Assembly: GCF_009931435.1 (NCBI RefSeq)
Contig: NZ_CP043414.1
From: Escherichia coli
GTDB lineage: Bacteria > Pseudomonadota > Gammaproteobacteria > Enterobacterales > Enterobacteriaceae
Length of the DNA: 64,000 nt
Direction: 5' to 3' (one strand)
In this document: one piece after another, positions 1 through 64,000 of the stretch
How positions within the stretch are numbered: the stretch's first letter is position 1
How the letters are laid out: each line of letters starts with the position of its first letter
Notes under the pieces: generated by a model
The model's input: only the letters and a program-made list of their open reading frames with translations
Told to the model about the DNA's origin: nothing
Database searches by the model: none
Made by a program: the position numbers and the translations under genes

Positions 1-65
1 CTCTACCGGAAGGCATCTGGAGCGGCGACGTTAGCGTACAGTTCGACGCGACCTGGACCAGTTAA
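1..65 (+). CDS. ecpA: EcpA (common pilus major subunit), 3' end only
   Basis: Frame-3 ORF entering from the left edge, translating ...LPEGIWSGDVSVQFDATWTS then TAA at 63-65; sits directly upstream of ecpB as in the ecp operon. Only 21 codons visible. Confidence 0.55.
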   Translation, partial: LPEGIWSGDVSVQFDATWTS

Positions 66-122
66 TCTCTCTGATGTACCAGCAGGGGTAGCCCCCCTGC
101 TTTATTCCTGGACGGAATTGTT

Positions 123-791
123 ATGAAAAAGCACCTTCTGCCTCTCGCTCTGCTGTTTGCCGGAATATCTCCGGCCCATGCGCTGGATGTCGGCGATATA
201 TCATCGTTTATGAACAGTGACAGCAGCACGCTGAGCAAAACAATCAAAAACAGTACCGACAGTGGTCGCCTCATCAATATCCGTCTCGAACGGCTCTCTT
301 CACCGCTTGACGACGGGCAGGTTATCGCAATGGACAAGCCGGATGAGTTGCTACTCACTCCCGCCAGCTTGCTGCTACCCGCCCAAGCCAGCGAAGTGAT
401 CCGCTTCTTCTATAAGGGACCAGTAGATAAAAAAGAGCGCTACTACCGCATTGTCTGGTTTGATCAGGCCCTCAGTGATGCGCAGCGCGATAATGCCAAC
501 CGCAGCGCTGTGGCCACTGCTTCCGCCCGCATCGGCACCATTCTGGTCGTCGCCCCCCGCCAGGCGAACTACCGCTTTCAGTACGCCAACGGCTCCCTGA
601 CAAATACAGGAAATGCGACGCTGCGGATCCTCGCCTACGGCCCCTGCCTGAAAGCCGCCAATGGTAAGGAGTGTAAAGAGAACTACTACCTGATGCCGGG
701 CAAGTCGCGTCGTTTTACCCGCGTGGACACGGCGGATAACAAAGGACGGGTTGCACTTTGGCAGGGTGATAAGTTCATTCCCGTGAAATAG
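123..791 (+). CDS. ecpB: EcpB periplasmic pilus chaperone
   Basis: 222-aa ORF with signal peptide [20 protein letters not shown]; recognised as EcpB/YagY; operon context with usher and adhesin. Confidence 0.9.
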
Positions 792-816
792 ATAGCTGTG
801 CAGATGGATAACGACA

Positions 817-3342
817 ATGCCTTTACGACGGTTCTCCCCAGGACTGAAAGCCCAGTTTGCCTTCGGCATGGTCTTTTTGTTCGTTCAGCCCGATGCCAGC
901 GCTGCTGACATAAGCGCGCAGCAAATAGGTGGGGTGATTATTCCGCAGGCCTTCAGTCAGGCGCTTCAGGACGGCATGAGCATCCCGCTCTATATTCATC
1001 TCGCCGGTAGCCAGGGTCGCCAGGACGATCAGCGAATCGGCAGCGCTTTTATCTGGTTGGATGATGGACAGTTACGCATCCGGAAAATACAGCTGGAAGA
1101 GAGTGAAGATAACGCCAGTGTCAGCGAACAAACTCGACAGCAACTGATGACTCTGGCCAACGCCCCGTTCAATGAGGCCCTTACCATCCCCCTGACTGAC
1201 AACGCGCAGTTGGATCTCAGCTTGCGCCAACTGCTGCTGCAGCTGGTGGTCAAGCGCGAAGCACTGGGCACCGTACTACGCTCACGTAGCGAAGACATCG
1301 GGCAATCCAGTGTTAACACCCTCAGCAGTAACCTGAGCTATAACTTCGGCATCTATAACAACCAGTTGCGTAACGGCGGGAACAATACATCCAGCTATCT
1401 GTCGCTAAATAACGTGACAGCACTGCGCGAACATCATGTGGTGCTCGACGGCTCGCTGTATGGGATCGGTAGCGGTCAACAGGACAGTGAATTATATAAA
1501 GCGATGTATGAACGCGATTTTGCTGGTCACCGATTTGCCGGTGGAATGCTCGACACCTGGAACTTGCAGTCCTTAGGGCCGATGACCGCCATTTCAGCAG
1601 GGAAGATTTACGGCCTTTCCTGGGGAAACCAGGCCAGCTCCACCATCTTCGACAGCAGCCAGTCGGCCACGCCAGTGATCGCCTTTTTACCGGCGGCGGG
1701 CGAAGTACATCTCACCCGTGATGGGCGGCTACTAAGCGTTCAGAACTTCACCATGGGCAATCATGAAGTGGATACCCGAGGTCTACCGTACGGTATTTAC
1801 GATGTGGAAGTTGAGGTGATCGTTAACGGTCGCGTGATCAGCAAACGCACCCAGCGGGTCAATAAGCTGTTTAGCCGGGGGCGCGGTGTCGGTGCGCCGC
1901 TGGCGTGGCAGATATGGGGCGGCAGCTTTCATATGGATCGCTGGTCGGAAAACGGGAAAAAGACGCGACCAGCTAAAGAGAGTTGGCTAGCAGGAGCCTC
2001 GACCTCCGGCTCACTGAGTACGCTTAGCTGGGCGGCAACGGGATATGGGTACGATAATCAGGCAGTAGGTGAAACCCGTCTGACGCTGCCGCTTGGGGGA
2101 GCAATCAACGTTAACCTGCAAAACATGCTGGCCAGTGACAGCTCATGGAGCAATATCGGCAGCATCAGCGCCACACTACCGGGAGGCTTCAGTTCGCTGT
2201 GGGTTAACCAGGAGAAAACCCGCATTGGCAATCAATTGCGGCGTAGCGATGCCGACAACCGTGCAATCGGCGGCACACTCAACCTGAACTCACTGTGGTC
2301 GAAGCTGGGCACATTCAGCATCAGCTACAATGATGACCGCCGCTACAACAGCCATTATTACACGGCAGATTACTATCAAAGTGTTTACAGCGGTACCTTT
2401 GGTTCGCTTGGCCTGCGAGCCGGTATTCAGCGCTATAACAACGGCGACAGCAGCGCCAATACAGGGAAATATATCGCTCTCGATCTCTCGCTACCTCTGG
2501 GCAACTGGTTTAGCGCAGGGATGACTCATCAAAACGGCTACACCATGGCAAACCTGTCAGCACGCAAGCAGTTTGATGAAGGAACCATTCGCACTGTTGG
2601 TGCCAATCTGTCACGAGCCATCTCCGGCGATACCGGTGATGACAAAACCCTCAGCGGTGGGGCGTATGCACAGTTCGACGCTCGTTACGCCAGCGGAACG
2701 CTGAACGTCAATAGCGCGGCGGACGGCTACGTCAATACCAACTTGACCGCCAATGGCAGCGTCGGCTGGCAGGGTAAAAACATCGCTGCCAGCGGGCGGA
2801 CTGATGGCAACGCTGGGGTGATATTCAACACCGGGCTGGAGGACGACGGTCAGATCAGCGCCAAAATCAACGGGCGGATTTTCCCGCTTAACGGCAAGCG
2901 CAACTACCTCCCGCTCTCTCCGTATGGGAGATATGAGGTGGAGTTGCAGAACAGCAAAAACTCACTCGACAGCTACGATATCGTCAGCGGCCGCAAAAGC
3001 CATCTGACCCTCTATCCAGGCAATGTCGCCGTCATTGAGCCAGAGGTGAAGCAGATGGTTACCGTCTCCGGTCGTATCCGTGCAGAAGACGGCACACTGC
3101 TGGCTAACGCACGGATTAACAACCATATCGGCCGAACCCGAACCGATGAAAACGGCGAGTTTGTCATGGACGTGGATAAGAAATACCCCACTATCGATTT
3201 TCGCTACAGTGGCAATAAAACCTGCGAAGTGGCACTGGAACTCGACCAGGCGCGCGGTGCCGTCTGGGTCGGTGATGTGGTCTGCAGCGGCCTCTCATCG
3301 TGGGCGGCGGTGACGCAGACAGGAGAAGAGAATGAGAGTTAA
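817..3342 (+). CDS. ecpC: EcpC outer-membrane usher
   Basis: 841-aa ORF with N-terminal signal peptide; length and sequence recognised as EcpC/YagX. Confidence 0.9.
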
Positions 3343-4975
3343 CCTACTGATAGCGATGATAATCTTTGCGCTATTCTGGCCAGCAACCGCGCTCAGAGCT
3401 GCAGTGAGCAAAACAATCTGGACGGATGCACCGGCACGCGAGTTTGTGTTTGTCGAAAACAACTCAGACGACAACTTTTTCGTCACGCCTGGCGGGGCGC
3501 TGGATCCGCGCCTGACCGGTGCCAACCGCTGGACCGGTTTAAAATACACTGGCTCAGGAACCATCTATCAACAAAGCCTCGGCTACATTGATAACGGTTA
3601 CAACACCGGCCTTTATACCAACTGGAAGTTTGATATGTGGCTGGAAAATTCGCCGGTTTCATCTCCTTTAACTGGCTTGCGCTGCATCAACTGGTACGCA
3701 GGGTGTAATATGACCACCAGTCTTATCCTGCCGCAAACCACCGACGCCAGTGGATTTTATGGCGCGACGGTGACCAGCGGCGGCTCGAAGTGGATGCACG
3801 GCATGTTGTCAGACGCGTTTTACCAGTATCTGCAACAAATGCCCGTTGGCAGCAGCTTTACGATGACCATCAATGCCTGCCAAACCTCAGTGAACTATGA
3901 CGCCAGCAGCGGCGCGCGCTGTAAGGATCAGGCCTCCGGCAACTGGTATGTTCGCAACGTCACCCATACGAAAGCAGCAAATTTGCGGTTGATAAATACC
4001 CACTCGCTGGCGGAGGTATTTATCAACAGCGACGGAGTACCGACTCTGGGCGAAGGGAACGCCGACTGCCGGACGCAAACCATCGGCAGCCGTTCAGGAT
4101 TAAGTTGTAAGATGGTTAACTATACCCTGCAAACAAACGGGCTCAGCAACACCTCAATCCATATATTCCCGGCGATCGCCAACTCGTCGTTAGCCTCGGC
4201 CGTCGGGGCGTACGATATGCAGTTCAGTCTGAATGGTAGTTCATGGAAACCGGTGAGCAATACCGCTTATTACTACACCTTCAACGAGATGAAGAGCGCA
4301 GACTCGATCTATGTTTTCTTCTCGAGCAACTTCTTTAAGCAGATGGTGAACCTGGGGATCAGCGATATCAACACCAAAGATCTATTCAACTTTCGCTTTC
4401 AGAACACCACATCACCGGAGTCTGGCTGGTATGAATTTTCTACCTCCAACACGCTGATTATCAAACCCCGTGATTTCAGCATCAGTATTATCTCCGATGA
4501 ATATACTCAGACACCGTCGCGGGAGGGATATGTTGGCAGCGGCGAGTCGGCACTCGATTTCGGCTATATCGTAACCACCAGCGGTAAAACAGCTGCCGAC
4601 GAAGTGCTGATCAAGGTGACCGGACCCGCGCAGGTGATTGGCGGACGCTCCTATTGTGTCTTCAGCTCCGATGACGGTAAGGCGAAAGTACCGTTCCCGG
4701 CGACGCTTTCCTTTATTACCCGCAACGGAGCTACAAAAACCTACGATGCCGGGTGCGATGATAGCTGGCGGGATATGACCGATGCGCTGTGGCTAACCAC
4801 ACCGTGGACTGATATCTCTGGCGAAGTGGGGCAGATGGATAAGACCACTGTCAAATTTTCGATTCCAATGGATAACGCCATTTCGCTGCGTACGATAGAT
4901 GATAACGGCTGGTTTGGCGAAGTTAGCGCTTCAGGAGAGATTCATGTTCAGGCGACATGGCGTAACATTAACTAA
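3332..4975 (+). CDS. ecpD: EcpD pilus tip adhesin
   Basis: 547-aa ORF, signal peptide [34 protein letters not shown] upstream; overlaps ecpC by 11 nt; recognised as EcpD/YagW. Confidence 0.9.
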
Positions 4976-5654
4976 GGCCCTGCTGACAGTGGTCTGTATG
5001 CTGGCGACACCTTTGACACAGGCGATTTCGGTCGGCAATCTGACTTTTTCACTGCCGTCCGAGACTGACTTTGTCAGCAAACGTGTAGTGAATAACAACA
5101 AAAGCGCGCGGATATACCGTATTGCCATCAGTGCCATCGATAGCCCAGGCAGCAGTGAATTGCGCACTCGACCGGTGGATGGTGAACTGCTTTTCGCTCC
5201 CCGCCAGCTGGCGTTGCAGGCTGGTGAGAGTGAGTATTTTAAATTTTACTATCATGGCCCCCAGGATAACCGCGAGCGCTACTACCGGGTCTCATTTCGC
5301 GAGGTCCCCACTCGCAACCAGACAAGACGCAGCCCAACCGGCGGCGAGGTCAGCACTGAGCCGGTGGTGGTGATGGATACCATTCTGGTAGTACGACCTC
5401 GTCAGGTTCAGTTTAAATGGTCCTTCGACCAGGTGACAGGAACGGTAAGTAACACCGGCAACACGTGGTTTAAGCTACTGATTAAACCAGGATGTGATTC
5501 GACCGAAGAGGAAGGCGACGCCTGGTATCTACGTCCGGGAGACGTAGTTCATCAGCCTGAGTTACGTCAGCCGGGGAATCATTATCTGGTCTATAACGAC
5601 AAATTCATTAAGATTAGCGATTCCTGTCCTGCTAAGCCCCCTTCGGCGGACTAA
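4944..5654 (+). CDS. ecpE: EcpE pilus chaperone
   Basis: Track ORF 4899-5654 (251 aa); EcpE/YagV is 236 aa beginning [14 protein letters not shown] (signal peptide), so start placed at the in-frame ATG at 4944. Confidence 0.85.
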
Positions 5655-5967
5655 GACTTATCCATCGGACGAGGGAAGAATTCCACCTCAGAGACTCAAA
5701 TAATCGTTTAAATGATGTGGAAGCGATCGTCAATGTCACCTGTAATGATGGGCTTTCTCATATGTACACCATAGTGTTCAGGAGACACGGAAAAGTGCCA
5801 GGCAGCCTGCTAACGAGTGGTTTCTTCACGAATTAGTACGTAAAATCGGTAACGGCTGGAAATCATTCAATACTCACACTATCGAAAGTTCCCCAGCCAA
5901 CCGCGGTACGTTCTTACATACGATGTACCGCTGTTCTCTTTACGATTTATAGCTGTACTGGTGAATT

Positions 5968-6297
5968 ATGAGCAATCTGAATCCATGCATGACGTGTGGT
6001 GCCTGTTGTGCATTTTTCCGCGTCTCTTTTTACTGGGCCGAAGCCGACGATGCTGGCGGTACCATTCCCGCCAGGCTCACTGAACAAATATCCCCTTTTC
6101 ACCGATGCATGAGCGGTACCAATCAGAAAAACCCCAGATGTATTGCCCTTGCAGGAACACCGGGCAAAAATGCCTGCTGCACGATATATAAAAATCGATC
6201 GTCCACGTGCAGAGAATTCGCCATGTCTGGTGAGAACGGAGAAGTCAATGAGGCTTGCAATCGTGCAAGAGCTAAATACGGGCTGACACCGTTATAA
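5968..6297 (+). CDS. ykgJ: YkgJ, small Cys-rich putative metal-binding protein
   Basis: 109-aa ORF with CxxCxxCC motif ([11 protein letters not shown]); recognised as YkgJ; conserved position between ecpE and yagU. Confidence 0.85.
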
Positions 6298-6319
6298 AGA
6301 TGCAATAATTAATTGCACT

Positions 6320-6353
6320 GCCCCGCCAGCTATAATCGCGGGGCTTCGTTTTT
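6320..6353 (+). terminator. Rho-independent terminator after ykgJ
   Basis: GC stem GCCCCGC / GCGGGGC with about 11-nt loop, followed by TTCGTTTTT, about 25 nt after the ykgJ stop. Confidence 0.5.
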
Positions 6354-6504
6354 CAGGGATAACAAAACCCGAAACTTCTTCCATCTGCCAGCAACAATGC
6401 CTCTTCCTCTATAGGGTTCTCCGGATCTACAGCATCCTGAAGTAGCGCGATGTACTCACTGGCTATCTGCATCAGAAAGTTAAAAACAATGTTTTTAACC
6501 TATA

Positions 6505-6531
6505 AAAATGGCGCTGTATTTGCGCCATTTT
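6505..6531. terminator. Bidirectional hairpin terminator between convergent ykgJ and yagU
   Basis: Perfect 10-bp inverted repeat AAAATGGCGC...GCGCCATTTT flanked by A-run and T-run; lies just downstream of the yagU stop (minus strand). Confidence 0.55.
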
Positions 6532-6545
6532 TATCATTCAATGCA

Positions 6546-7160
6546 TTATCTGTTTGAGCCTAAAGGGATCTCAGGGTCTGGCTCATGAGTAATTCTGTTT
6601 CGTAAATCTCTGCGAATAATTTCAATGGACCAGAACCAGACTAAATGTCCAAAAATTTCAGAAACATTCTCATACCACGGGAGATCAAACAGAGGTGGCG
6701 TCAGTCCCATGAGAGGGAATGAAATCATATGAACAAAAAGTTGGGCTAAAGCACCTGCCAGTAAGCCCTGCCAGAGTTTAATTTTTGGAAATACTTCAGC
6801 GACCACACAATAACCGACAGCAAACACTATCGAAAAGATAATGTGCGTAACACCAACCCAGTTAAAGACATGCCCGGCAAAGGTATAAACAGCCGAATTT
6901 GGATCTGTCAGTCCCAGCCAGTCTCGAAGAAAAATATACGGAGGATTGAGAAAATTACGGGAGCAATCAATTTGCCCAGCAGCCCTGATTAATGATTCCG
7001 GGCCACACGCTGCATTAAACATATCCACCGGGCTACGTGGCGGCAATGGAACTTCAGCCCCCCACTTCACAAATGCGGAAACAACGCCAGCAATTAGCCC
7101 AATGAATGCAGCAAGACCATAACGTCTGCGGTTCGGTGGAGTTTGTTCAAATATATTCAT
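6546..7160 (-). CDS. yagU: YagU inner membrane protein (DUF1440)
   Basis: 204-aa ORF with several hydrophobic segments; recognised as YagU ([25 protein letters not shown]...). Confidence 0.85.
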
Positions 7161-7565
7161 ATTTACCCTGTTTGTTTCATTATGTTGTACACCTCTTCAG
7201 GAGTATTCATAAAACAAGATAAATGTAAAGAACTGTATTGTTTTGTATAATGCAATGGTGACTAATCGCCAATTAATATAAGCACCATCATTTCTCCCTA
7301 TTTTTATGTTAGAAGTGACAACGACTTGCAGGGTGATGCAGAGCTGACAATCACAGGTTTCCTTATCGGTTTTTGCATCGCACAACTAAAGCAATAAACT
7401 AGCTCCCGTCATCGGCGAATATGAATTAATTAGCCGGGCTCATAGCTGCATTCGCGTTTTAAGAATAATCCTCCTGCTCTCACCGACTATGCTTAACGTT
7501 TAAAAAAGCATCAACACTCTCGCAACGCACTCTTATTTTCCCCTTTAGAATACCGGAGGCCTGGT

Positions 7566-8255
7566 ATGAGCAACCAAGGCGAATACCCCGAAGATAATCG
7601 GGTTGGGAAGCACGAGCCGCACGATTTTAGTTTGACCCGCCGCGATCTGATTAAAGTGAGCGCCGCAACGGCGGCGACCGCCGTGGTTTATCCTCATTCT
7701 ACGCTTGCGGCAAGCGTTCCGGCAGCTACACCCGCGCCAGAGATAATGCCCCTGACACTTAAGGTGAACGGCAAAACCGAGCAGCTTGAGGTGGATACCC
7801 GAACCACGCTACTGGACGCTTTGCGTGAAAATCTGCATCTGATCGGTACCAAGAAAGGTTGCGATCACGGACAGTGCGGAGCCTGTACCGTACTGGTCAA
7901 TGGTCGCAGGCTTAATGCCTGCCTGACGCTGGCAGTCATGCATCAGGGGGCCGAGATCACCACCATTGAAGGCCTGGGTTCACCAGAGAATCTTCACCCC
8001 ATGCAGGCGGCCTTTATCAAGCATGATGGCTTCCAGTGCGGCTACTGCACCTCCGGGCAAATTTGCTCATCAGTAGCGGTGCTAAAAGAGATTCAGGACG
8101 GCATTCCCAGTCACGTCACGGTCGATTTGGTTTCCCCTCCAGAAAGAACTGCCGATGAGATCCGTGAACGTATGAGCGGCAACATCTGTCGCTGTGGTGC
8201 ATACGCTAACATCCTTGCCGCCATTGAAGACGCTGCGGGGGAGATAAAATCATGA
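7566..8255 (+). CDS. paoA: PaoA, periplasmic aldehyde oxidoreductase 2Fe-2S subunit
   Basis: 229 aa; Tat-type signal ([19 protein letters not shown]); ferredoxin Cys clusters ([25 protein letters not shown]); SD GGAGG upstream. Confidence 0.9.
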
Positions 8256-9208
8256 AGGCGTTTACCTATGAACGTGTGAACACCCCTGCCGAGGCGGCAC
8301 TTAGCGCTCAGCGCGTACCCGGCGCAAAATTTATCGCTGGCGGGACCAATCTGCTGGACCTGATGAAGCTGGAAATTGAAACGCCAACCCACCTTATCGA
8401 TGTGAACGGGCTCGGGCTCGATAAGATTGAAGTGACCGACGCGGGTGGGCTGCGCATCGGCGCACTGGTACGGAACACCGACCTGGCGGCTCACGAGCGC
8501 GTGCGTCGTGATTACGCGGTACTCTCCCGCGCTCTGCTCGCTGGCGCGTCTGGTCAGTTACGTAATCAGGCAACCACCGCAGGTAATCTGCTCCAGCGCA
8601 CGCGCTGCCCCTATTTTTACGACACCAATCAGCCCTGCAATAAGCGCCTGCCCGGGAGCGGCTGCGCGGCACTTGAAGGCTTTAGCCGTCAGCACGCGGT
8701 GGTAGGCGTAAGCGAAGCCTGCATTGCCACCCATCCGAGCGATATGGCGGTCGCAATGCGGTTGCTGGATGCGGTGGTGGAAACCATCACGCCGGAGGGA
8801 AAAACTCGCAGTATCACACTGGCTGATTTTTATCACCCACCGGGGAAAACGCCGCACATTGAAACCGCCCTGCTTCCCGGTGAGCTTATCGTTGCGGTGA
8901 CGTTACCTCCGCCGCTCGGCGGAAAACATATCTACCGCAAGGTGCGCGATCGCGCCTCCTACGCCTTTGCCCTGGTATCGGTCGCGGCGATTATTCAGCC
9001 TGACGGCAGCGGGCGCGTCGCGCTGGGCGGAGTAGCACATAAGCCCTGGCGCATTGAGGCTGCGGATGCTCAGCTATCCCAGGGGGCGCAGGCCGTGTAT
9101 GACGCGCTGTTCGCCAGCGCCCATCCCACCGCTGAAAATACCTTTAAACTCCTGTTGGCGAAGCGAACGCTTGCCTCCGTACTGGCTGAAGCGAGGGCAC
9201 AGGCATGA
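8252..9208 (+). CDS. paoB: PaoB, FAD-binding subunit
   Basis: 318 aa; 4-nt start/stop overlap with paoA; recognised as YagS/PaoB. Confidence 0.9.
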
Positions 9209-11403
9209 AATTTGATAAACCCGCAGGGGAAAACCCGATCGATCAGCTGAAGGTTGTCGGTCGTCCCCATGACCGCATCGACGGACCGCTGAAAACTACC
9301 GGCACGGCACGCTACGCCTACGAATGGCATGAAGAAGCCCCCAACGCCGCCTATGGCTATATCGTCGGTTCCGCCATTGCCAAAGGACGCCTCACCGCCC
9401 TAGATACGGACGCCGCGCAAAAAGCGCCGGGCGTACTGGCTGTCATTACCGCCAGTAACGCTGGGGCACTCGGCAAAGGCGACAAAAACACCGCCAGGCT
9501 GTTAGGCGGCCCCACTATTGAGCACTATCATCAGGCCATTGCGCTGGTAGTGGCCGAGACCTTCGAACAGGCGCGAGCGGCGGCCTCGCTGGTGCAGGCG
9601 CACTATCGCCGTAATAAAGGAGCTTACTCCCTGGCGGACGAGAAACAGGCCGTCAGTCAGCCGCCGGAAGACACGCCCGATAAAAACGTTGGTGACTTTG
9701 ACGGGGCTTTCACCTCCGCTGCAGTGAAAATTGATGCTACATACACGACCCCGGACCAGAGCCATATGGCGATGGAGCCGCATGCCTCGATGGCCGTCTG
9801 GGATGGAAATAAGCTTACCCTCTGGACCTCAAATCAGATGATTGACTGGTGCCGCACCGATCTGGCAAAAACGCTGAAAGTGCCCGTGGAGAATGTGCGT
9901 ATTATCTCCCCGTATATCGGCGGAGGGTTTGGCGGCAAGCTATTCCTGAGAAGCGATGCGCTGCTGGCGGCCCTCGCCGCCCGTGCGGTGAAACGTCCGG
10001 TTAAAGTGATGCTCCCCCGCCCCACTATTCCCAATAACACCACGCACCGCCCCGCCACCCTTCAGCACCTGCGTATCGGTGCCGACCAGAGCGGGAAAAT
10101 CACCGCTATCTCACATGAAAGCTGGTCCGGAAACCTGCCCGGCGGCACGCCGGAAACGGCGGTACAGCAAAGCGAATTACTCTACGCAGGGGCAAACCGT
10201 CATACCGGCCTGCGGCTCGCCGCGCTTGATTTGCCGGAAGGGAACGCCATGCGTGCGCCCGGCGAAGCCCCCGGTCTGATGGCGCTCGAAATCGCGATCG
10301 ACGAACTGGCGGAAAAAGCGGGCATCGATCCCGTCGAGTTTCGCATCCTGAATGACACTCAGGTTGACCCCGCCGACCCGACGCGCCGCTTCTCTCGCCG
10401 TCAGCTTATCGAGTGCTTGCGCACCGGAGCGGATAAATTTGGCTGGAAGCAGCGCAACGCTACACCCGGACAGGTGCGCGACGGGGAGTGGCTAGTCGGC
10501 CACGGTGTTGCGGCGGGCTTTCGCAATAATCTGCTGGAAAAATCGGGTGCTCGGGTTCACCTCGAACAAAATGGCACCGTTACCGTAGAAACGGACATGA
10601 CCGACATTGGCACCGGCAGCTACACCATTCTGGCCCAGACGGCAGCGGAAATGCTTGGCGTACCGCTGGAGCAGGTTGCGGTTCACCTCGGCGATTCCAG
10701 TTTCCCGGTTTCTGCGGGTTCTGGTGGACAATGGGGCGCGAATACCTCCACCTCCGGCGTTTACGCCGCCTGTGTGAAACTTCGCGAAATGATTGCCTCG
10801 GCGGTCGGGTTTGATCCTGAGCAGTCGCAGTTTGCCGACGGCAAGATTACCAACGGTACCCGAAGCGCCACGCTACATGAGGCCACCGCAGGCGGCAGAC
10901 TGACAGCGGAAGAGAGCATTGAGTTCGGCACTCTCAGCAAGGAGTACCAGCAATCGACCTTTGCCGGGCATTTTGTGGAGGTCGGCGTGCATAGCGCGAC
11001 GGGAGAAGTTCGGGTCCGGCGTATGCTCGCCGTGTGCGCAGCGGGGCGCATTCTGAATCCGAAAACTGCACGCAGCCAGGTCATTGGCGCGATGACTATG
11101 GGCATGGGCGCGGCACTGATGGAGGAGCTGGCGGTAGATGACCGTTTGGGCTACTTCGTTAATCACGATATGGCGGGGTATGAGGTGCCGGTTCATGCGG
11201 ATATCCCAAAACAGGAGGTGATTTTCCTGGATGATACCGACCCCATCTCCTCCCCGATGAAGGCCAAAGGTGTCGGTGAGCTGGGCCTGTGCGGCGTGAG
11301 CGCGGCTATCGCCAACGCGGTGTATAACGCCACCGGTATTCGGGTACGGGATTATCCCATCACTCTGGATAAGCTGCTCGATAAACTGCCGGATGTGGTT
11401 TAA
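9205..11403 (+). CDS. paoC: PaoC, molybdopterin-binding catalytic subunit
   Basis: 732 aa; 4-nt overlap with paoB; xanthine dehydrogenase-family large subunit; recognised as YagR/PaoC. Confidence 0.9.
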
Positions 11404-11412
11404 GGAGGAACA

Positions 11413-12369
11413 ATGTCATACTCGCTTTTTGACAAAGACGAGCACTGGCATAAGCCAGAGCAGGCGTTTCTCACCGATGACCACCGGACCATTCTGCGCT
11501 TCGCCGTAGAGGCGCTAATGTCCGGTAAAGGAGCGGTGCTGGTGACGCTGGTGAAGATACGCGGCGGCGCGGCGCGCCCGCTCGGAGCACAGATGGTGGT
11601 GCGCGAAGATGGTCGTTACTGCGGTTTTGTCTCTGGCGGCTGCGTGGAGGCCGCTGCCGCTTTTGAAGCGCTGGAGGTGATGGGCTCAGGCTGCGATCGC
11701 GAAATTCGCTATGGCGAAGGTTCGCCGTGGTTTGACATCGTTCTGCCCTGCGGCGGTGGGATCACGCTGACGCTCCATAAACTACGCTCGGCACAGCCTC
11801 TGCTCGCCGTGCTGAACCGCCTGGAACAGAGAAAACCGGCGGGTCTGCGCTACGATCCGCAAGCTCAATCGCTGGTGTGCCTGCCCACGCAAACCCGAAC
11901 GGGCTGGAATCTCAATGGCTTTGAGGTGGGGTTCAGGCCATGCGTCAGGCTGATGATTTACGGACGTTCTCTTGAGGCGCAGGCAACCGCGAGTCTTGCA
12001 GCAGCCACAGGCTATGACAGCCATATCTTCGATATTTTTCCGGCCTCAGCCAGCGCTCAGATCGATACCGATACGGCGGTCATTTTGCTGTGCCATGATC
12101 TCAACCGGGAGCTGCCAGTGTTGCAGGCCGCGCGAGAGGCAAAACCCTTTTATCTCGGCGCATTGGGCAGCTATCGAACCCACACGTTACGTCTGCAAAA
12201 GCTCCACGAGCTAGGATGGTCCAGGGAGGAGACAGCGCAAATCCGGGCACCCATCGGGATATTCCCCAAAGCCCGGGATGCGCATACTCTGGCACTCTCC
12301 GTGCTGGCAGAAGTCGCTTCTGTACGTCTCCATCAGGAGGAGGATTCATGCCTGCCCCCGTCGTCGTGA
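11413..12369 (+). CDS. paoD: PaoD, XdhC-type molybdenum cofactor insertion chaperone
   Basis: 318 aa; last gene of paoABCD; recognised as YagQ/PaoD. Confidence 0.85.
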   Translation: MSYSLFDKDEHWHKPEQAFLTDDHRTILRFAVEALMSGKGAVLVTLVKIRGGAARPLGAQMVVREDGRYCGFVSGGCVEAAAAFEALEVMGSGCDREIRYGEGSPWFDIVLPCGGGITLTLHKLRSAQPLLAVLNRLEQRKPAGLRYDPQAQSLVCLPTQTRTGWNLNGFEVGFRPCVRLMIYGRSLEAQATASLAAATGYDSHIFDIFPASASAQIDTDTAVILLCHDLNRELPVLQAAREAKPFYLGALGSYRTHTLRLQKLHELGWSREETAQIRAPIGIFPKARDAHTLALSVLAEVASVRLHQEEDSCLPPSS

Positions 12370-12547
12370 TCCTTGCGGCCGGGCGTGGAGAGCGCTTTCT
12401 CGCCTCCGGGGGAAATACCATAAATTAAGAGAAAAATCTGCAGTAGCCGTTTTAGAAAATCACCTAAATCGTTTAAAAGAGCGCCCAACCCATAGTGGGC
12501 GCTCATCGCCTTGTGTAACTTATTCAGCAACGCGCGCCCTCGCCGGA

Positions 12548-13741
12548 CTAAAGCGCACCGGCCTTCTGGCGTGCGGTAACAAAGGTCAGTACGCCAGCGC
12601 AAAGGAGCAGCACGCTACTCATAGCAAACGTGCTCTGCCAGCCAAGGCGGTCAAACACAATGCCTCCTGCCGTTGATCCAAGGGCGATGGCGAGCTGAAT
12701 CACCGCGACCATGAGCCCGCCTCCGGCTTCGGCGTTGTCAGGCAACGTACGCGCAATCCATGTCCACCATCCGGTTGGCGCGGCGGTGGCCAGCATGCCC
12801 CAGAGTCCTAACAGCAGCGAGACCGTCCAGACGTGATGCCCGATAAGCATCAGACCGATAGCAATGACGGCCATAAGTCCGGGTATGGCCATCAGCGTGG
12901 GGTAGAATTTTCTGTTGAGAAATGCCGAAACAACCAGCGTGCCAATAAAACCGGCCACGCCGATAATCAGCAAAATCAACGACAAGCCTGAGGAATTAAC
13001 CCGTGTCACCGACTCCAGAAACGGGCGCACATAGGTGAATAGCGCAAACTGCCCCATGAAAAACAGGCCACAAGCTATCATGCCGACCACAACCATGCGG
13101 CGGCTAAATAAGCGGAATACCGTGCCAAATGACGTGTGGCTTTTATTCGCATCCATACTGGGCAGGCTGATGCACTGCCAGATAAAGGCGACAACCGCCA
13201 TGGGCACCAGGCACAAGAAAGCGCCTCGCCATCCGACCGTAGCCCCCAGATAGCTTCCCAGCGGCGCGGCCACGACCGTCGCCAGCGCATTACCGGCATT
13301 GAAAATCGCCAGCGCACGCGTGACCTGTTGCTGCGGCACCAGACGAATCGCCGTTGCCGCAGACATCGACCAGAATCCGCCAATAGCCACACCAATCATC
13401 GCACGACCGACCATATACATCAGATAACTGGAAGCCAGCGCAATAATAAGCCCCGAGACGGCCATCAGAACCGTCATCCCCAGCAGCAGGAACTTACGAT
13501 TCATCTTTCCAGCTAGCGTTGAAAGCGTCAGGCTGGTCAGAACCGCCAGCGCGCCGGAGATAGCAATCCCCTGCCCTGCCAGCCCCTCCGTCACGCCTAA
13601 ATCGCGGGTAATCGGCGTGAGCAGGCTGACGGGCATAAATTCAGAAGCAATCAGCACAAACACGCACAGGGTCATGGCAAAAATACCGCCCCAGTATGCG
13701 TGCTGATGATGAGGTGATGGTGTTTGGCTTAGTGTCGACAT
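12548..13741 (-). CDS. MFS-family transporter
   Basis: 397-aa ORF, about 12 hydrophobic helices, typical MFS composition; no specific ortholog recognised. A hairpin (about 12479-12503) followed by a T-run on the minus strand looks like its terminator. Confidence 0.75.
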   Translation of the reverse strand: MSTLSQTPSPHHQHAYWGGIFAMTLCVFVLIASEFMPVSLLTPITRDLGVTEGLAGQGIAISGALAVLTSLTLSTLAGKMNRKFLLLGMTVLMAVSGLIIALASSYLMYMVGRAMIGVAIGGFWSMSAATAIRLVPQQQVTRALAIFNAGNALATVVAAPLGSYLGATVGWRGAFLCLVPMAVVAFIWQCISLPSMDANKSHTSFGTVFRLFSRRMVVVGMIACGLFFMGQFALFTYVRPFLESVTRVNSSGLSLILLIIGVAGFIGTLVVSAFLNRKFYPTLMAIPGLMAVIAIGLMLIGHHVWTVSLLLGLWGMLATAAPTGWWTWIARTLPDNAEAGGGLMVAVIQLAIALGSTAGGIVFDRLGWQSTFAMSSVLLLCAGVLTFVTARQKAGAL

Positions 13742-13816
13742 AGTGAAATTTCACAAAGATCAGGATAAAAGCCACCGGCCATAGACCGGTGGCTTTGCAT
13801 CAATTCAGGAGAGGTT

Positions 13817-14965
13817 TTATTTCAGTTTGGTCTGGAAAAATTGTTCGAACTTCGCGAAAGGTATTTTTCCGGCCACGTTATCGTACAGGTCCACGTGATT
13901 TGCCCCTGGTACCACCACCAGCTCTTTGTCTTTACTGCCAACCGCCTTGTAAGCATCTTCAGCAAAATAGCGTGAATGCGCTTTCTCACCGGTCACAATC
14001 AGCGTCGGAATGGTGATTTCACTGGCGTAGCTCAACAGCGGCATATTCATAAATGACAGCGGCATCGTTGCCGTCCACGCCCCGGTAGAGTTAACGGAAC
14101 GTTCGTGGAAGCCGCGCGGCATGCGATAGTAGTCAAAGAACTCTTTCAGTACCGGATGAGGATTTGCCGGCAGCGTTTCTGGCAGAATACGCTCGCCCGC
14201 ACTGACCTTGCCGTTGCTGTCGACATTAATATCATGACCACCGTGAGCGAACGTTCCGCTCTGCGCATCCTTCCAGCGCTGTTCATTCAGATATTGCAGA
14301 ACAGCACGACGGTCGGCGGTAGAATAACGGTCTTTGCCATCCCCCACACCATGGCCCATCGCCCGGCTCATGTCATACATCACGCTGGTAGCTACCGCTT
14401 TAACGCGGGTATCCATCGCCGCGTCGTTCAGCGCCATGCCGCCCCAGCCACAAATACCGAGCAGCCCGATACGGTTGCGATCTACCTCTTTTTGCAGCCC
14501 TAAGAAATCCACCGCCGCGCTGAAATCTTCAGTGTTGATATCCGGTGAAGCGACGTTTCGCGGATAGCCGCCGCTTTCCCCGGTGTAAGAAGGATCGAAC
14601 GCCAGGGTAACAAACCCTCGTTCCGCCAGCGTCTGCGCATACAGGCCGCTGGATTGCTCTTTCACCGCGCCAAATGGCCCACTGACCGCAATCGCCGCCA
14701 GCTTGCGATCGCCACGGTCTTTAGGCAGGTAAAGATCGCCCACTAAGGTGATGCCATATCGGTTCGGGAACGAGACTTTACGGTGATCGACTTTCTGGCT
14801 CTCGGCGAACGTTTTATCCCATTTATCTGTCATGGACACAGGGGCATTAGGATTGGTTGAATCAGCATAACTCATTGTCGTGACTCCACTTAATGATGCG
14901 AAAAGCAGCATGGTCGGCATCGCGATTTTTAGCGTTCGGGTGAAGGCTTTCATAAAAATCCCCAT
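13817..14965 (-). CDS. Secreted alpha/beta-hydrolase-like protein (dienelactone-hydrolase-like, Cys in nucleophile position)
   Basis: Track ORF 13817-14974 begins with TTG; first ATG placed at 14965 (start uncertain). Signal peptide-like N-terminus; nucleophile-elbow-like GICGWGG with Cys rather than Ser. Confidence 0.65.
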   Translation of the reverse strand: MGIFMKAFTRTLKIAMPTMLLFASLSGVTTMSYADSTNPNAPVSMTDKWDKTFAESQKVDHRKVSFPNRYGITLVGDLYLPKDRGDRKLAAIAVSGPFGAVKEQSSGLYAQTLAERGFVTLAFDPSYTGESGGYPRNVASPDINTEDFSAAVDFLGLQKEVDRNRIGLLGICGWGGMALNDAAMDTRVKAVATSVMYDMSRAMGHGVGDGKDRYSTADRRAVLQYLNEQRWKDAQSGTFAHGGHDINVDSNGKVSAGERILPETLPANPHPVLKEFFDYYRMPRGFHERSVNSTGAWTATMPLSFMNMPLLSYASEITIPTLIVTGEKAHSRYFAEDAYKAVGSKDKELVVVPGANHVDLYDNVAGKIPFAKFEQFFQTKLK

Positions 14966-15139
14966 AAAAAACAACAGAGAGATACAGGTTTCCGACGGAC
15001 AACACTGCGGTGCTTTACTTTGATGGGGTCATTATAGTGAGCAGAATTAGTGCTGATTAGGGGGCGATTAATGCTAAGATTAATACCATATTGTTATAAA
15101 TTAATGCGGAGATTGCCGGCATGAAGGGGGGATGTTTCA

Positions 15140-16024
15140 ATGGCGAAAAGGGAGAACTACAACGAGCTGTACCTGTTTATGCAGGTGGTGCGGGAAGGCA
15201 GCTTTACCGCAGCGGCTCAGCGGCTGGGTCTTGCTCAGTCAGGAGTCAGCCGTTCTGTTCGCGAGCTTGAAGAAAGGCTCGGCGTCCAGCTGCTGGTGCG
15301 CACCACGCGTAAACTGTCGCTGACGCAAGCAGGCGAGCAGCTCTACCAGAAGACGGCATCTGGATTTGAAATGTTAGATCTTGGGCTTGCCACACTGGCG
15401 CACTATCGAGAGACGCCCTCCGGCACGGTGCGTATCAATGCCAGCCAGCACGCGATTGATAAATGCCTGCTGCCAAAGCTGGCGGTATTTAAACAGCGAT
15501 ATCCTGATATCCGGCTTGAACTGATAAATGAGAGCCGGTTCGTCGATATCATCGAGGAAAGATTCGATGCTGGTGTCCGCCTGGGGCCTGAAGTCGGCCA
15601 GGGTATGGTCGCGGTACGCATCACGCCCGATATGGAGATGGCAATTGTGGGGACTCCGGAACATTTTCGTCGCTATGGTTTTCCGCAAACCCCGGCGGAT
15701 TTAAAGGCGCATCCCTGTATCGCCTATCAGTTTGCCGACGGCAGCGTATACCAGTGGGAACTCAATCAGGATGATAAAAAAATCACTCATCGCCCTGAAG
15801 GGCAATGGGCCCTATCCGACAGCTATATGGAAGCAGAAGCCGCACGGCTGGGCCTCGGATTGGCCTATGTTCCTGTTGAACTGGTTGCGGATGATTTAGA
15901 ACACGGTAAGCTTATCAGAGTGTTGCAGCGTTACAGCCTGCGAATGGAGGGATTGTTTCTCTATTACCCTCATCGCAACGTCTCCCCCGCTCTGCGGATG
16001 GTCATTGATACATTGAAAATCTGA
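15140..16024 (+). CDS. LysR-family transcriptional regulator
   Basis: 294 aa; N-terminal HTH (FTAAAQRLGLAQSGVSRSVRELEERLGVQLL) and LysR substrate-binding domain; divergent from the hydrolase gene. Confidence 0.8.
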   Translation: MAKRENYNELYLFMQVVREGSFTAAAQRLGLAQSGVSRSVRELEERLGVQLLVRTTRKLSLTQAGEQLYQKTASGFEMLDLGLATLAHYRETPSGTVRINASQHAIDKCLLPKLAVFKQRYPDIRLELINESRFVDIIEERFDAGVRLGPEVGQGMVAVRITPDMEMAIVGTPEHFRRYGFPQTPADLKAHPCIAYQFADGSVYQWELNQDDKKITHRPEGQWALSDSYMEAEAARLGLGLAYVPVELVADDLEHGKLIRVLQRYSLRMEGLFLYYPHRNVSPALRMVIDTLKI

Positions 16025-16734
16025 ACGTTAACAACGACCGACTCTTCACTGTGCAATATTGTGTCAGGTAGTCACTCTGCGTTCAATTCCAGGGGCCGCT
16101 TTGAGCGAGAAAGAGCGGACTTATCTGTACAAGGGGACTATCCAGCAATGGAGATCACCCATAAGAAAAAAGTACCTGGCTCCCTCGACAACCTTCATCC
16201 GGGAATTTAGCCTCAATCAACATTTTTATATCTGTCAGGTTACTTCATTATGAAAACCGATCAATATCGTTGTTTTTGTTGCAATAGTAGAATACGCCTA
16301 TTTATTCCTCCATTTCTATTAATAACGGCCATAAACCGTTCACTTCACTGATATTTAAAATATGCATCCTTTTCCTGCTTTTCAAGTTGTTCAGCGGCGT
16401 AAGAAAACGTATTAAATATGAATTCGACGATTTAACCATTTCTGTCTGATTGGTAATCATCTGTGATTAATGCTGGTCTATTGATTACGCCAGCATTAAC
16501 CGCTTAGGGATGTATTCTTCCTGATCATATACATCCCTCGAAAAAGAGAGAAAATAAAACTGTGTCCAATATTACTCTACCACTCCAGACCGAAGTATCG
16601 GTAGAATTAGCAGAACGACTGGTACAATAGATTGGGATAGCGTCATTTGTCAGGTATTCCATTGCCTGACAAATGACAATTTTGAGTCAATAGACGTGCT
16701 TCTTGATCATGTCTTACAAATTATACCATGAACC

Positions 16735-17007
16735 TTATGAAGCATCATTTTTACTGACTGGTGTTAACTTTGCTATCATATAAACTCTGTTCTTAAAAAA
16801 CGCGCCCAGAATTTTATATGATTTCCCTTGTTTTTCTGCCTGTAAAGAAATTTCTTTTTCAGTGCTGTTAATGGTTGAACCGACGGCAGTAATCTTTTTG
16901 GCGACGCTACTGAATGATAATAAAGACAGTGTAACCACAACAATTAAAGAACAGATAGTATTCACGTTAATTCTCCTGACAATTGAGAGGGTGAGTTTTA
17001 TATACAT
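16735..17007 (-). CDS. Small secreted DUF1471-like (YdgH/BhsA/McbA-family) protein
   Basis: 90-aa ORF in an AT-rich stretch; signal-peptide-like N-terminus; mature part (KITAVGSTINSTEKEISLQAEKQGKSYKIL...YMIAKL) fits the DUF1471 pattern of small stress/biofilm proteins. No convincing SD. Confidence 0.4.
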   Translation of the reverse strand: MYIKLTLSIVRRINVNTICSLIVVVTLSLLSFSSVAKKITAVGSTINSTEKEISLQAEKQGKSYKILGAFFKNRVYMIAKLTPVSKNDAS

Positions 17008-17176
17008 AGGTATTAAACATGAGTCATATTTACTCCAAGAGAAAACACTCCTTCTGTAATTAAACCTTCATCTCCTTCGGGGTGAGCAATACATAATGCA
17101 TCTTGCTATGCAAAACAGGTGGATATCAATTTTCCTCCCGACCTATTTAATAAAACGTGAATATAAAAGTTATTCT

Positions 17177-17899
17177 TCAGTTTGCAGATGCAGTAGGTCT
17201 GATGGTAATTTCGGTTGTATCAACGCTTTCGGGAGATTCAATAATATGCCTTACAGCACGGGCAATATCCGCGGGTTGAAGTGCAACAGAACGGTAGGCG
17301 TTCATTGACTTCATGGTTTCCACATGGGTAATGGTTGAAGCCAGTTCACTTTCTACAACCCCAGGATTTACGCAGGTCACACGGATTTTCGAGCTTTCCT
17401 GCCGTAAGCCATCAGAAATAGCCCGTACTGCAAATTTTGATGCGCAATAGACTGCGCCTGTGGGCACAACAGAAAGGGCACCAATAGAACCAAGATTGAT
17501 TATCTGACCGGAACCCTGTGCTTCCATCACCGGAAGTACAGCGCCAATTCCCCAAAGTACGCCTTTGATATTCACGTCAATAGTGAGCTCCCATTCATTT
17601 TGTTTTCCTGCTGCAAGCGGTGAAAGCGGCATAACGCCCGCATTATTGATAAGAACATCAACTCGCCCCCAGCTATCCAGCGCTGCTTGCACGAAATCTG
17701 CCATGGACTGTCGGTCTGTGACATCCAACTCCCGCGCTTTAGCAATTCCTCCTGCGCGGCAGATTTCTTTTGCAATGGCTTCGATACGCTCAAGTCTGCG
17801 TGCTCCCAGTAAAACCTTTGCACCTGCCGTTCCCAGCTCTCTGGCAATACCTTCCCCAATACCACTTGATGCGCCGGTGATTAATATGACCTTATCCAT
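17177..17899 (-). CDS. Short-chain dehydrogenase/reductase (SDR)
   Basis: Track ORF starts at a TTG (17914); start placed at ATG 17899 (MDKVILITGASSGIGEG, classic TGxxxGxG NAD(P)-binding motif) with AAGGAG SD 7 nt upstream. Confidence 0.8.
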   Translation of the reverse strand: MDKVILITGASSGIGEGIARELGTAGAKVLLGARRLERIEAIAKEICRAGGIAKARELDVTDRQSMADFVQAALDSWGRVDVLINNAGVMPLSPLAAGKQNEWELTIDVNIKGVLWGIGAVLPVMEAQGSGQIINLGSIGALSVVPTGAVYCASKFAVRAISDGLRQESSKIRVTCVNPGVVESELASTITHVETMKSMNAYRSVALQPADIARAVRHIIESPESVDTTEITIRPTASAN

Positions 17900-17997
17900 T
17901 ACGTTCTCCTTCAAATGTGTTCGGAGAGAGAATAGAACTTTATGATTGGTTCCAGTATCCTGCTTTCAATGTACTCAATGGTTAGCGGCATTAAACA

Positions 17998-18897
17998 ATG
18001 AAAATCGATCTTAATCTTTTACCCATTTTTATCGCGGTAGCAGAAGAGAGTAATTTCAGTAAAGCCGCCGCACGACTGGGCGTTACCCGTTCAGCGGTCA
18101 GTCAGGGAATAAGACGTCTTGAAGATGCATTCGGGACAATGCTTGTAATGCGGACCACGCGCTCAGTTAATTTGACGGAAGCGGGAGAACGGCTGCATAA
18201 ATCGTTGTCATTACCTTTATCCGGTATTGAGGCAGCGTTCGAAGAGATGGTCTCTGACCATGTACCACGTGGACATCTCAGAATCGCGGTGACGTCGATA
18301 GCAGAAGAATTTCTTTCAGGTCCGCTAATCGCTTCGTTTGCAGCTGCCAATCCAGCCGTTACGCTTGATATTGTTGTCACGGATGAGGAATTCGATATCG
18401 TTGCCGCAGGTTACGATGCTGGCGTAAGGCTCGGAGAGGTCATTGAAAAAGACATGATTGCTGTTCCCCTTACCGGTAAGCAGCGTGAGATGGTCGTTGC
18501 CTCTCCCTCCTATCTCGCAGCCAACAGCACACCTGTTCATCCGCGCGAACTTGTGAATCATAAGTGTATCGGCTGGCGTCAGTCCCCGGAGGTTGCGCCT
18601 TATCGCTGGCCATTTGAAGAAAACGGTAGAGCTTTCGACCTTGCGATTGAACCGCAGATTACGACGAATGATCTGCGTCTGATGTTGAGGCTGGCTCTTG
18701 CCGGCGGAGGAATAACAATTGCCACTCAGGAAACGTTCAGGCCATATATTGAAAGCGGTAAGCTTGTATCGCTGCTTGATGACTTTCTTCCACAATTTCC
18801 GGGCTTCTATCTGTATTTCCCACAGCGTCGCAATATTGCACCAAAGCTCCGCGCCCTGATTGACCACGTCAAGGAATGGCGGCAGCAATTGGCTTAA
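17998..18897 (+). CDS. LysR-family transcriptional regulator
   Basis: 299 aa, HTH near N-terminus (FSKAAARLGVTRSAVSQGIRRLE); divergently transcribed from the SDR gene. Confidence 0.8.
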   Translation: MKIDLNLLPIFIAVAEESNFSKAAARLGVTRSAVSQGIRRLEDAFGTMLVMRTTRSVNLTEAGERLHKSLSLPLSGIEAAFEEMVSDHVPRGHLRIAVTSIAEEFLSGPLIASFAAANPAVTLDIVVTDEEFDIVAAGYDAGVRLGEVIEKDMIAVPLTGKQREMVVASPSYLAANSTPVHPRELVNHKCIGWRQSPEVAPYRWPFEENGRAFDLAIEPQITTNDLRLMLRLALAGGGITIATQETFRPYIESGKLVSLLDDFLPQFPGFYLYFPQRRNIAPKLRALIDHVKEWRQQLA

Positions 18898-19024
18898 ATG
18901 TCTGCACCTGCACTGCCTGATGTCAGAACAGTATTTTGAGAAATTGCCAGGGTTACAATGGCACAAATACGGCACAGGAGGAAAACGTGGTGTAATTGAA
19001 TGTGAGGTAACTTATTGATTTAAA

Positions 19025-19100
19025 TGGTGCCGATAATAGGAGTCGAACCTACGACCTTCGCATTACGAATGCGCTGCTCTACCAACTGAGCTATATCGGC
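19025..19100 (-). tRNA. thrW: tRNA-Thr (anticodon CGU)
   Basis: Reverse complement reads GCCGATATAGCTCAGTTGGTAGAGCAGCGCATTCGTAATGCGAAGGTCGTAGGTTCGACTCCTATTATCGGCACCA: 76 nt, cloverleaf arms, anticodon loop TTCGTAA, 3' CCA; downstream of proA as thrW is in E. coli. Confidence 0.9.
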
Positions 19101-19214
19101 CCTGAAAGGACATGTTCACGAGCGTGAATCACGGTGGACAAGGTTAAAACTAACCGGGCGATGCGTCAATGGCCTTGTGAATCAAATGGCTACTTTTGCA
19201 TCACCCGGTTTTAT

Positions 19215-20468
19215 TTATGCACGAATGGTGTAATCACCAATGCCGATCCACTTGTAGGTGGTCAGAGCTTCCAGCCCCATTGGGCCGCGCGCGTGGAGTT
19301 TTTGTGTGCTTACCGCAACTTCCGCACCCAGACCAAACTGGCCGCCGTCGGTAAACCGCGTAGAGGCGTTAACGTAAACAGCGGAGGAATCCACTTCGTT
19401 GACAAAACGCTGGGCATTACGCATATCGCGGGTCAGGATCGCATCGGAGTGTTGCGTACCGTGTTCACGAATATGGGCGATGGCATCGTCAAGATCGCTG
19501 ACGATTTTGACGTTCAAGTCTAATGACAGGAACTCATCGTCATACTCTTCGGCTTTAACAGCCACCACCTTCGCGGGGCCTGCCTGCAACTGCGCCAGCG
19601 CAGTTGCGTCAGCGTGTAATGTCACGCCGCTTTCCGCCATTTGCTTGCTTAATGCGGGCAGGAAGCTATCTGCGATGTTTTTATTTACCAGCAACGTTTC
19701 TACCGTATTACACGTGCTCGGGCGCTGAGTTTTCGCGTTGACAATCACTTTCAATGCTTCAGCGATCTCTGCACTTTCATCAACGTAAATATGGCATACG
19801 CCTATACCACCTGTGATTACCGGAATCGTCGACTGCTCGCGGCACAGTTTATGCAACCCAGCCCCGCCGCGTGGGATCAGCATGTCGATGTATTTATCCA
19901 TACGCAGCAGTTCACTGACCAGCGCACGGTCAGGATTATCAATCGCCTGCACGGCACCCGCCGGTAAACCGCAGGATTTCAGGGCGTCCTGAATCACCGC
20001 CACCGTTGCAGCGTTAGTGCGACAGGTTTCTTTGCCGCCACGCAGAATCACTGCATTACCGGTTTTCAGGCACAGCGAAGCGACATCAACCGTCACGTTC
20101 GGGCGCGCTTCATAAATCACGCCAATCACCCCCAGCGGCACGCGACGGCGTTCCAGGCGCAGGCCACTGTCCAGCACGCCACCATCAATCACCTGCCCCA
20201 CCGGATCGGCGAGGTTACACACCTGGCGCACATCATCGGCAATGCTTTTCAGCCGTGCGGGCGTCAGTGCCAGGCGGTCAAGCATCGCTTCGCTAAGGCC
20301 ATTGGCACGCGCGTCAGCAACATCCTGGGCGTTAGCATTGAGGATGCTTTCGCTTTGTGCTTCCAGTTCATCGGCGATTTTTTCCAGCACGCGATTTTTT
20401 TCGCGACTGGAGAGTTGCGCTAAATTATACGAGGCTTGCTTCGCGGCAATGCCCATTTGTTCCAGCAT
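19215..20468 (-). CDS. proA: ProA, gamma-glutamyl phosphate reductase
   Basis: 417 aa, recognised as E. coli ProA ([36 protein letters not shown]...). Confidence 0.95.
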
Positions 20469-20478
20469 CGGCTGCTCC

Positions 20479-21582
20479 TTAACGGGTAATCATATCATCA
20501 CGGTGAACGGCAACCGGGCCGTATTCATATCCCAGTATTGCATCAATTTCTTGCGAGTGGTGTCCGGCAATACGGCGTAATGCATCGCTGTTGTAACGAC
20601 TGACGCCGTGGGCGATATCGCGACCTTCGAGGTTGCAAATGCGAATGACTTCACCACGCGAGAAGTTGCCGGTTACGCTTTTAATGCCTTTCGGCAACAG
20701 GGAGCTGCCGCGTTCAAGAATGGCGGCGGTTGCCCCTTCATCTACCGTGATTTCACCCGCAGGTGGCGCACCGAAAATCCAACGTTTGCGGTTTTCAAGC
20801 GGAGTCGCCTGGGCATGGAACAGCGTACCGACGGAAATACCTTCCATCACATCACCAATGACACCCGGCTTACTGCCCGCGGCAATAATGGTGTCGATAC
20901 CCGCACGGCAAGCCACGTCAGCGGCCTGCAATTTAGTGCTCATGCCGCCGGTTCCAAGACCTGAAACGCTGTCACCGGCAATCGCGCGCAGTGCGTCATC
21001 AATGCCGTACACATCTTTAATCAGTTCTGCCTGCGGATTGCTACGCGGGTCAGCGGTATACAAACCTTTTTGATCGGTCAGCAACAACAGTTTATCGGCA
21101 CCTGCCAGAATCGCCGCCAGCGCCGAAAGGTTATCGTTATCGCCGACTTTAATCTCTGCAGTAGCGACAGCATCGTTCTCATTAATTACCGGGACAATGT
21201 TGTTATCGAGCAGCGCACGAAGGGTATCCCGCGCGTTAAGGAAGCGTTCACGGTCTTCCATATCAGCACGAGTTAGCAGCATCTGCCCGACGTGAATGCC
21301 ATAAATCGAAAACAGCTGTTCCCACAGTTGAATCAGTCGACTCTGCCCTACCGCCGCCAGAAGTTGTTTCGAGGCGATAGTCGCTGGCAGTTCCGGGTAA
21401 CCCAGGTGCTCACGTCCGGCGGCAATCGCCCCCGACGTCACAATTACAATCCGATGCCCGGCGGCATGTAGCTGCGCGCACTGGCGAACAAGTTCAACGA
21501 TATGGGCACGGTTCAGGCGGCGCGATCCGCCTGTTAGCACACTGGTGCCGAGTTTTACCACCAGCGTCTGGCTGTCACTCAT
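20479..21582 (-). CDS. proB: ProB, glutamate 5-kinase
   Basis: Track ORF 20479-21669; ProB is 367 aa starting [19 protein letters not shown], so start placed at in-frame ATG 21582. Confidence 0.95.
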
Positions 21583-21770
21583 GATTCTCTGCCATTCAAT
21601 TTTAGGGAAAATGATATCAAACGAACGTTTTAGCAGGACTGTCGCCGGTTGCCAACCATCTGCAAGCAAAGCATGGCGTTTTGTTGCGCGGGATCAGCAA
21701 GCGTAGCGGCAGTTGTTTACGCTTTTATTACAGATTTAATAAATTACCACATTTTAAGAATATCATTAAT

Positions 21771-21796
21771 CTGTAATATATCTTTAACAATCTCAG
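21771..21796 (+). promoter_or_regulatory. Pho box (PhoB binding site) in the phoE promoter
   Basis: CTGTAATATATCTTTAACAATCTCAG about 75 nt upstream of the phoE start matches the CTGTCATA-type direct-repeat Pho box; further TTACAG/TTACCAC repeats upstream. Confidence 0.5.
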
Positions 21797-21869
21797 GTTA
21801 AAAACTTTCCTGTTTTCAACGGGGCTCTCCCGCTGAATATTCGCGCGTTAATTAAAATCAGGAATGAAA

Positions 21870-22925
21870 ATGAAAAAGAGCACTCTGGCATTAGTGGTGA
21901 TGGGCATTGTGGCATCGGCATCCGTACAGGCCGCAGAAATATATAACAAAGACGGTAATAAACTGGATATCTATGGCAAAGTTAAAGCCATGCATTATAT
22001 GAGCGATAATGACAGTAAAGATGGCGACCAAAGTTATATCCGTTTTGGTTTTAAAGGCGAAACACAAATTAACGATCAACTGACCGGTTATGGTCGCTGG
22101 GAAGCAGAGTTTGCCGGAAATAAAGCAGAGAGTGATACTGCTCAGCAAAAAACGCGTCTTGCCTTTGCCGGGTTGAAATATAAAGATTTGGGTTCTTTCG
22201 ACTATGGTCGTAACCTGGGGGCGCTGTATGACGTGGAAGCATGGACCGATATGTTCCCGGAATTCGGCGGCGATTCCTCCGCGCAGACAGACAACTTTAT
22301 GACCAAACGCGCCAGCAGTCTGGCAACGTATCGGAACACCGACTTCTTCGGCGTTATCGATGGTCTGAACTTAACCCTGCAATATCAAGGAAAAAACGAA
22401 AACCGCGACGTTAAAAAGCAAAACGGTGATGGCTTCGGCACGTCATTGACATATGACTTTGGCGGCAGCGATTTTGCCATTAGTGGGGCCTATACCAACT
22501 CCGATCGCACCAACGAGCAGAACCTGCAAAGCCGTGGCACGGGCAAGCGTGCAGAAGCATGGGCAACAGGCCTGAAATACGATGCCAATAATATTTACCT
22601 GGCAACTTTCTATTCTGAAACGCGTAAAATGACGCCAATCTCTGGTGGTTTTGCCAATAAGACGCAGAACTTTGAAGCAGTCGCTCAATACCAATTCGAC
22701 TTTGGCCTGCGTCCATCGCTGGGTTATGTCTTATCGAAAGGGAAAGATATTGAGGGCATCGGTGATGAGGATCTGGTCAATTATATTGATGTCGGTGCTA
22801 CATATTATTTCAACAAAAATATGTCGGCCTTTGTTGATTATAAAATCAACCAACTGGACAGCGATAACAAATTAAATATTAATAATGATGATATTGTCGC
22901 GGTTGGGATGACCTATCAGTTTTAA
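21870..22925 (+). CDS. phoE: PhoE, phosphate-starvation outer membrane porin
   Basis: Track ORF begins MKMKKSTL; PhoE precursor is 351 aa starting [21 protein letters not shown], so start at 21870 (AGGA SD 7 nt upstream). Confidence 0.95.
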
Positions 22926-22933
22926 TGGAGATT

Positions 22934-22960
22934 GCCGGATGCGGCGCATCCGGCACTTTT
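22934..22960. terminator. Hairpin terminator between convergent phoE and crl
   Basis: GCCGGATGCG...CGCATCCGGC perfect stem followed by ACTTTT, immediately after the phoE stop. Confidence 0.5.
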
Positions 22961-22963
22961 CAC

Positions 22964-23422
<459 letters not shown>

Positions 23423-24667
23423 TTAACACAATCGTTTTTCGATCCAGCTCGTGATTTCCTGAAGACCTTTGTCAAAATTCCGATACACCGGATTAAATGG
23501 AATCTCTAACAATTTACCATCAGCAGATGATGAGGTGATTAAGCGTGAGTCCTCTTCCGGGCTGAACGGATCGTTCTTCCAGTAGCCTGATAACATTGGC
23601 GTCGGGCAGCGACGGCCCAGCAATCCTTGCACTTTTAATGAATAACGATTCAGTTCCACACGCAACGCTTCATCGGAAGCATCATGCATCCCCAAACGAC
23701 TCGCCAGAACGTCAAGATACATTTCCGGCACCTGTTGCTGGCACTTAAAATCACTCAACAGGGTATGAACTACCGGACCAAGACAAGCAACCGCTTTCAG
23801 ACGCGGCGATTCAAGATATGCCAGACGCACAGCAACGTTAGCGCCAAAACGGAAACCAAAGGCCGCGACACGGGTGTGATCCACCCACGGGACGTTAGGC
23901 AGCGCCTTTAAGACGTGCTGATGCAACAGGCTGGAGTCCTGGGTGAGCTTCCATTTTGAAGAAAAGCCCACCGACGGCATATCAATAGTCAGCATCGCAA
24001 TGCCGCGCGGGGCAAAATAACGTTCATACAGACTGTAATAATCCGTCTGCATCGCATCCAGACCACCACACATTAATACCGTCGGGAACGGGCCATCGCC
24101 TTTCGGCATATGCAAAAAGCCGGTGATGGGCGCACCGCCTGGTACGGTAAACTCCATCTGCCGCATCGTGCCCGGCAGACGTTGGGCGGCCTCTTCATAG
24201 GCACGGTTTGACAAAGCCTGCGCTTGCTCGGCCAGGTCATCCCCTTTCAGATGAGGATAGGCGGCAATGTTGTACAACGTGGCCGCATGCAGCCAGTGAC
24301 GACCACTGAGTTGTGGATCTTCTTCCGCACAAGCTTTTTGTTGCCACACCATCGCCTGGGTGGCCCATTCATAAATCCAGTTGCCGCCGCGGTAGCCAAT
24401 CACCGTATCGTATAAATCATCGTCGGTACGTTCAGCATCGCTCATCACAATACGCGCCTGAACGTCGAGGATTTCACGTGGGTCAATGCCGCGCCAGATC
24501 CACATCAGACGGTTTATCATGCGATACCAGTGGGGGATGGTTTTACCATCAAGGGCCGACTGCACAGGCGGTTGTGCGCCGTGATTAAAGCGGCGGACTA
24601 GCGTCGAGGTTTCAGGATGTTTAAAGCGGGGTTTGAACAGGGTTTCGCTCAGGTTTGCCTGTGTCAT
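23423..24667 (-). CDS. frsA: FrsA, fermentation/respiration switch esterase
   Basis: 414 aa, recognised as FrsA ([27 protein letters not shown]...). Confidence 0.95.
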
Positions 24668-24758
24668 GGATGCAGCCTCCAGAATACTTACTGGAAACTA
24701 TTGTAACCTGCCTGAAGTTAAAAAGAACAACGCCCGGCAGTGCCAGGCGTTGAAAAGA

Positions 24759-25217
24759 TTAGCGACCGGAGATTGGCGGGACGAATACGACGCCCATATC
24801 CCACGGCTGTTCAATCCAGGTATCTTGTGGGATATCAACAACATAATCATCAACCAGCGGACGACCTGCCGGTTTAGCGAAGATGGTGACAAAGTGCGCT
24901 TTTGGATACATTTCACGAATCGCAACCGCAGTACCGCCGGTATCCACCAGATCATCAATAACGATGAAGCCTTCGCCATCGCCTTCTGCGCGTTTCAGCA
25001 CTTTAAGCTCGCGCTGGTTGTCGTGATCGTAGCTGGAAATACAAACGGTATCGACATGACGAATACCCAGTTCACGCGCCAGTAACGCACCCGGTACCAG
25101 ACCGCCACGGCTTACGGCAATAATGCCTTTCCATTGTTCAGAAGGCATCAGTCGGCTTGCGAGTTTACGTGCATGGATCTGCAACATGTCCCAGGTGACG
25201 ATGTATTTTTCGCTCAT
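24759..25217 (-). CDS. gpt: Gpt, xanthine-guanine phosphoribosyltransferase
   Basis: 152 aa, recognised as Gpt ([23 protein letters not shown]...); hairpin plus T-run terminator on minus strand at about 24720-24752. Confidence 0.95.
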
Positions 25218-25477
25218 GTGAAGTGTCCCAGCCTGTTTATCTACGGCTTAAAAAGTGTTCGAGGGGAAAATAGGTTGCGCGAGATTATAGAGATCTGACG
25301 CACTAAAAACCAGTATTTCACATGAGTCCGCGTCTTTTTACGCACAGCCTCTCCCTGACGCGGGATAAAGTGGTATTCTCAAACATATCTCGCAAGCCTG
25401 TCTTGTGTTGACAACATTTTCTGCTAACCCTGTGACCTGCAATACTGTTTTGCGGGTGATCGACAAGGAGACTTAAC

Positions 25478-26935
25478 GTGTCTGAACTGTCTCAATTATC
25501 TCCACAGCCGCTGTGGGATATTTTTGCCAAAATCTGTTCTATTCCTCACCCGTCCTATCATGAAGAGCAACTCGCTGAATACATTGTTGGTTGGGCAAAA
25601 GAGAAAGGTTTCCATGTCGAACGCGATCAGGTGGGTAATATCCTGATTCGTAAACCTGCTACCGCAGGTATGGAAAATCGTAAACCGGTCGTCTTACAGG
25701 CCCACCTCGATATGGTGCCGCAGAAAAATAACGACACCGTGCATGACTTCACTAAAGATCCTATCCAGCCTTATATTGATGGCGAATGGGTTAAAGCGCG
25801 CGGTACCACGCTGGGCGCGGATAACGGCATTGGTATGGCCTCTGCACTGGCGGTTCTGGCTGACGAAAACGTGGTTCACGGCCCGCTGGAAGTGCTGCTA
25901 ACCATGACCGAAGAAGCCGGTATGGACGGGGCGTTCGGCTTACAGAGCAACTGGTTGCAGGCTGATATTCTGATTAACACCGACTCCGAAGAAGAAGGTG
26001 AAATCTACATGGGTTGTGCTGGGGGTATCGACTTCACCTCCAACCTGCATTTAGATCGTGAAGCCGTTCCGGCTGGTTTTGAAACCTTCAAATTAACCTT
26101 AAAAGGTCTGAAAGGCGGTCACTCCGGCGGTGAAATCCACGTTGGCCTGGGTAACGCGAACAAACTGCTGGTGCGCTTCCTGGCGGGACATGCAGAAGAA
26201 CTGGACCTGCGTCTTATTGATTTCAACGGCGGCACACTGCGTAACGCCATCCCGCGTGAAGCCTTTGCGACCATCGCTGTCGCAGCTGATAAAGTCGACG
26301 CACTGAAAACGCTGGTGAATACCTATCAGGACATCCTGAAAAACGAGCTGGCAGAGAAAGAGAAAAATCTGGCCTTGTTGCTGGACTCTGTTGCGAACGA
26401 TAAAGCTGCCCTGATTGCGAAATCTCGCGATACCTTTATTCGTCTGCTGAACGCCACCCCGAACGGTGTGATCCGCAACTCCGACGTGGCAAAAGGTGTG
26501 GTTGAAACCTCCCTGAACGTCGGTGTCGTGACCATGACCGACAACAACGTAGAAATTCACTGTCTGATCCGTTCTCTGATCGACAGCGGTAAAGACTACG
26601 TGGTGAGCATGCTGGATTCGCTGGGTAAACTGGCTGGCGCGAAAACCGAAGCGAAAGGCGCATATCCTGGCTGGCAGCCGGACGCTAATTCTCCGGTGAT
26701 GCATCTGGTACGTGAAACCTATCAGCGCCTGTTCAACAAGACGCCGAACATCCAGATTATTCACGCGGGCCTGGAATGTGGTCTGTTCAAAAAACCGTAT
26801 CCGGAAATGGACATGGTTTCTATCGGGCCAACCATCACCGGTCCGCACTCTCCGGATGAGCAGGTTCACATCGAAAGCGTAGGCCATTACTGGACACTGC
26901 TGACTGAACTGCTGAAAGAAATTCCGGCGAAGTAA
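25478..26935 (+). CDS. pepD: PepD, cytosolic non-specific dipeptidase
   Basis: 485 aa with GTG start (AAGGAG SD upstream), recognised as PepD (SELSQLSPQPLWDIFAKICSIPHPSYHEEQ...). Confidence 0.95.
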   Translation: MSELSQLSPQPLWDIFAKICSIPHPSYHEEQLAEYIVGWAKEKGFHVERDQVGNILIRKPATAGMENRKPVVLQAHLDMVPQKNNDTVHDFTKDPIQPYIDGEWVKARGTTLGADNGIGMASALAVLADENVVHGPLEVLLTMTEEAGMDGAFGLQSNWLQADILINTDSEEEGEIYMGCAGGIDFTSNLHLDREAVPAGFETFKLTLKGLKGGHSGGEIHVGLGNANKLLVRFLAGHAEELDLRLIDFNGGTLRNAIPREAFATIAVAADKVDALKTLVNTYQDILKNELAEKEKNLALLLDSVANDKAALIAKSRDTFIRLLNATPNGVIRNSDVAKGVVETSLNVGVVTMTDNNVEIHCLIRSLIDSGKDYVVSMLDSLGKLAGAKTEAKGAYPGWQPDANSPVMHLVRETYQRLFNKTPNIQIIHAGLECGLFKKPYPEMDMVSIGPTITGPHSPDEQVHIESVGHYWTLLTELLKEIPAK

Positions 26936-26991
26936 TTTTTTGATTTGCTGCCGGATGGCGTTTGATCGTCTTCCGGCAGTTTCATCCTTTC

Positions 26992-27606
26992 TTATCCTTC
27001 GATAAAAGCCATCCCTGTAAACGTCCGTCGCGGGTTGCCACGTTCAATCTGGTGATGGAACATTCGCCGCTGCGATTTCAGCGCCGCGCTATTTTCCTGT
27101 TGCTGTTGCTCCAGCTTCCAGGCAATCAGCAATCGCGCCAGCCGTTTGTTGGCATGTTGGCTGCGCTCTGACTGAACCTTCACGCTAATCCCGGATGCCA
27201 GATGCGTGGCGCGTACCGCCGAGTCGGTTTTATTGACATGTTGACCGCCCGGCCCCGACGAACGCAGCGTCTCATAACGGATTGCATCCGATTGTTCCTG
27301 CTCATCAGCGGTAAAACGCCCAATGCCCAGAAACCAGTTTTTGCGCCCATGATGAGGCCGATACGGGCTTGGGCAAATCCACTGAATAGTGCCGCACCAA
27401 CTTTCGCTTAATGCCCATGCGTTATCGCCATCCAGAGAAATCAGCGCCGAACGCAGCGTGTCAGAGTAGCGGCCCGTTTCTGTTTCCAGCACCGTTACCG
27501 CGACGTCTTGTCGGGTAGCTTCTTTAATCAACCTGTCCAGCGCCTTTTTCACTGCGAGACAACATTCTTCCGGTCCCTGAGCTGAGGAGAGTTGCAGCAA
27601 GATCAT
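26992..27606 (-). CDS. prfH: PrfH, peptide chain release factor homolog (RF-H), apparently intact
   Basis: Track ORF 26992-27690; start set at in-frame ATG 27606 giving 204 aa ([21 protein letters not shown]...); contains GGQ motif ([17 protein letters not shown]); ATGA start/stop overlap with upstream rtcB-like gene. Confidence 0.8.
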
Positions 27607-28754
27607 CCTTTTTTCCCTCCACTGTTTTTGAGCGTCAGCACCGGACGCAGTCGCGCGGCAGGAATAATTAAACCGGCCTGCACCAGACATTGCACCACAC
27701 TTTCAGCCGATTTATAGGCTTGTGGCGCTTCTTCAAAGATGAGTTGTTTATCGCGACAAATTACCCGACCGCCAAGTTCAGTACGTGAGAGTTGCGTCGC
27801 CGTGTATTTCGCTGCCAGACGCCCTTTACACTCGGTGCGCCCCCATTTACGCCCTGCCCCATGCGCCAGTGAGTGAAGCGTTTTTTCGTTCGCAACAGGT
27901 TTAACCAGCCAGGAGTAATCACCGCGTGAACCGGGAATAATCACCAGACCGTTGTCATCCGGCGTAGCCCCTTTACGGTGTAACCATCCTTGTTGATCGC
28001 CGATTCGACATGCGCTAACAAAGTTATGCGCCACATCCAGAACCGAATTTCCGTTGGCCTTAACTTGTTGCATTATGCGCAAAGCGATCAGCTGGCGATT
28101 AATACGCGCAAACGCCAGCGCATCATCATGTTCCGCAATATAACTTAGCGCGTCGTCACTGCCTTCCGGCAAACCATGATGCGAAAACGAGGCAATATGC
28201 CGCTGTAAAATAGACTGCCCTAAACCACGCGAGCCGCTATGGACCAGCAGTTGCAGATGCTGCGCATCCAGACCTGACAGTGCAAACAGTTCCGCATCGA
28301 TGATTTGATCAATCTGTTGCAGTTCTGCAAAGTGGTTACCGCCACCGATAGAGCCAAGCGCGCAGCGCCACGGATGCTGTGCAAACGCTGACGGCAGGTT
28401 TTCCTCCAGCCAGCTTTCTTCAGCAACGTCATCCAGCGCAGATAATCGCTTTTCAAACTTATCGGCGTTGTATTTACGCGCGAGAATATCTGTTTGCCAT
28501 AGCGCCATACCGCAGCCGATATCATTGCCGACCAGTGCCGGGTAAAAACGGCCTACGGAGAAGAACGCTGCGCCAATCGGATAGCCGCGTCCTGGGTGTA
28601 AATCTGGCATCCCTACGACGCGTTGCATGTCGGGTAAATTTGCCGTGGTGTGTAATTGTTGGATCGCTGAACTCTCGATCCACAGGTCATCAGATGCGAT
28701 GGTAAATACCGCATCGGATAAGGGACGAATATATTTGCCCATGTACCATTCCAT
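27603..28754 (-). CDS. RtcB-family RNA ligase paralog (RtcB2/YkfJ), apparently intact
   Basis: 383 aa; RtcB-like motifs ([34 protein letters not shown]); translationally coupled to prfH. Start could be the fifth codon. Confidence 0.8.
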
Positions 28755-29059
28755 TTATACTCGTCATACTTCAAGTTGCATGTACTGCGACTGCGTTCGT
28801 TCACCCCAGTCACTTACTTTAGTAAGCTCCTGGGGATTCACTCGCTTGTCGCCTTCCTGCAACTCGAATTATTTAGAGTATATAAATATAAAAATCAGGA
28901 AATGGCAGACGAATCCAGGGCAAGAAAAAAAGAATTAATCCTGGAAAGGTCTGCAAAGAGTCATTGATAAAGGATTTTTCATGATTTACCTCCTTGCAGT
29001 TTGTGGAATAAGAAAACGCGCACATATTAGGCGGGCGTTATTTTCATTGCAAGCTGGAT

Positions 29060-29512
29060 TTAGTGTTGCGGTTTATATCGCATATGAAAATTAGTAAACC
29101 ACGCTCCCCGGCATTCAACGCGCTGCTGCTTAACTGTCTGAAAACCATAACGTTCAAAAAAGGGTTTTGCGGTTATGCTGGCATCTACCGTAAGTTCGGA
29201 TTCAGACTTAATCAAAGGTTTTAACAAAGCGCTGGCAACCCCGCAGCGGTTGTATTTCGGATCAACAAATAACATATCGATATAATGCTCAATGCAGGTA
29301 ATAAAGCCGACCAGTTGTGTATTAATCACCGCAACCCGCACTTGTGATTTCGCGAGTTTCTCTTTCCATCGATGTTCATCAATCTGCGCCCAGGCGGCAA
29401 TTTGTTGTGGTGAATAATGCTGACTGGCGGTCATCGTAACCGCTCTAATAAAAATAGCGCATAGCTGCTGAAAATCGCCAGGCTGATAGTCTCTTATTTG
29501 TATATTATTCAT
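29060..29512 (-). CDS. yafP: YafP, GNAT-family acetyltransferase
   Basis: 150 aa recognised as YafP ([21 protein letters not shown]...); ATGA overlap with dinB stop. Confidence 0.85.
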
Positions 29513-30564
29513 AATCCCAGCACCAGTTGTCTTTCCATTTGCGGATCAAGCAACGTCACATGCAGCCCCACCAGTCGCACACCGCGTCCGCCCCGGCGTT
29601 CATCCCAGGTTTTACGCGCAGTGGCGATCAAGTCAGCTTTATTCAGCCGCGGCCAGACGTGTTCCTGGGTGGTTTGCTGAAAATCGTCGAACTTTAATTT
29701 CACCCCCTGGCGGGCAATCAGTAAATCAGGTTTTACCTTTGCCAGACGACGCTCCAGTTCAGGGTAAAGCCGCTCGATGATCGCTTCACATTCAGACCAG
29801 TGATGAATATCTTCCGCCATGGTGCGTTCTACACCGACGGATTTTCGCAACCTTTCGCTGTTAACGTCGCGCTCGTCAATCCCCTGACTACGCTCCCACA
29901 AAATGCGACCAAATTTGCCAAAGCGTTTAAGCAACGTCACCAGATCACACTTTTGTACATCGCCGCAGGTCCGCAGCCCCATCGCTTCCAGTTTTGCCGC
30001 CGAGACTTTGCCGACACCGGGAATTTTTGCCAGCGGTAAGGTTTGCAGAAATGCCGGGACGTCCGCCGGCGTAATCACAAACTGTCCGTTGGGTTTATTC
30101 ATATCAGAGGCGATTTTGGCGAGAAACTTGACCGGCGCAACGCCCGCAGACGCCGTCAGTTGCAGCTCGTTGAAGATCGTCTGGCGGATTTCCTGAGCGA
30201 TAAGGGTCGCAGAGCCGTGGCAATGTACGCTGTCGGTGACGTCGAGATAGGCTTCATCCAGTGACAGCGGCTCAATACGCGATGTGTAGCGAGAGAAGAT
30301 TTCGCGGATATGATTTGACGCTTCTTTGTAGGCGTCAAAGCGCCCTGGAAGCAAGGTGAGATGCGGACACAGTTTGAGCGCCATGCCGGTTGGCATTGCG
30401 CTACGCACGCCAAATTTACGCGCGGGATAATTGGCGGTGCTGATCACCCCCCGGCGTTCGCGGCTGCCGCCAATAGCAATAGGGATATCGCGCAGGGCGG
30501 GATTGTCGCGCATCTCCACCGCGGCGAAAAAGCAGTCCATATCCACATGAATGATTTTACGCAT
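29509..30564 (-). CDS. dinB: DinB, DNA polymerase IV
   Basis: 351 aa, recognised as DinB ([33 protein letters not shown]...). Confidence 0.95.
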
Positions 30565-30578
30565 TGCTCACCTCTCAA

Positions 30579-30598
30579 CACTGGTAAAGTATACAGTG
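30579..30598 (-). promoter_or_regulatory. LexA (SOS) box of dinB
   Basis: Plus strand CACTGGTAAAGTATACAGTG = reverse complement of CACTGTATACTTTACCAGTG, a CTGT-N8-ACAG palindrome about 15 nt upstream of the dinB start. Confidence 0.6.
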
Positions 30599-30634
30599 AT
30601 TTCAGAGTTTGAGAAATGCGTAAAGATTCAGCAT

Positions 30635-31400
30635 TTAACGCGTTCGCTGCGAAAGCACCTGCTGCTTATCCAGCTTTTTCACCAGCGGCTGCACCACCTT
30701 ATCCCCATGCTGACCAAAATATTGATACAACGTATCAGACGCGCTTTTGGTGAGCACCATAATCTCAATGCGCCGGTTACCCGCACTTTGCGGATTTTTC
30801 GTGTCCAGCAGCATCTGGTCCGCCATTGCGCTCACCTGCATCACTTTATCTTCCGGCATCCCGGCCTCTTCCAGCACCCGACGAGCCGAGAGCGCACGAT
30901 CGCCCGAAAGGTTCCAGTTGTTGTAGATATTGCTTTTATAGGCCATCGCATCGGTATGCCCGGTAATAATAATTTTGTTATCGAGCGAGTCGAATACCGG
31001 CGCGAGCTCCACCAGCAGAGTTTTAAAGAACGGCATAATCTTCGCGCTGCCGCGTTCAAACATATTGCGGTTCTGGTCATCTTTAATCAGCACGCGTAAT
31101 CCCTGCGGGACAATCTCCATCTCCAGATTGGCTTCCATATGCGCATCGCGGGCGATGGTGTTGATACTGGTCGCCAGCTCGCCAAGCTCAGTGGCGGACT
31201 TCTTCTTCAGTAGCGCCGTTTTCTCGTTGACGTCGCGGGCTTTTTTCTCCGTCTCTTCCGGCACCGCCACGGTGGCAGGTTTCAGCGGATGCGTCGGGCT
31301 GATTTTATTTAACGGCGATAGCCCGCCGCCATTGAAAATCGACTGCCCGTGCAGCGCGGCGATAATGCTTTCACGCTCGGATTTACTGACGCTGTTGACA
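30635..31400 (-). pseudogene. lafU: lafU (Flag-2 MotB-like) fragment, N-terminally truncated
   Basis: Track ORF 30635-31552; MotB-like OmpA C-terminal domain (ITGHTDAMAYKSNIYNNWNLSGDRALSARRVLEEAG) but no proper TM/N-terminus; its 5' part is antisense to the lfhA fragment. Boundary approximate. Confidence 0.6.
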
Positions 31401-33104
31401 ATCAACTTTATTGTCGTCACCAAAGGGGCTGAGCGTATTTCCGAGGTTTCTGCCCGCTTTACCCTGGACGCGATGCCCGGCAAGCAAATGGCGATTGACG
31501 CCGATCTTAACGCCGGGTTGATCAACCAGGCGCAGGCGCAGACCCGCCGCAAAGATGTTGCCAGCGAGGCCGATTTCTACGGCGCGATGGACGGGGCATC
31601 GAAGTTTGTGCGCGGGGATGCCATCGCCGGGATGATGATTCTGGCGATCAACCTGATTGGCGGCGTTTGTATCGGGATCTTCAAATACAACCTGAGCGCC
31701 GATGCCGCCTTCCAGCAATATGTGCTGATGACCATCGGCGACGGCCTGGTGGCGCAGATCCCGTCCCTGCTGCTTTCCACCGCGGCGGCGATTATCGTCA
31801 CCCGCGTCAGCGACAACGGCGATATTGCCCATGACGTGCGCCACCAGTTGCTGGCAAGCCCGTCGGTGCTCTACACCGCCACCGGGATTATGTTCGTGCT
31901 GGCGGTGGTGCCGGGAATGCCGCACTTCCCGTTCCTGATGTTCAGCGCCCTGCTTGGTTTTACCGGCTGGCGAATGAGCAAACGCCCGCAGGCGGCGGAG
32001 GCGGAAGAGAAAAGCCTCGAAACGCTGACCCGCACCATCACTGAAACCAGCGATCAACAGGTCAGTTGGGAAACCATTCCGCTGATCGAGCCCATCAGTT
32101 TAAGCCTCGGTTACAAGCTGGTGGCGCTGGTGGACAAAGCGCAGGGCAACCCGCTCACCCAGCGTATTCGCGGCGTGCGGCAGGTGATTTCCGACGGCAA
32201 CGGCGTGCTGCTGCCGGAGATCCGCATTCGGGAAAACTTCCGCCTCAAGCCCAGCCAGTACGCCATTTTCATCAACGGCATTAAGGCTGATGAAGCGGAT
32301 ATTCCGGCGGATAAACTGATGGCCCTGCCCTCCAGCGAAACCTACGGCGAGATTGACGGCGTGCTGGGGAACGACCCGGCGTACGGGATGCCGGTGACCT
32401 GGATTCAGCCCGCGCAGAAGGCGAAGGCGCTGAATATGGGGTATCAGGTGATCGACAGCGCCAGCGTAATTGCCACGCATGTGAATAAGATTGTGCGCAG
32501 CTATATTCCTGATTTGTTTAACTATGACGATATTACTCAGCTGCATAACCGTTTGTCGTCAATGGCACCGCGCCTGGCAGAGGATTTGAGTGCGGCGCTG
32601 AATTACAGCCAGTTGCTGAAAGTGTACCGGGCACTGCTGACCGAAGGCGTTTCCCTGCGCGATATCGTCACCATCGCCACCGTGCTGGTCGCCAGTAGCA
32701 CCGTCACCAAAGATCATATTCTGCTGGCGGCCGATGTGCGCCTGGCACTGCGGCGCAGCATTACCCATCCGTTCGTTCGCAAGCAGGAGCTGACGGTGTA
32801 TACGCTGAATAATGAGCTGGAAAATCTGCTGACCAACGTGGTGAATCAGGCGCAACAGGCCGGCAAAGTGATGCTCGATAGCGTGCCGGTTGACCCAAAT
32901 ATGCTCAACCAGTTCCAGAGCACGATGCCGCAGGTGAAGGAGCAGATGAAAGCGGCAGGTAAAGACCCGGTGCTGCTGGTGCCGCCGCAGCTGCGCCCGT
33001 TGCTGGCGCGTTATGCGAGGTTATTTGCGCCGGGGTTGCATGTGCTGTCGTATAACGAAGTGCCGGACGAGCTGGAGTTGAAGATTATGGGGGCGTTGAG
33101 TTGA
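31401..33104 (+). pseudogene. lfhA: lfhA (Flag-2 FlhA-like) fragment lacking its N-terminal membrane region
   Basis: Track ORF 30975-33104; FlhA similarity begins about codon 143 (INFIVVTKGAERISEVSARFTLDAMPGKQMAIDADLNAG), earlier codons are antisense of lafU; no promoter or start at the homology onset. Boundary approximate. Confidence 0.6.
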
Positions 33105-33187
33105 TTGAGGATTCTTTTCCATACTTTGCAGCACCTGACACCATTAATTGACGTCACACTGCAAAGAGACTACGATGACACCATACA

Positions 33188-33487
33188 ATGACGTCATGGA
33201 TTGATAGTATGATTAAGGTCAGCGCGCTAGGCTCTCGTCATAGAAAAACATTCGACGATGTAATGACGGAGCCGCCAAAATCTGGAATTAAATGGGATGA
33301 TGTTGTTGCTCTCATTAAAGCGGTGGGTGGATCAATAAAAAATAACAACGGCTCCAGACGAAAATTTCAGATTGGAACGACCAAATTCAGCACACATGAG
33401 CCGCATCCAAAGAATGTGATGGATAAAGGCGCAGTAGCAGGTCTTAAGGAGTGGTTTGTTAACTGTGTAGGGGTAGATTATGAATAA
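33188..33487 (+). CDS. Putative HicA-like toxin (type II TA), hypothetical
   Basis: 99-aa ORF overlapping the next ORF by 8 nt; C-terminal half (VVALIKAVGGSIKNNNGSRRKFQIGTTKFSTHEPHPKNVMDKGAVAGLKEW) loosely fits the HicA/YcfA pattern. Start uncertain (alternative ATG about 21 nt downstream). Confidence 0.4.
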   Translation: MTSWIDSMIKVSALGSRHRKTFDDVMTEPPKSGIKWDDVVALIKAVGGSIKNNNGSRRKFQIGTTKFSTHEPHPKNVMDKGAVAGLKEWFVNCVGVDYE

Positions 33488-33836
33488 AGCATCGAACATT
33501 ATCACAATTAAAGGTCAACCAGCCGCAGTGACATTTGAAGCCGATATCAACGCATTTCGCGGCAAGTTCCTCAATGTAAACGGTTATTGTGACTTTGTAG
33601 CCACAAGTATTGAGGCATTATATCGTGAAGGCGAAAGCGCTCTGGATGAGTGGATGGCGGATTGTGAAGAGGACGGTATTGCCCCTTTTCGTGAAGAAGA
33701 AGAGCAAAAACGCCTGACGCTTCGTGTGCCGCATCACATCGATTCGCGGCTGACCATCGTCGCCAGACAACATTCCATTTCAAAAAACCAGCTCATTATT
33801 GATGTCTTAGAACGTGAGTTTTCAGCCCAGATGTAA
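33480..33836 (+). CDS. Putative HicB-like antitoxin with C-terminal ribbon-helix-helix
   Basis: 118 aa; N-terminal HicB/UPF0150-like segment and C-terminal RHH-like segment (KRLTLRVPHHIDSRLTIVARQHSISKNQLIIDVLEREF). Confidence 0.5.
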   Translation: MNKASNIITIKGQPAAVTFEADINAFRGKFLNVNGYCDFVATSIEALYREGESALDEWMADCEEDGIAPFREEEEQKRLTLRVPHHIDSRLTIVARQHSISKNQLIIDVLEREFSAQM

Positions 33837-33858
33837 ACAGGTCGTCAATATTACCCAT

Positions 33859-34608
33859 TTACAAAATCGTCTCTTCCGTCAAAATCCGCCGCGCGCCTAA
33901 AAAATGATCCTGCCAGAAAGGTTCAGCTAACCGACTTACCCGAATGGTTTCCCCGGTGCGCGGCGACTCGATAAACTGACCGTCTCCCAGATACACGCCC
34001 ATATGGTCGGCAATCTCGCGGCTGTGAATATGGAAAAACAGCAAATCTCCCCGGCGCAGGTCGTTATTTGCCACAATGGTTGCCCGACGGTAGTGATACA
34101 TCTCATTGGCCGTGCGCGGGAGTTTCGCCTCGAGGATCTTGTTGTAGGCATAAAAAACCAACCCGCTACAGTCGAAGCCTTTATCAGGCCGCGTACCTCC
34201 CCAGACGTAAGGCTTACCAAGCTGCTGCTCCAGACGGTGAATCGCTACTTCGGTGATGTTATGCAGATGGTCGCTGCTTAAGAAATGGTTGTTTTCCGCC
34301 AGCGCCTGCCAATGTTTATCGCTCAACTTCAACGGTGCAGGGAACCACTCAGGATGCTGTTTTATCTGCTCCCGGTTGTGCTGGCGCAGCGCCCTTCTGC
34401 TTTGTGCATCGCCTTCCACAATGTAGCTGGCCTGTTTTTTCAGATGCGCGTGGTATCGCTTTAGCAATCGCGTACGGTTTTGCATCCGCTGGCGGGCGGC
34501 GTAGCTGAAAGAGATATGTGATGCGGTGGCGCTGGCAAATGAAGAAAACGGCAAGCAAAGCAACAATAATCCCGACAACACAAAAGAGGGAATCGACGGC
34601 AAAGACAT
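33859..34608 (-). CDS. yafL: YafL, NlpC/P60-family lipoprotein endopeptidase
   Basis: Track ORF 33859-34668; YafL is 249 aa starting MSLPSIPSFVLSGLLLLCLPF, so start at 34608; NlpC/P60 Cys motif (GFDCSGLVFYAY). Confidence 0.85.
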   Translation of the reverse strand: MSLPSIPSFVLSGLLLLCLPFSSFASATASHISFSYAARQRMQNRTRLLKRYHAHLKKQASYIVEGDAQSRRALRQHNREQIKQHPEWFPAPLKLSDKHWQALAENNHFLSSDHLHNITEVAIHRLEQQLGKPYVWGGTRPDKGFDCSGLVFYAYNKILEAKLPRTANEMYHYRRATIVANNDLRRGDLLFFHIHSREIADHMGVYLGDGQFIESPRTGETIRVSRLAEPFWQDHFLGARRILTEETIL

Positions 34609-34817
34609 TCTCAATAATGGCTGGTCATGCATTGATGTTGCAGTGTATCCCGGCCCGTACCTGAACAAACTTAATAAACCATTATTATAAAATTAATAAA
34701 TATATTTCAGTTAATTATGTAAAAACATCCGTTTATTAAATTACTCATGGATTGTCGTTGTTGCTCATTTGAGCTACAATTCAAGCTGAATAAATATACA
34801 GCACAGGAGATACCCCA

Positions 34818-35078
34818 ATGGCTGCTAACGCGTTTGTTCGCGCCCGAATCGATGAAGATCTGAAGAATCAGGCGGCGGACGTACTGGCCGGGATGGGGCT
34901 GACCATCTCTGACCTGGTTCGCATAACCCTCACAAAAGTCGCGCGTGAAAAGGCATTGCCGTTTGATTTACGCGAGCCTAATCAATTAACCATTCAATCA
35001 ATTAAAAACAGCGAAGCTGGCGTTGATGTTCATAAGGCCAAAGACGCCGATGATTTATTTGATCAATTAGGAATTTAA
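34818..35078 (+). CDS. dinJ: DinJ antitoxin
   Basis: 86 aa recognised as DinJ (MAANAFVRARIDEDLKNQAADVLAGMGLTISDLVRI...). Confidence 0.9.
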   Translation: MAANAFVRARIDEDLKNQAADVLAGMGLTISDLVRITLTKVAREKALPFDLREPNQLTIQSIKNSEAGVDVHKAKDADDLFDQLGI

Positions 35079-35080
35079 AT

Positions 35081-35359
35081 ATGATTCAAAGGGATATTGA
35101 ATACTCGGGACAATTTTCAAAGGATGTAAAACTTGCACAAAAGCGTCATAATGATATGAATAAATTGAAATATCTTATGACGCTTCTTATCAATAATACT
35201 TTACCACTTCCAGCTGTTTATAAAGACCACCCGCTGCAAGGTTCATGGAAAGGTTATCGCGATGCTCATGTTGAACCGGACTGGATCCTGATTTACAAAC
35301 TTACCGATAAACTTTTACGATTTGAGAGAACTGGAACTCACGCGGCGCTATTTGGGTAA
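35081..35359 (+). CDS. yafQ: YafQ toxin (RelE-family mRNA interferase)
   Basis: 92 aa recognised as YafQ; 2 nt after the dinJ stop. Confidence 0.9.
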   Translation: MIQRDIEYSGQFSKDVKLAQKRHNDMNKLKYLMTLLINNTLPLPAVYKDHPLQGSWKGYRDAHVEPDWILIYKLTDKLLRFERTGTHAALFG

Positions 35360-35514
35360 AGCCCGCTTCCGATGAAATTTGTAAACCCTGCGCCGACAGG
35401 CTTGCGTAAAACTCTTTTGGTGATAATGTGAGCCTTCCAAATCCAGACTATTCCGATTTGGGATCCATTTTGCCGTCCTGGCGTGTGTAACCGTTTTATC
35501 AAGGAATAAGCAGT

Positions 35515-36255
35515 ATGCGTAAAATCGCATTAATTCTTGCGATGTTGTTGATCCCGTGCGTTTCGTTTGCCGGTTTGCTGGGCAGCAGTAGCTCGACCAC
35601 GCCAGTGAGCAAAGAGTATAAGCAGCAGTTGATGGGCTCCCCTGTCTACATCCAGATCTTCAAGGAAGAGCGCACTCTCGATCTCTACGTCAAAATGGGT
35701 GAGCAATATCAGCTGCTCGACAGTTATAAAATCTGTAAATATTCCGGCGGATTAGGGCCTAAACAGCGTCAGGGCGATTTCAAAAGCCCGGAAGGGTTTT
35801 ATAGCGTCCAGCGTAATCAGTTAAAACCAGACAGCCGTTACTACAAAGCGATTAATATTGGATTCCCCAATGCTTATGACCGTGCGCATGGTTATGAAGG
35901 GAAATACCTGATGATTCACGGCGATTGTGTTTCCATCGGCTGCTACGCGATGACCAATCAAGGTATTGATGAGATCTTCCAGTTCGTTACTGGCGCGCTG
36001 GTGTTTGGTCAGCCAAGCGTGCAAGTGAGTATTTACCCGTTCCGCATGACCGACGCCAACATGCAGCGCCATAAATATTCCAACTTTAAGGACTTCTGGG
36101 AGCAACTGAAGCCGGGCTACGACTACTTTGAACAAACCCGTAAGCCACCGACCGTTTCTGTGGTCAATGGTCGTTACGTGGTCAGCAAGCCGTTAAGCCA
36201 CGAAGTGGTGCAGCCACAGCTGGCATCAAACTACACGCTCCCCGAGGCAAAATAA
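35515..36255 (+). CDS. yafK: YafK/DpaA, L,D-transpeptidase-fold periplasmic protein
   Basis: 246 aa, signal peptide [19 protein letters not shown], YkuD-type domain; recognised as YafK. Confidence 0.9.
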
Positions 36256-36993
36256 GCGCCATTCGCCTGGCATAATCTTTTGCCAGGTTTCATTGCCCGT
36301 CAGCGGCTGTGTCGCAATCACCGTGACCACATCATTCGGTGTGGTCTGCGAGCTGAAGTCGATTTCCACATCCTGATCCAGCAACGTTGCCACGCCAAAC
36401 GGCGCGCGGCGGGTGATCCAGTGCAGATTGGTCGAGCAATACGCCATTACATAGCGTCCGTCCGAAAGTAGCATGTTGAAAACGCCCTTCTGCCGCAGTT
36501 CATCCGCCAGTGAGGCGATATATTTAAACACTGCCGCCATGTTGCCTGGTGTGCGCGGGTAACGCTGTGTTAATTTATGCAGCAGCCAGCAAAAGGCTTT
36601 TTCGCTGTCGGTTTCACCTACCGGACGGAAGTTGCCGGTTTCCAGTGACTTGTACCCCGTCAGTTGCCCGTTATGGGCATAAGTCCAGTTGCGTCCCCAT
36701 AACTCGCGGGTAAACGGGTGAGTATTTTCCAGCGCCACCTCGCCCCGATTGGCCTGGCGAATATGAGCCACCACCGAACAGGATTTTATCGGGTAGTCCT
36801 GGACAAGTTTGGCGATGGGGGAATTAAAGCTGGGTTGTGGATCTTTAAATGTGCGACAGCCTTTACCTTCGTAAAAGGTAATGCCCCAGCCATCTTTATG
36901 TGGCCCGGTTCCACCACCACGCTGCACCAGACCGGTGAAACTAAAGCAGATATCGGTAGGGACGTTAGCGCTCATCCCGAGCAATTCGCACAT
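36226..36993 (-). CDS. yafJ: YafJ, class II glutamine amidotransferase-like protein
   Basis: Track ORF 36226-37008; YafJ is 255 aa starting [11 protein letters not shown], so start 36993 (GGAGG SD); 3' end overlaps yafK by 30 nt (convergent). Confidence 0.9.
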
Positions 36994-37049
36994 GGGTAAC
37001 CTCCACAACAGCGGGAGCGCATGGCCCCCGGCGAAGATTGATTTAAGAA

Positions 37050-37195
37050 TTTTCAGGTCGGATGCGGCGTGAATGCATTATTCGGCCTACGGTTCGGGTA
37101 CAGATTTGTAGGCATGATAAGACGCGTCAGCGTCGCATCAGGCATCAGCGCACAAGTGCCGGATGCGGCGTAAACGCCTTATCCAGCCTACGCCA
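37050..37195. repeat. REP/BIME cluster (three REP palindromes)
   Basis: Three copies of the REP motif (GTCGGATGCGGCGTGAATGCATTATTCGGCCTAC; GTAGGCATGATAAGACGCGTCAGCGTCGCATCAGGC; GCCGGATGCGGCGTAAACGCCTTATCCAGCCTAC) in alternating orientation between yafJ and gmhA. Confidence 0.65.
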
Positions 37196-37198
37196 GAC

Positions 37199-37777
37199 TT
37201 ACTTAACCATCTCTTTTTCAATTAACTGGATCAGGATATGGATCACTTTAATGTGGATCTCCTGAATGCGGTCGGCATAACCAAAGTGCGGAACGCGAAT
37301 TTCAATATCCGCCGTGCCAGCCATTTTGCCGCCATCTTTACCGGTCAGGGTGATCACTTTCATCCCCTTCTCACGCGCCGCTGCGATCGCTTTGATCACG
37401 TTTGCAGAGTTACCGGAGGTAGAGATCCCCAGCAATACATCGCCTTCGCGACCTACCGCTTCAACGTAGCGGGAGAAAATATCATTGAAACCGAAATCAT
37501 TACCGACGCAGGAAATATGACTAACGTCAGAAATGGCAATCGCCGGATAGCCCGGACGGTTTTCACGGTAGCGCCCCGTCAACTCTTCGGCAAAGTGCAT
37601 GGCGTCGCAATGGGAACCGCCATTACCGCAGGAAAGCACCTTACCACCGGCTTTAAAGCTATCTGCTAACAGGACCGCCGCGCGCTGAATGGCGTGAATA
37701 TTGGCGTCATCTTTTAAAAAGTTAGCCAGCGTTTCCGCCGCTTCGTTCAGTTCGTTACGAATAAGATCCTGGTACAT
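37199..37777 (-). CDS. gmhA: GmhA, phosphoheptose isomerase
   Basis: Track ORF 37199-37939; GmhA is 192 aa starting [20 protein letters not shown], start at 37777 with AAGGA SD. Confidence 0.95.
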
Positions 37778-37978
37778 GAGGATATCCTTCAGCATAAATG
37801 TAATAGACAAAATGCAGTGTACCGGATACCGCCAAAAGCGAGAAGTACGGGCAGGTGCGATGACCAGGACTTTTTGACCTGAAGTGCGGATAAAAACAGC
37901 AACAATGTGAGCTTTGTTGTAATTATATTGTAAACACATTGCTAAATGTTTTTACATCCACTACAACCATATCATCAC

Positions 37979-37995
37979 AAGTGGTCAGACCTCCT
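37979..37995 (+). promoter_or_regulatory. Candidate FadR operator upstream of fadE
   Basis: AAGTGGTCAGACCTCCT resembles the FadR consensus AACTGGTCNGACCTGTT; about 20 nt upstream of the fadE start. Confidence 0.45.
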
Positions 37996-38016
37996 ACAAG
38001 TAAGGGGCTTTTCGTT

Positions 38017-40461
38017 ATGATGATTTTGAGTATTCTCGCTACGGTTGTCCTGCTCGGCGCGTTGTTCTATCACCGCGTGAGCTTATTTATCAGCAGTCTG
38101 ATTTTGCTCGCCTGGACAGCCGCCCTCGGCGTCGCTGGTCTGTGGTCGGCGTGGGTACTGGTGCCTCTGGCCATTATCCTCGTACCGTTTAACTTTGCGC
38201 CTATGCGTAAGTCGATGATTTCCGCACCGGTATTTCGCGGTTTCCGTAAGGTGATGCCGCCAATGTCGCGCACTGAAAAAGAAGCGATTGATGCAGGCAC
38301 TACCTGGTGGGAAGGCGACTTGTTCCAGGGTAAGCCGGACTGGAAAAAGCTGCATAACTATCCGCAGCCGCGCCTGACCGCTGAAGAGCAAGCGTTTCTC
38401 GACGGCCCGGTAGAAGAAGCCTGCCGGATGGCGAATGATTTCCAGATTACTCATGAGCTGGCGGATCTGCCGCCGGAGTTGTGGGCGTACCTTAAAGAGC
38501 ATCGCTTCTTCGCGATGATCATCAAAAAAGAGTACGGCGGGCTGGAGTTCTCGGCTTATGCCCAATCTCGTGTGCTGCAAAAACTCTCCGGCGTGAGCGG
38601 GATCCTGGCGATTACCGTCGGCGTGCCGAACTCATTAGGCCCGGGCGAGCTGCTGCAACATTACGGCACTGACGAGCAGAAAAATCACTATCTGCCGCGT
38701 CTGGCGCGTGGTCAGGAGATCCCTTGCTTTGCACTGACCAGCCCGGAAGCGGGTTCCGATGCGGGCGCGATTCCGGATACCGGGATTGTCTGCATGGGCG
38801 AGTGGCAGGGCCAGCAGGTGCTGGGGATGCGACTGACCTGGAACAAACGCTACATTACGCTCGCGCCAATTGCGACCGTGCTTGGGCTGGCGTTTAAACT
38901 TTCCGACCCGGAAAAACTGCTGGGTGGCGCAGAAGATTTAGGCATTACCTGTGCACTTATCCCGACCACCACGCCAGGCGTGGAAATTGGTCGTCGCCAC
39001 TTCCCGCTGAACGTACCGTTCCAGAACGGACCGACGCGAGGTAAAGATGTCTTCGTACCGATCGACTACATTATCGGCGGACCAAAAATGGCCGGGCAAG
39101 GCTGGCGGATGCTGGTGGAGTGTCTCTCCGTGGGGCGCGGCATCACCCTACCTTCCAACTCAACCGGCGGCGTGAAGTCGGTGGCGCTGGCAACGGGCGC
39201 GTATGCGCACATTCGCCGTCAGTTCAAAATCTCTATCGGTAAGATGGAAGGGATTGAAGAGCCGCTGGCGCGTATTGCCGGTAATGCCTACGTGATGGAT
39301 GCTGCGGCATCGCTGATTACCTACGGCATTATGCTCGGTGAAAAACCTGCCGTGCTGTCGGCTATCGTTAAGTATCACTGTACCCACCGTGGGCAGCAGT
39401 CGATTATTGATGCGATGGATATCACCGGGGGTAAAGGCATTATGCTCGGTCAGAGCAACTTCCTGGCACGAGCTTACCAGGGCGCACCGATTGCCATCAC
39501 CGTTGAAGGGGCCAACATTCTGACCCGCAGCATGATGATCTTCGGTCAGGGAGCGATTCGTTGCCATCCGTACGTGCTGGAAGAGATGGAAGCGGCGAAG
39601 AACAATGACGTAAACGCGTTCGATAAACTGCTGTTCAAACATATCGGTCACGTCGGTAGCAACAAAGTTCGCAGCTTCTGGCTGGGCCTGACGCGCGGTT
39701 TAACCAGCAGCACGCCAACCGGCGATGCCACTAAACGCTACTATCAGCACCTGAACCGCCTGAGCGCCAACCTCGCCCTGCTTTCTGATGTCTCGATGGC
39801 TGTGCTGGGCGGCAGCCTGAAACGTCGCGAGCGTATCTCGGCACGTCTGGGGGATATTTTAAGCCAGCTTTACCTCGCCTCTGCCGTTCTGAAGCGTTAT
39901 GACGACGAAGGCCGTAATGAAGCCGACCTGCCGCTGGTGCACTGGGGCGTACAGGATGCGCTGTATCAGGCAGAGCAGGCGATGGACGATTTACTGCAAA
40001 ACTTCCCGAACCGCGTGGTTGCCGGGCTTCTGAATGTGGTGATCTTCCCGACCGGACGTCATTATCTGGCACCGTCTGACAAGCTGGATCATAAGGTGGC
40101 GAAGATTTTACAAGTGCCGAACGCCACCCGTTCACGTATTGGTCGCGGTCAGTACCTGACCCCGAGCGAGCATAACCCGGTTGGTTTACTGGAAGAGGCG
40201 CTGGTGGATGTGATTGCCGCCGACCCAATTCATCAGCGGATCTGTAAAGAGCTGGGTAAAAACCTGCCGTTTACCCGTCTGGATGAACTGGCGCATAACG
40301 CGCTGGCGAAGGGGCTGATTGATAAAGATGAAGCCGCTATTCTTGTGAAAGCTGAAGAAAGCCGTCTGCGCAGTATTAATGTTGATGACTTTGATCCGGA
40401 AGAGCTGGCGACGAAGCCGGTAAAGTTGCCGGAGAAAGTGCGGAAAGTTGAAGCCGCATAA
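38017..40461 (+). CDS. fadE: FadE, acyl-CoA dehydrogenase
   Basis: Track ORF 37939-40461; FadE is 814 aa starting [21 protein letters not shown], start at 38017 with AAGGGG SD. Confidence 0.95.
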
Positions 40462-40467
40462 TTGAAT

Positions 40468-40496
40468 AACGGAGCCGAAAGGCTCCGTTTCTTTAT
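40468..40496. terminator. Bidirectional rho-independent terminator between fadE and ivy
   Basis: AACGGAGCC-GAAA-GGCTCCGTT hairpin followed by TCTTTAT. Confidence 0.6.
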
Positions 40497-40503
40497 CCGC
40501 TAA

Positions 40504-40977
40504 TTATTTAAAATTAAAGCCATCCGGATGGTTTTCCAGGCTGCCGGTCAACGCCGCGAACAGCACCGTTTTACCATCAATAGAAAGCGCATCGTTCACA
40601 TTCAACCAGGTGAGTTTCTCTTGCGACGTTTTCTCATCAATGGTCGAGAACAGCCCCGTCATCTGATTAGATTTCTCGGACCACATCACAGCGATACGTT
40701 GCGAGCCACAGTCATGCGGTTTGCACGCGCTCATCACCTGATACGTCTCATCTCCCAACGTTACGGTTTGTGCAGGGGTATAAGTCCCGCCTTTCATCAC
40801 CCAGGCAGGCAGCTTATGCCCTTGTACCATCTGATTAAATGCAGCTTTGGTGGTTTCGCCCTTTGCAAGGCTGCTAATGGTTAAATCATCCTGCGCCATT
40901 GCACTGGTGGCGATGACCAGAGCGGCGACTGTCGTTATTGCCTTAAACATCATTCCTCCCGAGCTTATCCTGCCCAT
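40504..40977 (-). CDS. ivy: Ivy, inhibitor of vertebrate lysozyme
   Basis: 157 aa with signal peptide, recognised as Ivy (…DDLTISSLAKGETTKAAFNQMVQGHKLPAWV…CKPHDCGSQ…). Confidence 0.9.
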   Translation of the reverse strand: MGRISSGGMMFKAITTVAALVIATSAMAQDDLTISSLAKGETTKAAFNQMVQGHKLPAWVMKGGTYTPAQTVTLGDETYQVMSACKPHDCGSQRIAVMWSEKSNQMTGLFSTIDEKTSQEKLTWLNVNDALSIDGKTVLFAALTGSLENHPDGFNFK

Positions 40978-41130
40978 GTTATTAACCTCCTAAAGCCTGG
41001 CGATAACACGATAATTTGCAAATCAGATATTTCCAATATCAGCATTTGTTATCAATTTATTCTGCGCTAAGGCAACTGCCTGATAAGGTGTTAGAGTTAT
41101 AAAACCCTTCACATAAAGGAGTTGTACACC

Positions 41131-41901
41131 GTGCCTGGTTTGAAGATTACGCTTTTGCAGCAACCACTGGTGTGGATGGATGGTCCTGCCAACCTGCGCC
41201 ATTTTGATCGTCAACTAGAAGGTATTACCGGGCGCGATGTGATCGTTCTACCGGAGATGTTTACCAGCGGCTTTGCCATGGAAGCGGCCGCTTCGTCGCT
41301 AGCACAAGATGACGTAGTGAACTGGATGACAGCCAAAGCGCAGCAGTGCAATGCGTTGATTGCAGGCAGTGTTGCATTACAAACGGAGTCTGGTACGGTT
41401 AACCGCTTTTTGCTGGTTGAACCGGGCGGCACGGTACATTTTTATGATAAGCGTCATCTGTTCCGAATGGCAGATGAGCATCTGCATTATAAAGCGGGCA
41501 ATGCGCGAGTGATTGTGGAATGGCGCGGCTGGCGTATTTTGCCGCTGGTGTGCTACGACTTACGTTTTCCAGTGTGGTCGCGCAATCTCAACAATTATGA
41601 CCTCGCCATCTACGTCGCCAACTGGCCTGCACCGCGCTCTCTGCACTGGCAGGCATTGCTGACAGCCCGCGCGATTGAGAATCAGGCGTATGTGGCGGGA
41701 TGCAATCGCGTCGGCAGCGATGGCAACGGCTGCCATTATCGCGGTGACAGCCGGGTGATTAATCCACAGGGCGAGATTATCGCTACTGCCGACGCGCATC
41801 AGGCAACGCGCATTGATGCGGAGCTGTCGATGGCGGTGTTAAGGGAATATAGAGAAAAGTTTCCGGCATGGCGGGATGCGGATGAGTTTAGGTTGTGGTG
41901 A
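41131..41901 (+). CDS. yafV: YafV, omega-amidase (nitrilase superfamily)
   Basis: Track ORF starts at TTG 41122; YafV begins (V/M)PGLKITLLQQPLVWMDG, so GTG at 41131 with AAGGAG SD 9 nt upstream; nitrilase-family Cys (ILPLVCYDLRFP). Confidence 0.85.
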   Translation: MPGLKITLLQQPLVWMDGPANLRHFDRQLEGITGRDVIVLPEMFTSGFAMEAAASSLAQDDVVNWMTAKAQQCNALIAGSVALQTESGTVNRFLLVEPGGTVHFYDKRHLFRMADEHLHYKAGNARVIVEWRGWRILPLVCYDLRFPVWSRNLNNYDLAIYVANWPAPRSLHWQALLTARAIENQAYVAGCNRVGSDGNGCHYRGDSRVINPQGEIIATADAHQATRIDAELSMAVLREYREKFPAWRDADEFRLW

Positions 41902-42029
41902 GTGGGGGTTGTGTTTAGGGCCGGGGAGAGTTGGGGTATGACTACGAAAGCCCGCTCTCCTGCGACCACTTTTATCATAGGAGTGTGGAAGTGCTTTTCC
42001 ATCAATCGCGATGACGTCTCAGGGAAAGA

Positions 42030-43103
42030 TTACGAAAGCCCGCTCCCCGCAAGGACTGACGCCAGATACTTTCTGTCCATGGCTGCTTTTCGCATCTTAC
42101 GTCTTAACCCTGCCTTGAATACCTTATCATTCGTCAAAATATTAATTGCGATGTGCCGTATCCCTGAAAATAATTCTGCTGCATTTCCTCTTCTTATTTT
42201 GCAGTCGTCTTCATTCATTACCACGTCCAGACGCCAGTGCAGCTTATTCTCCACGTGCCAGTGGTTTCGGATTGCTGTGGCGAACTTCTCTGCGGTTAAA
42301 TCAGCAGAACTGATATAATATCTGACCGTCATTTCTGGCTCTTTCTTTTGTTCTGCTATTATTGACCGAAAGGAGACTGCCACGCATAATTTCTTCAGAC
42401 CTTTCCATTCAAACGTGAAATCAATAAGTTCATCAGGGACATCGCAAACAATGTGAAGACGGATTTCTTCTCTGCCGTGACTCTTTTCACTAATTGCGTA
42501 ACTGTCATGCTCTGGATTATTTAATTCTTTCAGCGGAAATTTTTCCTCGAAGCCTTTATTTAGCCGCCCCTGGTTTCCTTTTACAGCGAATAAATAATCA
42601 CCTCCCTGTTTTTGTATCTTCTCTGCAATATCTTTCTGGCAACCCATCGCATCAGTTGTGATGATTTTTCCTTTAATATCCAGCATGTTAAGAAGTTCTG
42701 GGATAGCTGTAATCTCATTGGATTTCTCATCCGTCTTGATCTGTCCGATGACCAGACTGTGCATTGTTGAGAACGCACTAATGACATGAATCGCTCCCCT
42801 GCGGCGACTCTTGTCATAAGAGTGCCGGAGCGTTTTTCCATCAATTGCAATGACGCCTTTATCATCTGAAGAATGGCAGTCACGCATCCAGTTAATAAAG
42901 CACTCGTGAAATTTTGCAGGACTGATACAGGATACAACTCTGGCAATGGTATCGTGAACAGGAATACCATTTTCAAAATCACCATATTGCTTCAAAAAAT
43001 CGAGATGTGTTTCCCCAAAATCCTCTATATCTTCCCAACCTTCTGCACCCGAAATAACGGCGCAAATAGTCAACAGTAGAATATCCGATAATTTATGTTC
43101 CAC
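42030..43103 (-). mobile_element. ISAs1-family (H-repeat-associated) transposase, intact ORF
   Basis: 357-aa ORF recognised as H-repeat/ISAs1 transposase ([39 protein letters not shown]...); lies next to the Rhs genes. Element ends (inverted repeats) not determined. Confidence 0.8.
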
Positions 43104-43310
43104 TTTCTAGGCTTGTCTGTAATCGGGGATAATAGAAATATGTTCCATCAATTTTTTAAGTTCCATTTTGTTCTCCTTAATTATGTAAGGAGTATTTGAT
43201 CATGTATAAGCAATAAAAAACAGCTTCAGGTAATGAGGAATATCTCAATTTTTAAACATAAAATGCGAATTGTTTAGTACAAAAAAGCAGCGTTACGTGA
43301 TCTTTCCCTG

Positions 43311-43414
43311 CCAGCCCCTCCGGGTTGACCTGCTCCGTCACCCGCAGAACCCTGCACAATATCCAGTCCCTTGCAGGTCATGTCACCCTGCCGCGCCGCC
43401 GGTTTTCCGCTCAT
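43311..43414 (-). pseudogene. Orphan Rhs 5' fragment (Rhs upstream region + first 22 codons fused to a short internal Rhs piece)
   Basis: Minus strand 43414 down to 43345 near-identical to the Rhs2 start ([13 protein letters not shown][C][11 protein letters not shown]) and preceded by the same upstream sequence (CATGGTTTATTCCT); 43344-43311 matches an internal Rhs segment (…[11 protein letters not shown]…) read out of frame; stop soon after. Confidence 0.55.
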
Positions 43415-43546
43415 GGTTTATTCCTTTTCTTTTACCTTACATGGCCATACAAATAGTTACCTATACTGTCTTTGAATATTGCCCTATCATTTAAAGCCCA
43501 CCTAATTTTTGCGACAGCAAAGGGATTTCTTTTTTAATCCAATCTA

Positions 43547-43939
43547 TCATTTCATTTTTTTAAAACATACGTTAATGCCATTCACACTTCCACATTCACC
43601 AAAAGCATCAAAATAAATTTCACATTTATTGTTGCCTTTCGAAATGATGCTAACCCCCCATCTTATATTGTTATATTTTTCTTTTCTGAAATACTTCATT
43701 TGCAATAAATCAATTATCTTACCCGCATAGAGATCGCTAAGTTCATTCACCACCACTTTATATCTGTATATTTCATTAAGACCTTCCTTGCTAAGCGGAA
43801 CTAACGTGGTAACATACGATGGAAGATTAACTACCTCTATCGTTTTCACGCTATCTATTCCACACAATTCATTCACTCGCCCCATCCCCAATACCGAACC
43901 AGAAAATAGAGACAATAAAACCATCAAATATTTCATCAT
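43547..43939 (-). CDS. Putative secreted immunity protein for the Rhs2 C-terminal toxin
   Basis: Track ORF starts at GTG 43951, overlapping the Rhs2 stop; ATG at 43939 has a GAGG SD. Sec signal peptide (MMKYLMVLLSLFSGSVLG), about 130 aa, AT-rich, immediately 3' of the Rhs2 toxin domain. No recognised family. Confidence 0.55.
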   Translation of the reverse strand: MMKYLMVLLSLFSGSVLGMGRVNELCGIDSVKTIEVVNLPSYVTTLVPLSKEGLNEIYRYKVVVNELSDLYAGKIIDLLQMKYFRKEKYNNIRWGVSIISKGNNKCEIYFDAFGECGSVNGINVCFKKMK

Positions 43940-43950
43940 AAAAAACCTCA

Positions 43951-46900
43951 CTATTCTGGCGTACCCGTTATTGTCATCGTCTGCAACGGTCCATCCACCC
44001 GATAAAAAGGCAGTCCACTATGAGCTCCTCTGACACACTCATCTAAAGTTTTCGCCGCACGCGATTCAATTATTGTAATAACCCTTGCCTCTTCTTTATT
44101 ATCATATTTCTTATCCGTCCGACTTAAAAGAGCCATGAAATTTTCTTTATCAAGAAGGTAATACTGTGCATGTGCAAACTCATGCCCCAAACCTAATGCA
44201 GGCGATTGTGATTTCGAGTTTAATTCAGTTGAACAAAATAAAGACGCTCTACTATTCCAATATATCGTCATATTATTCGAATTAAATCTACCATTGGTTC
44301 CTTCAATATACTCTATATTTATAGTTTCTTCAGAGCTTGATAAAAAATCTATAGCATCTTTCATTCGTGAATCTTTTTCTAAATACTTAACAGCCTGATT
44401 AAAATCACTTGGATCACCATTAACCTCGAATTTTAAACCCAAAGAATCTATAAACCGAACAGGGTTTAATGGATATTTATACAGATTCCATTCACCTCTT
44501 AGCCCGATTGGATCCTGCGTGATATACCTCCCCTGCAACGGGTCATAGTACCGGTGACGGTTGTAGTACAGCCCCGACTCCTCATCATACTGCTGCCCTG
44601 GCAGACGGTACGGCTGTTGCAGGTGCTCCGGGTTTTCCTCTCCCAGCAGGTTTCCCCACTCGTCATACTCCCCGCGCCACGCCGTTTCCCCTTCCGGGCT
44701 GATAAGCGCCTGCGGCAGCCCACGGTGGTCACAGTGGTAAAGATGAAGTTTCCTCTCCGGGATGTATTCTTCCTCCATCTGGTTGTTCATCTGTTCCGCC
44801 GTCAGCCCGCACTGCGCAAGCCATGCTTCACTCTCCGCACTCACCGCACCCGCGCGCAGTTCCCGCTCCAGCCTCCCCAGCATCACCGACAGCTCCGCCG
44901 GGAGCGTCACACCCGTGTCCTCCTGCAACACCTCCGCCAGGCTACGGTGCCGCGCCTTCGCCTGTTCGCCATTCTCTGTTTCGATTCTCAGGAGCGGCGT
45001 GAAGCTTCCCGGCTGATAAATCGTCTGGATACGTGTGGTGCCGGTCTGTACCGTCGTCAGCCTGTCACCGTCCCACCCGTACCATGTCTCCTCCGGTTTA
45101 CGCGACAGCGACATCCATCCCGTCAGGTCACGCTCCCGCCGCCACACCCGTTTTCCCGTCCTGCGGCCCAGCGGGTCGTAAAGGTAGCGGCTCTCCACCT
45201 GCGGCTCGCCGTGCTGTATCCGCGTGTAGAACACCAGACGGTGCTGGCTGTCGTAATGGTAGTGGTGGGTGCGCTCGTCGTGCATCCGTATCACCCCTTC
45301 CGGGATACGGTCCGTCTTCTCCGCCAGCCTGCCGTATTCATCGTGGCGGTAGACATAGTGCGCATCTTCCGCGATGCGGTTATCCGGCCACGCCGTGAAG
45401 GTGCTGTCCGGGTGCAGTTCCGGGTCCGGCAGCCGGTTTCCTGCCGGGTCCGTCGCATACGGGATATCAATGTCCAGGTTCGCTGCCGTGGTGTGGACGC
45501 CCGTCAGCCTTCCCGTGTCGCTGTAACGGTACTCCCGGCTCTCCTGCGGGCCGCTGATACGCACCAGTTGCCCGTTATCATTCCACGTATACTCACGGTC
45601 AAGCTGCGGAAGGTTCAGGTGCCTGCTCCGGAGCTGGCCTGTGAGGGTGTATGTGCTGGTCAGTTCATATGCGGCATTACTGCCTGCCATGCTGCCGAAG
45701 CTGCGCACCGTCTCACGGTGCAGCCTGTCCCGCGTGTACTCGACCAGCGGCGTTCCGCCCAGCTTCATCCCCGCAAGATAACCGCTGCCATACGTCAGCC
45801 ACTCCACCGGCGGCAGACCGTCCGGCTCCTGACGGGTCGCCAGCCCCTGTTCGCTGTACGCGTGCCCCGTCTCATGCTCCCACAGCATCTCCCCCGTCTC
45901 CGGGTTCTCCACCGTCTGCCGTTCGCCCGTCAGGCGGCCCTTATCGTCATAGCCGTAGTGGACCGCCACACGGTGGCCTTCACTGGTATGGCTGAGGGTG
46001 GTTAACCACCCGTGCTCATCATACTGCCACTGCTCTGCCGCTTCGCCGTTCACCGTCCGGTGCGTGATGCGGTCCGACGCATCGTAGTGCCAGAGGGTGA
46101 TAAGTCCCTCGTCTTCACTGCGGACAAGCTGCCCTGTGGCGCTGTACCGGTAACGCTGTGTCCGTCCGTCAAAGCCGCGCTGCTCCGTCAGGCGGTCCAC
46201 CGGGTCATACAGGAACGTGGACTGGCTGCCGTTCTCATTAGTCAGCGTGGTGATGCGCCCGGCGGCGTCATACCCCATGCTGCGCGTCAGACCGCCCTGC
46301 GTGGTGCTGATAGCTTTACCCCACGCATCATACTGTGTCTCACTGCGGCTGCCGTTCGGGGCAATGATAGCGGTGAGGTCGCCTGCGGCGCTGTACTCAT
46401 AACGGGTTTCACGCCCCTGCACATCCTTCTGACTGACCAGTTGACCACGCGGGTTATAACTGCTGTAAGTGCTGATGCCTTCTTCCCGGTGAACCGCCGT
46501 CCTCTGCCCGTACCGGTCGTACTCATACCGTGTCGTGTACCCCGAGCAGTCCGTGAAGGCCAGCAGTTGACCGTAGCGGCTCCATGCCATCTGTTTTGTA
46601 CTGCCCGTCGCATCCTGTATCCCTGTCGGCAGCTCACTCGCCGGGTCATCATAGCTGTACCGCGTCGTCTCACCGCTGCGCGAGGTCTCCGCCGCCAGCC
46701 TTCCCTTCTCATCATACTCCCGGCTGCTGCGAAGCCCGTCCGGGTACGTCACTGACGTCACCTGCCGCTGGCTGTTGTAGCCATACCGCACCGTCCTGCC
46801 GTCCGGCCCCGTCACCGCCGTCACCGCGCCCGACGCCATATGCAGGCTGTACTCCGTCCGCCGCCCCGCCGCATCCGTCTGCGCCTTCAGCCTCCCCGCC

Positions 46901-48207
46901 GCATCATACTCGCTGCGGGTGATGCTCCCGTCCGCATGCTCCTTCTTCACCACCCGCTTCAGGCCACCCTCGCCTTCCGTGTACAGCACCTCCCGCCTGT
47001 TCAGGCTGTCCGTGATGGTCACACGGTCCTGCCCGTACTCAAAGCGGTAGGCCAGCCCCTCCGGGTTGACCTGCTCCGTCACCCGACCGGTATCATCATA
47101 CCGGTAGCGGCTCTCCGGCCTCCCCGCATAATGGTGCGCCACCATCCGCCCGGCGTGCTCCGCATCATAAGTAAACCCGCGCACCTGCGTCCCGCTGCGG
47201 TCATACACCGCCAGCAACTCACCGCTGGCCGTGTACGTGTAGCGCGCCAGCGGCGCAGTCGGCTGTTCATCCGGGTATGCCGGGTCGTGTGTCAGCCACA
47301 CCGCCTCCAGCCGGATACCGTTATCGGCACCGTATTCTGTACCGGCGGGCAGCGTGTCGGGGAAAACCTGAGAAGAGGAAACAGAACGGGGACCGGCAGG
47401 GGAAGATAAAGACGTGGCGCGCTGTTTACGGCAGGCTTCCGCCCGCTGCGCCTGCGTGCTCAGCAACAGGTGAAAACGACGGCCCGCACCGTCCGTCCCC
47501 CCCGTCACCGCGCCCGCCACGTCACCCTCCGCTGCCCGGTGAAAGGCCAGCGTCCGACCAAAGCCATCCACCACGCCCGTCAGCACCCGGTATGCGGGCG
47601 GTTCCGGCGGCAGCACCTCGTCCGCCCCCGGCACCCGCTCCGGCCAGCTGAGTATCCACCACGGCCCCTGAAGGCTGTTTGTCGCCAGGTACACATGCGG
47701 ACTCAGGCGAACATCTTCCGGCAGCACCTGCCAGAGCGCGCTTAGCGGCTGCGAACTGTGCTGCTCCGCCCCCCCGCCCCGCGCCAGCCAGAACGACTCG
47801 CTGCGGCTGTAGCTTATCTCGCCGGGAAACAGCGGCTCAAAGTGAATGCTCCTGCCGCCGTTGTCGTTGAGTATCAGTTCCCGCTCATGAACCTGTAAGC
47901 GGATATCGAAGGGCGCTTTCCAGCCGGGGCCGAACACGCCCACCGGCGCGGGCGTCCTGGTCCGGTAACTGCTGTAAGCGCGGGAAAGAATAAACGGCAG
48001 CGGGCCGGGCAGTGCCAGGTCCGTCTCGCCCGGCAGCACCTTCGCACCCAGCACCGGGTTCACCGGGTTAGCATAGGTAATCCCTCCCGGACACACCGAG
48101 CAGGCCACTCCCGTCGGCGCACCTATCAGCACCCCTGCTGAACCCTGCACAATATCCAGTCCCTTGCGGGTCATGTCGCCCTGCCGCGCCGCCGGTTTTC
48201 CGCTCAT
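43951..48207 (-). CDS. PAAR-Rhs polymorphic toxin (Rhs2), HExxH-containing C-terminal domain
   Basis: 1418 aa; N-terminus carries a literal PAAR motif ([13 protein letters not shown]...GSAGVLIG); long YD-repeat core; core ends [27 protein letters not shown]; last about 160 aa unique, with HEFAH. Confidence 0.9.
44497..47450. repeat. Rhs core direct repeat, copy A (paired with 50623-53580)
   Basis: Track shows identical 483-aa antisense ORFs at 44554-46005 and 50680-52131, so at least 1.45 kb is nucleotide-identical between the two Rhs genes; flanking core highly similar with scattered substitutions. Outer boundaries approximate. Confidence 0.8.
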
Positions 48208-48330
48208 GGTTTATTCCTCTTCCTCTGAATAAACTTATTTTTGATGCACTAATGATTTTCAAAAGAGATTTATATTTAACGACAATTCAGCACTTTTAAT
48301 GTAAAAGATCCCCGGCTGAATGATATTCAC

Positions 48331-49323
48331 TCATTGTTTGTTATCAGAAAGTGTTTTATACAGCGGCACATATCCCACGTCTTCCACAAGACTTTGCCCC
48401 TGAGGGCTTAAAAACCAGTCCACTAGTTTTTGTGTTTCCGGTGTCGGCTTTTCGCGGGTGACCATGTAGGCATCCACCACATACGGATAAGTACCGTTGC
48501 GGATATTCTCCACCGTTGGTGCAATACCATTTATTGCCAGCAGCTTAAGATTTGGGCTTATATCCTTATTCATCTGTGTGACATAATAGCGGAAGGTGTA
48601 ACCAATTGAAGGCTGCGTATTCCGGTAGGCAATTACTTTGGTTAACACTCCATTCATAAGGCTTACTTCTGTAGATGTTCTGGCGGGTAGCATCGGTGTC
48701 TCTTTCATCACCTTTGCCAGCATCACCGTCTGGCTACCGGAATCTTCCGGACGCTGCCAGACCTGAATGCGCTCATCACTGCCACCAACCTGACTCCAGC
48801 GGGTGATTTTACCGCTGAAGATATCCCGAACCTGCTGTTCAGTAAAAGAACTGACCGGATTACTGGCGTTAACGATAAAAACAAAGGCTTCGTGGGCGAA
48901 GGGGGTATAAACCAGTTTCACCCCGGCATCGGCAGCCCGTTGTTTTTGTCCTGCGGAAGGCTGGGCAACAAAAATAACATCGGCCTGGCGCTTTATGAGA
49001 TCATTATAGGCTTCTGGTGTACGAGTCGGATACATATAATTCAAACCCGGATCTTGATGGTTATCCCCGGGGATCAAATATCGGTAAGCTGAAGCATACA
49101 GTGGATATAACGCGGTTGCACCACATACCCGGGGCCATTTATTCGAGTTATCAGTGTAGCGTAAAGTGGGTTCTCCTCGTATATTGGTTTTCTCCCAACT
49201 CACTGTTTCTTTTACGCTGTTATCGCCCCCGCCGTCTACACATCCTGACATTAATACCGTCATATAAAATAATACTGGTAACAGGCCCACCCTACGCATA
49301 CAATGATTTAATAAATACGCCAT
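48331..49323 (-). CDS. PstS-like (phosphate-binding-protein fold) putative lipoprotein, orphan
   Basis: Track ORF 48331-49365; start placed at ATG 49323 (GAGG SD 5-6 nt upstream) giving MAYLLNHCMRRVGLLPVLFYMTVLMSGC with lipobox-like LMSGC; PstS-like motifs (VIFVAQPSAGQ..., FTEQQVRDIFSGKITRWSQVGGSDERIQVW); no ABC transporter genes nearby. Confidence 0.55.
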   Translation of the reverse strand: MAYLLNHCMRRVGLLPVLFYMTVLMSGCVDGGGDNSVKETVSWEKTNIRGEPTLRYTDNSNKWPRVCGATALYPLYASAYRYLIPGDNHQDPGLNYMYPTRTPEAYNDLIKRQADVIFVAQPSAGQKQRAADAGVKLVYTPFAHEAFVFIVNASNPVSSFTEQQVRDIFSGKITRWSQVGGSDERIQVWQRPEDSGSQTVMLAKVMKETPMLPARTSTEVSLMNGVLTKVIAYRNTQPSIGYTFRYYVTQMNKDISPNLKLLAINGIAPTVENIRNGTYPYVVDAYMVTREKPTPETQKLVDWFLSPQGQSLVEDVGYVPLYKTLSDNKQ

Positions 49324-49627
49324 ATACCTCACTCTAAAATATTGATTATATAAATACATATGCATAATTATATTTACATCAAATTCTGAATGAACAATTT
49401 AAATTTAGAGAAAGTGAAATTTAATTTTTCGATACTTCCGCATACATATTCCCCTCGCTAAAAAATCATCATTCCACAATCAATCATTAATTACAACTCA
49501 ATATACATCATTTAACTTTCATTAAACTCGCAATTTATTATTACATTGTAGCCATTATGAACTGTCATCACGCACACACTCTACATACACATTAGAAACA
49601 ATATAACCCCATGAGCCATCCTCCGTT

Positions 49628-50074
49628 TCAATACTTAGTGCAGCGTGTCTTAAGGAAATTAGAAGCCACAACATCAATCTTTTCTTTTAAGACTAAATCA
49701 TCCACATAATCACAAGACAAATAGAAGTCATTACCATCGGCCATTATAAATATCCTCATAGGTAAAGATTTATCATTATCAACATGAGCATTCGTAATAA
49801 TCCAATAATAAGGAAATCTAACATTTTTTGTAGGAATACCCAATAAATCATAAGCTTTATTATTATATTCTATCGCTCCCTTAACAAACGTTGGTTTGAC
49901 CTCCTTACCAATAATGCGATGCGACGTATATTCTTCCTTCTCAGCAAACGATTGCATTAATGCCCATATAGGTTTATTTGCCAGCTCACCGTGATGAAAA
50001 ATCCGATAAAAATACACTCCTAAAAAAAATATTAAGCCTAAGCAAACCAATACCATGAGGCAGTTCTTACTCAT
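49628..50074 (-). CDS. Putative membrane-anchored immunity protein for the Rhs1 C-terminal toxin
   Basis: 148 aa; ATGA start/stop overlap with Rhs1; single N-terminal TM helix ([19 protein letters not shown]); AT-rich. No recognised family. Confidence 0.55.
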
Positions 50075-53000
50075 TGATTAAAATCCGTAAAATTAGAAGG
50101 AACAGGGCCATTCTCAGGTGAAAACAATGGAGATGTATTTGATACTCGTGATGCTATCATTTCTACAGTAGCAGGAAGATACATTGGCATTCCATTATCA
50201 CCACCTAGCGGATCAGTTGAAGTTAAAATTTCATTTATTGAATCTACTGAGACTCCCGCATGCAACATTGCCTCAATAACCATTGTTGCACAATTGTGCG
50301 TAAAATAGTTATAGTCACTTCTATCTACTTTATATTTTTCATCAATGTACTTAATCATTGCTTTCTCTTGTTCTGGCGTGGTTTTAATTGTATATATCCT
50401 CGTGCTTCTACGTTGTGCTTGTTCAGTTAAATAAGCTATGACACTCCCTCCACGTGGGGTAGCGGTTCCATAGCTATATACCCCTTTTCCAGTAAATGCC
50501 ATCGCAGAATGCCCTAATGGATTACCACTCGTGGGTCCCCCAGCAAAAATAAGGGTATCCAAACCAAGTGGATCTATATTTATAGTTGGATTCCACGGAT
50601 ATTTATAAAGATTCCATCCCCCCGCAAGCCCGATTGGATCCTGCGTGATATACCTCCCCTGCAACGGGTCATAGTACCGGTGACGGTTGTAGTACAGCCC
50701 CGACTCCTCATCATACTGCTGCCCTGGCAGACGGTACGGCTGTTGCAGGTGCTCCGGGTTTTCCTCTCCCAGCAGGTTTCCCCACTCGTCATACTCCCCG
50801 CGCCACGCCGTTTCCCCTTCCGGGCTGATAAGCGCCTGCGGCAGCCCACGGTGGTCACAGTGGTAAAGATGAAGTTTCCTCTCCGGGATGTATTCTTCCT
50901 CCATCTGGTTGTTCATCTGTTCCGCCGTCAGCCCGCACTGCGCAAGCCATGCTTCACTCTCCGCACTCACCGCACCCGCGCGCAGTTCCCGCTCCAGCCT
51001 CCCCAGCATCACCGACAGCTCCGCCGGGAGCGTCACACCCGTGTCCTCCTGCAACACCTCCGCCAGGCTACGGTGCCGCGCCTTCGCCTGTTCGCCATTC
51101 TCTGTTTCGATTCTCAGGAGCGGCGTGAAGCTTCCCGGCTGATAAATCGTCTGGATACGTGTGGTGCCGGTCTGTACCGTCGTCAGCCTGTCACCGTCCC
51201 ACCCGTACCATGTCTCCTCCGGTTTACGCGACAGCGACATCCATCCCGTCAGGTCACGCTCCCGCCGCCACACCCGTTTTCCCGTCCTGCGGCCCAGCGG
51301 GTCGTAAAGGTAGCGGCTCTCCACCTGCGGCTCGCCGTGCTGTATCCGCGTGTAGAACACCAGACGGTGCTGGCTGTCGTAATGGTAGTGGTGGGTGCGC
51401 TCGTCGTGCATCCGTATCACCCCTTCCGGGATACGGTCCGTCTTCTCCGCCAGCCTGCCGTATTCATCGTGGCGGTAGACATAGTGCGCATCTTCCGCGA
51501 TGCGGTTATCCGGCCACGCCGTGAAGGTGCTGTCCGGGTGCAGTTCCGGGTCCGGCAGCCGGTTTCCTGCCGGGTCCGTCGCATACGGGATATCAATGTC
51601 CAGGTTCGCTGCCGTGGTGTGGACGCCCGTCAGCCTTCCCGTGTCGCTGTAACGGTACTCCCGGCTCTCCTGCGGGCCGCTGATACGCACCAGTTGCCCG
51701 TTATCATTCCACGTATACTCACGGTCAAGCTGCGGAAGGTTCAGGTGCCTGCTCCGGAGCTGGCCTGTGAGGGTGTATGTGCTGGTCAGTTCATATGCGG
51801 CATTACTGCCTGCCATGCTGCCGAAGCTGCGCACCGTCTCACGGTGCAGCCTGTCCCGCGTGTACTCGACCAGCGGCGTTCCGCCCAGCTTCATCCCCGC
51901 AAGATAACCGCTGCCATACGTCAGCCACTCCACCGGCGGCAGACCGTCCGGCTCCTGACGGGTCGCCAGCCCCTGTTCGCTGTACGCGTGCCCCGTCTCA
52001 TGCTCCCACAGCATCTCCCCCGTCTCCGGGTTCTCCACCGTCTGCCGTTCGCCCGTCAGGCGGCCCTTATCGTCATAGCCGTAGTGGACCGCCACACGGT
52101 GGCCTTCACTGGTATGGCTGAGGGTGGTTAACCACCCGTGCTCATCATACTGCCACTGCTCTGCCGCTTCGCCGTTCACCGTCCGGTGCGTGATGCGGTC
52201 CGACGTATCGTAGTGCCAGAGGGTGATAAGCCCCTCGTCTTCACTGCGGACAAGCTGCCCTGCGGCGCTGTACCGGTAACGCTGTGTCCTGCCATCAAAG
52301 CCGCGCTGCTCCGTCAGGCGGTCCAGCACATCATAGGTAAACTCACTCCGGCTGCCGTTCTCGTTGGTCAGCACGGTGATGCGCCCGGCGGCGTCATACC
52401 CCATGCTGCGCGTCAGCCCGCCCTGCGTGGTGCTGACGGCCTTTCCCCACGCATCATACTGTGTCTCACTGCGGCTGCCGTCCGGGGCAATGATAGCGGT
52501 GAGGTCGCCTGCGGCGCTGTACTCATAACGGGTTTCACGCCCCTGCACATCCTTCTGACTGACCAGTTGACCACGCGGGTTATAACTGCTGTAAGTGCTG
52601 ATGCCTTCTTCCCGGTGAACCGCCGTCCTCTGCCCGTACCGGTCGTACTCATACCGTGTCGTGTACCCCGAGCAGTCCGTGAAGGCCAGCAGTTGACCGT
52701 AGCGGCTCCATGCCATCTGTTTTGTACTGCCCGTCGCATCCTGTATCCCTGTCGGCAGCTCACTCGCCGGGTCATCATAGCTGTACCGCGTCGTCTCACC
52801 GCTGCGTGAGGTCTCCGCCGCCAGCCTTCCCTTCTCGTCATACTCCCGGCTGCTGCGCAGCCCGTCCGGGTACGTCACTGACGTCACCTGCCGCTGGCTG
52901 TTGTAGCCATACCGCACCGTCCTGCCGTCCGGCCCCGTCACCGCCGTCACCGCGCCCGACGCCATATGTATCCGGTACTCCGTCCGCCGTCCCGCCGCAT

Positions 53001-54342
53001 CCGTCTGCGCCTTCAGCCTCCCCGCCTCATCATACCCGCTGCGGGTGATGCTCCCGTCCGCATGCTCCTTCTTCACCACACGCTTCAGGCCACCCTCGCC
53101 CTCCGTGTACAGCACCTCCCGCCTGTTCAGGCTGTCCGTGATGGTCACACGGTCCTGCCCGTACTCAAAGCGGTAGTCCAGTCCCTCCGGGTTGACCTGC
53201 TCCGTCACCCGCCCGGTATCATCATACCGGTAGCGGCTCTCCGGCCTCCCCGCATAATGGTGCGCCACCATCCGCCCGGCGTGCTCCGCATCATAAGTAA
53301 ACCCGCGCACCTGCGTCCCGCTGCGGTCATACACCGCCAGCAACTCACCGCTGGCCGTGTACGTGTAGCGCGCCAGCGGCGCAGTCGGCTGTTCATCCGG
53401 GTATGCCGGGTCGTGTGTCAGCCACACCGCCTCCAGACGGATACCGTTATCGGCACCGTATTCTGTACCGGCGGGCAGCGTGTCGGGGAAAACCTGAGAA
53501 GAGGAAACAGAACGGGGACCGGCAGGGGAAGATAAAGACGTGGCGCGCTGTTTACGGAAGGCTTCCGCCCGCTGCGCCTGCGTGCTCAGCAACAGGTGAA
53601 AACGACGGCCCGCACCGTCCGTCACCCCCGTCACCGCGCCCGCCACGTCACCCTCTGCCACCCGGTGGAAAGTCATCGTCCGACCAAAGCCATCCACCAC
53701 GCCCGTCAGTACCCGGTATGCGGGTGGCTCCGGCGGCAGCACCTCGTCCACTTCCGGCACCCGCTCCGGCCAGCCGAGCACCAGCCACTGCCCGGTTGTG
53801 CTGACAGCCATCATATAGGTGTGTGGACTCAGGCGGACCGCTTCCGGCAGCGCCCGCCAGAACCGCGCAAGCGGGTGTCCTTTATGCTGTTTCAGCACCC
53901 CGCCCCGCGCCAGCCAGAACGACTCGCTGCGGCTGTAGCTTATCTCGCCGGGAAACAGGGGTTCAAAGTGGATGCTCCGGCCACCGCTGTCGTTAAGTAT
54001 CAGTTCACGCTCACAAATCTGTAAGCGGATGTCGGAGGGGGCTTTCCAGCCGGGGCCGAATATCCCCACCGGGGCTGGCGTCTTCGTCCGGTAACTGCTG
54101 TAGGCGCGGAAAAGGATGAACGGCAACGGGCCGGATAGTGCCAGGTCGGTTTCAGCAGGCAGTACCTTCGCTCCCAGCAGCGGGTTTACCGGATTGCCAT
54201 ATTTCGGCGTGGCTTCCCCTGTGGGACACACCGAGCAGGCAACCCCCGTCGGCGCACCTATCAGCACCCCTGCTGAACCCTGCACAATATCCAGTCCCTT
54301 GCGGGTCATGTCACCCTGCCGCGCCGCCGGTTTTCCGCCCAT
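50071..54342 (-). CDS. PAAR-Rhs polymorphic toxin (Rhs1), His/Cys-containing C-terminal domain
   Basis: 1423 aa; PAAR motif at N-terminus ([13 protein letters not shown]...); YD-repeat core; core ends [27 protein letters not shown]; last about 162 aa unique (…[11 protein letters not shown]…[11 protein letters not shown]…); GAAGGA SD; 75 nt downstream of vgrG. Confidence 0.9.
50623..53580. repeat. Rhs core direct repeat, copy B (paired with 44497-47450)
   Basis: See copy A; same orientation, about 6.1 kb apart. Confidence 0.8.
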
Positions 54343-54417
54343 GAATCAATTCCTTCTGCTTTTAATATGGTTCATCTGGCCACTGCACCAGTTCCGTTTT
54401 AATTTTTTGCACCTGAC

Positions 54418-56559
54418 TCAAAATTGCCGCATATCCGGCATTCCGGGGGGTAAATCTTTCGGCACAGGCGCATCCGGCACAGGTTGTGTGGCACCACAGT
54501 TCCAGTTAATCACCGGCGCATCACCGTTCACATCCGACTCCCCTTCCAGATGAATGTGCGTACCATTAAGAAATATGCTTCCGTCCTTCGTCAGCACCAG
54601 CCTTGCCTTACCACAGCAGAGTTCAAGATGCTCACCGGCAGAATAAACTGCTGTTTGTCCGGTGTTTTCCTTCATCGTCTTGCCCACCGAGAAGGTGACG
54701 TTATTCCCTACATTGACGCTGTAGCCCATTCCCACCATCAGTGATTTATGCAGCCCTACCTGTGAGGACTGCAACAACGCCACCGAGGTATTCATAATGC
54801 CGCCTACCGTCGTCTGGTAAGCCACGCCCACCGTCAGCGCACGAATGATCCCCACCTTTTCAACCTGGTTTGATCCCACTTTGATAATCTGGTTACTGCC
54901 CACCGTTTCCACCTGGTTGACACCAACCGTCTGTATCTGATTAACGCCAATGTTCTGGATCTGGTTATTGGTAACGGTGATCGCCTGGTTGTTACCTATT
55001 TTTTCGGCATGGTTGTTTATCACATCAGTGGTGCGGTTATTCAGCACCTCGGTGTTCATGTTCTTCTGCGCGTGGATGTAGACCTGTTCTTTCCCTGTCG
55101 CATCGTCAAACTTCAGTTCATTAAACCCGCTGCCCTTATAGGTTTTCGAACGAATGGTCATCTGCGTCTTTGTTCCCGGCAGGCTGCCGGGGGTGCGGTT
55201 TTCCTGGTGGTAGGTACGCCCCATAATAATCGGCTGGTCCGGATCGCCGTTGAGGAAGTCCACAATGACCTCCTGACCCACACGCGGTATCGCCAGGTTA
55301 CCAAACCCGGTGCCTGCCCACGCCTGTGCCACACGGATCCAGCATGAACTGTCCTGGTTTGACGGGTTATAACGGTCCCAGTTAAATTTCACCCGCACGC
55401 GGCCATGTTCATCACAGAAGATTTCTTCTCCTGCCGGTCCCGTCACGACGGCGCTCTGCGGGCCATCCACCAGCGGTTTCAGCAACGGCTGTGGCCGCCA
55501 TGTTCTGTCTGCCGGTATTACCGCAAAGTGGTTATTCAGCGTGGTACCTGAACCCCTGCGTCCCGGCACCGCCTGCGGCTGCTCGCCGTGCAGTTCACTT
55601 GCCACCACCTGCCATTCCCGGTTCAGGTTCGCCTGCGGATGCCCCGTCAGCGCAATTCGCCGTCCCGGCCATATCTCCGGAGAACGGCTTGTTCCGCGCG
55701 CCACTTCTGCGTTGTTTCGCCAGCCATCCATCTGCCAGCGGGCAAAGTTCTGCCCGTGGGCACCCTTGAAACGTCCGGGGTAGTCATACACTTCATACTG
55801 TGTGCGCTGGTAATCCTGGTACTGGCCTTCCTGATCAAAACGCCCTGCCCAGCCGGGTCGTTTAAAGGTGTAGTCCTTGGTCACCACGGAAGAAGGGCGG
55901 ATTTGTGCGCTGTAGCGGAACTGGCTGATGCATAGGGTGCTCACCTCGGTACGGGTGTTCGGATTCCAGGGGATCTCAAAGGACTCCGGCAGATAACGCA
56001 CGGTGTCGCACAGGACCAGGCTCTGGTCGGTACTTTTTTGCGCGTGCTCCTCATAAAAGAAGATGCCTTCCTCCGCCGCCATCCGGCACAGGAAATCGTA
56101 ATCGGTTTCGCCGTACTGGACACAAAACTCACGGGAAGGATGCGGCTCGCTGAACAGCGGACTCCACTCGGTCACCCCGTTTTCTTTCAGGATCGTCGCG
56201 AGTATGCTTTCGATGTCCTCATTCTGGAAGATACGGAAGTTCTGGCGCAGCCCTGTGCGCCACAGCGGTGGGCATACCTTCATGCTGTACAGCATCTGGT
56301 TTTTGTCGTTCTCCCCCAGTTCAAACCAGGTCACCACACCTTTCACCCGGCGCTGTACGTCATCGCCCTGCCATATCGTCAGGTAGGCCATTTTGTCCAG
56401 CACCTGCGCAAATTCAAGGGAGAGAAACTGCTGGCTGACCAGAGAGAGATCGAGGGAAAAGAGCGAAGAGAGTGACTGGTTCAGATGAAAGGAGACCACC
56501 GCAAACGCGTCCGGTGGCAGGCCGTCCACTTCCAGCGTGAAACGTAATCCGGTTGACAT
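54418..56559 (-). CDS. vgrG: VgrG (TssI) spike protein
   Basis: 713 aa; gp27/gp5-like region and C-terminal beta-helix repeats (VGVNQVETVGSNQIIKVGSNQVEKVG); no large C-terminal effector extension. Confidence 0.9.
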   Translation of the reverse strand: MSTGLRFTLEVDGLPPDAFAVVSFHLNQSLSSLFSLDLSLVSQQFLSLEFAQVLDKMAYLTIWQGDDVQRRVKGVVTWFELGENDKNQMLYSMKVCPPLWRTGLRQNFRIFQNEDIESILATILKENGVTEWSPLFSEPHPSREFCVQYGETDYDFLCRMAAEEGIFFYEEHAQKSTDQSLVLCDTVRYLPESFEIPWNPNTRTEVSTLCISQFRYSAQIRPSSVVTKDYTFKRPGWAGRFDQEGQYQDYQRTQYEVYDYPGRFKGAHGQNFARWQMDGWRNNAEVARGTSRSPEIWPGRRIALTGHPQANLNREWQVVASELHGEQPQAVPGRRGSGTTLNNHFAVIPADRTWRPQPLLKPLVDGPQSAVVTGPAGEEIFCDEHGRVRVKFNWDRYNPSNQDSSCWIRVAQAWAGTGFGNLAIPRVGQEVIVDFLNGDPDQPIIMGRTYHQENRTPGSLPGTKTQMTIRSKTYKGSGFNELKFDDATGKEQVYIHAQKNMNTEVLNNRTTDVINNHAEKIGNNQAITVTNNQIQNIGVNQIQTVGVNQVETVGSNQIIKVGSNQVEKVGIIRALTVGVAYQTTVGGIMNTSVALLQSSQVGLHKSLMVGMGYSVNVGNNVTFSVGKTMKENTGQTAVYSAGEHLELCCGKARLVLTKDGSIFLNGTHIHLEGESDVNGDAPVINWNCGATQPVPDAPVPKDLPPGMPDMRQF

Positions 56560-56768
56560 AGCAACCTCCGGGTTTAAGGAAAAACAGACAGTTCGCTGTT
56601 AAAGCGGCTGTAACAGTACAGTGTTACGCTTGCGTTCAGGCACGCTACCGCCGAAGTTTCCGGCATCCGCCATCTCCCGTGAACGTAACCCCTTACTGAC
56701 AACCTTTCTTTTTACGGCGTAATACAAAAACAGCATCCGGCCTGATAGCCGGATGCTGTTGGCTTAAC

Positions 56769-57287
56769 TTATGCTTCCAGCGGTGCGCGCCAGTCGTCGG
56801 CACCGGAGGTGCCAGATTTGACGTGTTCCCACTCAATCTTGCGGTAGGCCAGTGAAACTTCGAGCAACTGGGTGAACTCGCGTTTCGCCGGGTCCTGGCA
56901 ATGCGGCATATGCAGTTTCATATCGACAATCGTCGAATCAGTCAGGCGGGTGGTGAAATAATGCTCCTGTTTGCCTTCCACAGATGTACGCCACCAGTGC
57001 AGTTCAGTGGTTGGCAGCATTTCACCGGAGGCCAGTGCGTTGTACATCAGCGGAACCGCTTTGTTCAGCGCCACGGTAAAAATGAACGGCTTGTGAGCAC
57101 GCTGACCCGCAGGCTGACCGGACTGAGGATCGGTCGGGACAGTAACGTTATGCAGGAATTCCTGCACCAGCATCTCGTCTTCGTGCCCCTGCACATAGAT
57201 GTTGCCGACAGAATCAGCGGTAAATGCACCTGCAGTAATATTTCCCTGGGTCTGACCAGTGATGGAGATATAACACGGTGTTGGCAT
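56769..57287 (-). CDS. hcp: Hcp (TssD) tube protein
   Basis: 172 aa, Hcp1-family sequence (MPTPCYISITGQTQGNITAGAFTADSVGNIYVQGHEDEMLVQEF...); directly upstream of vgrG. Confidence 0.85.
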   Translation of the reverse strand: MPTPCYISITGQTQGNITAGAFTADSVGNIYVQGHEDEMLVQEFLHNVTVPTDPQSGQPAGQRAHKPFIFTVALNKAVPLMYNALASGEMLPTTELHWWRTSVEGKQEHYFTTRLTDSTIVDMKLHMPHCQDPAKREFTQLLEVSLAYRKIEWEHVKSGTSGADDWRAPLEA

Positions 57288-57583
57288 TTGTAAACTCCTT
57301 GTTAACGTGGTTAATTACTACTTACAATGACCTGCCGTTAATCCCAGACAGGCAGATGCAGCTCACTTCACGGAACCGCATCATTTTTCAGTATTTTTTA
57401 CATACAAACCGAGCTAGAATTTACGGTTGTCGTAAAAACTATTTTTAAAATCATTAAATCTCTTATTCAGCAATAACTTAATAATATATATCTGGATAAC
57501 TATACCCAACTGTTCAAAGTCCGTATTGCCTCCATAAAATGGCCAAAGCTGAATCATGAATAAATATTGTATTTATCCTTTCT

Positions 57584-57605
57584 GAATTATCATTTTGATA
57601 ATTTT
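57584..57605. promoter_or_regulatory. Candidate Fur-box-like site in the divergent T6SS promoter region
   Basis: GAATTATCATTTTGATAATTTT contains inverted ATTATC/GATAAT hexamers; in AT-rich 700-bp region between hcp and tssB. Weak call. Confidence 0.25.
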
Positions 57606-57982
57606 TGAGATATTCCTTAAAAATACCCACTTACTCAATCACAAAACAAATATATAAACAAGCAATCATTAGATTAGCTTATGTTTAATGAAATTATTAT
57701 ATACTTCAATAAGATACATAAAAACTCTATATTTAAATTATTGCCATAATACACCTGACGCGAATTGCACAGGTTCACACAATCTATTTAACGCTTGCAG
57801 AATACCCCTCTTTACGATCGATAAAAAGTCCTTTTCTTATTTATTTTGAAGCGTAAAATGCGGGGTGATGAAGGAGTGGTGATTTTATTTTCACCGCCAT
57901 CAAGGCGGCATTTCCGATATTTTTTGCGGTACAAATATGCTGTGTTCATGGCCTGTACGAGATAACATGACGGATCACTTTT

Positions 57983-58483
57983 ATGAGCAAAAAATTTGAA
58001 GGCAGCGTCGCGCCTCGCGAGCGTATTAATATATCGTATGTCCCAAAAACAGATGGCCAGACGGCTGAAGTGGAACTTCCGCTTAACATGCTCGTTGTCG
58101 GCGATACCGGAAATACGCAGGAAACATCCTCACTGGATGAACGTCAGGCAGTTTCCGTTAACAAGCACAATTTCGGTGCAGTGATGGCTGAAGCAGCCAT
58201 TGGCCTCAATTTTACCGTCCCCGCCACGCTGAAGGGAAGCACAACGGACGATGAACTGAATGTGGCGCTGAATATCAAGTCACTGGATGATTTTTCACCA
58301 GATAGCGTGGCCCGGCAGGTTCCGGAAGTGAATAAATTGCTGGAATTACGTGAAGCACTGACTGCACTGAAGGGGCCGATGGGTAACCTTCCGGCATTCC
58401 GTACCCAGCTCCAGGCATTGCTGGAAAATGAAGAGTCCCGCGAGCAGTTGCTCAAAGAAATCGGCCAGGTGAGCAATAAATAA
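57983..58483 (+). CDS. tssB: TssB (VipA) sheath small subunit
   Basis: 166 aa recognised as TssB (MSKKFEGSVAPRERINISYVPKTDGQTAEVELPLNMLVVGD...). Confidence 0.85.
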   Translation: MSKKFEGSVAPRERINISYVPKTDGQTAEVELPLNMLVVGDTGNTQETSSLDERQAVSVNKHNFGAVMAEAAIGLNFTVPATLKGSTTDDELNVALNIKSLDDFSPDSVARQVPEVNKLLELREALTALKGPMGNLPAFRTQLQALLENEESREQLLKEIGQVSNK

Positions 58484-58517
58484 CCACCACTATTTCATTA
58501 AACAGGGTTATCCAGGC

Positions 58518-58742
58518 ATGACGGCACACAAAAATATCTCCGGGACATACCACCTCTCTGTTGCAGACATTCTGCAGGTGGTTTACCAGGTATGTTTCAG
58601 CCCGTCCGTTGAAATCAACCAGGATGGTGTGGCTGCGCTGATTACAACACTGGATCGCCGTATCAGTGATCTATTGGATGAGATTATCCATTTTTGTGAG
58701 TTTCAGCAGAGCGCGTCGCACTGGCAGCGCGTACTTCACTGA
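58518..58742 (+). CDS. Hypothetical 74-aa protein resembling a TssC N-terminal segment
   Basis: ORF between tssB and tssC; C-terminal half (LITTLDRRISDLLDEIIHFCEFQQSASHWQRV) aligns with TssC residues IADIDERISRQMDVIIHAPAFQQVESFWRSL; similarity is protein-level only. Confidence 0.3.
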   Translation: MTAHKNISGTYHLSVADILQVVYQVCFSPSVEINQDGVAALITTLDRRISDLLDEIIHFCEFQQSASHWQRVLH

Positions 58743-58792
58743 CGGCGAAAAGCCGGTTTCAGAAACACAGCTAAAACAGAAGGATTTTCAGT

Positions 58793-60268
58793 ATGTCTTT
58801 ACAGGAAGAGGAACTCGTTTCCAGTCATGCCGGGCAGCCTGAGCAGGCATCGTCGCTGCTTGATCAAATCATGGCACAGACCCGTATTCAGCCCGGTTCG
58901 GAAGGTTATGACGTTGCCCGCCAGGGTGTGACAGCCTTTATTGCCAGCATCCTGCAATCCACTGCATCTGCCGAACCGGTCAATAAACTGGCCGTGGACA
59001 GCATGATTGCAGATATTGATGAACGCATCAGCCGCCAGATGGATGTCATCATCCATGCGCCTGCCTTTCAGCAGGTCGAGTCGTTCTGGCGCTCACTGAA
59101 AACCATGGTGGATCGCGTTGATTTCCGTGAAAACATCAAGGTCAACGTGCTTCATGTCACCAAGCAGGAACTTCTGGAAGACTTTGAGTTTGCGCCAGAA
59201 ATTATTCAGTCCGGATTTTATAAGCACGTTTATTCGTCCGGTTTCGGACAGTTTGGCGGTGAACCCATCGCTGCCGTGCTGGGCGCTTATGAGTTCAAAA
59301 ATACCGCGCCTGACATGAAACTGCTGCAATACGTCAGTGCCGTGGGCGCAATGGCGCACGCACCGTTCCTGTCCTCCGTTTCCCCGGAGTTTATGGGGCT
59401 GAACTCGTGGACCGAACTGCCTAATATCAAAGATCTTTATGCCATCTTTGAAGGTCCGGCCTACACCAAATGGCGCGCCCTGCGTGACTCGGAAGATTCG
59501 CGCTATTTAGGGCTTACGGCACCCCGCTTCCTGCTTCGCCAGCCCTATTCACCAACAGATAACCCTGTTAAGAACTTTAACTATTACGAAGATGTCAGCC
59601 AGAACCACGAAGATTATCTGTGGGGTAATACGGCCTGGATGCTGGCATGCAATATCGCAGACAGTTTTGCCAAATACCGCTGGTGTCCAAACATTATCGG
59701 TCCGCAAAGCGGCGGCGCAGTGAAAGATCTGCCGGTGCATCTGTTCGAAACGATGGGGCAGATTCAGGCCAAAATCCCAACCGAGGTGCTGGTCACCGAT
59801 CGCCGCGAATTTGAACTGGCTGAAGAGGGTTTTATCACCCTTACCATGCGTAAAGACTCTGATAATGCAGCCTTTTTCTCTGCAAACTCGGTACAAAAAC
59901 CGAAGCACTTTCCGGGAAAAGATGCAGAAACCAACTATAAGCTGGGTACGCAGCTTCCTTATCTCTTCATCATCAATCGGTTAGCGCACTACATCAAGGT
60001 GTTGCAGCGTGAACAACTGGGGTCATGGAAAGAAAGGAGCGACTTAGAAAGAGAGCTTAATACCTGGATCCGTCAGTATGTTGCCGACCAGGAAAACCCG
60101 CCTGCAGACGTGCGCAGCCGCAAACCTCTGCGCGCTGCCAAAGTTGAGGTTATGGATGTAGAAGGCGAACCCGGCTGGTACCAGGTTGCGCTAAGCGTGA
60201 GACCTCATTTTAAATTTATGGGGGCAAATTTTGAGCTTTCCCTGGTTGGCCGGTTAGACAGGGAGTAA
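58793..60268 (+). CDS. tssC: TssC (VipB) sheath large subunit
   Basis: 491 aa recognised as TssC. Confidence 0.9.
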   Translation: MSLQEEELVSSHAGQPEQASSLLDQIMAQTRIQPGSEGYDVARQGVTAFIASILQSTASAEPVNKLAVDSMIADIDERISRQMDVIIHAPAFQQVESFWRSLKTMVDRVDFRENIKVNVLHVTKQELLEDFEFAPEIIQSGFYKHVYSSGFGQFGGEPIAAVLGAYEFKNTAPDMKLLQYVSAVGAMAHAPFLSSVSPEFMGLNSWTELPNIKDLYAIFEGPAYTKWRALRDSEDSRYLGLTAPRFLLRQPYSPTDNPVKNFNYYEDVSQNHEDYLWGNTAWMLACNIADSFAKYRWCPNIIGPQSGGAVKDLPVHLFETMGQIQAKIPTEVLVTDRREFELAEEGFITLTMRKDSDNAAFFSANSVQKPKHFPGKDAETNYKLGTQLPYLFIINRLAHYIKVLQREQLGSWKERSDLERELNTWIRQYVADQENPPADVRSRKPLRAAKVEVMDVEGEPGWYQVALSVRPHFKFMGANFELSLVGRLDRE

Positions 60269-60274
60269 CACACC

Positions 60275-60688
60275 ATGATACCGGATCGGGAAAGAACCAC
60301 AGGTTCTCTTTTTGAGCGTATGGAAGCCTCTTCGGCCAGAAACCGGCAGGGAGGCAGTATTCATTCGCTCAGGCAATCCATTCGCCAGAACCTACGAAAC
60401 ATTCTTAATACCCGGTCCGGTAGTTGCCGGGGTGCGCCTGAGCTGGGCATTGATGAACCGGAAGGGGCTGAAAACTTCCGCGAATCCATGAGTCGGGCCA
60501 TCGAGCAATGTATAGAACGCTATGAACCCCGGATCTCACACGCTGAAGTGCAGGCAGTGGTTTCATCCGCCTCCAGCCCGCTGGATATGACGTTTCATAT
60601 TACAGCCTGGGTGACATTTAACGAAACGCATGAGGTGCTTGAATTTGATATGGCACCGAATGGCAGCCAGCATTACCGGGTGGACTGA
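60275..60688 (+). CDS. tssE: TssE (gp25-like baseplate protein)
   Basis: 137 aa, GSLFERM-type N-terminus; GGGAG SD; position after tssC. Confidence 0.75.
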   Translation: MIPDRERTTGSLFERMEASSARNRQGGSIHSLRQSIRQNLRNILNTRSGSCRGAPELGIDEPEGAENFRESMSRAIEQCIERYEPRISHAEVQAVVSSASSPLDMTFHITAWVTFNETHEVLEFDMAPNGSQHYRVD

Positions 60689-60691
60689 CAG

Positions 60692-62542
60692 ATGGAATTT
60701 GAAGAACGCTATTTCCGGGAAGAACTCGATTACCTGCGCCAGCTCAGCAAGCTGCTGGCAACGGAAAAACCCCATCTGGCCCGCTTCCTGGCCGAAAAAG
60801 ATGCGGATCCGGATATTGAACGCCTGCTGGAAGGCGTGGCTTTTCTTACCGGCAATCTCCGTCAAAAAATTGAGGATGAATTCCCAGAACTGACGCACGG
60901 GCTTATCAAGATGCTGTGGCCTAATTACCTGCGTCCGGTTCCGGCAATGACCCTTATTGAATATACGCCGGATATGGATAAGTCTTCTGTGCCGGTGTTA
61001 ATCCCCCGTAATGAGCAGTTTACAACCAACGCCGGGGAAATCAGAGTCGATGAAGTGCTGCCCTCCGATGCTAAAAAGGAGGAGCCGCCTCCCTGTACCT
61101 TCACCCTCTGCCGGGATATCTGGCTGCTGCCCGTTCGCCTGGAGCAGATTGAAAACCGCAGTACGACCCGTAATGGTGTTATCAACATCACCTTTTCGGT
61201 CGCACCGGGAACGGACTTCCGCACGCTGGATCTGAACAAACTTCGCTTCTGGCTCGGCAATGACGACAACTATACCCGTGACCAGCTTTATTTATGGTTC
61301 TGTGAATACTTGCAGGGTGCCGACCTGACTGTGGGTGAACAGCATATTCGCCTGCCTGAGTTTATACTGAAAGCTGTCGGTTTTGAGCCGCAGGATGCCA
61401 TGCTGCCCTGGCCGAAAAACGTCCACAGCGGCTACCGGATCCTTCAGGAGTATTTCTGTTACCCGGATGCGTTTCTCTTTTTTGATCTTTGTGGTTGCCC
61501 GGCGTTACCTGACGGATTGCAGGCTGAATCCTTTACCCTGCAACTGCGTTTTTCGCGCCCATTGCCCGTGGACATCCGGTTGCGCCGCGACTCCCTGCGC
61601 CTGTATTGCGCGCCTGCCATTAATTTATTTATCCACCATGCAGAAGCCATCACGCTGGACAACCGGCGGGCAGACTATCCGCTGGTTCCCAGCCGCCATT
61701 ATCCGAAACATTACGATGTCTTTTCCGTTAACGGCGTGATAAGCCAGGTGCAGGATATGTTCAGGAAAAAAGATCTGGGGCGTCCTGTTTCGACGCAGGC
61801 CGCGCGCCAGTGGCCTGCCTTTGAAAGTTTCAGCCATCAGATGGAATACAGCCGGAAGCGGGAAGTGGTGTACTGGCATCACCGGACCAAAACATCCCTG
61901 TTCCATCGCGGCTTTGATCATACCCTTGCTTTTATACATGCTGATGGCAGTTATCCGTCAGACGAATCGCTGCTCAGTAATGAAGTGGTTTCGGTATCGC
62001 TGACCTGTACCAACCGTGAGCTTCCGTCACAAATTCGTTCCGGCGATATCACCGGCACAACCGGTAAAAATGCGGCTGTTGCTTCATTTCGCAACATTAC
62101 CCGCCCGACGCAACCACTCTGGCCGGTCATTGATGGCAGCCTGCACTGGTCCCTACTCTCCGCCATGAACCTGAATTATCTGTCATTACTAGATACGGAC
62201 GCGCTGAAGCAGGTCATCGCCAACTTTGATCGCCACGCAATCCATCATCCGCAGACGGCGCGGCTGTCACAACAAAAGCTGGATGCCATTGAGCGTCTGG
62301 AGACCCGCCCCGTTGATCGCCTGTTTACGGGTATTCCCGTCCGGGGGCTGGCCTCCACGCTGTATCTGCACCCGGAGCCGTTTGTCTGTGAAGGGGAAAT
62401 GTATCTGCTCGGTACGGTGCTTTCGCATTTTCTGTCGCTGTACGCCAGCGTTAACTCATTCCACATGCTGACCGTTGTGAACACAGAAAGCCAGGAGACA
62501 TGGAAATGGACGGAAAGAACCGGGCAGCATCCTCTTATCTGA
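60692..62542 (+). CDS. tssF: TssF baseplate protein
   Basis: 616 aa; size, sequence and operon position consistent with TssF. Confidence 0.8.
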   Translation: MEFEERYFREELDYLRQLSKLLATEKPHLARFLAEKDADPDIERLLEGVAFLTGNLRQKIEDEFPELTHGLIKMLWPNYLRPVPAMTLIEYTPDMDKSSVPVLIPRNEQFTTNAGEIRVDEVLPSDAKKEEPPPCTFTLCRDIWLLPVRLEQIENRSTTRNGVINITFSVAPGTDFRTLDLNKLRFWLGNDDNYTRDQLYLWFCEYLQGADLTVGEQHIRLPEFILKAVGFEPQDAMLPWPKNVHSGYRILQEYFCYPDAFLFFDLCGCPALPDGLQAESFTLQLRFSRPLPVDIRLRRDSLRLYCAPAINLFIHHAEAITLDNRRADYPLVPSRHYPKHYDVFSVNGVISQVQDMFRKKDLGRPVSTQAARQWPAFESFSHQMEYSRKREVVYWHHRTKTSLFHRGFDHTLAFIHADGSYPSDESLLSNEVVSVSLTCTNRELPSQIRSGDITGTTGKNAAVASFRNITRPTQPLWPVIDGSLHWSLLSAMNLNYLSLLDTDALKQVIANFDRHAIHHPQTARLSQQKLDAIERLETRPVDRLFTGIPVRGLASTLYLHPEPFVCEGEMYLLGTVLSHFLSLYASVNSFHMLTVVNTESQETWKWTERTGQHPLI

Positions 62543-63588
62543 GTCCGGGACATCCCCCGGCAGATAAAGAGCAGAATGATCCGCTGGCACAGGTTTTCCA
62601 TAACGCCTGCTCTTACAATTTTTTTGCGATGGCGGAGCTGTTGCACCGCCTGGCACAGGGTGAAAAGGGGACACCGGAATTATCCCTGCGCGATGATCCG
62701 GCACAGGAAACCCTGCGTTTCAGCGCCGATGCCAGCCTTGCCTTCCCGTGCAGTGATATCAGTGGGCTGAAACGGGATAAGTCAGGGGCATTCAGGATGA
62801 CCACCACCTTTATGGGGTTACAGGGGAGCCAGTCGCCTCTTCCCGGTTATTACCTGGATCACCTGGCCTGGAAAGCGGTACATGAACAAAGTCCGGTAGG
62901 CGATTTTCTGGATATGTTCAGCCACCGCCTGACCCAGTTTGTCTGGCATATCTGGCGTAAGTACCGCTATCACATCAGTTTTCGTAACGGCGGTGTGGAT
63001 GCGTTCTCGCAGCGCATGTACTCCCTTGTCGGGCTGGGCCACCGCCAGCTTCGCGATAAGCTGGCGATTAATCACAGCAAAATGCTGGCGTATTCCGGGA
63101 TCCTGGCAAATCCGGGACGATCCCCGGAAATCATCTGCGGCCTGGTGTCCCACTGTTTTGACTTGTCAGACGTGACGCTGCAAAACTGGCAACGTCGCAA
63201 GGTGGATATTGAACCGGATCAGCAAAACAGCCTGGGGAGCTATTCCCTTAAAAATGGCGAAAAACTGGCCGGAAGATCGGTACTGGGCAACTTTGTTCTG
63301 GGTACACGGGTGCCCGATCTCAGCGGAAAATTCCAGCTCAGTATTACCAGCCTGACCCGAAAACAGTTCCTCTCTTTTCTGCCGTCCGGCGAAAACTTCC
63401 TGCCACTGACGATGTTTGTGTCCTTCATCCTGCGCGATCAGCTTGCCTGGGACTTACATCTGGGGCTGGCACCGGAGCAGGTGGGCGCAATGCGCCTGGG
63501 CGATAACAAAAGTGCGCTGCTGGGCTGGACCAGCTTCCTCGGCACACCGGAAGAACGACCCTCAGTCACCATCAGGGTACGGTCGTAA
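62506..63588 (+). CDS. tssG: TssG baseplate protein
   Basis: Track ORF starts at 62500; second ATG at 62506 has better AGGAG spacing; about 360 aa; overlaps the tssF 3' end by about 37 nt. Confidence 0.75.
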   Translation: MDGKNRAASSYLSPGHPPADKEQNDPLAQVFHNACSYNFFAMAELLHRLAQGEKGTPELSLRDDPAQETLRFSADASLAFPCSDISGLKRDKSGAFRMTTTFMGLQGSQSPLPGYYLDHLAWKAVHEQSPVGDFLDMFSHRLTQFVWHIWRKYRYHISFRNGGVDAFSQRMYSLVGLGHRQLRDKLAINHSKMLAYSGILANPGRSPEIICGLVSHCFDLSDVTLQNWQRRKVDIEPDQQNSLGSYSLKNGEKLAGRSVLGNFVLGTRVPDLSGKFQLSITSLTRKQFLSFLPSGENFLPLTMFVSFILRDQLAWDLHLGLAPEQVGAMRLGDNKSALLGWTSFLGTPEERPSVTIRVRS

Positions 63589-63612
63589 ATTATGATAATC
63601 ACGGAGCAGAAT

Positions 63613-64000
63613 ATGCCGGAAGAGAAACTACAGACGCTTTCATTGCAGGTCATTAACGGCAGTGAGCTGGAAAGCGGGCGGGCGGCGCGCTGTCTGTTCA
63701 CGCAGCAGGGAAATGTCGGCCATGGCCCCGAATGCCACTGGTCGGTACAGGATCGTCAGCAGAGCATTCCGGCTCAGGCCTTTACCGTTATACTGCACGA
63801 TGGCACATTTTGTCTGCGCCCGCAGACGGCACAACTGTGGCTGAACCAGGCAAAAGTCACAGCAACATCAGACCTGATACAGCTGCGCCAGGGCGATGAG
63901 ATCCAGATAGGGCGTCTGATGGTGAGGGTTCATCTGAACCGGGGTGATATCCCCCATTACGATGAGGAAATGGCCACTCCCGAAACCATCGTCACCAATC
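63613..64000 (+). CDS. FHA-domain T6SS protein (TagH/Fha-like), 5' part only
   Basis: ORF starting at ATG 63613 (GGAG SD), running off the window; FHA-like pattern (…GRAARCLF…HDGTFCLRPQT…LRQGDEIQIGRLMVRV). Confidence 0.45.
   Translation, partial: MPEEKLQTLSLQVINGSELESGRAARCLFTQQGNVGHGPECHWSVQDRQQSIPAQAFTVILHDGTFCLRPQTAQLWLNQAKVTATSDLIQLRQGDEIQIGRLMVRVHLNRGDIPHYDEEMATPETIVTN

Follow-up and report, generated by a model that had tools for sequence, protein, structure and literature searches.

The DNA between paoD and proA in this Escherichia coli strain is best read as two ordinary allelic states side by side, an empty attachment site (attB) at the tRNA gene thrW and an undeleted block of genes between paoD and thrW, and we give this reading a probability of about 90%. 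The analysis was made on a 64-kb stretch of the genome, called here the window. The initial annotation had left two options for the locus, that the site is unoccupied or that another kind of accessory segment is present; the former holds, whereas the latter gives way to a block that is variable, yet lies outside the elements carried at thrW and represents the undeleted backbone. Judged from the sequence, the block varies within E. coli but was not brought there by integration at thrW. The combination of an empty thrW and an undeleted block is ordinary, already annotated strain variation and belongs to known biology.

The only tRNA gene that ARAGORN finds in the whole window is a minus-strand tRNA-Thr(CGT), at 19025-19100. 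This gene, thrW or tRNA-Thr(CGU), scores 71.8 bits in Rfam. Over all 76 nt, with the CCA, it is identical to the thrW of four other E. coli loci, which bears out the earlier view that it is intact. thrW is familiar as a hotspot of integration (PMC7545054). Integrases of the CP4-6, SfV/SfI and P22 types use its 3' 46-49 nt (19025-19070/19073) as attB homology, and ptwF, the attR copy of K-12, covers 19025-19073. Homology to attP was found in 108 phage records, with every match ending at 19070, and the core agrees with the attP sequences of phages that are known to use thrW: the identity is 100% over 64 nt for SfV, 98% over 56 nt for the attP core of P22 and 93-94% over 111 nt for mEp043/HK446 (CP4-6 type). 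The intact tRNA gene directly abuts its native downstream flank, as in other genomes with an empty site, because nothing has integrated there, and the window from 18559 to 21700 aligns to strain FDAARGOS_1249, which has an empty thrW, in one unbroken blast alignment across attB. An empty thrW junction, scored as at least 80% coverage of a 301-bp probe that crosses the site, is present in 947 of the 5,426 complete E. coli genomes, this and the genome counts below being megablast coverage thresholds and not curated per-genome alignments. Here thrW is an unoccupied attachment site for phages and islands, whose 3' end provides the homology through which several tyrosine-integrase elements cross over. 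These are CP4-6-type lambdoid phages, SfV/SfI/SfX, P22-like phages, P4-like satellites and the Vat island, and the source strain would thus keep an intact predicted landing site for elements of the SfV, P22, CP4-6 and P4 types.

Traces of an earlier integration were not found. No integrase domain was detected with Pfam in any block ORF of at least 85 aa, and K-12 IntF gave no tblastn match better than E = 2 against the whole window. The initial annotation had proposed a search for direct repeats of the tRNA 3' end. With up to three mismatches allowed, the 3' 25-mer and 18-mer of thrW each occur a single time in the 64 kb, with no second copy; the tRNA gene plus 40 nt gave only chance 9-13-mers and no att duplication in blastn-short, and a general repeat finder returned chance matches only and no att remnants. 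Direct repeats of the attL/attR kind that border a prophage or island at thrW are therefore absent from the window, and the gene adjoining the 3' end of the tRNA is a LysR-type gene (LysR2) and not a tyrosine integrase. A thrW element of occupied genomes would fill the interval from the tRNA to the conserved flank; the block does not, since in K-12 and O157:H7 its position is beyond attR. The earlier statement that no prophage is integrated at thrW thus agrees with the lack of an integrase and an att repeat and with the unbroken alignment to empty-site genomes.

To the left of the block lies the conserved paoD (11413-12369, plus strand), a 318-aa ORF annotated as paoD at the same coordinates in the closest collinear genome, and the conserved right flank is proA (19215-20468, minus strand), a 417-aa ORF named according to the annotation of collinear genomes. 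The stop codon of paoD and the 3' end of the tRNA gene are 6,655 bp apart, close to the 6.5 kb first estimated, and the genes originally listed (MFS transporter, hydrolase, LysR, small ORF, SDR and LysR) are all present in that order. The composition profile divides the block into three parts with GC contents of about 56%, 36% and 49%, and the block is a mosaic of a first module, an AT-rich spacer and a second module. Both modules are found in other Enterobacterales as self-contained cassettes. A scan of the block for promoters and terminators gave counts no different from those of shuffled sequence.

Module 1 (12531-16109) is a cassette of a LysR regulator, an alpha/beta hydrolase with a Cys nucleophile and an MFS transporter, and its span is set by homology to Kluyvera genomosp. 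1, in which exactly 12531-16109 is matched at 91.8% nucleotide identity between unrelated flanks. The transporter (12548-13741, minus strand; Pfam MFS_1, E = 1e-37) is NepI-like (DHA1 type); NepI is its best NCBIfam match with 297 bits, under the 584-bit cut-off, and in RefSeq the orthologue starts at the equivalent of 13675. The hydrolase (13817-14974, minus strand) belongs to the PA2218/YcjY family according to its PDB homologues (2HDW, PA2218, E = 8.6e-125; 5XB6, YcjY, E = 5e-44) and its conserved Cys and His. Its nucleophile elbow, GICGWGG, occupies residues 173-179, and Cys175 and His360 are invariant in 83 of 83 homologues, so that the label of a Cys-type hydrolase was well chosen; the G-x-Cys-x-G elbow and the conserved His are those of the Cys-nucleophile, dienelactone-hydrolase-like family. 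The N-terminus (MKAFTRTLKIAMPTMLLFASLSGVTTMSYA, followed by D) is probably a Sec signal peptide. A literature search on PA2218, YcjY and 2HDW found no functional study. Among the matches listed, relatives with 50-66% identity and the invariant Cys-His pair occur in Proteobacteria, Bacteroidota, Campylobacterota, Firmicutes, Melainabacteria, Elusimicrobia and Verrucomicrobia, with many of the hosts gut-associated.

LysR1 (15140-16024, plus strand) is divergent from the hydrolase-MFS pair. Like LysR2, it has an N-terminal HTH_1 and a C-terminal LysR_substrate domain in Pfam, and its closest NCBIfam match is YafC, under the cut-off. The divergent LysR1/hydrolase pair is kept in at least 10 genera, and the LysR-hydrolase(-MFS) arrangement is found also in Enterobacter, Hafnia, Aeromonas, Psychrobacter and others. 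The arrangement of the genes and their domains suggest that LysR1 controls the hydrolase and the MFS transporter in response to a small molecule and that the hydrolase/exporter unit may handle an ester, lactone or thioester compound. It is a rather speculative and, in our estimate, unlikely extension that the LysR/exported Cys-hydrolase/MFS cassette is a horizontally shared small-molecule unit and that its losses in E. coli reflect niche-specific selection and not neutral decay.

The AT-rich spacer contains a ykgR-like 3' fragment with adjoining sequence (16254-16528, plus strand), recognised by its identity to the ykgR / ykgO-ykgL region of EcN, which is 88.8% over 16254-16387 and 74.5% over 16389-16528. 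Downstream of an in-frame stop the translation of the fragment ends in ...PINIVVFVAIVEYAYLFLHFY and a terminal stop, and a collinear genome in RefSeq carries a ykgR pseudogene at 16254-16322. Together with its adjoining sequence the fragment is an old repeat, of which the ykgR locus is the true copy. A scan for terminator-like structures found a hairpin with a perfect 15-bp stem at 16642-16677 (plus strand). The 90-aa ORF that follows (16735-17007, minus strand; hypothetical in RefSeq) has a signal-peptide-like N-terminus. It had been called DUF1471-like, a label that Pfam does not support: no family was found at E <= 0.01, and at E <= 10 there were two unrelated sub-threshold matches and still no DUF1471. 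NCBIfam gave a faint match to BhsA (E = 0.002, 18.5 bits, with the cut-off at 90), and membership in DUF1471/BhsA was rejected at the family-profile threshold. The ORF was also rejected as a paralogue of YkgL, which blastp did not match. A conserved 76-aa version of it lies on a metagenomic contig, L092.

Module 2 (17128-18907) is a divergent pair, a classical short-chain dehydrogenase/reductase (SDR; 17177-17914, minus strand; Pfam adh_short, E = 6.7e-55) and LysR2 (17998-18897, plus strand), the full-length form of the gene known as yagP. Enterobacter cloacae and Pantoea ananatis have 85% nucleotide identity to the window over exactly 17128-18907, and there the LysR2/SDR geometry is identical although the contexts are unrelated. 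Full-length LysR2 orthologues of 299 aa are present in E. coli, Enterobacter and Pantoea. As in module 1, the order and domains of the genes suggest that LysR2 may control the divergent SDR in response to a small molecule and that the SDR unit would handle a carbonyl or alcohol compound. On contig L092 module 2 adjoins the thrW att without module 1 or pao alongside, and the block was therefore possibly assembled in steps, which makes it ancestral only relative to the K-12 state.

The alignment to K-12 and other E. coli that the initial annotation had also called for gave a match in one piece across attB to genomes with an empty site, with 12424-18563 missing from K-12. Genomes of the K-12 type have one identical 6,140 bp deletion, equivalent to 12424-18563, between two CATAA pentamers. 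The left copy (12419-12423) was placed by the alignments to K-12 DH1 and FDAARGOS_1249, in both of which homology stops at 12423, and the right copy (18559-18563) lies inside LysR2. The junction ...GAAATACC-CATAA-GTGTATCGG... is base-identical in K-12 DH1 and the unrelated FDAARGOS_1249, and it is present in 2,683 of the 5,426 complete genomes. The K-12 protein annotated as a LysR substrate-binding domain-containing protein, missing N-terminus, aligns to 18559-18897; yagP is the final 339 bp of LysR2 (112 codons), with the HTH half gone. Since yagP is without the HTH half and full-length 299-aa orthologues exist elsewhere, the direction of change is deletion, and the two pentamers at the junction indicate microhomology-mediated illegitimate recombination. 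It is likely that one 6,140 bp deletion between the CATAA pentamers accounts for the loss of the region from about half of the sequenced E. coli, K-12 and B among them; it would have spared only the last 339 bp of LysR2 as the pseudogene yagP. As yagP of K-12 is the remnant of LysR2 after the deletion, the window has the undeleted backbone form and not an alternative island.

The occupied genomes place the block in the same way. The earlier statement that CP4-6 sits at thrW in K-12 is correct: intF and CP4-6 begin directly past the yagP-att junction, and the element that comes after LysR2 in O157:H7 is P4-like and has a primase-helicase. Both elements occupy the gap from thrW to LysR2/yagP and therefore leave the block outside. 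Its identity to O157:H7, 97.3-98.0%, resembles that of the flanking paoCD (97.7%), which argues that the block diverged together with the backbone. At least 80% of the block is present in 424 of the 5,426 complete E. coli genomes by megablast coverage, and full-length LysR2 and an empty thrW are combined in 38. Independent decay alleles are an internal SDR/LysR2 deletion in PS10-3 and a group II intron with IS629 in E. coli C, and further partial forms occur in two other matches (H4 and H5). A search of genome contigs with the hydrolase gave no other Escherichia species among the matches listed; with about a quarter of the protein hits bearing names, this is no more than suggestive, within those named matches, that other Escherichia species lack the cassettes. 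A Flag-2 lateral flagellar cluster was rejected as a feature of the window, which has the fhiA remnant as in K-12, unlike the closest genome.

Other histories would account for the locus with far lower probability. That the block is a degraded island, once integrated at thrW and since bereft of integrase and att repeat, is very unlikely, even if thrW is an integration hotspot (PMC7545054), the GC content is mixed with one stretch at 36%, only about 8% of the complete genomes have the block and its cassettes are found in other genera. There is no att repeat beyond the chance-level 9-13-mers and no similarity to an integrase; the genuine thrW elements, in K-12 as in O157:H7, have gone in on the thrW side of LysR2, with the block past attR; the thrW-LysR2 junction is unchanged in genomes with or without the block; and the block and paoCD diverge at an equal rate. 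Contig L092, with module 2 adjoining the thrW att, also hints otherwise.

Hardly any credence can be given to the opposite direction of change, in which the short paoD-yagP-thrW form is ancestral and the 6.1 kb were recently gained here by horizontal transfer. An insertion would have to restore a 299-aa LysR exactly from a 112-codon fragment, complete LysR2 orthologues are present in other genera, and the junction of the short form, inside an ORF at a 5-bp microhomology, is a deletion signature. The 92% nucleotide identity of module 1 to Kluyvera genomosp. 1 and the far commoner short form (2,683 vs 424 genomes) would fit a gain, but the block alleles of distant E. coli lineages are 2-3% apart, as is the backbone. 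An artefact of assembly or of the window, such as a collapsed prophage, has a close to negligible chance. Nothing specific points to it beyond the lack of a complete E. coli genome above about 98.8% identity to the window, whereas positions 1-26937 are collinear with strain MFDS1019527 with single-base indels only, and an empty thrW with a full LysR2 is common to the 38 complete genomes.

An empty attB beside an undeleted block remains the preferred reading, of practical use for annotation and typing. It tells backbone DNA apart from true thrW-borne islands and accounts for yagP, a pseudogene in K-12, as the leftover of a defined 6,140 bp deletion; no mechanism is understood differently through the paoD-thrW result.

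Compared with known loci, the window shares with the thrW/CP4-6/ptwF/yagP region of K-12 the paoABCD...thrW-proAB position, the tRNA gene and the 3' end of LysR2 (98.2% identical). In contrast, K-12 has CP4-6 between thrW and the ptwF-yagP junction and is missing 12424-18563, while the window has no prophage and the full 6.1 kb. In E. coli B, thrW and yagP are annotated as adjacent (PMC5809092), and therefore no prophage lies between them there. Like the window, the E. coli B / FDAARGOS_1249 type has an unoccupied attB, and its tRNA and downstream flank are identical; it differs by the 6,140 bp deletion, which the window does not have. The hydrolase is a close homologue of PA2218 (2HDW) and YcjY (5XB6) with the same GICGWGG elbow. 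O157:H7 and O145:H28 share the six-gene block in the same order at 97% identity; O157:H7 differs in its P4-like element at thrW, which is lacking in the window, and O145:H28 strains share with it the empty thrW beside a full-length LysR2.

The thrW locus in the window is an unoccupied attachment site, and the six genes that separate it from paoD are a deletion-prone stretch of the E. coli backbone. The tRNA gene, tRNA-Thr(CGU), lies at 19025-19100 on the minus strand, is the sole tRNA gene in the window (Rfam 71.8 bits), and its 76 nt are the same sequence in four other E. coli loci compared. It is flanked by proA and proB beyond it (19215-21669, minus) and, before the block, by paoBCD (8252-12369, plus), which is the paoABCD ... 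thrW-proAB neighbourhood of K-12 in the opposite reading direction. The block holds an MFS transporter (12548-13741, minus; top NCBIfam match NepI, under the cut-off), an alpha/beta hydrolase homologous to PA2218 and YcjY (13817-14974, minus), a first LysR regulator (LysR1, 15140-16024, plus), a 90-aa ORF (16735-17007, minus), a classical SDR (17177-17914, minus) and a second regulator (LysR2, 17998-18897, plus). Between LysR1 and the SDR is a spacer of approximately 36% GC, which carries the 90-aa ORF and a ykgR-like fragment. The ORFs and domain matches agree with the gene list in the initial annotation, and family profile searches gave no support for its naming of the 90-aa ORF as DUF1471-like. 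All genes of the block are already annotated in public genomes.

It had been proposed that thrW is intact and without an integrated prophage, and this is what we found: the tRNA is complete, none of the block's ORFs of 85 aa or longer has an integrase domain, and the best tblastn match to K-12 IntF was no better than E = 2. The search for att direct repeats, named beforehand as the test, was run with the last 25 and the last 18 nt of thrW, neither of which has a second copy in the 64 kb with up to 3 mismatches allowed, and with blastn-short using the tRNA plus 40 nt, which returned chance 9-13-mers and nothing more; a general repeat search over 12000-19400 detected no repeat bounding the block. 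A single alignment at 18559-21700 runs unbroken across the site against FDAARGOS_1249, an E. coli with an empty thrW in which a LysR remnant directly adjoins the tRNA gene. Thus, of the two readings offered earlier, the unoccupied site is the right one; the block is the undeleted yagP region and not an alternative island. An empty thrW was detected in 947 of 5,426 complete E. coli genomes (~17%; at least 80% coverage of a 301-bp probe with the 3' end of the tRNA at its centre), a count which, like the others here, depends on the megablast coverage threshold.

Homology to the site was found in 108 phage records, as attP regions with a shared end point in the tRNA at window position 19070. The attP of SfV is identical over 64 nt (100%), that of SfI matches at 98% over 64 nt and those of P22-like phages at 98% over 56 nt, while mEp043, HK446 and mEpX2, the sites of which are annotated as CP4-6-type attachment sites, match at 93-94% over 111 nt. 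The attB is intact and, judged by these alignments, matches the phage attP cores, and it is plausible that thrW in the window could serve as a target for known elements.

The window region 12424-18563 is missing from both K-12 DH1 and FDAARGOS_1249, and the junctions of the two match base for base (GAAATACC-CATAA-GTGTATCGG). In the window CATAA is present at both ends of the missing stretch (12419-12423 and 18559-18563), and the paoD stop and the 3' end of the tRNA are 6,655 bp apart, compared to 515 bp in the deleted form, a net difference of 6,140 bp. K-12 retains the last 339 bp of LysR2, named in RefSeq as 'LysR substrate-binding domain-containing protein, missing N-terminus', which is the pseudogene yagP of the K-12 annotation. 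As full-length LysR2 orthologues of 299 aa are found in E. coli, Enterobacter and Pantoea, and the junction falls at a microhomology within the ORF, the change was a deletion and the window has the undeleted state. The K-12 junction was detected in 2,683 of the 5,426 genomes (341-bp probe, coverage at least 80%), and the block was at least 80% present in 424, including O157:H7, O145:H28 and E. coli C, where it is interrupted by a group II intron and IS629. Full-length LysR2 together with an empty thrW, as in the window, is found in 38 genomes (0.7%), mostly O145:H28, the rest being scattered animal and human isolates. An internal deletion in PS10-3, fusing a truncated SDR to a truncated LysR2, and the partial forms of the block in matches H4 and H5 are further independent lesions. 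A probe for the paoD-yagP junction matched 3,603 of the 5,426 genomes, leaving about a third without a match.

Identity between the window and O157:H7 is 97.3-98.0% in the block and 97.7% in paoCD; the block has diverged alongside the backbone, indicating no recent acquisition by the window lineage. None of the complete E. coli genomes searched is more than ~98.8% identical to the window, which places the source lineage outside them. The block is composite in origin. The LysR1/hydrolase/MFS cassette (module 1, 12531-16109) matches Kluyvera genomosp. 1 with 91.8% nucleotide identity, the match covering exactly these three genes and the flanks there being unrelated; the hydrolase homology to Kluyvera spans residues 1-385. 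Among the matches listed, the LysR-hydrolase pair is present in Enterobacter, Hafnia, Aeromonas, Psychrobacter and Pasteurellaceae, often with an MFS gene, and the hydrolase-MFS linkage in Luteimonas, Pseudoalteromonas, Microvirga and Sphingomonas. The divergent SDR/LysR2 pair (module 2, 17128-18907) shares 85% identity with E. cloacae and P. ananatis, where the gene geometry is the same and the neighbours differ.

The spacer holds a ykgR 3' fragment, and 16254-16528 is an old direct repeat of the true ykgR / ykgO-ykgL region, to which its two parts are 88.8% and 74.5% identical. That region is located on the far side of ecp, upstream of where the window begins, and the ykgMO genes are missing from the window copy. 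The spacer also contains a perfect 15-bp-stem hairpin at 16642-16677 (GTCATTTGTCAGGTA...TACCTGACAAATGAC type) followed by AATTTTGAGT. Window 16254-19041 has an 88% identical counterpart in a metagenomic contig, L092, which has the order flavin oxidoreductase, intact ykgR, 76-aa ORF, SDR, LysR2, att and P4-like element, with a single ykgR and no ecp, pao or module 1 between it and the thrW att; not one E. coli genome among the 5,426 has this order. This one contig suggests that module 2 has been beside thrW longer than module 1. Two routes would account for the difference: a gain of about 20 kb (ykgL-ecp-yagU-pao-module 1) in E. coli, or its loss from the L092 lineage via recombination between the ykgR repeats.

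The label of Cys-type hydrolase was correct: the protein has GICGWGG as its nucleophile elbow, and Cys175 and His360 are conserved without exception in the 83 homologues compared. The protein is closely homologous to PA2218 (PDB 2HDW, E = 8.6e-125) and E. coli YcjY (5XB6), and the family, with this Cys-His pair invariant, is found at 50-66% identity across many phyla, including many gut taxa, among the matches listed; no functional study of PA2218 or YcjY was found in the literature searched. The N-terminus of the hydrolase is signal-peptide-like, and the enzyme is therefore probably periplasmic in action. In RefSeq the E. coli orthologue begins at the position corresponding to 14875, and with that start the predicted signal peptide would be lost. 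Each LysR would control its divergent partner genes on a small-molecule cue, the NepI-like transporter may move the substrate or product of the hydrolase, and a carbonyl or alcohol compound is the probable redox substrate of the SDR unit.

Compared to MFDS1019527, the closest complete genome, identity is 99.8-100% in paoCD and the spacer between paoD and the MFS gene and 99.5% in module 2, but only 97.7% in module 1 and 97.9% in proAB; this uneven identity marks the thrW surroundings as an apparent recombination mosaic. Against FDAARGOS_1249, proAB is ~95% identical. After pepD (26937-27000) the window is without ~830 bp of MFDS1019527 (a hypothetical gene and a metal-dependent hydrolase gene), and from 31400 the Flag-2 lateral flagellar cluster of that genome is absent and the window has the K-12-like state with an fhiA remnant, past which yafL, fadE and an RHS element reach at most ~94-95% identity to any complete genome. 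Rfam gathering-score matches were obtained for IS009 (6340-6540, minus, 196 bits), between ykgJ and yagU, and naRNA4/CssrE (37111-37188, minus, 76 bits). Upstream of the true ykgR, E. coli Nissle carries a LysR, an alpha/beta hydrolase and an NADH-flavin oxidoreductase, of which K-12 has fragments alone, beside IS3 and an inverse-autotransporter pseudogene. Together they form a second LysR-plus-enzyme cluster in decay, ~20 kb from the block.

The thrW gene is listed as one of the sites at which islands integrate most often in E. coli (PMC7545054). The hotspot and the CP4-6/ptwF structure are already well documented. In GN06667, a B2 ExPEC, a Vat island is at thrW and paoABCD and yagP are wholly missing; the integrase of this autotransporter island is degraded and yagU adjoins its far end. 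In K-12 DH1, paoD and the LysR fragment are followed by 49 nt copied from the 3' end of thrW (corresponding to window 19025-19073), which form the ptwF attR, and then by intF and CP4-6. O157:H7 has the full six-gene block, beyond which come 17 nt of tRNA homology and then a P4-like element carrying a primase-helicase. As the mobile element lies between thrW and LysR2 in both, attR separates it from the block, which is on the chromosomal side and is not a thrW-borne element.

What the first reader, a model, noticed from the sequence alone, without database searches (positions are those of the whole stretch)
12548..16024. Secreted hydrolase with Cys in the nucleophile-elbow position, divergently paired with a LysR regulator and followed by an MFS transporter
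The 380-aa hydrolase has GICGWGG where serine hydrolases carry GxSxG, as in dienelactone-hydrolase-type enzymes, and has a signal-peptide-like N-terminus. With the divergent LysR regulator and adjacent MFS transporter it looks like a small inducible catabolic or detoxification unit of unknown substrate.
Basis: inference. Interest (0 to 1): 0.3.

Follow-up and report, generated by a model that had tools for sequence, protein, structure and literature searches.

The report
Exported cysteine hydrolase with regulator and pump
This is a real three-gene unit found in about one in six E. coli genomes: a LysR regulator, an exported alpha/beta hydrolase that uses cysteine where most relatives use serine, and a membrane pump. 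The enzyme family is widespread and has solved structures, but no known substrate.

Summary
The window encodes an MFS transporter (12548-13741, minus), an alpha/beta hydrolase (13817-14953, minus, 378 aa from the ATG) and a divergent LysR regulator (15140-16024, plus).

The hydrolase's only cysteine, Cys168 in G-I-C-G-W-G-G, sits between a strand and a helix in a confident model. It aligns with the catalytic Ser of PET46 and 7QJM and with Cys123 of dienelactone hydrolase. It is Cys in 224 of 231 relatives, and four of the five Gly variants have also lost His353.

Most homologues carry Sec, Tat or lipoprotein signals, so the enzyme probably works outside the cytoplasm. The intergenic region has an invariant ATA-N9-TAT LysR box about 66 bp upstream of the inferred transcription start. 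A conserved terminator-like hairpin separates the hydrolase from the MFS gene.

K-12 has lost the unit by deletion. O157:H7 Sakai has it as ECs_0309-0311. A regulated periplasmic hydrolysis and efflux (detoxification) unit is the best reading. The substrate is unknown. Interest is modest.

The parts
15140..16024 (+). LysR-type transcriptional regulator (294 aa), divergent from the hydrolase
   Evidence: Pfam HTH_1 (E 1.4e-23) and LysR_substrate (E 4.7e-35). Best NCBIfam model is YafC, 192 bits against a cut-off of 470. 41% identical to K-12 PgrR. The exact sequence is common in E. coli.
15083..15097 (-). Predicted LysR recognition box ATAACAATATGGTAT (ATA-N9-TAT, contains T-N11-A)
   Evidence: Lies inside the block ATTTATAACAAT.T..TAT.AAT, which is nearly invariant across Escherichia, Kluyvera, Enterobacter, Hafnia and E. 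cloacae while the flanks vary. Centre is about 66 bp upstream of the inferred transcription start (sequence). Function is inferred.
15050..15060 (-). Conserved block CTAATCAGCAC overlapping the weak -35 region; a possible LysR activation site
   Evidence: Nearly invariant in 7 sequences. The -35 hexamer TAATCA matches the consensus at 3 of 6 positions (read). Function is inferred.
15031..15036 (-). Predicted -10 hexamer TATAAT of the hydrolase promoter
   Evidence: Perfect consensus, invariant in all 7 aligned intergenic regions. Not reported by the promoter scan because the -35 is weak.
13817..14953 (-). Alpha/beta hydrolase of the PA2218/YcjY clade, 378 aa precursor (stop codon 13817-13819)
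14864..14953 (-). Signal peptide, residues 1-30, predicted cleavage after SYA
   Evidence: Charged/hydrophobic/cleavage-region layout read from the sequence. Residues 1-32 are unmodelled (pLDDT below 50). Homologues in other phyla carry Sec, twin-arginine or lipobox signals at the same place.
14438..14458 (-). Nucleophile elbow G166-I-C168-G-W-G-G172 (Cys168 codon TGT at 14450-14452)
   Evidence: It is the only Cys in the protein.
13895..13897 (-). His353 codon, in the motif G-A-N-H-V-D-L-Y-D after the last core strand; predicted catalytic base
   Evidence: His in 227 of 231 relatives. Lost in 4 of the 5 sequences that lost the Cys. Position after strand 343-348.
14372..14374 (-). Asp194 codon (M-Y-D-M after strand 184-190); candidate third triad residue
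   Evidence: Asp in 219, Asn in 8 and Glu in 1 of 231. The canonical acid position is Ala325. The assignment is inferred, and YcjY lacks this residue.
13768..13796 (-). Terminator-like hairpin AAAGCCACCGG-TCTATGG-CCGGTGGCTTT followed by a U-tract, between the hydrolase stop and the MFS start
   Evidence: Folding energy -25.3 kcal/mol, z-score -5.7. The stem is kept by compensatory changes in Hafnia and E. cloacae.
12548..13741 (-). MFS transporter (397 aa), 12-helix drug/H+ antiporter type, related to NepI, SotB and Cmx efflux pumps
   Evidence: Pfam MFS_1 E 1e-37. NCBIfam NepI E 2e-88, 297 bits, below the cut-off of 584. The start context TATGTC is invariant across genera. Orthologues lie next to the hydrolase in 9 of the 16 loci that have one.
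12479..12504 (-). Hairpin downstream of the MFS stop codon, followed by UUUUAAAC on the minus strand; likely MFS terminator, convergent with paoD
   Evidence: Folding energy -18.3 kcal/mol, z-score -2.6. Sequence.

Best explanation
This is a LysR-controlled unit for hydrolysing a small molecule outside the cytoplasm.

1. The LysR protein binds the conserved ATA-N9-TAT box between the divergent genes. It controls a promoter with a perfect -10 and a weak -35, most likely activating it when a co-inducer is bound.
2. The hydrolase is made as a 378-aa precursor, exported by the Sec pathway and cleaved after residue 30.
3. In the periplasm its single cysteine (Cys168), paired with His353, attacks a carbonyl of an ester, lactone or thioester substrate to form a thioester acyl-enzyme. 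Water then hydrolyses this intermediate.
4. The oxyanion hole is expected from the backbone NH groups of Gly169 and Phe94.
5. The 120-residue cap (195-316) carries the nearly invariant motif YY-x-x-P-R-G-x-H, which probably binds an anionic group of the substrate.
6. The usual Asp after strand 7 is replaced by Ala325. The enzyme therefore works either as a Cys-His pair or with a relocated acid (Asp194, or less likely Glu323 or Asp355).
7. A conserved hairpin with a U-tract after the hydrolase gene lets only part of the transcripts continue into the MFS gene, which encodes an efflux-type pump.

Together the enzyme and pump most likely neutralise and expel a toxic exogenous compound.

Shown here: gene anatomy, fold, position and conservation of Cys and His, export signals across the family, conserved operator and hairpin.

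Inferred: direction of regulation, chemistry of the substrate, and the detoxification role.
For: - Cys at the nucleophile position.
- Conservation: Cys in 224 of 231 relatives. There are two natural Ser replacements, both keeping His. Four of the five Gly variants have also lost His353.
- Single Cys in an exported protein, hence no disulfide partner.
- Export: Sec, Tat or lipobox signals in most of about 75 homologues from many phyla. The N-terminus is unmodelled.
- Regulation: invariant LysR box and -10 hexamer across 5 genera. The paralogous pair ycjY/pgrR has the same divergent layout, and PgrR is reported to regulate ycjY.
- LysR, hydrolase and MFS travel together into different genomic contexts in Kluyvera, Hafnia, E. 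cloacae, Psychrobacter and Vogesella.
- Efflux-type MFS: the best named models are NepI, SotB and Cmx.
- Detoxification flavour of neighbours elsewhere: aldo-keto reductase, short-chain dehydrogenase, cupin, CMD, flavodoxin and hexapeptide acetyltransferase. On plasmid pLEC-5e18 the neighbours are hmpA and formaldehyde dehydrogenase.
- Hairpin conserved with compensatory changes.
Against: - No substrate, activity or expression data exist for this protein, for PA2218 or for YcjY in the searched literature.
- The third triad residue is unidentified. The canonical position is Ala.
- Trp at nucleophile+2 is unusual for this fold and is unexplained.
- The MFS gene is missing next to the hydrolase in 3 of 7 enterobacterial loci and in most non-proteobacterial loci, so the pump is not essential to the enzyme's role.
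- PgrR, the closest characterised regulator, is described as a repressor, so activation is not certain.
- The direction of transport by the MFS cannot be read from sequence.
- A few homologues lack a signal peptide.
Confidence: 0.6

Rival explanations
1. Catabolic or scavenging unit. The periplasmic hydrolase splits an ester, lactone or conjugate that cannot enter the cell. The MFS protein imports one product as a nutrient, and the LysR protein senses the product or substrate.
For: - The layout of LysR, hydrolase and transporter is equally typical of small catabolic operons.
- Conserved Arg280 and His283 in the cap suggest a carboxylate-bearing, metabolite-like substrate.
- MFS direction cannot be read from sequence.
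Against: - No downstream catabolic enzymes are linked in E. coli or in relatives.
- The linkage to pao genes is confined to Escherichia.
- The MFS is closest to exporter families (NepI, SotB, Cmx), not to nutrient symporters.
- The MFS is dispensable in many loci.
- Neighbours elsewhere are redox or detoxification types.
Confidence: 0.2
2. Cell-envelope housekeeping. Like its paralogue YcjY, which is co-regulated with murein-peptide genes by PgrR, the enzyme acts on peptidoglycan-derived peptides or another envelope component in the periplasm.
For: - The hydrolase is 34% identical to YcjY and the LysR protein 41% identical to PgrR, with the same divergent layout.
- PgrR is listed as the regulator of peptidoglycan recycling, with ycjY-ymjDC-mpaA in its regulon.
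- The periplasmic location fits an envelope substrate.
Against: - YcjY has no signal peptide and its own activity is unknown.
- No murein genes (mpaA, mppA, ycjG equivalents) lie near this unit in any of 80 loci.
- The unit is absent from 83% of E. coli genomes and sits on plasmids, which is unlike a housekeeping function.
Confidence: 0.1
3. Acyl-transfer or thioesterase enzyme, like its nearest characterised structural relatives. These are the fungal polyketide-handling hydrolases DcsB and GrgF. The enzyme would act on a thioester-bound or lipid-bound acyl group rather than hydrolysing a free small molecule.
For: - GrgF is described as a cysteine hydrolase in bioRxiv 10.1101/2020.12.16.421545.
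- A Cys nucleophile suits thioester chemistry.
Against: - Only about 20% identity to these enzymes.
- No polyketide or non-ribosomal peptide genes in any neighbourhood.
- Carrier-protein thioesters are not available in the periplasm.
Confidence: 0.05
4. The Cys is not catalytic. The protein would be a binding protein or pseudo-enzyme, and the motif a coincidence.
For: - The canonical acid is missing (Ala325) and a bulky Trp sits at nucleophile+2.
- A few relatives have Gly instead of Cys.
Against: - Cys and His are each kept in about 97% of relatives, and four of the five Gly variants lost His too.
- Natural Ser replacements exist.
- Cys168 lies exactly at the strand-turn-helix elbow.
Confidence: 0.03

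Closest known systems
PA2218 of Pseudomonas aeruginosa (PDB 2HDW, structural-genomics 'hypothetical protein')
   Same: - Identical GICGWGG, GERAHSRYF and GASHVDLYD motifs.
- Has an N-terminal extension of about 35 residues.
- Its neighbours by locus-tag number are the membrane protein OpdE (PA2219) and a transcriptional regulator (PA2220).
   Different: - No function is known for PA2218 either.
- Orthology of OpdE to the MFS here was not tested.
YcjY-PgrR module of E. coli K-12 (PDB 5XB6 for YcjY)
   Same: - Paralogous pair with the same divergent layout.
- Hydrolase 34% identical, with Cys in GICAGAG and the motif GANHMDLYD. LysR protein 41% identical.
- PgrR is reported to control ycjY.
   Different: - YcjY has no signal peptide (306 aa).
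- It has Gly at nucleophile+2 and lacks Asp194.
- It is followed by ymjD-ymjC-mpaA rather than an MFS gene.
- PgrR is called a repressor.
Dienelactone hydrolase ClcD (PDB 1DIN; Pfam PF01738)
   Same: - Alpha/beta hydrolase with a Cys nucleophile.
- Cys168 aligns with Cys123.
- It works through a thioester acyl-enzyme on a carboxylate-bearing lactone, which is a reasonable chemical model.
   Different: - DLH is cytoplasmic, has 236 aa, has no large cap, and uses Asp171 after strand 7. Here that position is Ala.
- The DLH elbow is G-Y-C-L-G-G.
Fungal polyketide hydrolases DcsB (7D78) and GrgF (6LZH), and Chloroflexus esterase '202' (7QJM)
   Same: - Similar core and cap.
- GrgF is reported as Cys-dependent.
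   Different: - About 20% identity.
- 7QJM has Ser in GISLGG and a canonical Asp that aligns with Ala325.
- The fungal enzymes are cytosolic and sit in biosynthetic contexts.
UilS quorum-quenching acyl-homoserine lactonase (NCBIfam NF047920; Serratia marcescens, PMC11633161)
   Same: It is the best-scoring named NCBIfam model (E 2e-18) and is a DLH-like lactonase.
   Different: - Score 67 bits against a cut-off of 400, and only the N-terminal half aligns.
- UilS is cytoplasmic.

Membership tests
Alpha/beta-hydrolase fold superfamily | Eight-stranded core fold | tested here: met
   [not shown]
Alpha/beta-hydrolase fold superfamily | Nucleophile on a sharp turn between strand 5 and the following helix | tested here: met
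   Cys168 lies between strand 157-167 and helix 169-180. It aligns with the catalytic Ser or Cys of PET46, 7QJM and DLH.
Alpha/beta-hydrolase fold superfamily | Small residues at nucleophile-2 and nucleophile+2 (G-x-Nu-x-G) | tested here: not met
   Position -2 is Gly166. Position +2 is Trp170 (Trp in 170, Phe in 40 of 231 relatives), followed by Gly-Gly.
Alpha/beta-hydrolase fold superfamily | Catalytic His after the last core strand | tested here: met
   His353 follows strand 343-348. It is His in 227 of 231 relatives and is lost in 4 of the 5 sequences that lost the Cys.
Alpha/beta-hydrolase fold superfamily | Acid (Asp or Glu) in the loop after strand 7 | tested here: not met
   The position that aligns with the Asp of 7QJM and PET46 is Ala325 (Ala in 223 of 231). 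An alternative acid cannot be located without coordinates.
PA2218/YcjY clade (uncharacterised; PDB 2HDW, 5XB6) | Full-length similarity and shared motifs G-I-C-[GA]-x-[GA]-G and G-A-x-H-x-D-L-Y-D | tested here: met
   E 8.6e-125 to PA2218 and 5e-44 to YcjY. Profile search gives 2.9e-154 and 1.3e-81. Motifs are visible in the alignments.
Dienelactone hydrolase family (PF01738) | Significant full-length match to the family profile | tested here: not met
   21.1 bits against a cut-off of 21, covering only profile positions 76-125 of 217. hhalign probability 26%.
Dienelactone hydrolase family (PF01738) | Cys nucleophile equivalent to Cys123 | tested here: met
   Cys168 aligns with Cys123.
Dienelactone hydrolase family (PF01738) | Asp171-type acid after strand 7, and Glu36 next to the oxyanion hole | tested here: not met
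   Ala325 occupies the acid position. Pro93 aligns with Glu36, although that alignment has low confidence.
UilS acyl-homoserine lactonase (NF047920) | Score at or above NCBI's cut-off of 400 bits | tested here: not met
   67.1 bits, partial match.
LysR-type transcriptional regulators | N-terminal HTH_1 domain plus C-terminal LysR substrate-binding domain | tested here: met
   E 1.4e-23 and 4.7e-35.
LysR-type transcriptional regulators | Divergent target gene with a T-N11-A dyad in the shared spacer | tested here: met
   186-bp spacer. ATAACAATATGGTAT at 15083-15097 lies in a block that is nearly invariant across genera. Binding itself was not tested.
MFS, NepI-type purine ribonucleoside efflux pump (NF007578) | MFS_1 domain; equivalog score of at least 584 bits | tested here: not met
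   The MFS_1 domain is met (E 1e-37). The NepI model scores 297 bits, below the cut-off. It is therefore a relative, not an orthologue.
Sec-dependent signal peptide | Basic N-region, hydrophobic core, small residues at -3 and -1 | tested here: met
   MKAFTRTLK / IAMPTMLLFASL / SGVTTMSYA|D, read from the sequence. No signal-peptide predictor was available. Supported by Sec, Tat and lipobox signals in homologues. Export itself is not testable here.

The most novel reading that the evidence does not exclude
The PA2218-type enzymes form a distinct, horizontally mobile class of extracytoplasmic cysteine alpha/beta hydrolases. Their active site is non-canonical: a Cys-His pair, no strand-7 acid, and an aromatic residue at nucleophile+2. 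Their real job would be to inactivate a class of natural ester, lactone or beta-lactone toxins or signals in the periplasm. That would make them a so far unrecognised resistance or quenching determinant, shared by gut Proteobacteria, Bacteroidota, Melainabacteria and Firmicutes and carried on plasmids.
Probability: 0.15. Interest if true: 0.55.

Novelty: new member of a known kind. Interest (0 to 1): 0.3.

Why it matters
The gene is already annotated, as 'alpha/beta hydrolase' or 'hypothetical protein', and two relatives have crystal structures. Nothing here overturns current knowledge.

The value lies in sharpening an orphan family.
- It is large: 6476 cluster representatives at E <= 1e-3.
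- It is conserved at 50-60% identity across distant phyla.
- It is mostly exported, it is plasmid-borne in 246 records, and it is built around a single catalytic cysteine with an atypical triad.

It is present in O157:H7 and about 17% of complete E. coli genomes but deleted in K-12, which may help explain why it has not been studied. Many RefSeq entries start the gene too late and hide the signal peptide.

The conserved LysR operator offers a direct handle, through a reporter screen, for finding the inducer and hence the substrate.

Tried and rejected
- Single-sequence AlphaFold gave a useless model (pLDDT 36.7). It was repeated with a 31-sequence alignment.
- The afdb50 fold library was not available.
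- Literature searches for YcjY, PA2218, ECs0309-0311 and DcsB returned no functional data on the family. The one relevant PA2218 hit only lists it as the boundary of a deleted region.
- The consensus promoter/terminator scan found nothing in the intergenic regions. The promoter, operator and hairpins were found by reading and aligning the sequence.
- Rfam found no RNA family in 12000-19000.
- I tested whether linkage to the periplasmic aldehyde oxidoreductase genes paoABCD is conserved. It is not conserved outside Escherichia, so a functional link is rejected as unsupported.
- The 'plasmid' hits at 99% identity in E. coli carry pao genes and look like chromosomal fragments, so they were not counted as mobility evidence.
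- Membership of the dienelactone hydrolase family and of the UilS lactonase family was considered and rejected.
- The catalytic acid could not be located because model and PDB coordinates cannot be read with these tools.


Full report
**Setting**

The window is an E. coli-type chromosome segment. It carries ecpB-E, yagU and paoABCD (7566-12369), followed by the three genes of the finding. The 3.7-kb unit is present at about 98.7% identity in 947 of 5426 complete E. coli genomes, where it is annotated 'MFS transporter | alpha/beta hydrolase | LysR family transcriptional regulator'.

O157:H7 Sakai has the unit as ECs_0309 (regulator), ECs_0310 ('hypothetical protein') and ECs_0311 ('transport protein'). 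Its hydrolase differs from the window's at three residues.

K-12 MG1655 lacks the unit. A deletion joins the 3' flank of paoD (window about 12419) to the C-terminal half of a second LysR gene (window 17998-18897). That remnant is what K-12 calls yagP.

**Observation**

The MFS gene (12548-13741, minus), the hydrolase and the LysR gene (15140-16024, plus) are as described.

The mechanical ORF for the hydrolase starts at a TTG (385 aa). The ATG at 14953 follows a GGGGA Shine-Dalgarno-like sequence and gives 378 aa, the commonest length among homologues.

RefSeq often starts at Met27 instead (352 aa). This removes MKAFTRTLKIAMPTMLLFASLSGVTTMSYA|DS, a textbook Sec signal. The upstream reading frame and its signal-like character are kept in seven enterobacterial genera.

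More distant homologues carry their own export signals at the same place:
- Sec signals in many lineages.
- Twin-arginine signals (RRNLLK, RRDLVK, RRELLK, SRRNFMK and others) in at least nine alpha- and beta-proteobacterial loci.
- Lipoprotein signals in Bacteroidota and others.
- Only a few homologues have no signal.

Residues 1-32 are unmodelled in the AlphaFold prediction. Export is therefore a family trait.

**Is the Cys at the nucleophile position?**

Yes. The evidence comes from alignment, structure and conservation.

- HMMER aligns GLLGICGWGG with GVLGLSMGGR of PET46 and with the GISLGG of the Chloroflexus esterase 7QJM, placing Cys on Ser.
- A profile-profile comparison with dienelactone hydrolase aligns Cys168 with Cys123. 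I recalled the DLH sequence from memory and verified it as 1DIN at 530 bits. The overall match is weak, with probability 26%.
- The alignment-based AlphaFold model (pLDDT 89.8, pTM 0.86) has Cys168 as the single residue between strand 157-167 and helix 169-180. His353 follows the last core strand.
- Cys168 is the only cysteine in the protein. This fits a free thiol in the oxidising periplasm.

Across 231 relatives that cover all the relevant columns:

| Position | Residue counts |
|---|---|
| 168 (nucleophile) | Cys 224, Ser 2, Gly 5 |
| 353 (base) | His 227 |
| 194 (candidate acid) | Asp 219, Asn 8, Glu 1 |
| 325 (canonical acid site) | Ala 223 |

Four of the five Gly variants have also lost His353, and both Ser variants keep it. 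This sample is weighted towards close relatives.

**What the active site lacks**

The position that aligns with the catalytic Asp of 7QJM (SDAD) and PET46 is Ala325. Candidate substitutes are:
- Asp194, just after strand 6. YcjY lacks it.
- Glu323 (Glu 208, Asp 10 of 231).
- Asp355 or Asp358 in the H-x-D-L-Y-D motif, which YcjY shares.

I could not resolve this because coordinates are not readable with these tools. The residue at nucleophile+2 is Trp or Phe in 210 of 231 sequences, where this fold normally needs a small residue. This is unexplained.

**Family placement**

The protein is an orthologue-level relative of PA2218:
- phmmer E 8.6e-125 and 58-63% identity.
- Foldseek TM-score 0.96 relative to the target.

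Pfam DLH reaches 21.1 bits over a quarter of the profile. The UilS lactonase model reaches 67 of the 400 bits required.

The family is large: 6476 cluster representatives at E <= 1e-3 and 470 at E <= 1e-30. It is 50-60% identical across Proteobacteria, Bacteroidota, Melainabacteria, Elusimicrobia, Firmicutes, Verrucomicrobia and Campylobacterota, and many of these are gut organisms. It occurs on 246 plasmid records.

**Regulation**

The 186-bp spacer contains a block that is nearly invariant in Escherichia, Kluyvera, Enterobacter, Hafnia and E. cloacae while the flanks vary. Within it:
- ATAACAATATGGTAT (15083-15097) is an ATA-N9-TAT dyad of the T-N11-A type.
- CTAATCAGCAC overlaps a weak -35 (TAATCA).
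- A perfect TATAAT lies at 15031-15036.

The dyad centre lies about 66 bp upstream of the inferred transcription start, which is the usual position for a LysR recognition site. This is inference from sequence and conservation, not a binding test.

The LysR protein is 41% identical to K-12 PgrR. The pgrR gene is divergent from ycjY in the same way, and PgrR is listed with ycjY-ymjDC-mpaA in its regulon. The hydrolase-LysR pair is thus an old, duplicated module. O157 Sakai has a third copy, ECs_0332/0333.

**Link to the MFS gene**

Orthologous MFS genes (44-90% identity) lie within 6 kb of the hydrolase in 16 of 80 species-level loci and directly next to it in 9. A divergent LysR gene is adjacent in 17. 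The flanks of the trio differ between genera, and pao linkage is confined to Escherichia.

Three of seven enterobacterial loci and plasmid pLEC-5e18 have only LysR plus hydrolase.

Between the hydrolase stop and the MFS start lies a hairpin (13768-13796; -25.3 kcal/mol; z-score -5.7) followed by UUUUAU. Its stem is kept through compensatory changes: GCCACC/GGTGGC becomes GCCATC/GATGGC in Hafnia and GCCCCC/GGGGGC in E. cloacae. Only 27 nt separate it from the conserved MFS start. The MFS gene therefore probably depends on read-through, giving more enzyme than pump.

A second hairpin (12479-12504) follows the MFS gene.

The MFS protein is closest to the exporters NepI, SotB and Cmx but is below every equivalog cut-off.

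**Function**

No experimental data were found.

In other phyla the recurrent neighbours are LysR or AraC regulators, a hexapeptide acetyltransferase, a cyclophilin-like protein, a cupin, an aldo-keto reductase, a short-chain dehydrogenase, CMD-family proteins and a flavodoxin. On pLEC-5e18 the neighbours are hmpA and a formaldehyde dehydrogenase. This flavour of neighbourhood, the exporter-type MFS and the absence of linked catabolic enzymes favour a regulated periplasmic inactivation-and-efflux unit over a catabolic one. The preference is moderate.

The rival readings cannot be excluded: nutrient scavenging, envelope-peptide turnover by analogy with YcjY, and acyl transfer by analogy with GrgF and DcsB.

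**Verdict**

The unit is a new, uncharacterised member of known kinds (a Cys alpha/beta hydrolase, a LysR regulator, an MFS pump), with some unusual active-site features. Interest is modest (0.3).

Noticed in passing
window 12420-18490; compare L003 3382-3900: K-12 MG1655 has a deletion of about 6 kb. It joins the paoD 3' flank to the C-terminal half of the second LysR gene (window 17998-18897). The K-12 gene yagP is that remnant, not a remnant of the LysR gene in this finding.
   Followed up: yes
window 17177-18897: A second divergent pair: a short-chain dehydrogenase (17177-17914, minus) and a LysR regulator (17998-18897, plus). In O157 Sakai these are ECs_0306 and yagP ECs_0305.
   Followed up: partly
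window 16000-17100: A low-GC stretch (37-39% against about 55% in the flanks). It holds a 90-aa ORF (16735-17007, minus) with a signal-like N-terminus and no Pfam match. This ORF appears to match ECs_0307 of Sakai. In strain N3 a ykgR fragment, an AbiE toxin-antitoxin pair and a type I restriction system lie downstream of the LysR gene, so this junction varies between strains.
   Followed up: partly
window 14873-14953; L085 9674; L001 10419-11477: In RefSeq the hydrolase starts at internal Met27 (352 aa) in Sakai and strain N3. This cuts off the conserved signal peptide. Other records use the 378-aa start.
   Followed up: yes
L085 30575-33955 (O157 Sakai, outside the window): A third YcjY-like hydrolase (ECs_0332) is divergently paired with a LysR gene (ECs_0333, annotated ycaN) and sits next to an NADH-dependent flavin oxidoreductase. 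The hydrolase-LysR pair is a recurring module in E. coli.
   Followed up: no
L086 (Leclercia plasmid pLEC-5e18) 5917-8137: A hydrolase copy 88% identical at the protein level, with its LysR gene but no MFS gene, sits on a 195-kb plasmid. Its neighbours are hmpA, a formaldehyde dehydrogenase and a GNAT acetyltransferase. In all, 246 plasmid records encode a relative.
   Followed up: partly
window 14444-14446 (Trp170): A bulky aromatic residue sits at nucleophile+2 in the elbow (G-I-C-G-W-G-G). It is Trp or Phe in 210 of 231 relatives but Gly in YcjY. This is atypical for the fold.
   Followed up: partly
protein ids P0149, P0157, P0246, P0169, P0163: A minority branch of the family has Gly in place of the Cys. 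All but P0163 have also lost the His. These are probably non-catalytic derivatives.
   Followed up: partly

Follow-up and report, generated by a model that had tools for sequence, protein, structure and literature searches.

What does the long AT-rich gap between a LysR gene and an SDR gene near thrW of Escherichia coli contain, and is any of it a working gene? The window (the whole stretch of DNA analysed, 64,000 nucleotides) is E. coli DNA around proB-proA-thrW, and the gap, referred to below as the interval, extends exactly from the stop codon of one LysR gene to the stop codon of an SDR oxidoreductase gene (Table 1). A sequence-only reading had described it as markedly AT-rich and as lying between two LysR/enzyme pairs, and both descriptions are borne out. 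Its GC content is 37.3%, compared with 52.5% for the whole window, which ranks it among the lowest 1.7% of windows of its length (1152 nt), and 300-nt windows within it range from 0.34 to 0.38; one flanking pair consists of the hydrolase and second LysR genes, the other of the SDR gene and its divergent LysR gene. The order downstream of thrW is LysR (17998-18897), SDR, interval, LysR (15140-16024), hydrolase and an MFS transporter gene. The best public match, E. coli 2020CK-00188 (locus L001), is 99.5% identical over 15900-17300, and the equivalents in O157:H7 Sakai are ECs_0305 (LysR, called yagP in that strain), ECs_0306 (oxidoreductase) and ECs_0307 (hypothetical, 92 aa).

Table 1. Features of the interval and its surroundings (positions in the window)
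Feature	Position	Strand	Remark
alpha/beta hydrolase gene	13817-14974	-	beyond LysR 15140-16024
second LysR gene	15140-16024	+	identity confirmed by Pfam
AT-rich intergenic stretch	16025-17176		37.3% GC against 52.5% for the window
junction DNA of the LysR (15140-16024) side	16025-16253	+	unrelated to the ykgR 5' region
ykgR relic: last 22 codons and stop (16254-16322) plus 65 nt downstream	16254-16387	+	without start codon
relic of ykgO 3' end, ykgMO terminator hairpin and ykgL 3' end	16389-16531	+	
perfect 15-bp inverted repeat, 6-nt loop	16642-16677		between two convergent small genes
small CDS, 76 aa, GTG start, orthologue of ECs_0307 (O157:H7 Sakai)	16735-16965	-	putative short divergent DUF1471-family secreted protein
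predicted Sec signal peptide, residues 1-22 (MNTICSLIVVVTLSLLSFSSVA, cut before KK)	16900-16965	-	hydrophobic core, S-V-A before the cleavage point
spacer from SDR stop to small gene, 211 nt	16966-17176	-	possible read-through or weak promoter region
Shine-Dalgarno AGGAGA	16972-16977	-	6 nt before GTG 16965; read directly from the sequence
SDR oxidoreductase gene, ECs_0306	17177-17914	-	PF00106, E=6.7e-55; upstream partner of the small gene
LysR-type regulator YagP, ECs_0305	17998-18897	+	PF03466 and PF00126; divergent from the SDR gene
tRNA-Thr(CGT), thrW	19025-19100	-	
proA	19215-20468	-	
proB	20479-21669	-	

A truncated ykgR copy in the interval

Between its two ends the interval holds a small gene, a relic of the ykgR/ykgO region and, between the two, a 15-bp hairpin. 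The view that it carries only one plausible gene has thus to be given up: a ykgR pseudogene (16254-16322) and a relic of the ykgO/terminator/ykgL region (16389-16531) had been missed. Segment 16254-16387 shares 89% identity with K-12 ykgR, of which it covers the 3' two-thirds, and with the sequence downstream of that gene; its ykgR part is labelled by PGAP, in the genome of 99.5% identity, a pseudogene with a ‘missing N-terminus’. It reads KPINIVVFVAIVEYAYLFLHFY followed by a stop, where YkgR (PF28062) of K-12 reads LINIVVFVAIVEYAYLFLHFY and a stop. An in-frame TGA precedes the 22 remaining codons and the DNA upstream is unrelated, so that no intact 33-codon ORF is left. Relative to the ykgR-ykgM-ykgO region of K-12, unrelated DNA has taken the place of the promoter, the start and the first ∼11 codons, and the ykgM-ykgO body (∼675 bp) is missing between the two relic segments. 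The second segment is 74.5% identical to positions 4261-4401 of the K-12 locus (L002) and conserved at 87-94% among Escherichia lineages; 16389-16415 are the last eight codons of ykgO and 16467-16499 the ykgMO terminator hairpin, which, compared with K-12, has a compensatory T-A to C-G change in its arm and has lost its T-run.

An intact 33-aa YkgR (PF28062) is encoded at the same locus in E. fergusonii and in two other Escherichia lineages, the three proteins sharing 31, 32 and 33 of 33 residues with K-12 YkgR. In these loci ykgR is convergent with the small gene and the same ykgMO deletion is present. Homology to them ends inside ykgR, at ∼16254, in the window, in the aligned locus H1 and in Sakai, with unrelated DNA beyond that point. 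Judging from these alignments, a rearrangement truncated ykgR in the lineage of the window, removing its 5' end and leaving a pseudogene. The nearest genome (99.5% identical) keeps an intact ykgL-ykgO-ykgM-ykgR locus ∼20 kb away. Paralogy of the LysR/hydrolase pair with the pair that stands beside the canonical ykgR was considered and rejected, because the identity, 29-34%, is merely at the family level.

Three other ORFs of the interval (16059-16253, 16250-16351 and 16302-16460) gave no family match in a Pfam scan. A 45-codon ORF on the minus strand (16525-16662) keeps its length in four of the five other aligned loci, its stop being missing in Sakai; it was rejected as a gene because of its dN/dS of 0.83-0.99.

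A short and divergent DUF1471 protein

The product of the small gene had been described as a DUF1471/BhsA-like secreted protein. The assignment to the family stands when sensitive methods (profile search, hhalign) are used but not by plain HMM search: the search for DUF1471 that had been proposed as a check, once run, gave E=0.14 for PF07338 with the 76-aa protein, i.e. 12.7 bits for a gathering cut-off of 27, and the first Pfam scan showed no DUF1471 match at E≤0.1. Other Escherichia alleles score 14.4-17.4 bits on PF07338. The best curated-family match is to the NCBIfam BhsA model (NF047859), with E=1.3e-4, and since its 22.5 bits compare with an equivalog cut-off of 90, the protein is not a BhsA orthologue. 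BhsA (YcfR), the multiple stress resistance protein, is likewise a small DUF1471 protein, periplasmic or outer-membrane-associated, but it has 85 aa, a longer N-terminal segment and a different locus.

Word-indexed homologues (n=87) all belong to Escherichia or Shigella. When the profile of the Escherichia group was run exhaustively with HMMER, 59 proteins came up at E≤1e-3, 17 of them at E≤1e-10, with values down to 4e-21; these relatives are mostly 68-73 aa long, come from genera that include Enterobacter, Pantoea and Atlantibacter, and are in many cases named DUF1471 or YdgH/BhsA/McbA-like by NCBI. The named relatives are confined to Escherichia, Shigella, Enterobacter, Pantoea, Atlantibacter and Klebsiella, that is to Enterobacterales. 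PF07338 is matched at E≤1e-4 by 19 of 20 tested non-Escherichia members, and in an alignment of 40 sequences (A3; four from the Escherichia group and 36 outside relatives) by 39 (E≤1), of which 21 reach E≤1e-5. Aligned by hhalign with the profile of 20 non-Escherichia members, the Escherichia-only profile reached 99.6% probability (E=6.9e-25, 69 columns). A sequence search of the PDB with the Escherichia-only profile found no DUF1471 structure, and with the 40-sequence profile the DUF1471 matches were weak (E 0.3-1.8). The direct scores are low, but homology to relatives that match PF07338, the hhalign result and the predicted fold described below together place the protein, as a divergent member, in a subfamily of short DUF1471 proteins, visible by sensitive methods alone; the Pfam threshold misses this subfamily. 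DUF1471 proteins are typically of ∼90 aa, and ∼12 subfamilies have been described (PMC4092069); the 76-aa precursor is shorter than that, and its subfamily is absent from those named there. K-12 has ten DUF1471 paralogues (PMC4092069; PMC12096828), and the small gene is a strain-variable paralogue beyond these ten.

AlphaFold (AF2) run with the 40-sequence alignment gave a model of mean pLDDT 83.5, with 90-97 across residues 21-70, and predicted a strand (24-29), a helix (32-45) and two further strands (49-57 and 61-68). The mature domain is accordingly modelled with the beta-alpha-beta-beta fold of DUF1471 (YdgH/BhsA/McbA), a compact mixed alpha+beta arrangement like that of the solved DUF1471 domains and RcsF; RcsF is the closest likeness of the DUF1471 fold (PMC4092069; PMC12096828). 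A Foldseek comparison of the model with the PDB returned nothing at E≤0.001, 4evu being ninth with E=0.29. An earlier model from a shallow alignment of 11 sequences, a single helix with pLDDT 62.7, was discarded in favour of the 40-sequence run.

The N-terminus resembles a Sec signal peptide, with a core hydrophobicity of 2.7 on the Kyte-Doolittle scale, and in the alignment the signal peptides of 39 relatives fall in register with it. Cleavage would fall after A22 and leave a mature part of 54 aa (5.9 kDa, pI 9.9, no cysteine). No K or R occurs in the first eight residues, a trait found in four of the 40 aligned members, all from the Escherichia group. Enterobacter and Pantoea encode short single-domain DUF1471 proteins (e.g. 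WP_248243945.1; 69-71 aa; PF07338) of the same architecture, a signal peptide of ∼22 aa and a domain of ∼47 aa, with 41-46% identity and the profile-profile probability of 99.6% already given. Common to both in A3 are the motifs S/T-I/V-S/T-A, T-L/I-D-x-A-E-x-x-I, Y-K-I and V-Y/H-M-T/I-A-x-L. However, the Enterobacter and Pantoea proteins score above the Pfam threshold, their n-regions are basic, their chains stop directly behind the last strand and their genes stand alone, whereas the protein of the window has a 9-residue C-terminal tail, its n-region carries no charge and its gene is linked to an SDR/LysR pair.

Live gene, dead remnant or RNA

The reading that we prefer, with a probability of about 0.78, is that the interval is a decaying, strain-variable junction which carries one functional accessory gene of the DUF1471 family and the wreck of another gene, ykgR. 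The live gene would give a 76-aa precursor, of which 22 residues form a Sec signal peptide and the other 54 a basic mature domain. By analogy with characterised DUF1471 members, the protein would be exported to the periplasm and may act on the envelope under stress, where it would modulate either the permeability of the outer membrane or the proteins in it. Precedents in the family are BhsA, by which permeability to copper is lowered, YjfN, which guides DegP to OmpA, RclB, for which an action on OMPs has been proposed, and YdgH, which affects susceptibility to beta-lactams and detergents (PMC12096828, PMC11705850, PMC4092069). The gene would be the third of a unit in which LysR and SDR genes diverge and the small gene follows the SDR gene, its expression being tied to that of the LysR-controlled SDR. 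A second copy of ykgR, with the remnant of the ykgO tail and terminator, would once have stood convergent to it, until the rearrangement in this lineage removed the 5' end of ykgR and made it a pseudogene. We counted against this reading the 12.7 bits for a cut-off of 27 and the lack of a PDB sequence match to DUF1471 with the Escherichia-only profile, the uncharged n-region, unlike that of 36 of the 40 aligned members, the want of a recognisable promoter in the spacer, and, as detailed below, ∼4% of frameshifted alleles and a dN/dS of 0.67 with E. fergusonii. There is no sign of anything categorically new: the stretch is ordinary variable E. coli DNA, now better annotated, and nothing in it should surprise a specialist. 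The gain in annotation is that a protein which E. coli genomes by the hundred list as ‘hypothetical’, ECs_0307 of O157:H7 among them, becomes assignable to DUF1471, as a strain-variable paralogue with a corrected 76-aa start.

It could be argued that the small ORF is itself a dying or dead remnant in AT-rich junk, like the ykgR relic, and that its likeness to DUF1471 is historical. Several E. coli clusters do carry frameshifts in A/T homopolymer runs, with products of 61-62 aa, ∼92% of complete genomes lack the locus, several deletion or replacement variants end in the stretch, the signal peptide lacks a basic n-region, and the start is GTG in the window and in Sakai, while most alleles have ATG; a literature search on ECs0306/ECs0307 gave no data on transcription, translation or localisation, its sole item being an in-silico drug-target list. 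We nevertheless consider this explanation unlikely. Computed by the Nei-Gojobori method, the dN/dS of the small gene is 0.22-0.39, over dS up to 0.9, with 0.27 (dS 0.33-0.45) for the comparison with two cryptic-lineage (clade) alleles and 0.34 (dS 0.89) for that with the cassette paralogue described in the next section, whereas the neighbouring 45-codon ORF, which serves as an internal control for selection, gives the values of 0.83-0.99 for which it was rejected. The CDS is also better conserved than its flanks (87% identity to the L010 lineage, without indels, compared with 74-80% for the non-relic flanks), the Shine-Dalgarno sequence and start are kept, and intact alleles dominate, the frameshifted ones amounting to ∼4% by contig count. 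This indicates that purifying selection is detectable and that the gene is real, if weakly constrained; the ∼4% of frameshifted alleles and the dN/dS of 0.67 with E. fergusonii, a value based on 10 substitutions only, point to a relaxed constraint.

A further question is where the gene starts. It had been described as encoding 90 aa without a convincing Shine-Dalgarno sequence, and the 90-aa ORF (16735-17007, minus strand, ATG at 17007) does exist; yet the conserved start is the GTG at 16965, for a protein of 76 aa, and the remark on the Shine-Dalgarno sequence holds for ATG 17007 only, since the minus strand reads AGGAGA (16977-16972), attaac, GTG (16965). Homologues are annotated either with 76 aa, from the position of 16965, or with 89-92 aa. 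That the 90-92-aa form is the true product may seem attractive because PGAP and the Sakai annotation use it, because the upstream frame is open, with K/RR, in E. coli and E. fergusonii, and because the extension (MYIKLTLSIVRRIN...) would supply the positive charges missing from the signal peptide. We hold it to be improbable. The RR of the extension are the codons of the AGGAGA Shine-Dalgarno sequence itself, at the position of which four of the five other aligned loci (H1, Sakai, L010 and L015) have AGGAGA, AGGGAA or AGGATA, and L012 has ATGATA. The ∼16 codons upstream of GTG 16965 are not frame-conserved: in lineages L010 and L012 the ATG has lost its frame through a 1-nt indel, there are other upstream ATGs or none, and the gene calls begin 9 or 4 codons upstream. 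Finally, each of the 36 relatives in A3 that do not belong to the Escherichia group starts at the aligned Met. The frame-shifted upstream codons, the RR encoded by the Shine-Dalgarno sequence and the aligned Met of the relatives lead us to choose the 76-aa gene, 16965-16735, as the most likely form over the 90-aa ATG form. The suggestion that the long intergenic space could hold an sRNA, extended here to other structured regulatory RNAs such as a 3'UTR-derived RNA ending at hairpin 16642-16677, had some appeal in view of the perfect 15-bp stem, which is followed by a T-run on the plus strand only and has a folding z of -2.08, and of segment 16388-16530, conserved as much as the CDS. We found no evidence for such an RNA in the interval, and we regard it as very improbable: in lineages L010 and L012 four central pairs of the hairpin, the sole strong one, are broken and no compensatory change restores them, the conserved block is accounted for by the ykgR copy, intact in these two lineages, whose 3' region and terminator it represents, and the spacer upstream of the small gene has no excess structure. 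A search of 15000-19500 with Rfam 15 at E≤1 gave just the tRNA-Thr and two chance matches outside the interval, and a scan of the whole window at the gathering threshold gave no match in the interval.

The LysR-SDR unit, its mobile relative and its distribution

In the loci examined the small gene always follows the same LysR/SDR pair, and the LysR-SDR-small order is found in Sakai, in E. fergusonii, in other Escherichia (clade) lineages and in a cassette of 2.9 kb. The latter encodes the nearest outgroup and paralogue of the small protein (P0145), a 73-aa ‘hypothetical protein [Enterobacterales]’ with 58% aa identity, and is ∼97% identical across hosts, in surroundings of prophage, island or plasmid-like type. 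Behind the homologous SDR (89% aa identity) and LysR (86%) genes, the order and spacing of the genes are like those of the window; at the DNA level the LysR-SDR pair is 82.6% identical to that of the cassette and the small gene 69.9%. The order around P0145 is always LysR(-), SDR(+), small(+), Atu4866-like(+), and the cassette thus adds a fourth gene, of the Atu4866 family (PF11512), to the unit. The copy of the window differs in being chromosomal near thrW, in facing the ykgR relic and in having no relic of the Atu4866 gene, none being found by tblastn downstream of the small gene. A linkage to SDR that would be general to the short DUF1471 subfamily was looked for in Enterobacter and Pantoea and not found: the genes there stand alone in unrelated contexts, which makes the SDR/LysR linkage specific to the clade of the window gene.

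The 211-nt spacer contains neither a terminator-like site nor excess structure (folding z=+0.2), and its single consensus sigma-70 site overlaps the start codon. It is 74-91% identical between the window and Sakai, L010, L012 and L015, with TGTTTAAT and TTAATT as invariant blocks among Escherichia lineages. Transcripts of the small gene would arise either at the SDR gene, by read-through, or at a promoter in the spacer that is weak or needs an activator, and for co-transcription with the SDR gene we see about even chances.

A functional parallel may be drawn with the rclABC operon, where RclB (YkgI), a periplasmic DUF1471 protein, is encoded downstream of an oxidoreductase gene and beside a divergent regulator, so that a precedent exists for a stress unit combining an oxidoreductase with a DUF1471 protein. 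The differences are that RclA is a flavoprotein and not an SDR, that RclR is of the AraC type and not a LysR, and that the unit of the window has no RclC-like membrane protein. It is tempting to speculate that the LysR-SDR-short-DUF1471 unit is a self-contained mobile stress cassette, in which a periplasmic DUF1471 protein and a cytoplasmic SDR answer to one LysR sensor, but we think this rather doubtful. Were it true, the unit might combine control of envelope permeability with detoxification of electrophiles or oxidants, as proposed for RclA and RclB, and it would give the first defined pathway partner for a DUF1471 protein. The conserved LysR-SDR-DUF1471 linkage is in any case a handle (inducer, phenotype) on the mechanism of the family.

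Horizontal acquisition, which had been suggested from composition, receives circumstantial support from GC3, from the sparse presence of the locus and from the prophage and island contexts of the 2.9-kb cassette. The small gene has a GC3 of 0.31 and the LysR and SDR genes that accompany it have 0.41-0.46, compared with 0.55-0.66 for proA, proB and other neighbours, which is consistent with a foreign origin of the whole LysR-SDR-small block. Silencing by H-NS had also been evoked; the interval is AT-rich and variably present, and no site with two or fewer mismatches to the high-affinity H-NS motif (Lang), TCGATAAATT, occurs in it. A phage collection gave no match, and a plasmid location was set aside for E. 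coli, where the plasmid matches listed were mainly mislabelled chromosomes or F-primes; weaker plasmid matches occurred in other genera. The small-gene region is present in 436 of 5426 complete E. coli genomes (∼8%), and at least part of 16025-16640 is matched in 921 of the 5426, in many with only 80-90% identity or partially. In some variants the match stops near 16495, beside an AbiEii toxin gene, and in others near 16621-16626, beside a truncated LysR gene. The stretch thus emerges as a junction that occurs in several forms, the result of deletion or replacement.

Breakpoints and a second ykgR copy in the AT-rich gap

About 490 E. coli genomes retain the left part of the AT-rich stretch (16025-16640) and lack the small DUF1471-family gene (16735-16965). 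The point at which the match is lost varies: some of these genomes lose it near 16495, where an AbiEii/AbiGii toxin gene adjoins, and others near 16621-16626, where the neighbour is a truncated LysR gene. Judged by where these matches end, the AT-rich stretch is a recurrent breakpoint.

The same part of the gap holds a second ykgR copy, at a locus from which ykgM-ykgO is absent and in which the ykgO tail and terminator are retained. E. fergusonii and other Escherichia lineages have an intact form of this copy; in the E. coli lineage of the window it is truncated. In the nearest genome (E. coli 2020CK-00188, 99.5% identical) the canonical ykgL-ykgO-ykgM-ykgR locus is present as well, at a distance of about 20 kb. 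The second copy may have arisen by an old segmental duplication, or it may derive from a rearranged single locus. The 45-codon ORF by the hairpin is of constant length and free of indels in all but one of the five other aligned loci, the exception being Sakai (O157:H7), where its stop is missing. It nevertheless evolves neutrally, with a dN/dS of 0.83-0.99.

Coordinates of features in the window and in aligned loci
Feature	Location	Strand	Remarks
ykgR copy + ykgO tail + terminator	window 16254-16531		convergent to small gene 16735-16965
ykgR copy, same locus, other Escherichia	L010 4649-4750; L012 4656-4757; L015 4684-4785
45-codon ORF	window 16525-16662	-	start inside loop of 15-bp hairpin
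LysR + SDR + 73-aa DUF1471-like gene + Atu4866-like (PF11512) gene	L004-L008, about 3956-6851		2.9-kb block
tRNA-Thr(CGT) thrW	window 19025-19100
IS009 RNA	window 6340-6540	-	Rfam, gathering score, 196 bits
naRNA4/CssrE	window 37111-37188	-	Rfam, gathering score, 76 bits
Low-GC trough	window about 42011-44800		minimum 0.36 (1152-nt windows)
Low-GC trough	window about 48461-50870		minimum 0.33 (1152-nt windows)
Low-GC trough	window about 56791-58620		minimum 0.39 (1152-nt windows)

Relatives of the small gene and their settings

The 2.9-kb block recurs in different hosts at about 97% identity, with tail-fibre, UmuDC, CbtA/CbeA, antirestriction and AbiH genes as neighbours, and has the look of a cassette of mobile cargo. 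Within the family alignment, the n-region of the predicted signal peptide (16900-16965) is devoid of Lys/Arg in 4 of the 40 members, all of the Escherichia group, where such an uncharged n-region might lower the efficiency of export. Separately, the Enterobacter asburiae short relative P0094 adjoins a chaperone-usher fimbrial cluster (L020 741-3716), a setting that recalls Klebsiella KP1_4563, a published DUF1471 gene placed between fimbrial clusters (PMC5521740).

thrW and base composition

No integrase or prophage lies next to thrW within the window; an integrase or phage gene is found at thrW in the 99.5%-identical genome, in Sakai (prophage Sp2) and in several Escherichia lineages. The GC low point of the entire window is the trough near 49251 (1152-nt windows).

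Follow-up and report, generated by a model that had tools for sequence, protein, structure and literature searches.

An intact rtcB2-prfH operon of Escherichia coli and the conserved leader element upstream of it

Introduction

What is the function of an undamaged pair of rtcB-like and prfH genes at a locus that is broken in Escherichia coli K-12, and how would the expression of such a pair be controlled? The pair lies in a 64,000-nucleotide stretch of an E. coli genome (assembly GCF_009931435.1, contig NZ_CP043414.1), called the window below. An initial annotation had proposed that it forms a ribosome or rRNA repair or rescue module, on which experimental work was believed to be limited. The functional proposal is correct and is already established knowledge, having been demonstrated for the E. 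coli pair (PMC9304027, PMC9223846, PMC13166195). The view of the experimental record does not hold: published work covers a 2.55-Å cryo-EM structure, assays of peptide release and ligation in vitro, and knockouts together with complementation, and a description of the coupling and of the K-12 deletion appeared as early as 2006.

In that early study, the genes were described as a two-gene operon whose close or overlapping stop and start codons were read as translational coupling, and K-12 and O157:H7 were found to lack ~1,000 nt that CFT073 has (Baranov et al. 2006, PMC1586002). E. coli PrfH (EcPrfH) was later shown to free peptide only from 70S ribosomes with 16S rRNA cut between A1493 and G1494, the activity not being seen on intact ribosomes, and a 2.55-Å cryo-EM structure revealed how it recognizes the 3′-phosphorylated A1493 (Tian et al. 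2022, PMC9304027). In the same work, EcRtcB2 re-ligated cut 30S subunits and repaired less than 2% of cut tRNAs, the opposite of EcRtcB1, and the EcRtcB2-EcPrfH pair reversed colicin E3-like toxicity in vivo, an effect that was abolished or reduced by the Q122E and H294N mutations. The chromosomal operon of strain ATCC 25922 protects against colicin E3 and not against colicins D or E5, whereas K-12 BW25113, with its truncated operon, is unprotected against colicin E3 (Maviza et al. 2022, PMC9223846). Two papers from 2026 refine the roles of PrfH and RtcB2 and define a longer PrfH-CT subfamily. The gene pair itself is known and common and adds nothing new, being one more intact copy of a characterized anti-ribotoxin ribosome repair system. 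Only the leader element that precedes it merits further study.

Organization of the rtcB2-prfH locus

Both genes are encoded on the minus strand, rtcB2 (RtcB-family RNA ligase coupled to release factor H, RF-H) at 27603..28742 and prfH (peptide chain release factor H) at 26992..27606. They are located, as had been reported, between pepD (25478..26935, plus strand) and yafP (29060..29512, minus strand). Neither open reading frame (ORF) contains an internal stop or a frameshift, of the kind that might have been missed by eye, which bears out the description of the pair as intact and full-length. PrfH has 204 residues, with the expected GGQ motif at positions 120-122.

The length of 383 aa that was first given for RtcB2 corresponds to the longest ORF (27603..28754), which opens with an ATG at 28754. 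The second ATG, at 28742, yields a protein of 379 aa and is the start annotated by RefSeq in three other E. coli loci; the NCBIfam model aligns from residue 5 of the 383-aa form onwards, and it is in the 379-aa form that the catalytic histidine takes its published number, 294. The upstream ATG was rejected as a start codon, as it sits in a conserved nucleotide motif, ATGGAWTGG, in the 3′ arm of a predicted RNA helix (helix B, see below), and the equivalent ATG is out of frame in Pseudomonas.

The junction of the two genes reads GGAGGGAAAAAAGGATGATC on the minus strand. The prfH ATG (27606-27604) overlaps the rtcB2 TGA (27605-27603), confirming the ATGA overlap (27603..27606) noticed earlier, and a GGAGG sequence is found 9 nt upstream. 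Such an overlap would be expected to couple the translation of RtcB2 and PrfH. An overlap of 4 nt is likewise annotated in Salmonella, Citrobacter, Klebsiella, Cronobacter, Pragia, and Kosakonia, while the junction is a 1-nt overlap in Pseudomonas and a 2-nt gap in Providencia. The placement of rtcB2 immediately upstream of prfH recurs in eight other genera, and both the adjacency and the coupling of the genes hold in two classes of Proteobacteria.

Identity of the encoded proteins

RtcB2 scored 636.2 bits against NCBIfam NF007153 (cut-off 407) and 617.5 bits against TIGR03073, ‘release_rtcB’ (cut-off 271.8), and matches the RF-H-coupled equivalog model, not generic RtcB. The metal ligands and the guanylylated histidine are all present (Asp74, Cys77, His137, His168, His239, and His294) and fall in the motifs NDIGCG, GNHF, VHSGSRG, AHN, and HGAGR, the last containing His294. 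These motifs align with those of P. horikoshii and T. thermophilus RtcB, and the ligands and His294 are invariant in a 14-sequence alignment. RtcB1, encoded by the sigma54-dependent rtcBA operon, shares the fold family (PF01139) and the ligation chemistry, but is only ~28% identical (Tian et al. 2022, PMC9304027), has the opposite substrate range, and differs in its partner, rtcA, and in its regulation.

PrfH scored 328.9 bits against TIGR03072 (cut-off 166.65) and is identical at 203 of 204 residues to chain 8 of PDB 7SA4, ‘Peptide chain release factor H’, from a ribosome-bound cryo-EM structure. It retains the published contact residues R52, S53, R83, H85, H86, R88, K89, N90, R181, H184, and R189, which form the pocket for the A1493 3′-phosphate and the contacts with h18, S12, and H69; the catalytic Q122 is kept as well. 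Domain 1 of RF1/RF2 is lacking, and the protein aligns to domains 2-4, approximately residues 115-308 of RF2 chains. Assignment to the PrfH-CT subfamily (225-250 aa), the only PrfH proteins that act on intact stalled ribosomes, was considered and rejected. The Capnocytophaga gingivalis PrfH-CT protein (PDB 9MOR/9MQ4) has the GGQ domain and the rRNA-recognition domain in common with the window PrfH (E = 2.5e-40 to 9MOR_A), but the latter is without the basic C-terminal tail and ends where EcPrfH ends, at 204 rather than 231 aa. Since the tail is missing, the window PrfH is expected to act on cut ribosomes only.

The closest characterized system is the E. coli RtcB2-PrfH pair of the ATCC 25922/CFT073 type (Baranov 2006; Tian 2022; Maviza 2022 and 2026), which the window matches in location, gene order, the 4-nt overlap, the near-identity of PrfH to 7SA4 chain 8 and, with respect to published features, the length, catalytic residues, and His294 numbering of RtcB2. 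It differs in that the window RtcB2 is a rare allele, with DNA 94-95% identical to most E. coli and 13-22 residue differences from two common alleles, that a full-length enterobacterial repetitive intergenic consensus (ERIC) element is present upstream, and that yafN-yafO are absent.

The mechanism has been demonstrated in the literature for near-identical E. coli proteins. Toxins of the colicin E3 and CdiA-CT type cut 16S rRNA between A1493 and G1494, and the ribosome stalls. PrfH, having no domain 1 and reading no codon, enters the A site of the cut ribosome only, where R83, H86, R88, and R189 recognize the 3′-phosphorylated A1493 and the GGQ motif, through Q122, hydrolyses the peptidyl-tRNA. 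After separation of the subunits, RtcB2 rejoins the two 16S fragments within the 30S subunit through a His294-GMP intermediate, and is inactive on cut tRNAs. Judged from the sequence features above, the window locus is very probably a working RtcB2-PrfH operon for ribosome rescue and repair, with a predicted promoter of its own and a putative controlling leader.

Distribution of the locus and the K-12 deletion

Comparison with K-12 agreed with the claim that the locus is a pseudogene there: the annotation (NZ_CP009644) labels the RtcB gene ‘missing C-terminus’ and prfH ‘missing N-terminus’. The responsible deletion removes 1,018 bp across the rtcB2/prfH junction, between short GCCGGGTA-like repeats, and spans window positions 27518..28535 (BLAST breakpoints 27517|28536). 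K-12, O157:H7, and roughly half of E. coli have lost the segment, which 2,714 of 5,426 complete genomes keep. Recurrent deletion through the 8-bp repeat was considered and rejected, as an identical junction was found in all five deleted loci (K-12, O157:H7, and three others). This common junction points to one ancestral deletion event. Two of the five loci carry a further deletion of 166 bp inside prfH.

The gene order dinB-(yafP)-rtcB2-prfH-pepD is kept in Salmonella, Citrobacter, Klebsiella, Cronobacter, and Kosakonia, and the locus is therefore ancestral in the family and not an island. The window allele is rare, with only nine records at least 99% identical over the segment deleted in K-12, most others being 93-95% identical. 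PrfH is identical to the proteins of two other intact E. coli loci and differs at 0-3 residues across related loci; in RtcB2, between 6 and 22 of the 379 residues differ from those encoded at other intact E. coli loci, always outside the catalytic sites. As the DNA of rtcB2 and prfH has diverged by 4-6% across related loci with so few residue changes, the comparison indicates that both genes have been under purifying selection.

A conserved leader ORF upstream of rtcB2

The 305-nt spacer between yafP and rtcB2, which lies outside the segment treated in the initial annotation, contains a 15-codon leader ORF, MKNPLSMTLCRPFQD, on the minus strand (28982..28935), 240 nt upstream of rtcB2. It is preceded by a Shine-Dalgarno site, AAGGAGGT (28988..28995, minus strand), with a spacing of 7 nt. 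All eight E. coli loci that were compared have the ORF intact, K-12 included, where it lies upstream of ykfJ (NZ_CP009644, around 254570-254620). In a survey of 88 RtcB2-homologue loci from Enterobacterales, Pseudomonas, and Betaproteobacteria, 83 were found to have an equivalent ORF, in most cases 13-15 codons long, that follows a Shine-Dalgarno site and encodes the core [LIVM]-C-[R/G/K]. The conservation is largely at the nucleotide level; among 82 distinct leaders, the core leucine is encoded by CTT in 79 and the cysteine by TGC in all 82.

In P. aeruginosa PA7 the corresponding ORF is MIQFSTLCRLRLA, located at -254, with 13 codons and with Gln3 and Phe4 as published for the leader peptide PA5471.1; it has the core CTTTGCAG(A/G) in common with MKNPLSMTLCRPFQD. 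Since the PA7 ORF has the published properties of PA5471.1, the E. coli ORF is, on sequence grounds, a homologue of that leader peptide. Both in E. coli and in the P. aeruginosa PA5471.1-armZ(PA5471)-PA5470 operon, a strong Shine-Dalgarno site precedes a short leader ORF that encodes the core TLCR, and a segment further downstream pairs with the C-R codons; a GGAUUGG ribosome-binding motif and an upstream, promoter-like TTGnnn-N17-TAnnnT motif are also common to both. The two systems differ in leader length (15 codons in E. coli, 13 in P. aeruginosa) and in the distance from leader to gene (112 nt, or 240 nt with the ERIC element, as against ~250 nt). A terminator hairpin was not detected in E. 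coli, where regulation is predicted only. In P. aeruginosa, the PA5471.1 element has been described as part of MexXY regulation, the RtcB homologue ArmZ de-repressing the efflux pump. E. coli is not known to have a MexZ/MexXY target or partner for an ArmZ-like role. A description of an E. coli leader, or of a general rtcB2-prfH leader, was not found in the literature searched, and a leader is mentioned in neither of two key RtcB2-PrfH papers. Rfam has no family covering the leader in the window, in an E. coli locus free of ERIC, or in the Salmonella or Pseudomonas loci.

A scan of 26850-29150 for sigma-70 promoters returned nothing at threshold. A weaker, conserved promoter-like site emerged only through comparison of loci; it occupies 29024..29052 on the minus strand, with a -35 element TTGCAA (29052-29047), a 17-nt spacer, and a -10 element TAATAT (29029-29024), and scores 8/12, below the scan threshold. 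From this site, transcription is predicted to start about 7 nt after 29024. In 78 of the 82 distinct leaders, a TTGnnn-N16-18-TAnnnT motif precedes the leader ATG by 36-62 nt, and its spacer is 17 nt long in 74 of these 78.

Predicted RNA helices and proposed control of the operon

Three minus-strand helices are predicted around the leader. In helix 0, the Shine-Dalgarno flank CTGCAAGG (28992-28999) pairs with CTTTGCAG within the leader ORF (28951-28958); its pairing sequence is invariant across genera, no covariation signal being possible, and the pairing is seen in single-sequence folds. Helix A (28905..28954), identified by RNAalifold and pair counts, is formed by GCAGAC in leader codons 10-12 (28949-28954) and GTCTGC (28905-28910). 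[quoted passage not shown] Because helix 0 shares the sequence GCAG with helix A, the two would be mutually exclusive. Helix B (28745..28906), obtained with the same methods, is formed by GCCATTTCC (28898-28906) and GGAATGGT (28745-28752), the latter being the conserved ribosome-binding region that immediately precedes the rtcB2 start codon (28742).

Pairing in helix A is possible in 93-94% of alignment cells, and compensatory changes (AU to GC, CG to UA) are present at three of the six pairs. For helix B, 82-92% of cells are paired, compared to 18-48% when the partners are slid, with compensatory CG to UA and AU to UA changes. In a MAFFT alignment of 21 genera, made without fitting to a model, 90.9% of the cells of helices A and B together are paired (18-44% when slid), and 18 cells carry double changes, compared to 7.5 ± 2.2 after shuffling, a number reached in none of 500 shuffles. 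The corresponding values in an 84-sequence alignment, which was fitted to a covariance model and so leans towards the structure, are 88.1% paired and 65 double-change cells, compared to 25.7 ± 4.0 (0 of 500 shuffles), the sequences within both alignments being related. The covariance model detects the leader element in 84 of 90 sources. Changes from R to G in the leader peptide come with matching changes in the downstream segment.

The terminator scan found no intrinsic terminator on the minus strand between 28755 and 28935, and the U-run at 28888-28896 adjoins no stem; helix B suggests translational control instead of transcription attenuation. The operon would have its own promoter and a PA5471.1-like leader ORF set in conserved helices, one of which would mask the rtcB2 ribosome-binding site. 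With such a leader and a masking helix, impaired translation would probably switch rtcB2-prfH on. Reportedly, in work by Morita in 2009, blocked leader translation in P. aeruginosa led to constitutive expression. Ten leaders were folded at equilibrium while a ribosome mask of 28 nt was moved stepwise over the leader ORF; this simple model revealed no consistent change in the accessibility of the rtcB2 ribosome-binding site and no ON state. The K-12 gene ykfJ was reported to be inducible by 4-azaleucine in a 2012 review (PMC3516279), which fits a leader-control model.

From the conservation of the leader with rtcB2-prfH across Enterobacterales, Pseudomonas, and Betaproteobacteria, and its retention in K-12 beside a defunct operon, we lean somewhat towards the reading that the repair operon is controlled by a sensor of the very defect it mends, being induced by damaged or stalled ribosomes, through an element described for P. 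aeruginosa only in the literature searched. If the leader acts as it does in Pseudomonas, this would account for how a system that mends rare, lethal damage to ribosomes stays off until it is needed. It would also link the literatures on ArmZ/MexXY antibiotic induction in Pseudomonas and on RtcB2-PrfH repair in E. coli, which barely cite each other, and the leader would offer a simple reporter for ribosome damage.

The ERIC element in the helix B loop

A 129-nt imperfect palindrome (28759..28887) is situated in the loop of helix B and folds into a hairpin of -57.9 kcal/mol (z = -9.35). We take it to be an ERIC element, as it contains the ERIC1R and ERIC2 primer sequences. It behaves as an ERIC element, typically of ~127 bp, would: it is an intergenic imperfect palindrome, exists in many copies per genome, and varies in presence by strain. 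The median number of matching places per genome was six, because extra ERIC copies are present in every genome. Among the E. coli loci compared, the element is absent from one (L003), has a short form in three (L004, L005, and L007), and is present in another whose genes are intact (L002). By folding on itself, and so keeping the arms of helix B adjacent, the insertion may be structurally neutral; an insertion of 129 nt within the leader could alter expression. The sole Rfam hit in the region is a sub-threshold match to V_AS5.

Alternative readings of the locus

The homology of the leader to PA5471.1, which senses antibiotic stalling of ribosomes in P. aeruginosa, raises the question of whether the main role of the module is a general response to translation stress, for example to drug-stalled ribosomes, and not defence against colicins. 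The 4-azaleucine induction of ykfJ would suit such a role (PMC3516279), as would the activity of PA5470, which relieves macrolide stalling in P. aeruginosa and is reported to free azithromycin-stalled ribosomes. However, EcPrfH releases peptide from cut ribosomes and was not seen to do so on intact ones (PMC9304027). Action on intact ribosomes is limited to PrfH-CT proteins of 225-250 aa, and the window PrfH has 204. As far as is generally known, E. coli is also without the mexXY/mexZ partner that an ArmZ-like function calls for, and translation stress is considered unlikely to be the main role. Another reading is that the undamaged genes have in effect fallen silent or are decaying in this lineage, heading for the loss seen in K-12, perhaps because of the ERIC insertion or the rare RtcB2 substitutions. 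Half of E. coli is without the operon, some strains carry secondary deletions, the window allele is rare, and its ERIC element sits within the leader and separates it from the ribosome-binding site. This proposal is nevertheless highly improbable: DNA divergence of 4-6% against 0-3 residue differences in PrfH and 6-22 in RtcB2 argues for purifying selection, the catalytic residues are unchanged, and the ERIC element folds on itself and is also found at the intact locus L002.

That RtcB2 might instead serve in the repair of tRNA or mRNA, as a ligase of the RtcB1 (rtcBA) kind, with PrfH as an unrelated neighbour, is scarcely credible. The two ligases do belong to the same family, PF01139, with catalytic motifs in common, but their substrate preferences are reversed, EcRtcB2 having repaired 30S subunits and hardly any cut tRNAs (PMC9304027), and the operon gave no protection against colicins D and E5 (PMC9223846). 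The equivalog match, together with adjacency and coupling that persist in two proteobacterial classes, likewise favours the ribosome rescue and repair operon, in which the ligase and the release factor work as a pair.

Adjacent elements

The dinB operon adjoining the locus lacks yafN-yafO in the window. At the other end, a hairpin, CTGCCGGA...TCCGGCAG (26948..26979; -17.9 kcal/mol, z = -4.46), lies between the convergent prfH and pepD genes; it was not called by the terminator scan, and is possibly a terminator that both genes share, or else a REP-like element.

The leader upstream of rtcB2

A 15-codon leader ORF, MKNPLSMTLCRPFQD (28935-28982, minus strand), lies upstream of rtcB2, carries a strong Shine-Dalgarno site, and is homologous to PA5471.1 of P. 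aeruginosa. It is kept in 83 of the 88 RtcB2 loci examined, and is also still found in K-12. The covarying helices around this ORF span 28745-28999, and one of them pairs with the rtcB2 ribosome-binding site. No description of the E. coli version of the leader ORF was found in the literature that could be searched.

A full-length enterobacterial repetitive intergenic consensus (ERIC) repeat, which contains the ERIC1R and ERIC2 primer sequences, occupies 28759-28887 and separates the leader from the start of rtcB2; it sits within the loop of helix B (28898-28906 paired with 28745-28752). Among the other E. coli loci compared, L003 has no ERIC at this site, while L004, L005, and L007 carry a short form with approximately 64 bp less. 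An ERIC-like insert is present at the equivalent place in Klebsiella loci L011 and L028.

Decay and possible fusion of the rtcB2-prfH pair

A second deletion, of 166 bp, was found in the prfH remnant (equivalent to window 27157-27322) of L006 and L007, both of which had already undergone the K-12-type deletion across the rtcB2/prfH junction. This second loss shows the continuing decay of a dead operon. RtcB (PF01139) and RF-1 (PF00472) domains occur together in a single chain in two database proteins, P0003 of 522 aa and P0043 of 583 aa. These may be genuine fusions of RtcB2 with PrfH, or they may be artefacts of a frameshift or of assembly where the two genes overlap by ATGA.

Neighbouring genes and genomic setting

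The genes pepD and prfH converge on a hairpin with an 8-bp stem, CTGCCGGA...TCCGGCAG (26948-26979; z = -4.46), which is possibly a terminator serving both genes or else a REP-like element. On the other side of the pair, the stop codon of dinB and the start codon of yafP overlap at 29509-29512, and the yafN-yafO toxin-antitoxin pair, which lies between these two genes in K-12, is therefore absent from the window, as it is from L002, L004, and L006. The segment at 30635-33104 is what is left of the lateral flagellar cluster Flag-2, in which an N-terminally truncated FlhA-like ORF is overlapped by a lafU-like ORF, the same arrangement as in K-12. In L002, which at the rtcB2 locus is the strain closest to the window, lafU still has motA and a gene for a FliA-type sigma factor beside it.

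No close match to the window was found among 5,426 complete E. coli genomes. The best identity to these genomes was 98.7% at bases 1-24000 and approximately 94-95% at 31000-55000, and the window seems to represent a rarely sequenced Escherichia lineage, or a mosaic.

Rfam matches, taken above the gathering score, comprised IS009 (6340-6540) and naRNA4, a REP-derived nucleoid-associated RNA (37111-37188); like the tRNA-Thr(CGU) gene at 19025-19100, both are on the minus strand. The tRNA gene is presumably thrW, which in K-12 is a prophage integration site.

Follow-up and report, generated by a model that had tools for sequence, protein, structure and literature searches.

The hairpin upstream of Escherichia coli rtcB2-prfH is very probably the core of an optional ERIC insertion, next to a conserved leader in which control of the operon most likely lies

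REP/BIME and ERIC sequences are dispersed extragenic palindromes that are able to sit in transcripts. REPs are about 35 bp long, G+C-rich, often clustered and mobilised by RayT/TnpA(REP). ERIC (enterobacterial repetitive intergenic consensus) elements, also referred to as IRU or RU-1, are non-coding and scattered over the genomes of enterobacteria. Elements of this type carry terminal inverted repeats, target duplications and a flanking TA, and they are classed as miniature inverted-repeat transposable elements, or MITEs (PMC3184786). The 127-nt consensus of the E. coli ERIC (RU-1) is printed together with a Salmonella copy in Delihas 2007 (PMC2759123). For Yersinia, a review that deals with De Gregorio 2005 states that ERICs within transcripts can give rise to RNase E sites and affect the decay of the mRNA (PMC3184786).

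The second described system of relevance is the leader of an RtcB-family gene in Pseudomonas aeruginosa. The PA5471.1 leader peptide was reportedly described by Morita et al. in 2009 as an attenuator of armZ. The gene product PA5471 (ArmZ) belongs to the RtcB family and its gene is co-transcribed with PA5470 (prfH); this pair is induced by ribosome-targeting drugs via the 13-aa leader peptide PA5471.1, encoded about 250 bp upstream (PMC12057347, PMC13041342). The P. aeruginosa promoter is constitutive. When the leader is translated to its end, a terminator can form, which a stalled ribosome prevents (PMC12057347, PMC13041342). In one review the leader-peptide mechanism of MexXY is considered to be apparently unique to MexXY. 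On the E. coli side, strain ATCC 25922 owes protection against colicin E3 to its chromosomal rtcB2-prfH operon (PMC9223846), and ykfJ is reported to be inducible by 4-azaleucine, as cited in PMC3516279, the one published hint on induction that the literature search found. The E. coli rtcB2/prfH literature examined does not mention a promoter, a leader or a uORF.

The rtcB2-prfH locus described here lies in a 64-kb window of E. coli DNA, the term window referring to the whole stretch that was analysed. The minus strand carries dinB (30564-29509), yafP (29512-29060), rtcB2 and prfH, after which pepD follows on the plus strand.

27603-28742, minus strand: rtcB2, RNA ligase of the RtcB family, 379 aa, full length and not the K-12 ykfJ remnant
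26992-27606, minus strand: prfH (release factor H), the start of which overlaps the rtcB2 stop (ATGA)
28743-28755, minus strand: ribosome-binding region of rtcB2, a conserved block AATGGAATGGTAC before the ATG, containing an alternative in-frame ATG at 28754

Two options exist for the start of rtcB2, the PGAP-style start at 28742 and the first in-frame ATG at 28754, and the string ATGGA(A/T)TGGTA(C/T)ATGGGC around it is kept from E. coli to Pseudomonas. A first-pass annotation had drawn attention to a stable hairpin between yafP and rtcB2 and had proposed it as a leader structure or protein-binding site controlling rtcB2-prfH. We hold with high confidence that this hairpin is the central stem-loop of an ERIC (IRU, RU-1) copy, that the copy is an optional insertion, and that it is most likely the neighbouring leader that controls the operon.

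28804-28835, minus strand: central hairpin with the stems CCCCAG/CTGGGG and CTTACT/AGTAAG, the ERIC core, found by inverted-repeat search and folding
28756-28882, minus strand: ERIC/IRU element, a full-length imperfect palindrome of 127 bp, on the rtcB2 sense strand TATACTCTAAAT...GACGAGTATA
28858-28882, unstranded: ERIC terminal inverted repeat, arm distal to rtcB2, 25 nt, 80% complementary to 28756-28780
28756-28780, unstranded: ERIC terminal inverted repeat, arm on the rtcB2 side, its last base 1 nt from the conserved rtcB2 ribosome-binding block

Read on the plus strand, positions 28804-28835 are CCCCAG-TCA-CTTACT-TT-AGTAAG-CTC-CTGGGG, and both the sequence and the nested 6-bp stems reported by the first-pass annotation are confirmed. 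Its estimate of a position about 50-80 nt before rtcB2 was equally sound, the hairpin lying 50-81 nt ahead of the ATG at 28754 and 62-93 nt ahead of the PGAP-style start at 28742. The AT-rich surroundings are also borne out, the part of the yafP-rtcB2 spacer upstream of the 127-bp element having 37% G+C versus 52.5% for the window. Folding of the leader, proposed in the same annotation as a check, gave -20.4 kcal/mol for the hairpin in the rtcB2 sense RNA (minus strand; z = -5.5, with 0 of 200 shuffles as stable) and -15.1 kcal/mol (z = -3.4) in the RNA of the plus strand.

The hairpin is the mere tip of a much larger structure, an imperfect palindrome of 127 nt at 28756-28882. As sense RNA, the whole palindrome is predicted to form one long hairpin of -56.0 kcal/mol (z = -8.9), the antisense RNA reaching -45.5 kcal/mol. 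The folds of single-stranded DNA are also significant, at -22 and -28 kcal/mol (z = -5.5 and -6.9). Such a degree of structure is far beyond chance, and it is explained by the palindrome being one member of a repeat family.

The element aligns gap-free with the E. coli ERIC (RU-1) consensus of Delihas at 109 of 127 positions and with the Salmonella copy SeRU-1 at 119 of 127. In a blastn search of complete E. coli genomes it was found at 55,163 places in 5,425 of 5,426 genomes, each genome carrying 2-20 copies with a median of 11; the window contains one. From the gap-free match over 127 nt, the dispersed copies and the palindrome with its terminal inverted repeats it follows that the element belongs to an already known family of MITE-like repeats, ERIC/IRU. 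It has in common with that family its length of 127 bp, its imperfect palindrome, 86-94% identity, the primer-site matches and the intergenic position, as well as the dispersed copies, the flanking TA with target duplication and the occurrence of internally deleted short forms. No essential difference was noted, the local oddities being the position in the rtcB2-prfH leader and the presence of three alleles at the site. The hairpin core presumably corresponds to the primer sites of ERIC-PCR, since parts of ERIC1R and ERIC2 match it exactly; against the element the full primers show 2 and 1 mismatches, respectively. REP/BIME sequences are likewise dispersed palindromes, but in sequence and in length the element fits ERIC and not REP. 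A transposase cannot be encoded in 127 bp, and the open reading frames across the element are mechanical ones on the plus strand, among them the frame of 42 aa to which Delihas drew attention in RU-1 (PMC2759123). The K-12 annotation carries no repeat feature at this position.

In Rfam, the element gave a full-length match (positions 1-129, 46.7 bits, E = 1e-8 to 2e-9) to the Vibrio RNA AS5 (RF02818, V_AS5), the gathering threshold of which is 96 bits, so that the element is not a member by the Rfam criterion. Both share the outer stems and the core GAGUGAAU.CC...GUGACUGGGGUG, although the Rfam consensus structure leaves this central core unpaired, unlike the element. V_AS5 is probably the Vibrio branch of ERIC-like repeats. 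A match to Rfam STnc350 on the opposite strand (E = 0.5) was dismissed. To our knowledge, there is no ERIC family in Rfam.

Control of the operon is most likely exerted in the leader adjacent to the element (about 28890-29052, minus strand), where a promoter-like site, a mini-ORF, a hairpin and a T-run succeed one another.

29024-29052, minus strand: promoter-like site TTGCAA-N17-TAATAT, directly downstream of the yafP stop codon
28989-28995, minus strand: strong Shine-Dalgarno sequence AAGGAGG of the mini-ORF
28935-28982, minus strand: leader mini-ORF MKNPLSMTLCRPFQD followed by a stop, 15 codons, by its sequence a homologue of P. aeruginosa PA5471.1
28905-28954, minus strand: leader hairpin with the 5' arm GCAGACCTTTCCAGG, equal to codons 10-15 of the mini-ORF, and the 3' arm CCTGGATTCGTCTGC
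28890-28902, minus strand: TTTCCTG and then the T-run (28894-28890), the ERIC being inserted 7 nt further on

This section of the spacer is invariant in all of the E. coli alleles that were aligned. The promoter-like site scores 8/12, which is under the scan threshold (the sigma-70 scan of 28600-29200 found no site at threshold), and it was spotted only via its conservation across species. The -10-like hexamer, a spacer of 16-17 nt and the distance to the Shine-Dalgarno sequence are kept in 12 species, 10 of which have a TTG-type -35, and the sequence of the promoter-like spacer varies among the 12. A mini-ORF of 13-15 codons, preceded by a strong Shine-Dalgarno sequence, is present in every species examined, with an N-terminal half that diverges. 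The leader hairpin folds with -18.4 kcal/mol (z = -4.6) and was recovered unaided by RNAalifold from the 12-species alignment. Six pairs of its outer stem hold in 12/12 sequences and two outer pairs are changed on both sides, from AU to GC, i.e. in a compensatory manner. Because the T-run begins 11 nt past the hairpin in E. coli (3-17 nt in the species tabulated), the two together are not a textbook intrinsic terminator.

An alternative helix is put forward as a hypothesis, in which CUGCAAAG just 5' of the Shine-Dalgarno sequence would pair with CUUUGCAG at codons 9-11 and share GCAG with the leader hairpin. The two segments are complementary in 96.7% of cells versus 30-54% when slid, and no covariation was found in this helix. 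A further pairing, helix C, between the Shine-Dalgarno sequence of the mini-ORF and the UCCU after the hairpin, is 75% paired, again with no covariation.

The same layout precedes rtcB2 in 14 further taxa from Escherichia to Pseudomonas (other Escherichia, Klebsiella, Citrobacter, Salmonella, Kosakonia, Cronobacter, Intestinirhabdus, Pragia, Proteus, Providencia and Pseudomonas). What lies upstream of the leader differs among the taxa: yafP, dinB, a regulator of the DeoR or of the AsnC type, or a peptidase. The Rfam search of the leader matched no family and the literature text search of the mini-ORF peptide string gave no match. The 'hypothetical protein' that PGAP annotates in this region in some strains is not the mini-ORF.

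In the P. aeruginosa locus, the leader ORF MIQFSTLCRLRLA (followed by a stop) was found 254 nt upstream, and its product of 13 aa has the published residues Q3 and F4. The leaders of E. coli and P. aeruginosa have in common the GCAAAGGAGGT Shine-Dalgarno context, the LCR codons (CTTTGCAGG, or CTTTGCAG(G/A)), the G(G)TCTGCC arm GGTCTGCC, the ribosome-binding block CATGGATTGG..ATGGGC and, downstream, an RtcB-family gene followed by prfH. They differ in the length of the leader ORF, 13 codons in P. aeruginosa versus 15 in E. coli, and in the distance from the mini-ORF stop to the rtcB2 start, about 85 nt in the empty alleles of E. coli versus about 210 nt in P. aeruginosa. The P. aeruginosa system also has a MexZ/MexXY output, which is missing in E. 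coli, where the leader would consequently control only ribosome rescue and repair genes. Judged by these shared motifs, the E. coli leader is a compact homologue of the characterised PA5471.1 attenuator, and we infer by analogy that it would work like PA5471.1. The likeness is that of the neighbouring leader and not of the ERIC hairpin. The idea that the leader might be undescribed was dropped given the PA5471.1 literature.

In the picture proposed, the promoter-like site would be followed by an attenuator consisting of mini-ORF, hairpin and T-run that controls rtcB2-prfH, and ribosome stalling on the leader ORF would lead to read-through, as in P. aeruginosa PA5471.1. The ERIC copy was inserted at a TA in the AT-rich stretch between this attenuator and the ribosome-binding region of rtcB2. 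Located after the attenuator T-run and 1 nt before the ribosome-binding block, it would occur only in read-through transcripts and there form a self-contained hairpin. Where it is present, the ERIC is probably transcribed within the rtcB2 5' UTR, because the conserved promoter-like site (with a score of only 8/12) lies upstream.

Strain alignment distinguished three alleles in the yafP-rtcB2 spacer, namely full, short and empty. The full 127-bp allele is that of the window, of 2013C-4282 and of K-12; strains in which the full ERIC accompanies an intact operon include LF82, NRG 857C and 2013C-4282.

28881-28882, unstranded: TA, the target dinucleotide, which was duplicated and is found a second time at 28756-28757
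28793-28864, unstranded: 72 bp missing from the short alleles, the whole hairpin included, flanked by the imperfect direct repeat AGTTGCAG/AGTCGCAG

The empty site of E. whittamii, ...ATATTTA-TA-AATGG, is exactly what is left of the window sequence once 125 bp are taken out; the occupied site is ATATTTA-TA[...]TA-AATGG. The ERIC therefore entered at the TA and duplicated it. At the equivalent site K. oxytoca, UBA3516 and Citrobacter are empty, and the species-representative genomes set the direction of change, which they indicate to be insertion. In K. spallanzanii the equivalent TA is occupied by a short ERIC-like element of 60 bp; this could reflect a preferred target, or an insertion that is tolerated or even useful there. 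The distribution of the alleles in 5,426 E. coli genomes was as follows.

Empty site: 1,439 genomes (junction-specific search)
Full element at the locus: 1,650 genomes (junction-specific search)
Full element with an rtcB2 5' region that is not K-12-truncated: 88 genomes, 'non-truncated' meaning only that the 5' ~300 nt of rtcB2 extend beyond the K-12 breakpoint at window position 28536
Full or short element with non-truncated rtcB2: 1,281 genomes, hence about 1,193 short, the count being full plus short as short alleles with non-truncated rtcB2 reach 80.7% query coverage
Short element with truncated operon: about 1,143 genomes, by subtraction and in agreement with evenly spaced rows of the match list

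The hairpin is present in 88 of the approximately 2,720 genomes with non-truncated rtcB2 (about 3%) and missing in about 97% of them. What is found at the locus is an insertion polymorphism and not a purpose-built regulator.

A K-12-type truncated operon accompanies the full ERIC in 1,562 of 1,650 genomes. Such an association would be in line with a co-opted ERIC that modulates the expression of rtcB2-prfH, by means of an RNase E/III site, of transcript stability or of hindrance of the 30S subunit at the ribosome-binding site. The RNase E sites created by ERICs in transcripts, as stated in the section of the review quoted above (PMC3184786), point in the same direction, and so does the geometry of the site: 1 nt separates the base of the element from the ribosome-binding block, and in the minimum free energy structure of a 191-nt fold the flanks CCAUU and AAUGG can lengthen the ERIC stem. 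The same fold nevertheless leaves the rtcB2 AUG unpaired, and the link with truncated operons may be phylogenetic. The excess of full ERIC among the truncated operons is most simply explained by lineage linkage, because the K-12 breakpoint is also found with the short allele. Co-option is conceivable but, in our estimate, rather unlikely. By analogy with the ERICs studied in Yersinia, the ERIC in the leader may alter mRNA processing or stability incidentally. The higher stability of the sense fold (-56 versus -45.5 kcal/mol for the antisense fold) would fit a degree of constraint acting on the RNA.

The 72 bp lost from the short allele lie within the palindrome, between imperfect direct repeats, and the deletion is seen on two flank backgrounds. 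Together with the significant folds of single-stranded DNA, it might suggest that a cruciform or a recombination hotspot acting at the level of DNA is behind the variation of the locus, both the loss of the 72 bp and the rtcB2'-'prfH deletion of K-12. We consider this improbable: about 220 bp lie between the ERIC and the K-12 breakpoint (28536), which shows no ERIC sequence, and internal deletions are the expected decay of any long palindrome, with no function implied.

The dispensability of the hairpin is illustrated by ATCC 25922, the strain in which protection against colicin E3 was described. Its assembly (NZ_CP009072.1), in which a large inversion is seen between two island modules, has rtcB at 4927994-4929133 and yafP at 4929323-4929775. 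The spacer of 189 bp contains the 57-mer of the empty-site junction and lacks the ERIC core. The operon of this strain works without ERIC, hence the hairpin is not needed for functional expression. Outside E. coli, the hairpin is not found in front of rtcB2 in Klebsiella oxytoca, Citrobacter, Kosakonia, Cronobacter, Pragia, Proteus, Providencia and Pseudomonas. A role as dedicated cis-regulatory leader structure or protein-binding site for rtcB2-prfH would agree with the great stability of the hairpin and with its place in a probable 5' UTR, 50-81 nt before the start. It is however very improbable in view of the approximately 11 occurrences of the same sequence per genome at unrelated loci, of the absence or deletion of the hairpin in about 97% of the non-truncated genomes and in ATCC 25922 with a functional operon, of its absence in the other genera examined, and of the K-12 copy, which bears an uncompensated mismatch in the outer stem. 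Because most non-truncated genomes and ATCC 25922 are without it, the hairpin is neither a dedicated nor a required regulator of rtcB2-prfH.

The suggestion of the first-pass annotation thus holds in part. The hairpin probably does belong to a transcribed rtcB2 5' leader, as the conserved promoter-like site indicates, but a dedicated control role falls away for an ERIC core that about 97% of the non-truncated genomes lack. Likewise, a control element probably exists in the leader, as had been surmised, but it is the adjacent mini-ORF with its hairpin and not the ERIC hairpin. That the hairpin, which is G+C-containing and downstream of yafP, should be the terminator of the upstream dinB-yafP operon is scarcely credible and was rejected, in agreement with the earlier judgement on yafP: there is no T-run after it on either strand, the terminator scan of 28600-29200 called no site, and it lies at least 178 nt past the yafP stop, beyond the promoter-like site and the mini-ORF.

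The hairpin itself is of little weight, being that of a textbook ERIC copy, a generic repeat that should not be taken for a specific regulator. The full, short and empty alleles constitute a clean natural experiment within the leader that precedes genes of known phenotype, protection from colicin E3, and the site could show what an ERIC hairpin does to an E. coli transcript, which is still poorly documented. It may tentatively be proposed, as a possibility on the unlikely side, that rtcB2-prfH is switched on in Enterobacterales by stalling on the 15-codon leader and that the ERIC is a regulatory polymorphism changing the response in a minority of strains. If this is true, the operon would be induced by the damage that it repairs, e.g. 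colicin E3 cleavage or translation inhibitors. The homology of the leaders joins the fields of E. coli RtcB2-PrfH and Pseudomonas MexXY, and it predicts that E. coli rtcB2-prfH would be induced by ribosome stalling.

The minus-strand rtcB2-prfH operon, coding for an RNA ligase of the RtcB family and release factor H, is preceded by a conserved leader. Judged by its sequence, this leader is a homologue of PA5471.1, the leader-peptide attenuator of armZ-prfH in P. aeruginosa. It carries no annotation in the genome records examined, and no mention of it was found in the papers examined on E. coli RtcB2-PrfH. The leader and its elements, together with the arms of a possible alternative helix, are the following.

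28890-29052, minus strand: conserved leader upstream of rtcB2-prfH
Within the leader, minus strand: promoter-like site, TTGCAA-N17-TAATAT
Within the leader, minus strand: SD of the mini-ORF, AAGGAGG
28982-28935, minus strand: mini-ORF of 15 codons, MKNPLSMTLCRPFQD and a stop
28954-28905, minus strand: leader hairpin, with compensatory changes across genera
Within 28890-29052, minus strand: T-run
28993-28999 and 28951-28958, minus strand: arms of the possible alternative helix

Downstream of the leader, two start codons are candidates for rtcB2, at 28752-28754 and 28740-28742. PGAP places the start at the ATG at 28742 (MGKYIRP...), and the second ATG lies in frame four codons upstream (MEWYMGK..., with MDWY in most other genera), within the conserved block ATGGA(A/T)TGGTA(C/T)ATGGGC. 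Since Citrobacter FP75 has this upstream ATG out of frame and Providencia lacks it, the block is more likely to be an RBS than coding sequence.

The E. coli yafP-rtcB2 spacer can also contain an ERIC, a 127-bp palindromic repeat (28756-28882), from which a central stretch of 72 bp (28793-28864) is deleted in the short allele. This deletion has identical end points on two flank backgrounds, the RIVM type with K-12-like flanks and the O121/E1V33 type with TTTTTTAATTGTTACTCTCAAT, and is seen with truncated as well as non-truncated rtcB2. Such a distribution points to recombination or to a deletion that recurred between the AGTTGCAG/AGTCGCAG repeats. Two mechanically predicted ORFs cross the ERIC.

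28627-28938, plus strand: ORF crossing the ERIC
28776-28967, plus strand: ORF crossing the ERIC

They are antisense to the rtcB2 start and include ...YTRHTSSCMYCDCVRSPQSLTLVSSWGFTRLSPSCNSNYLEY..., which Delihas 2007 (PMC2759123) described as a 42-aa 'RU-1 reading frame'. No evidence for gene status was found for these plus-strand ORFs.

ERIC-like elements were observed at related loci. In Klebsiella spallanzanii (locus L022), a short element of about 60 bp, with the termini of ERIC and a different centre, ends 14 nt before the rtcB2 ATG. It occupies the TA that corresponds to the insertion point in E. coli, a position empty in K. oxytoca. Either the same small AT-rich target received insertions independently, or the two lineages share an old one. 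Salmonella enterica (L025, 376-502) has a diverged full-length element that matches the E. coli consensus at 72%. Its site is not that of E. coli, as it has dinB on one side and the promoter of the rtcB2 leader on the other. In Intestinirhabdus alba (L032), a fragment of an ERIC end lies upstream (77-113), and the loop of the leader hairpin has gained about 200 nt while both arms are intact.

On the other side of yafP, the yafN-yafO toxin-antitoxin pair is missing from the window strain, in which dinB directly overlaps yafP (junction 29509-29512). The same arrangement is found in ATCC 25922, O121 16-9255 and 2013C-4282, and yafNO is present in K-12, XH992 and ZJ3920. The ATCC 25922 assembly (NZ_CP009072.1, about 2.952 Mb and 5.002 Mb) displays an apparent inversion of about 2 Mb, as a result of which dinB-pepD lies at 4.93 Mb, and the pks and HPI islands lie at 3.0 Mb. 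The inversion is flanked by two oppositely oriented island modules that resemble each other in gene content, with zinc-ribbon, inovirus Gp2 and Hha genes. It may be genuine, or it may be an artefact of the assembly.

Within the leader itself, the motif CUGCAAG, CUGCAAAG in most species, stands immediately 5' of the mini-ORF SD, and its reverse complement CUUUGCAG lies at codons 9-11 of the mini-ORF. Across 12 species, 96.7% of cells are complementary for this alternative helix, and no covariation was seen. Because GCAG belongs both to the alternative helix and to the leader hairpin's 5' arm, the two predicted structures would be mutually exclusive, in the manner of an antiterminator/terminator pair.
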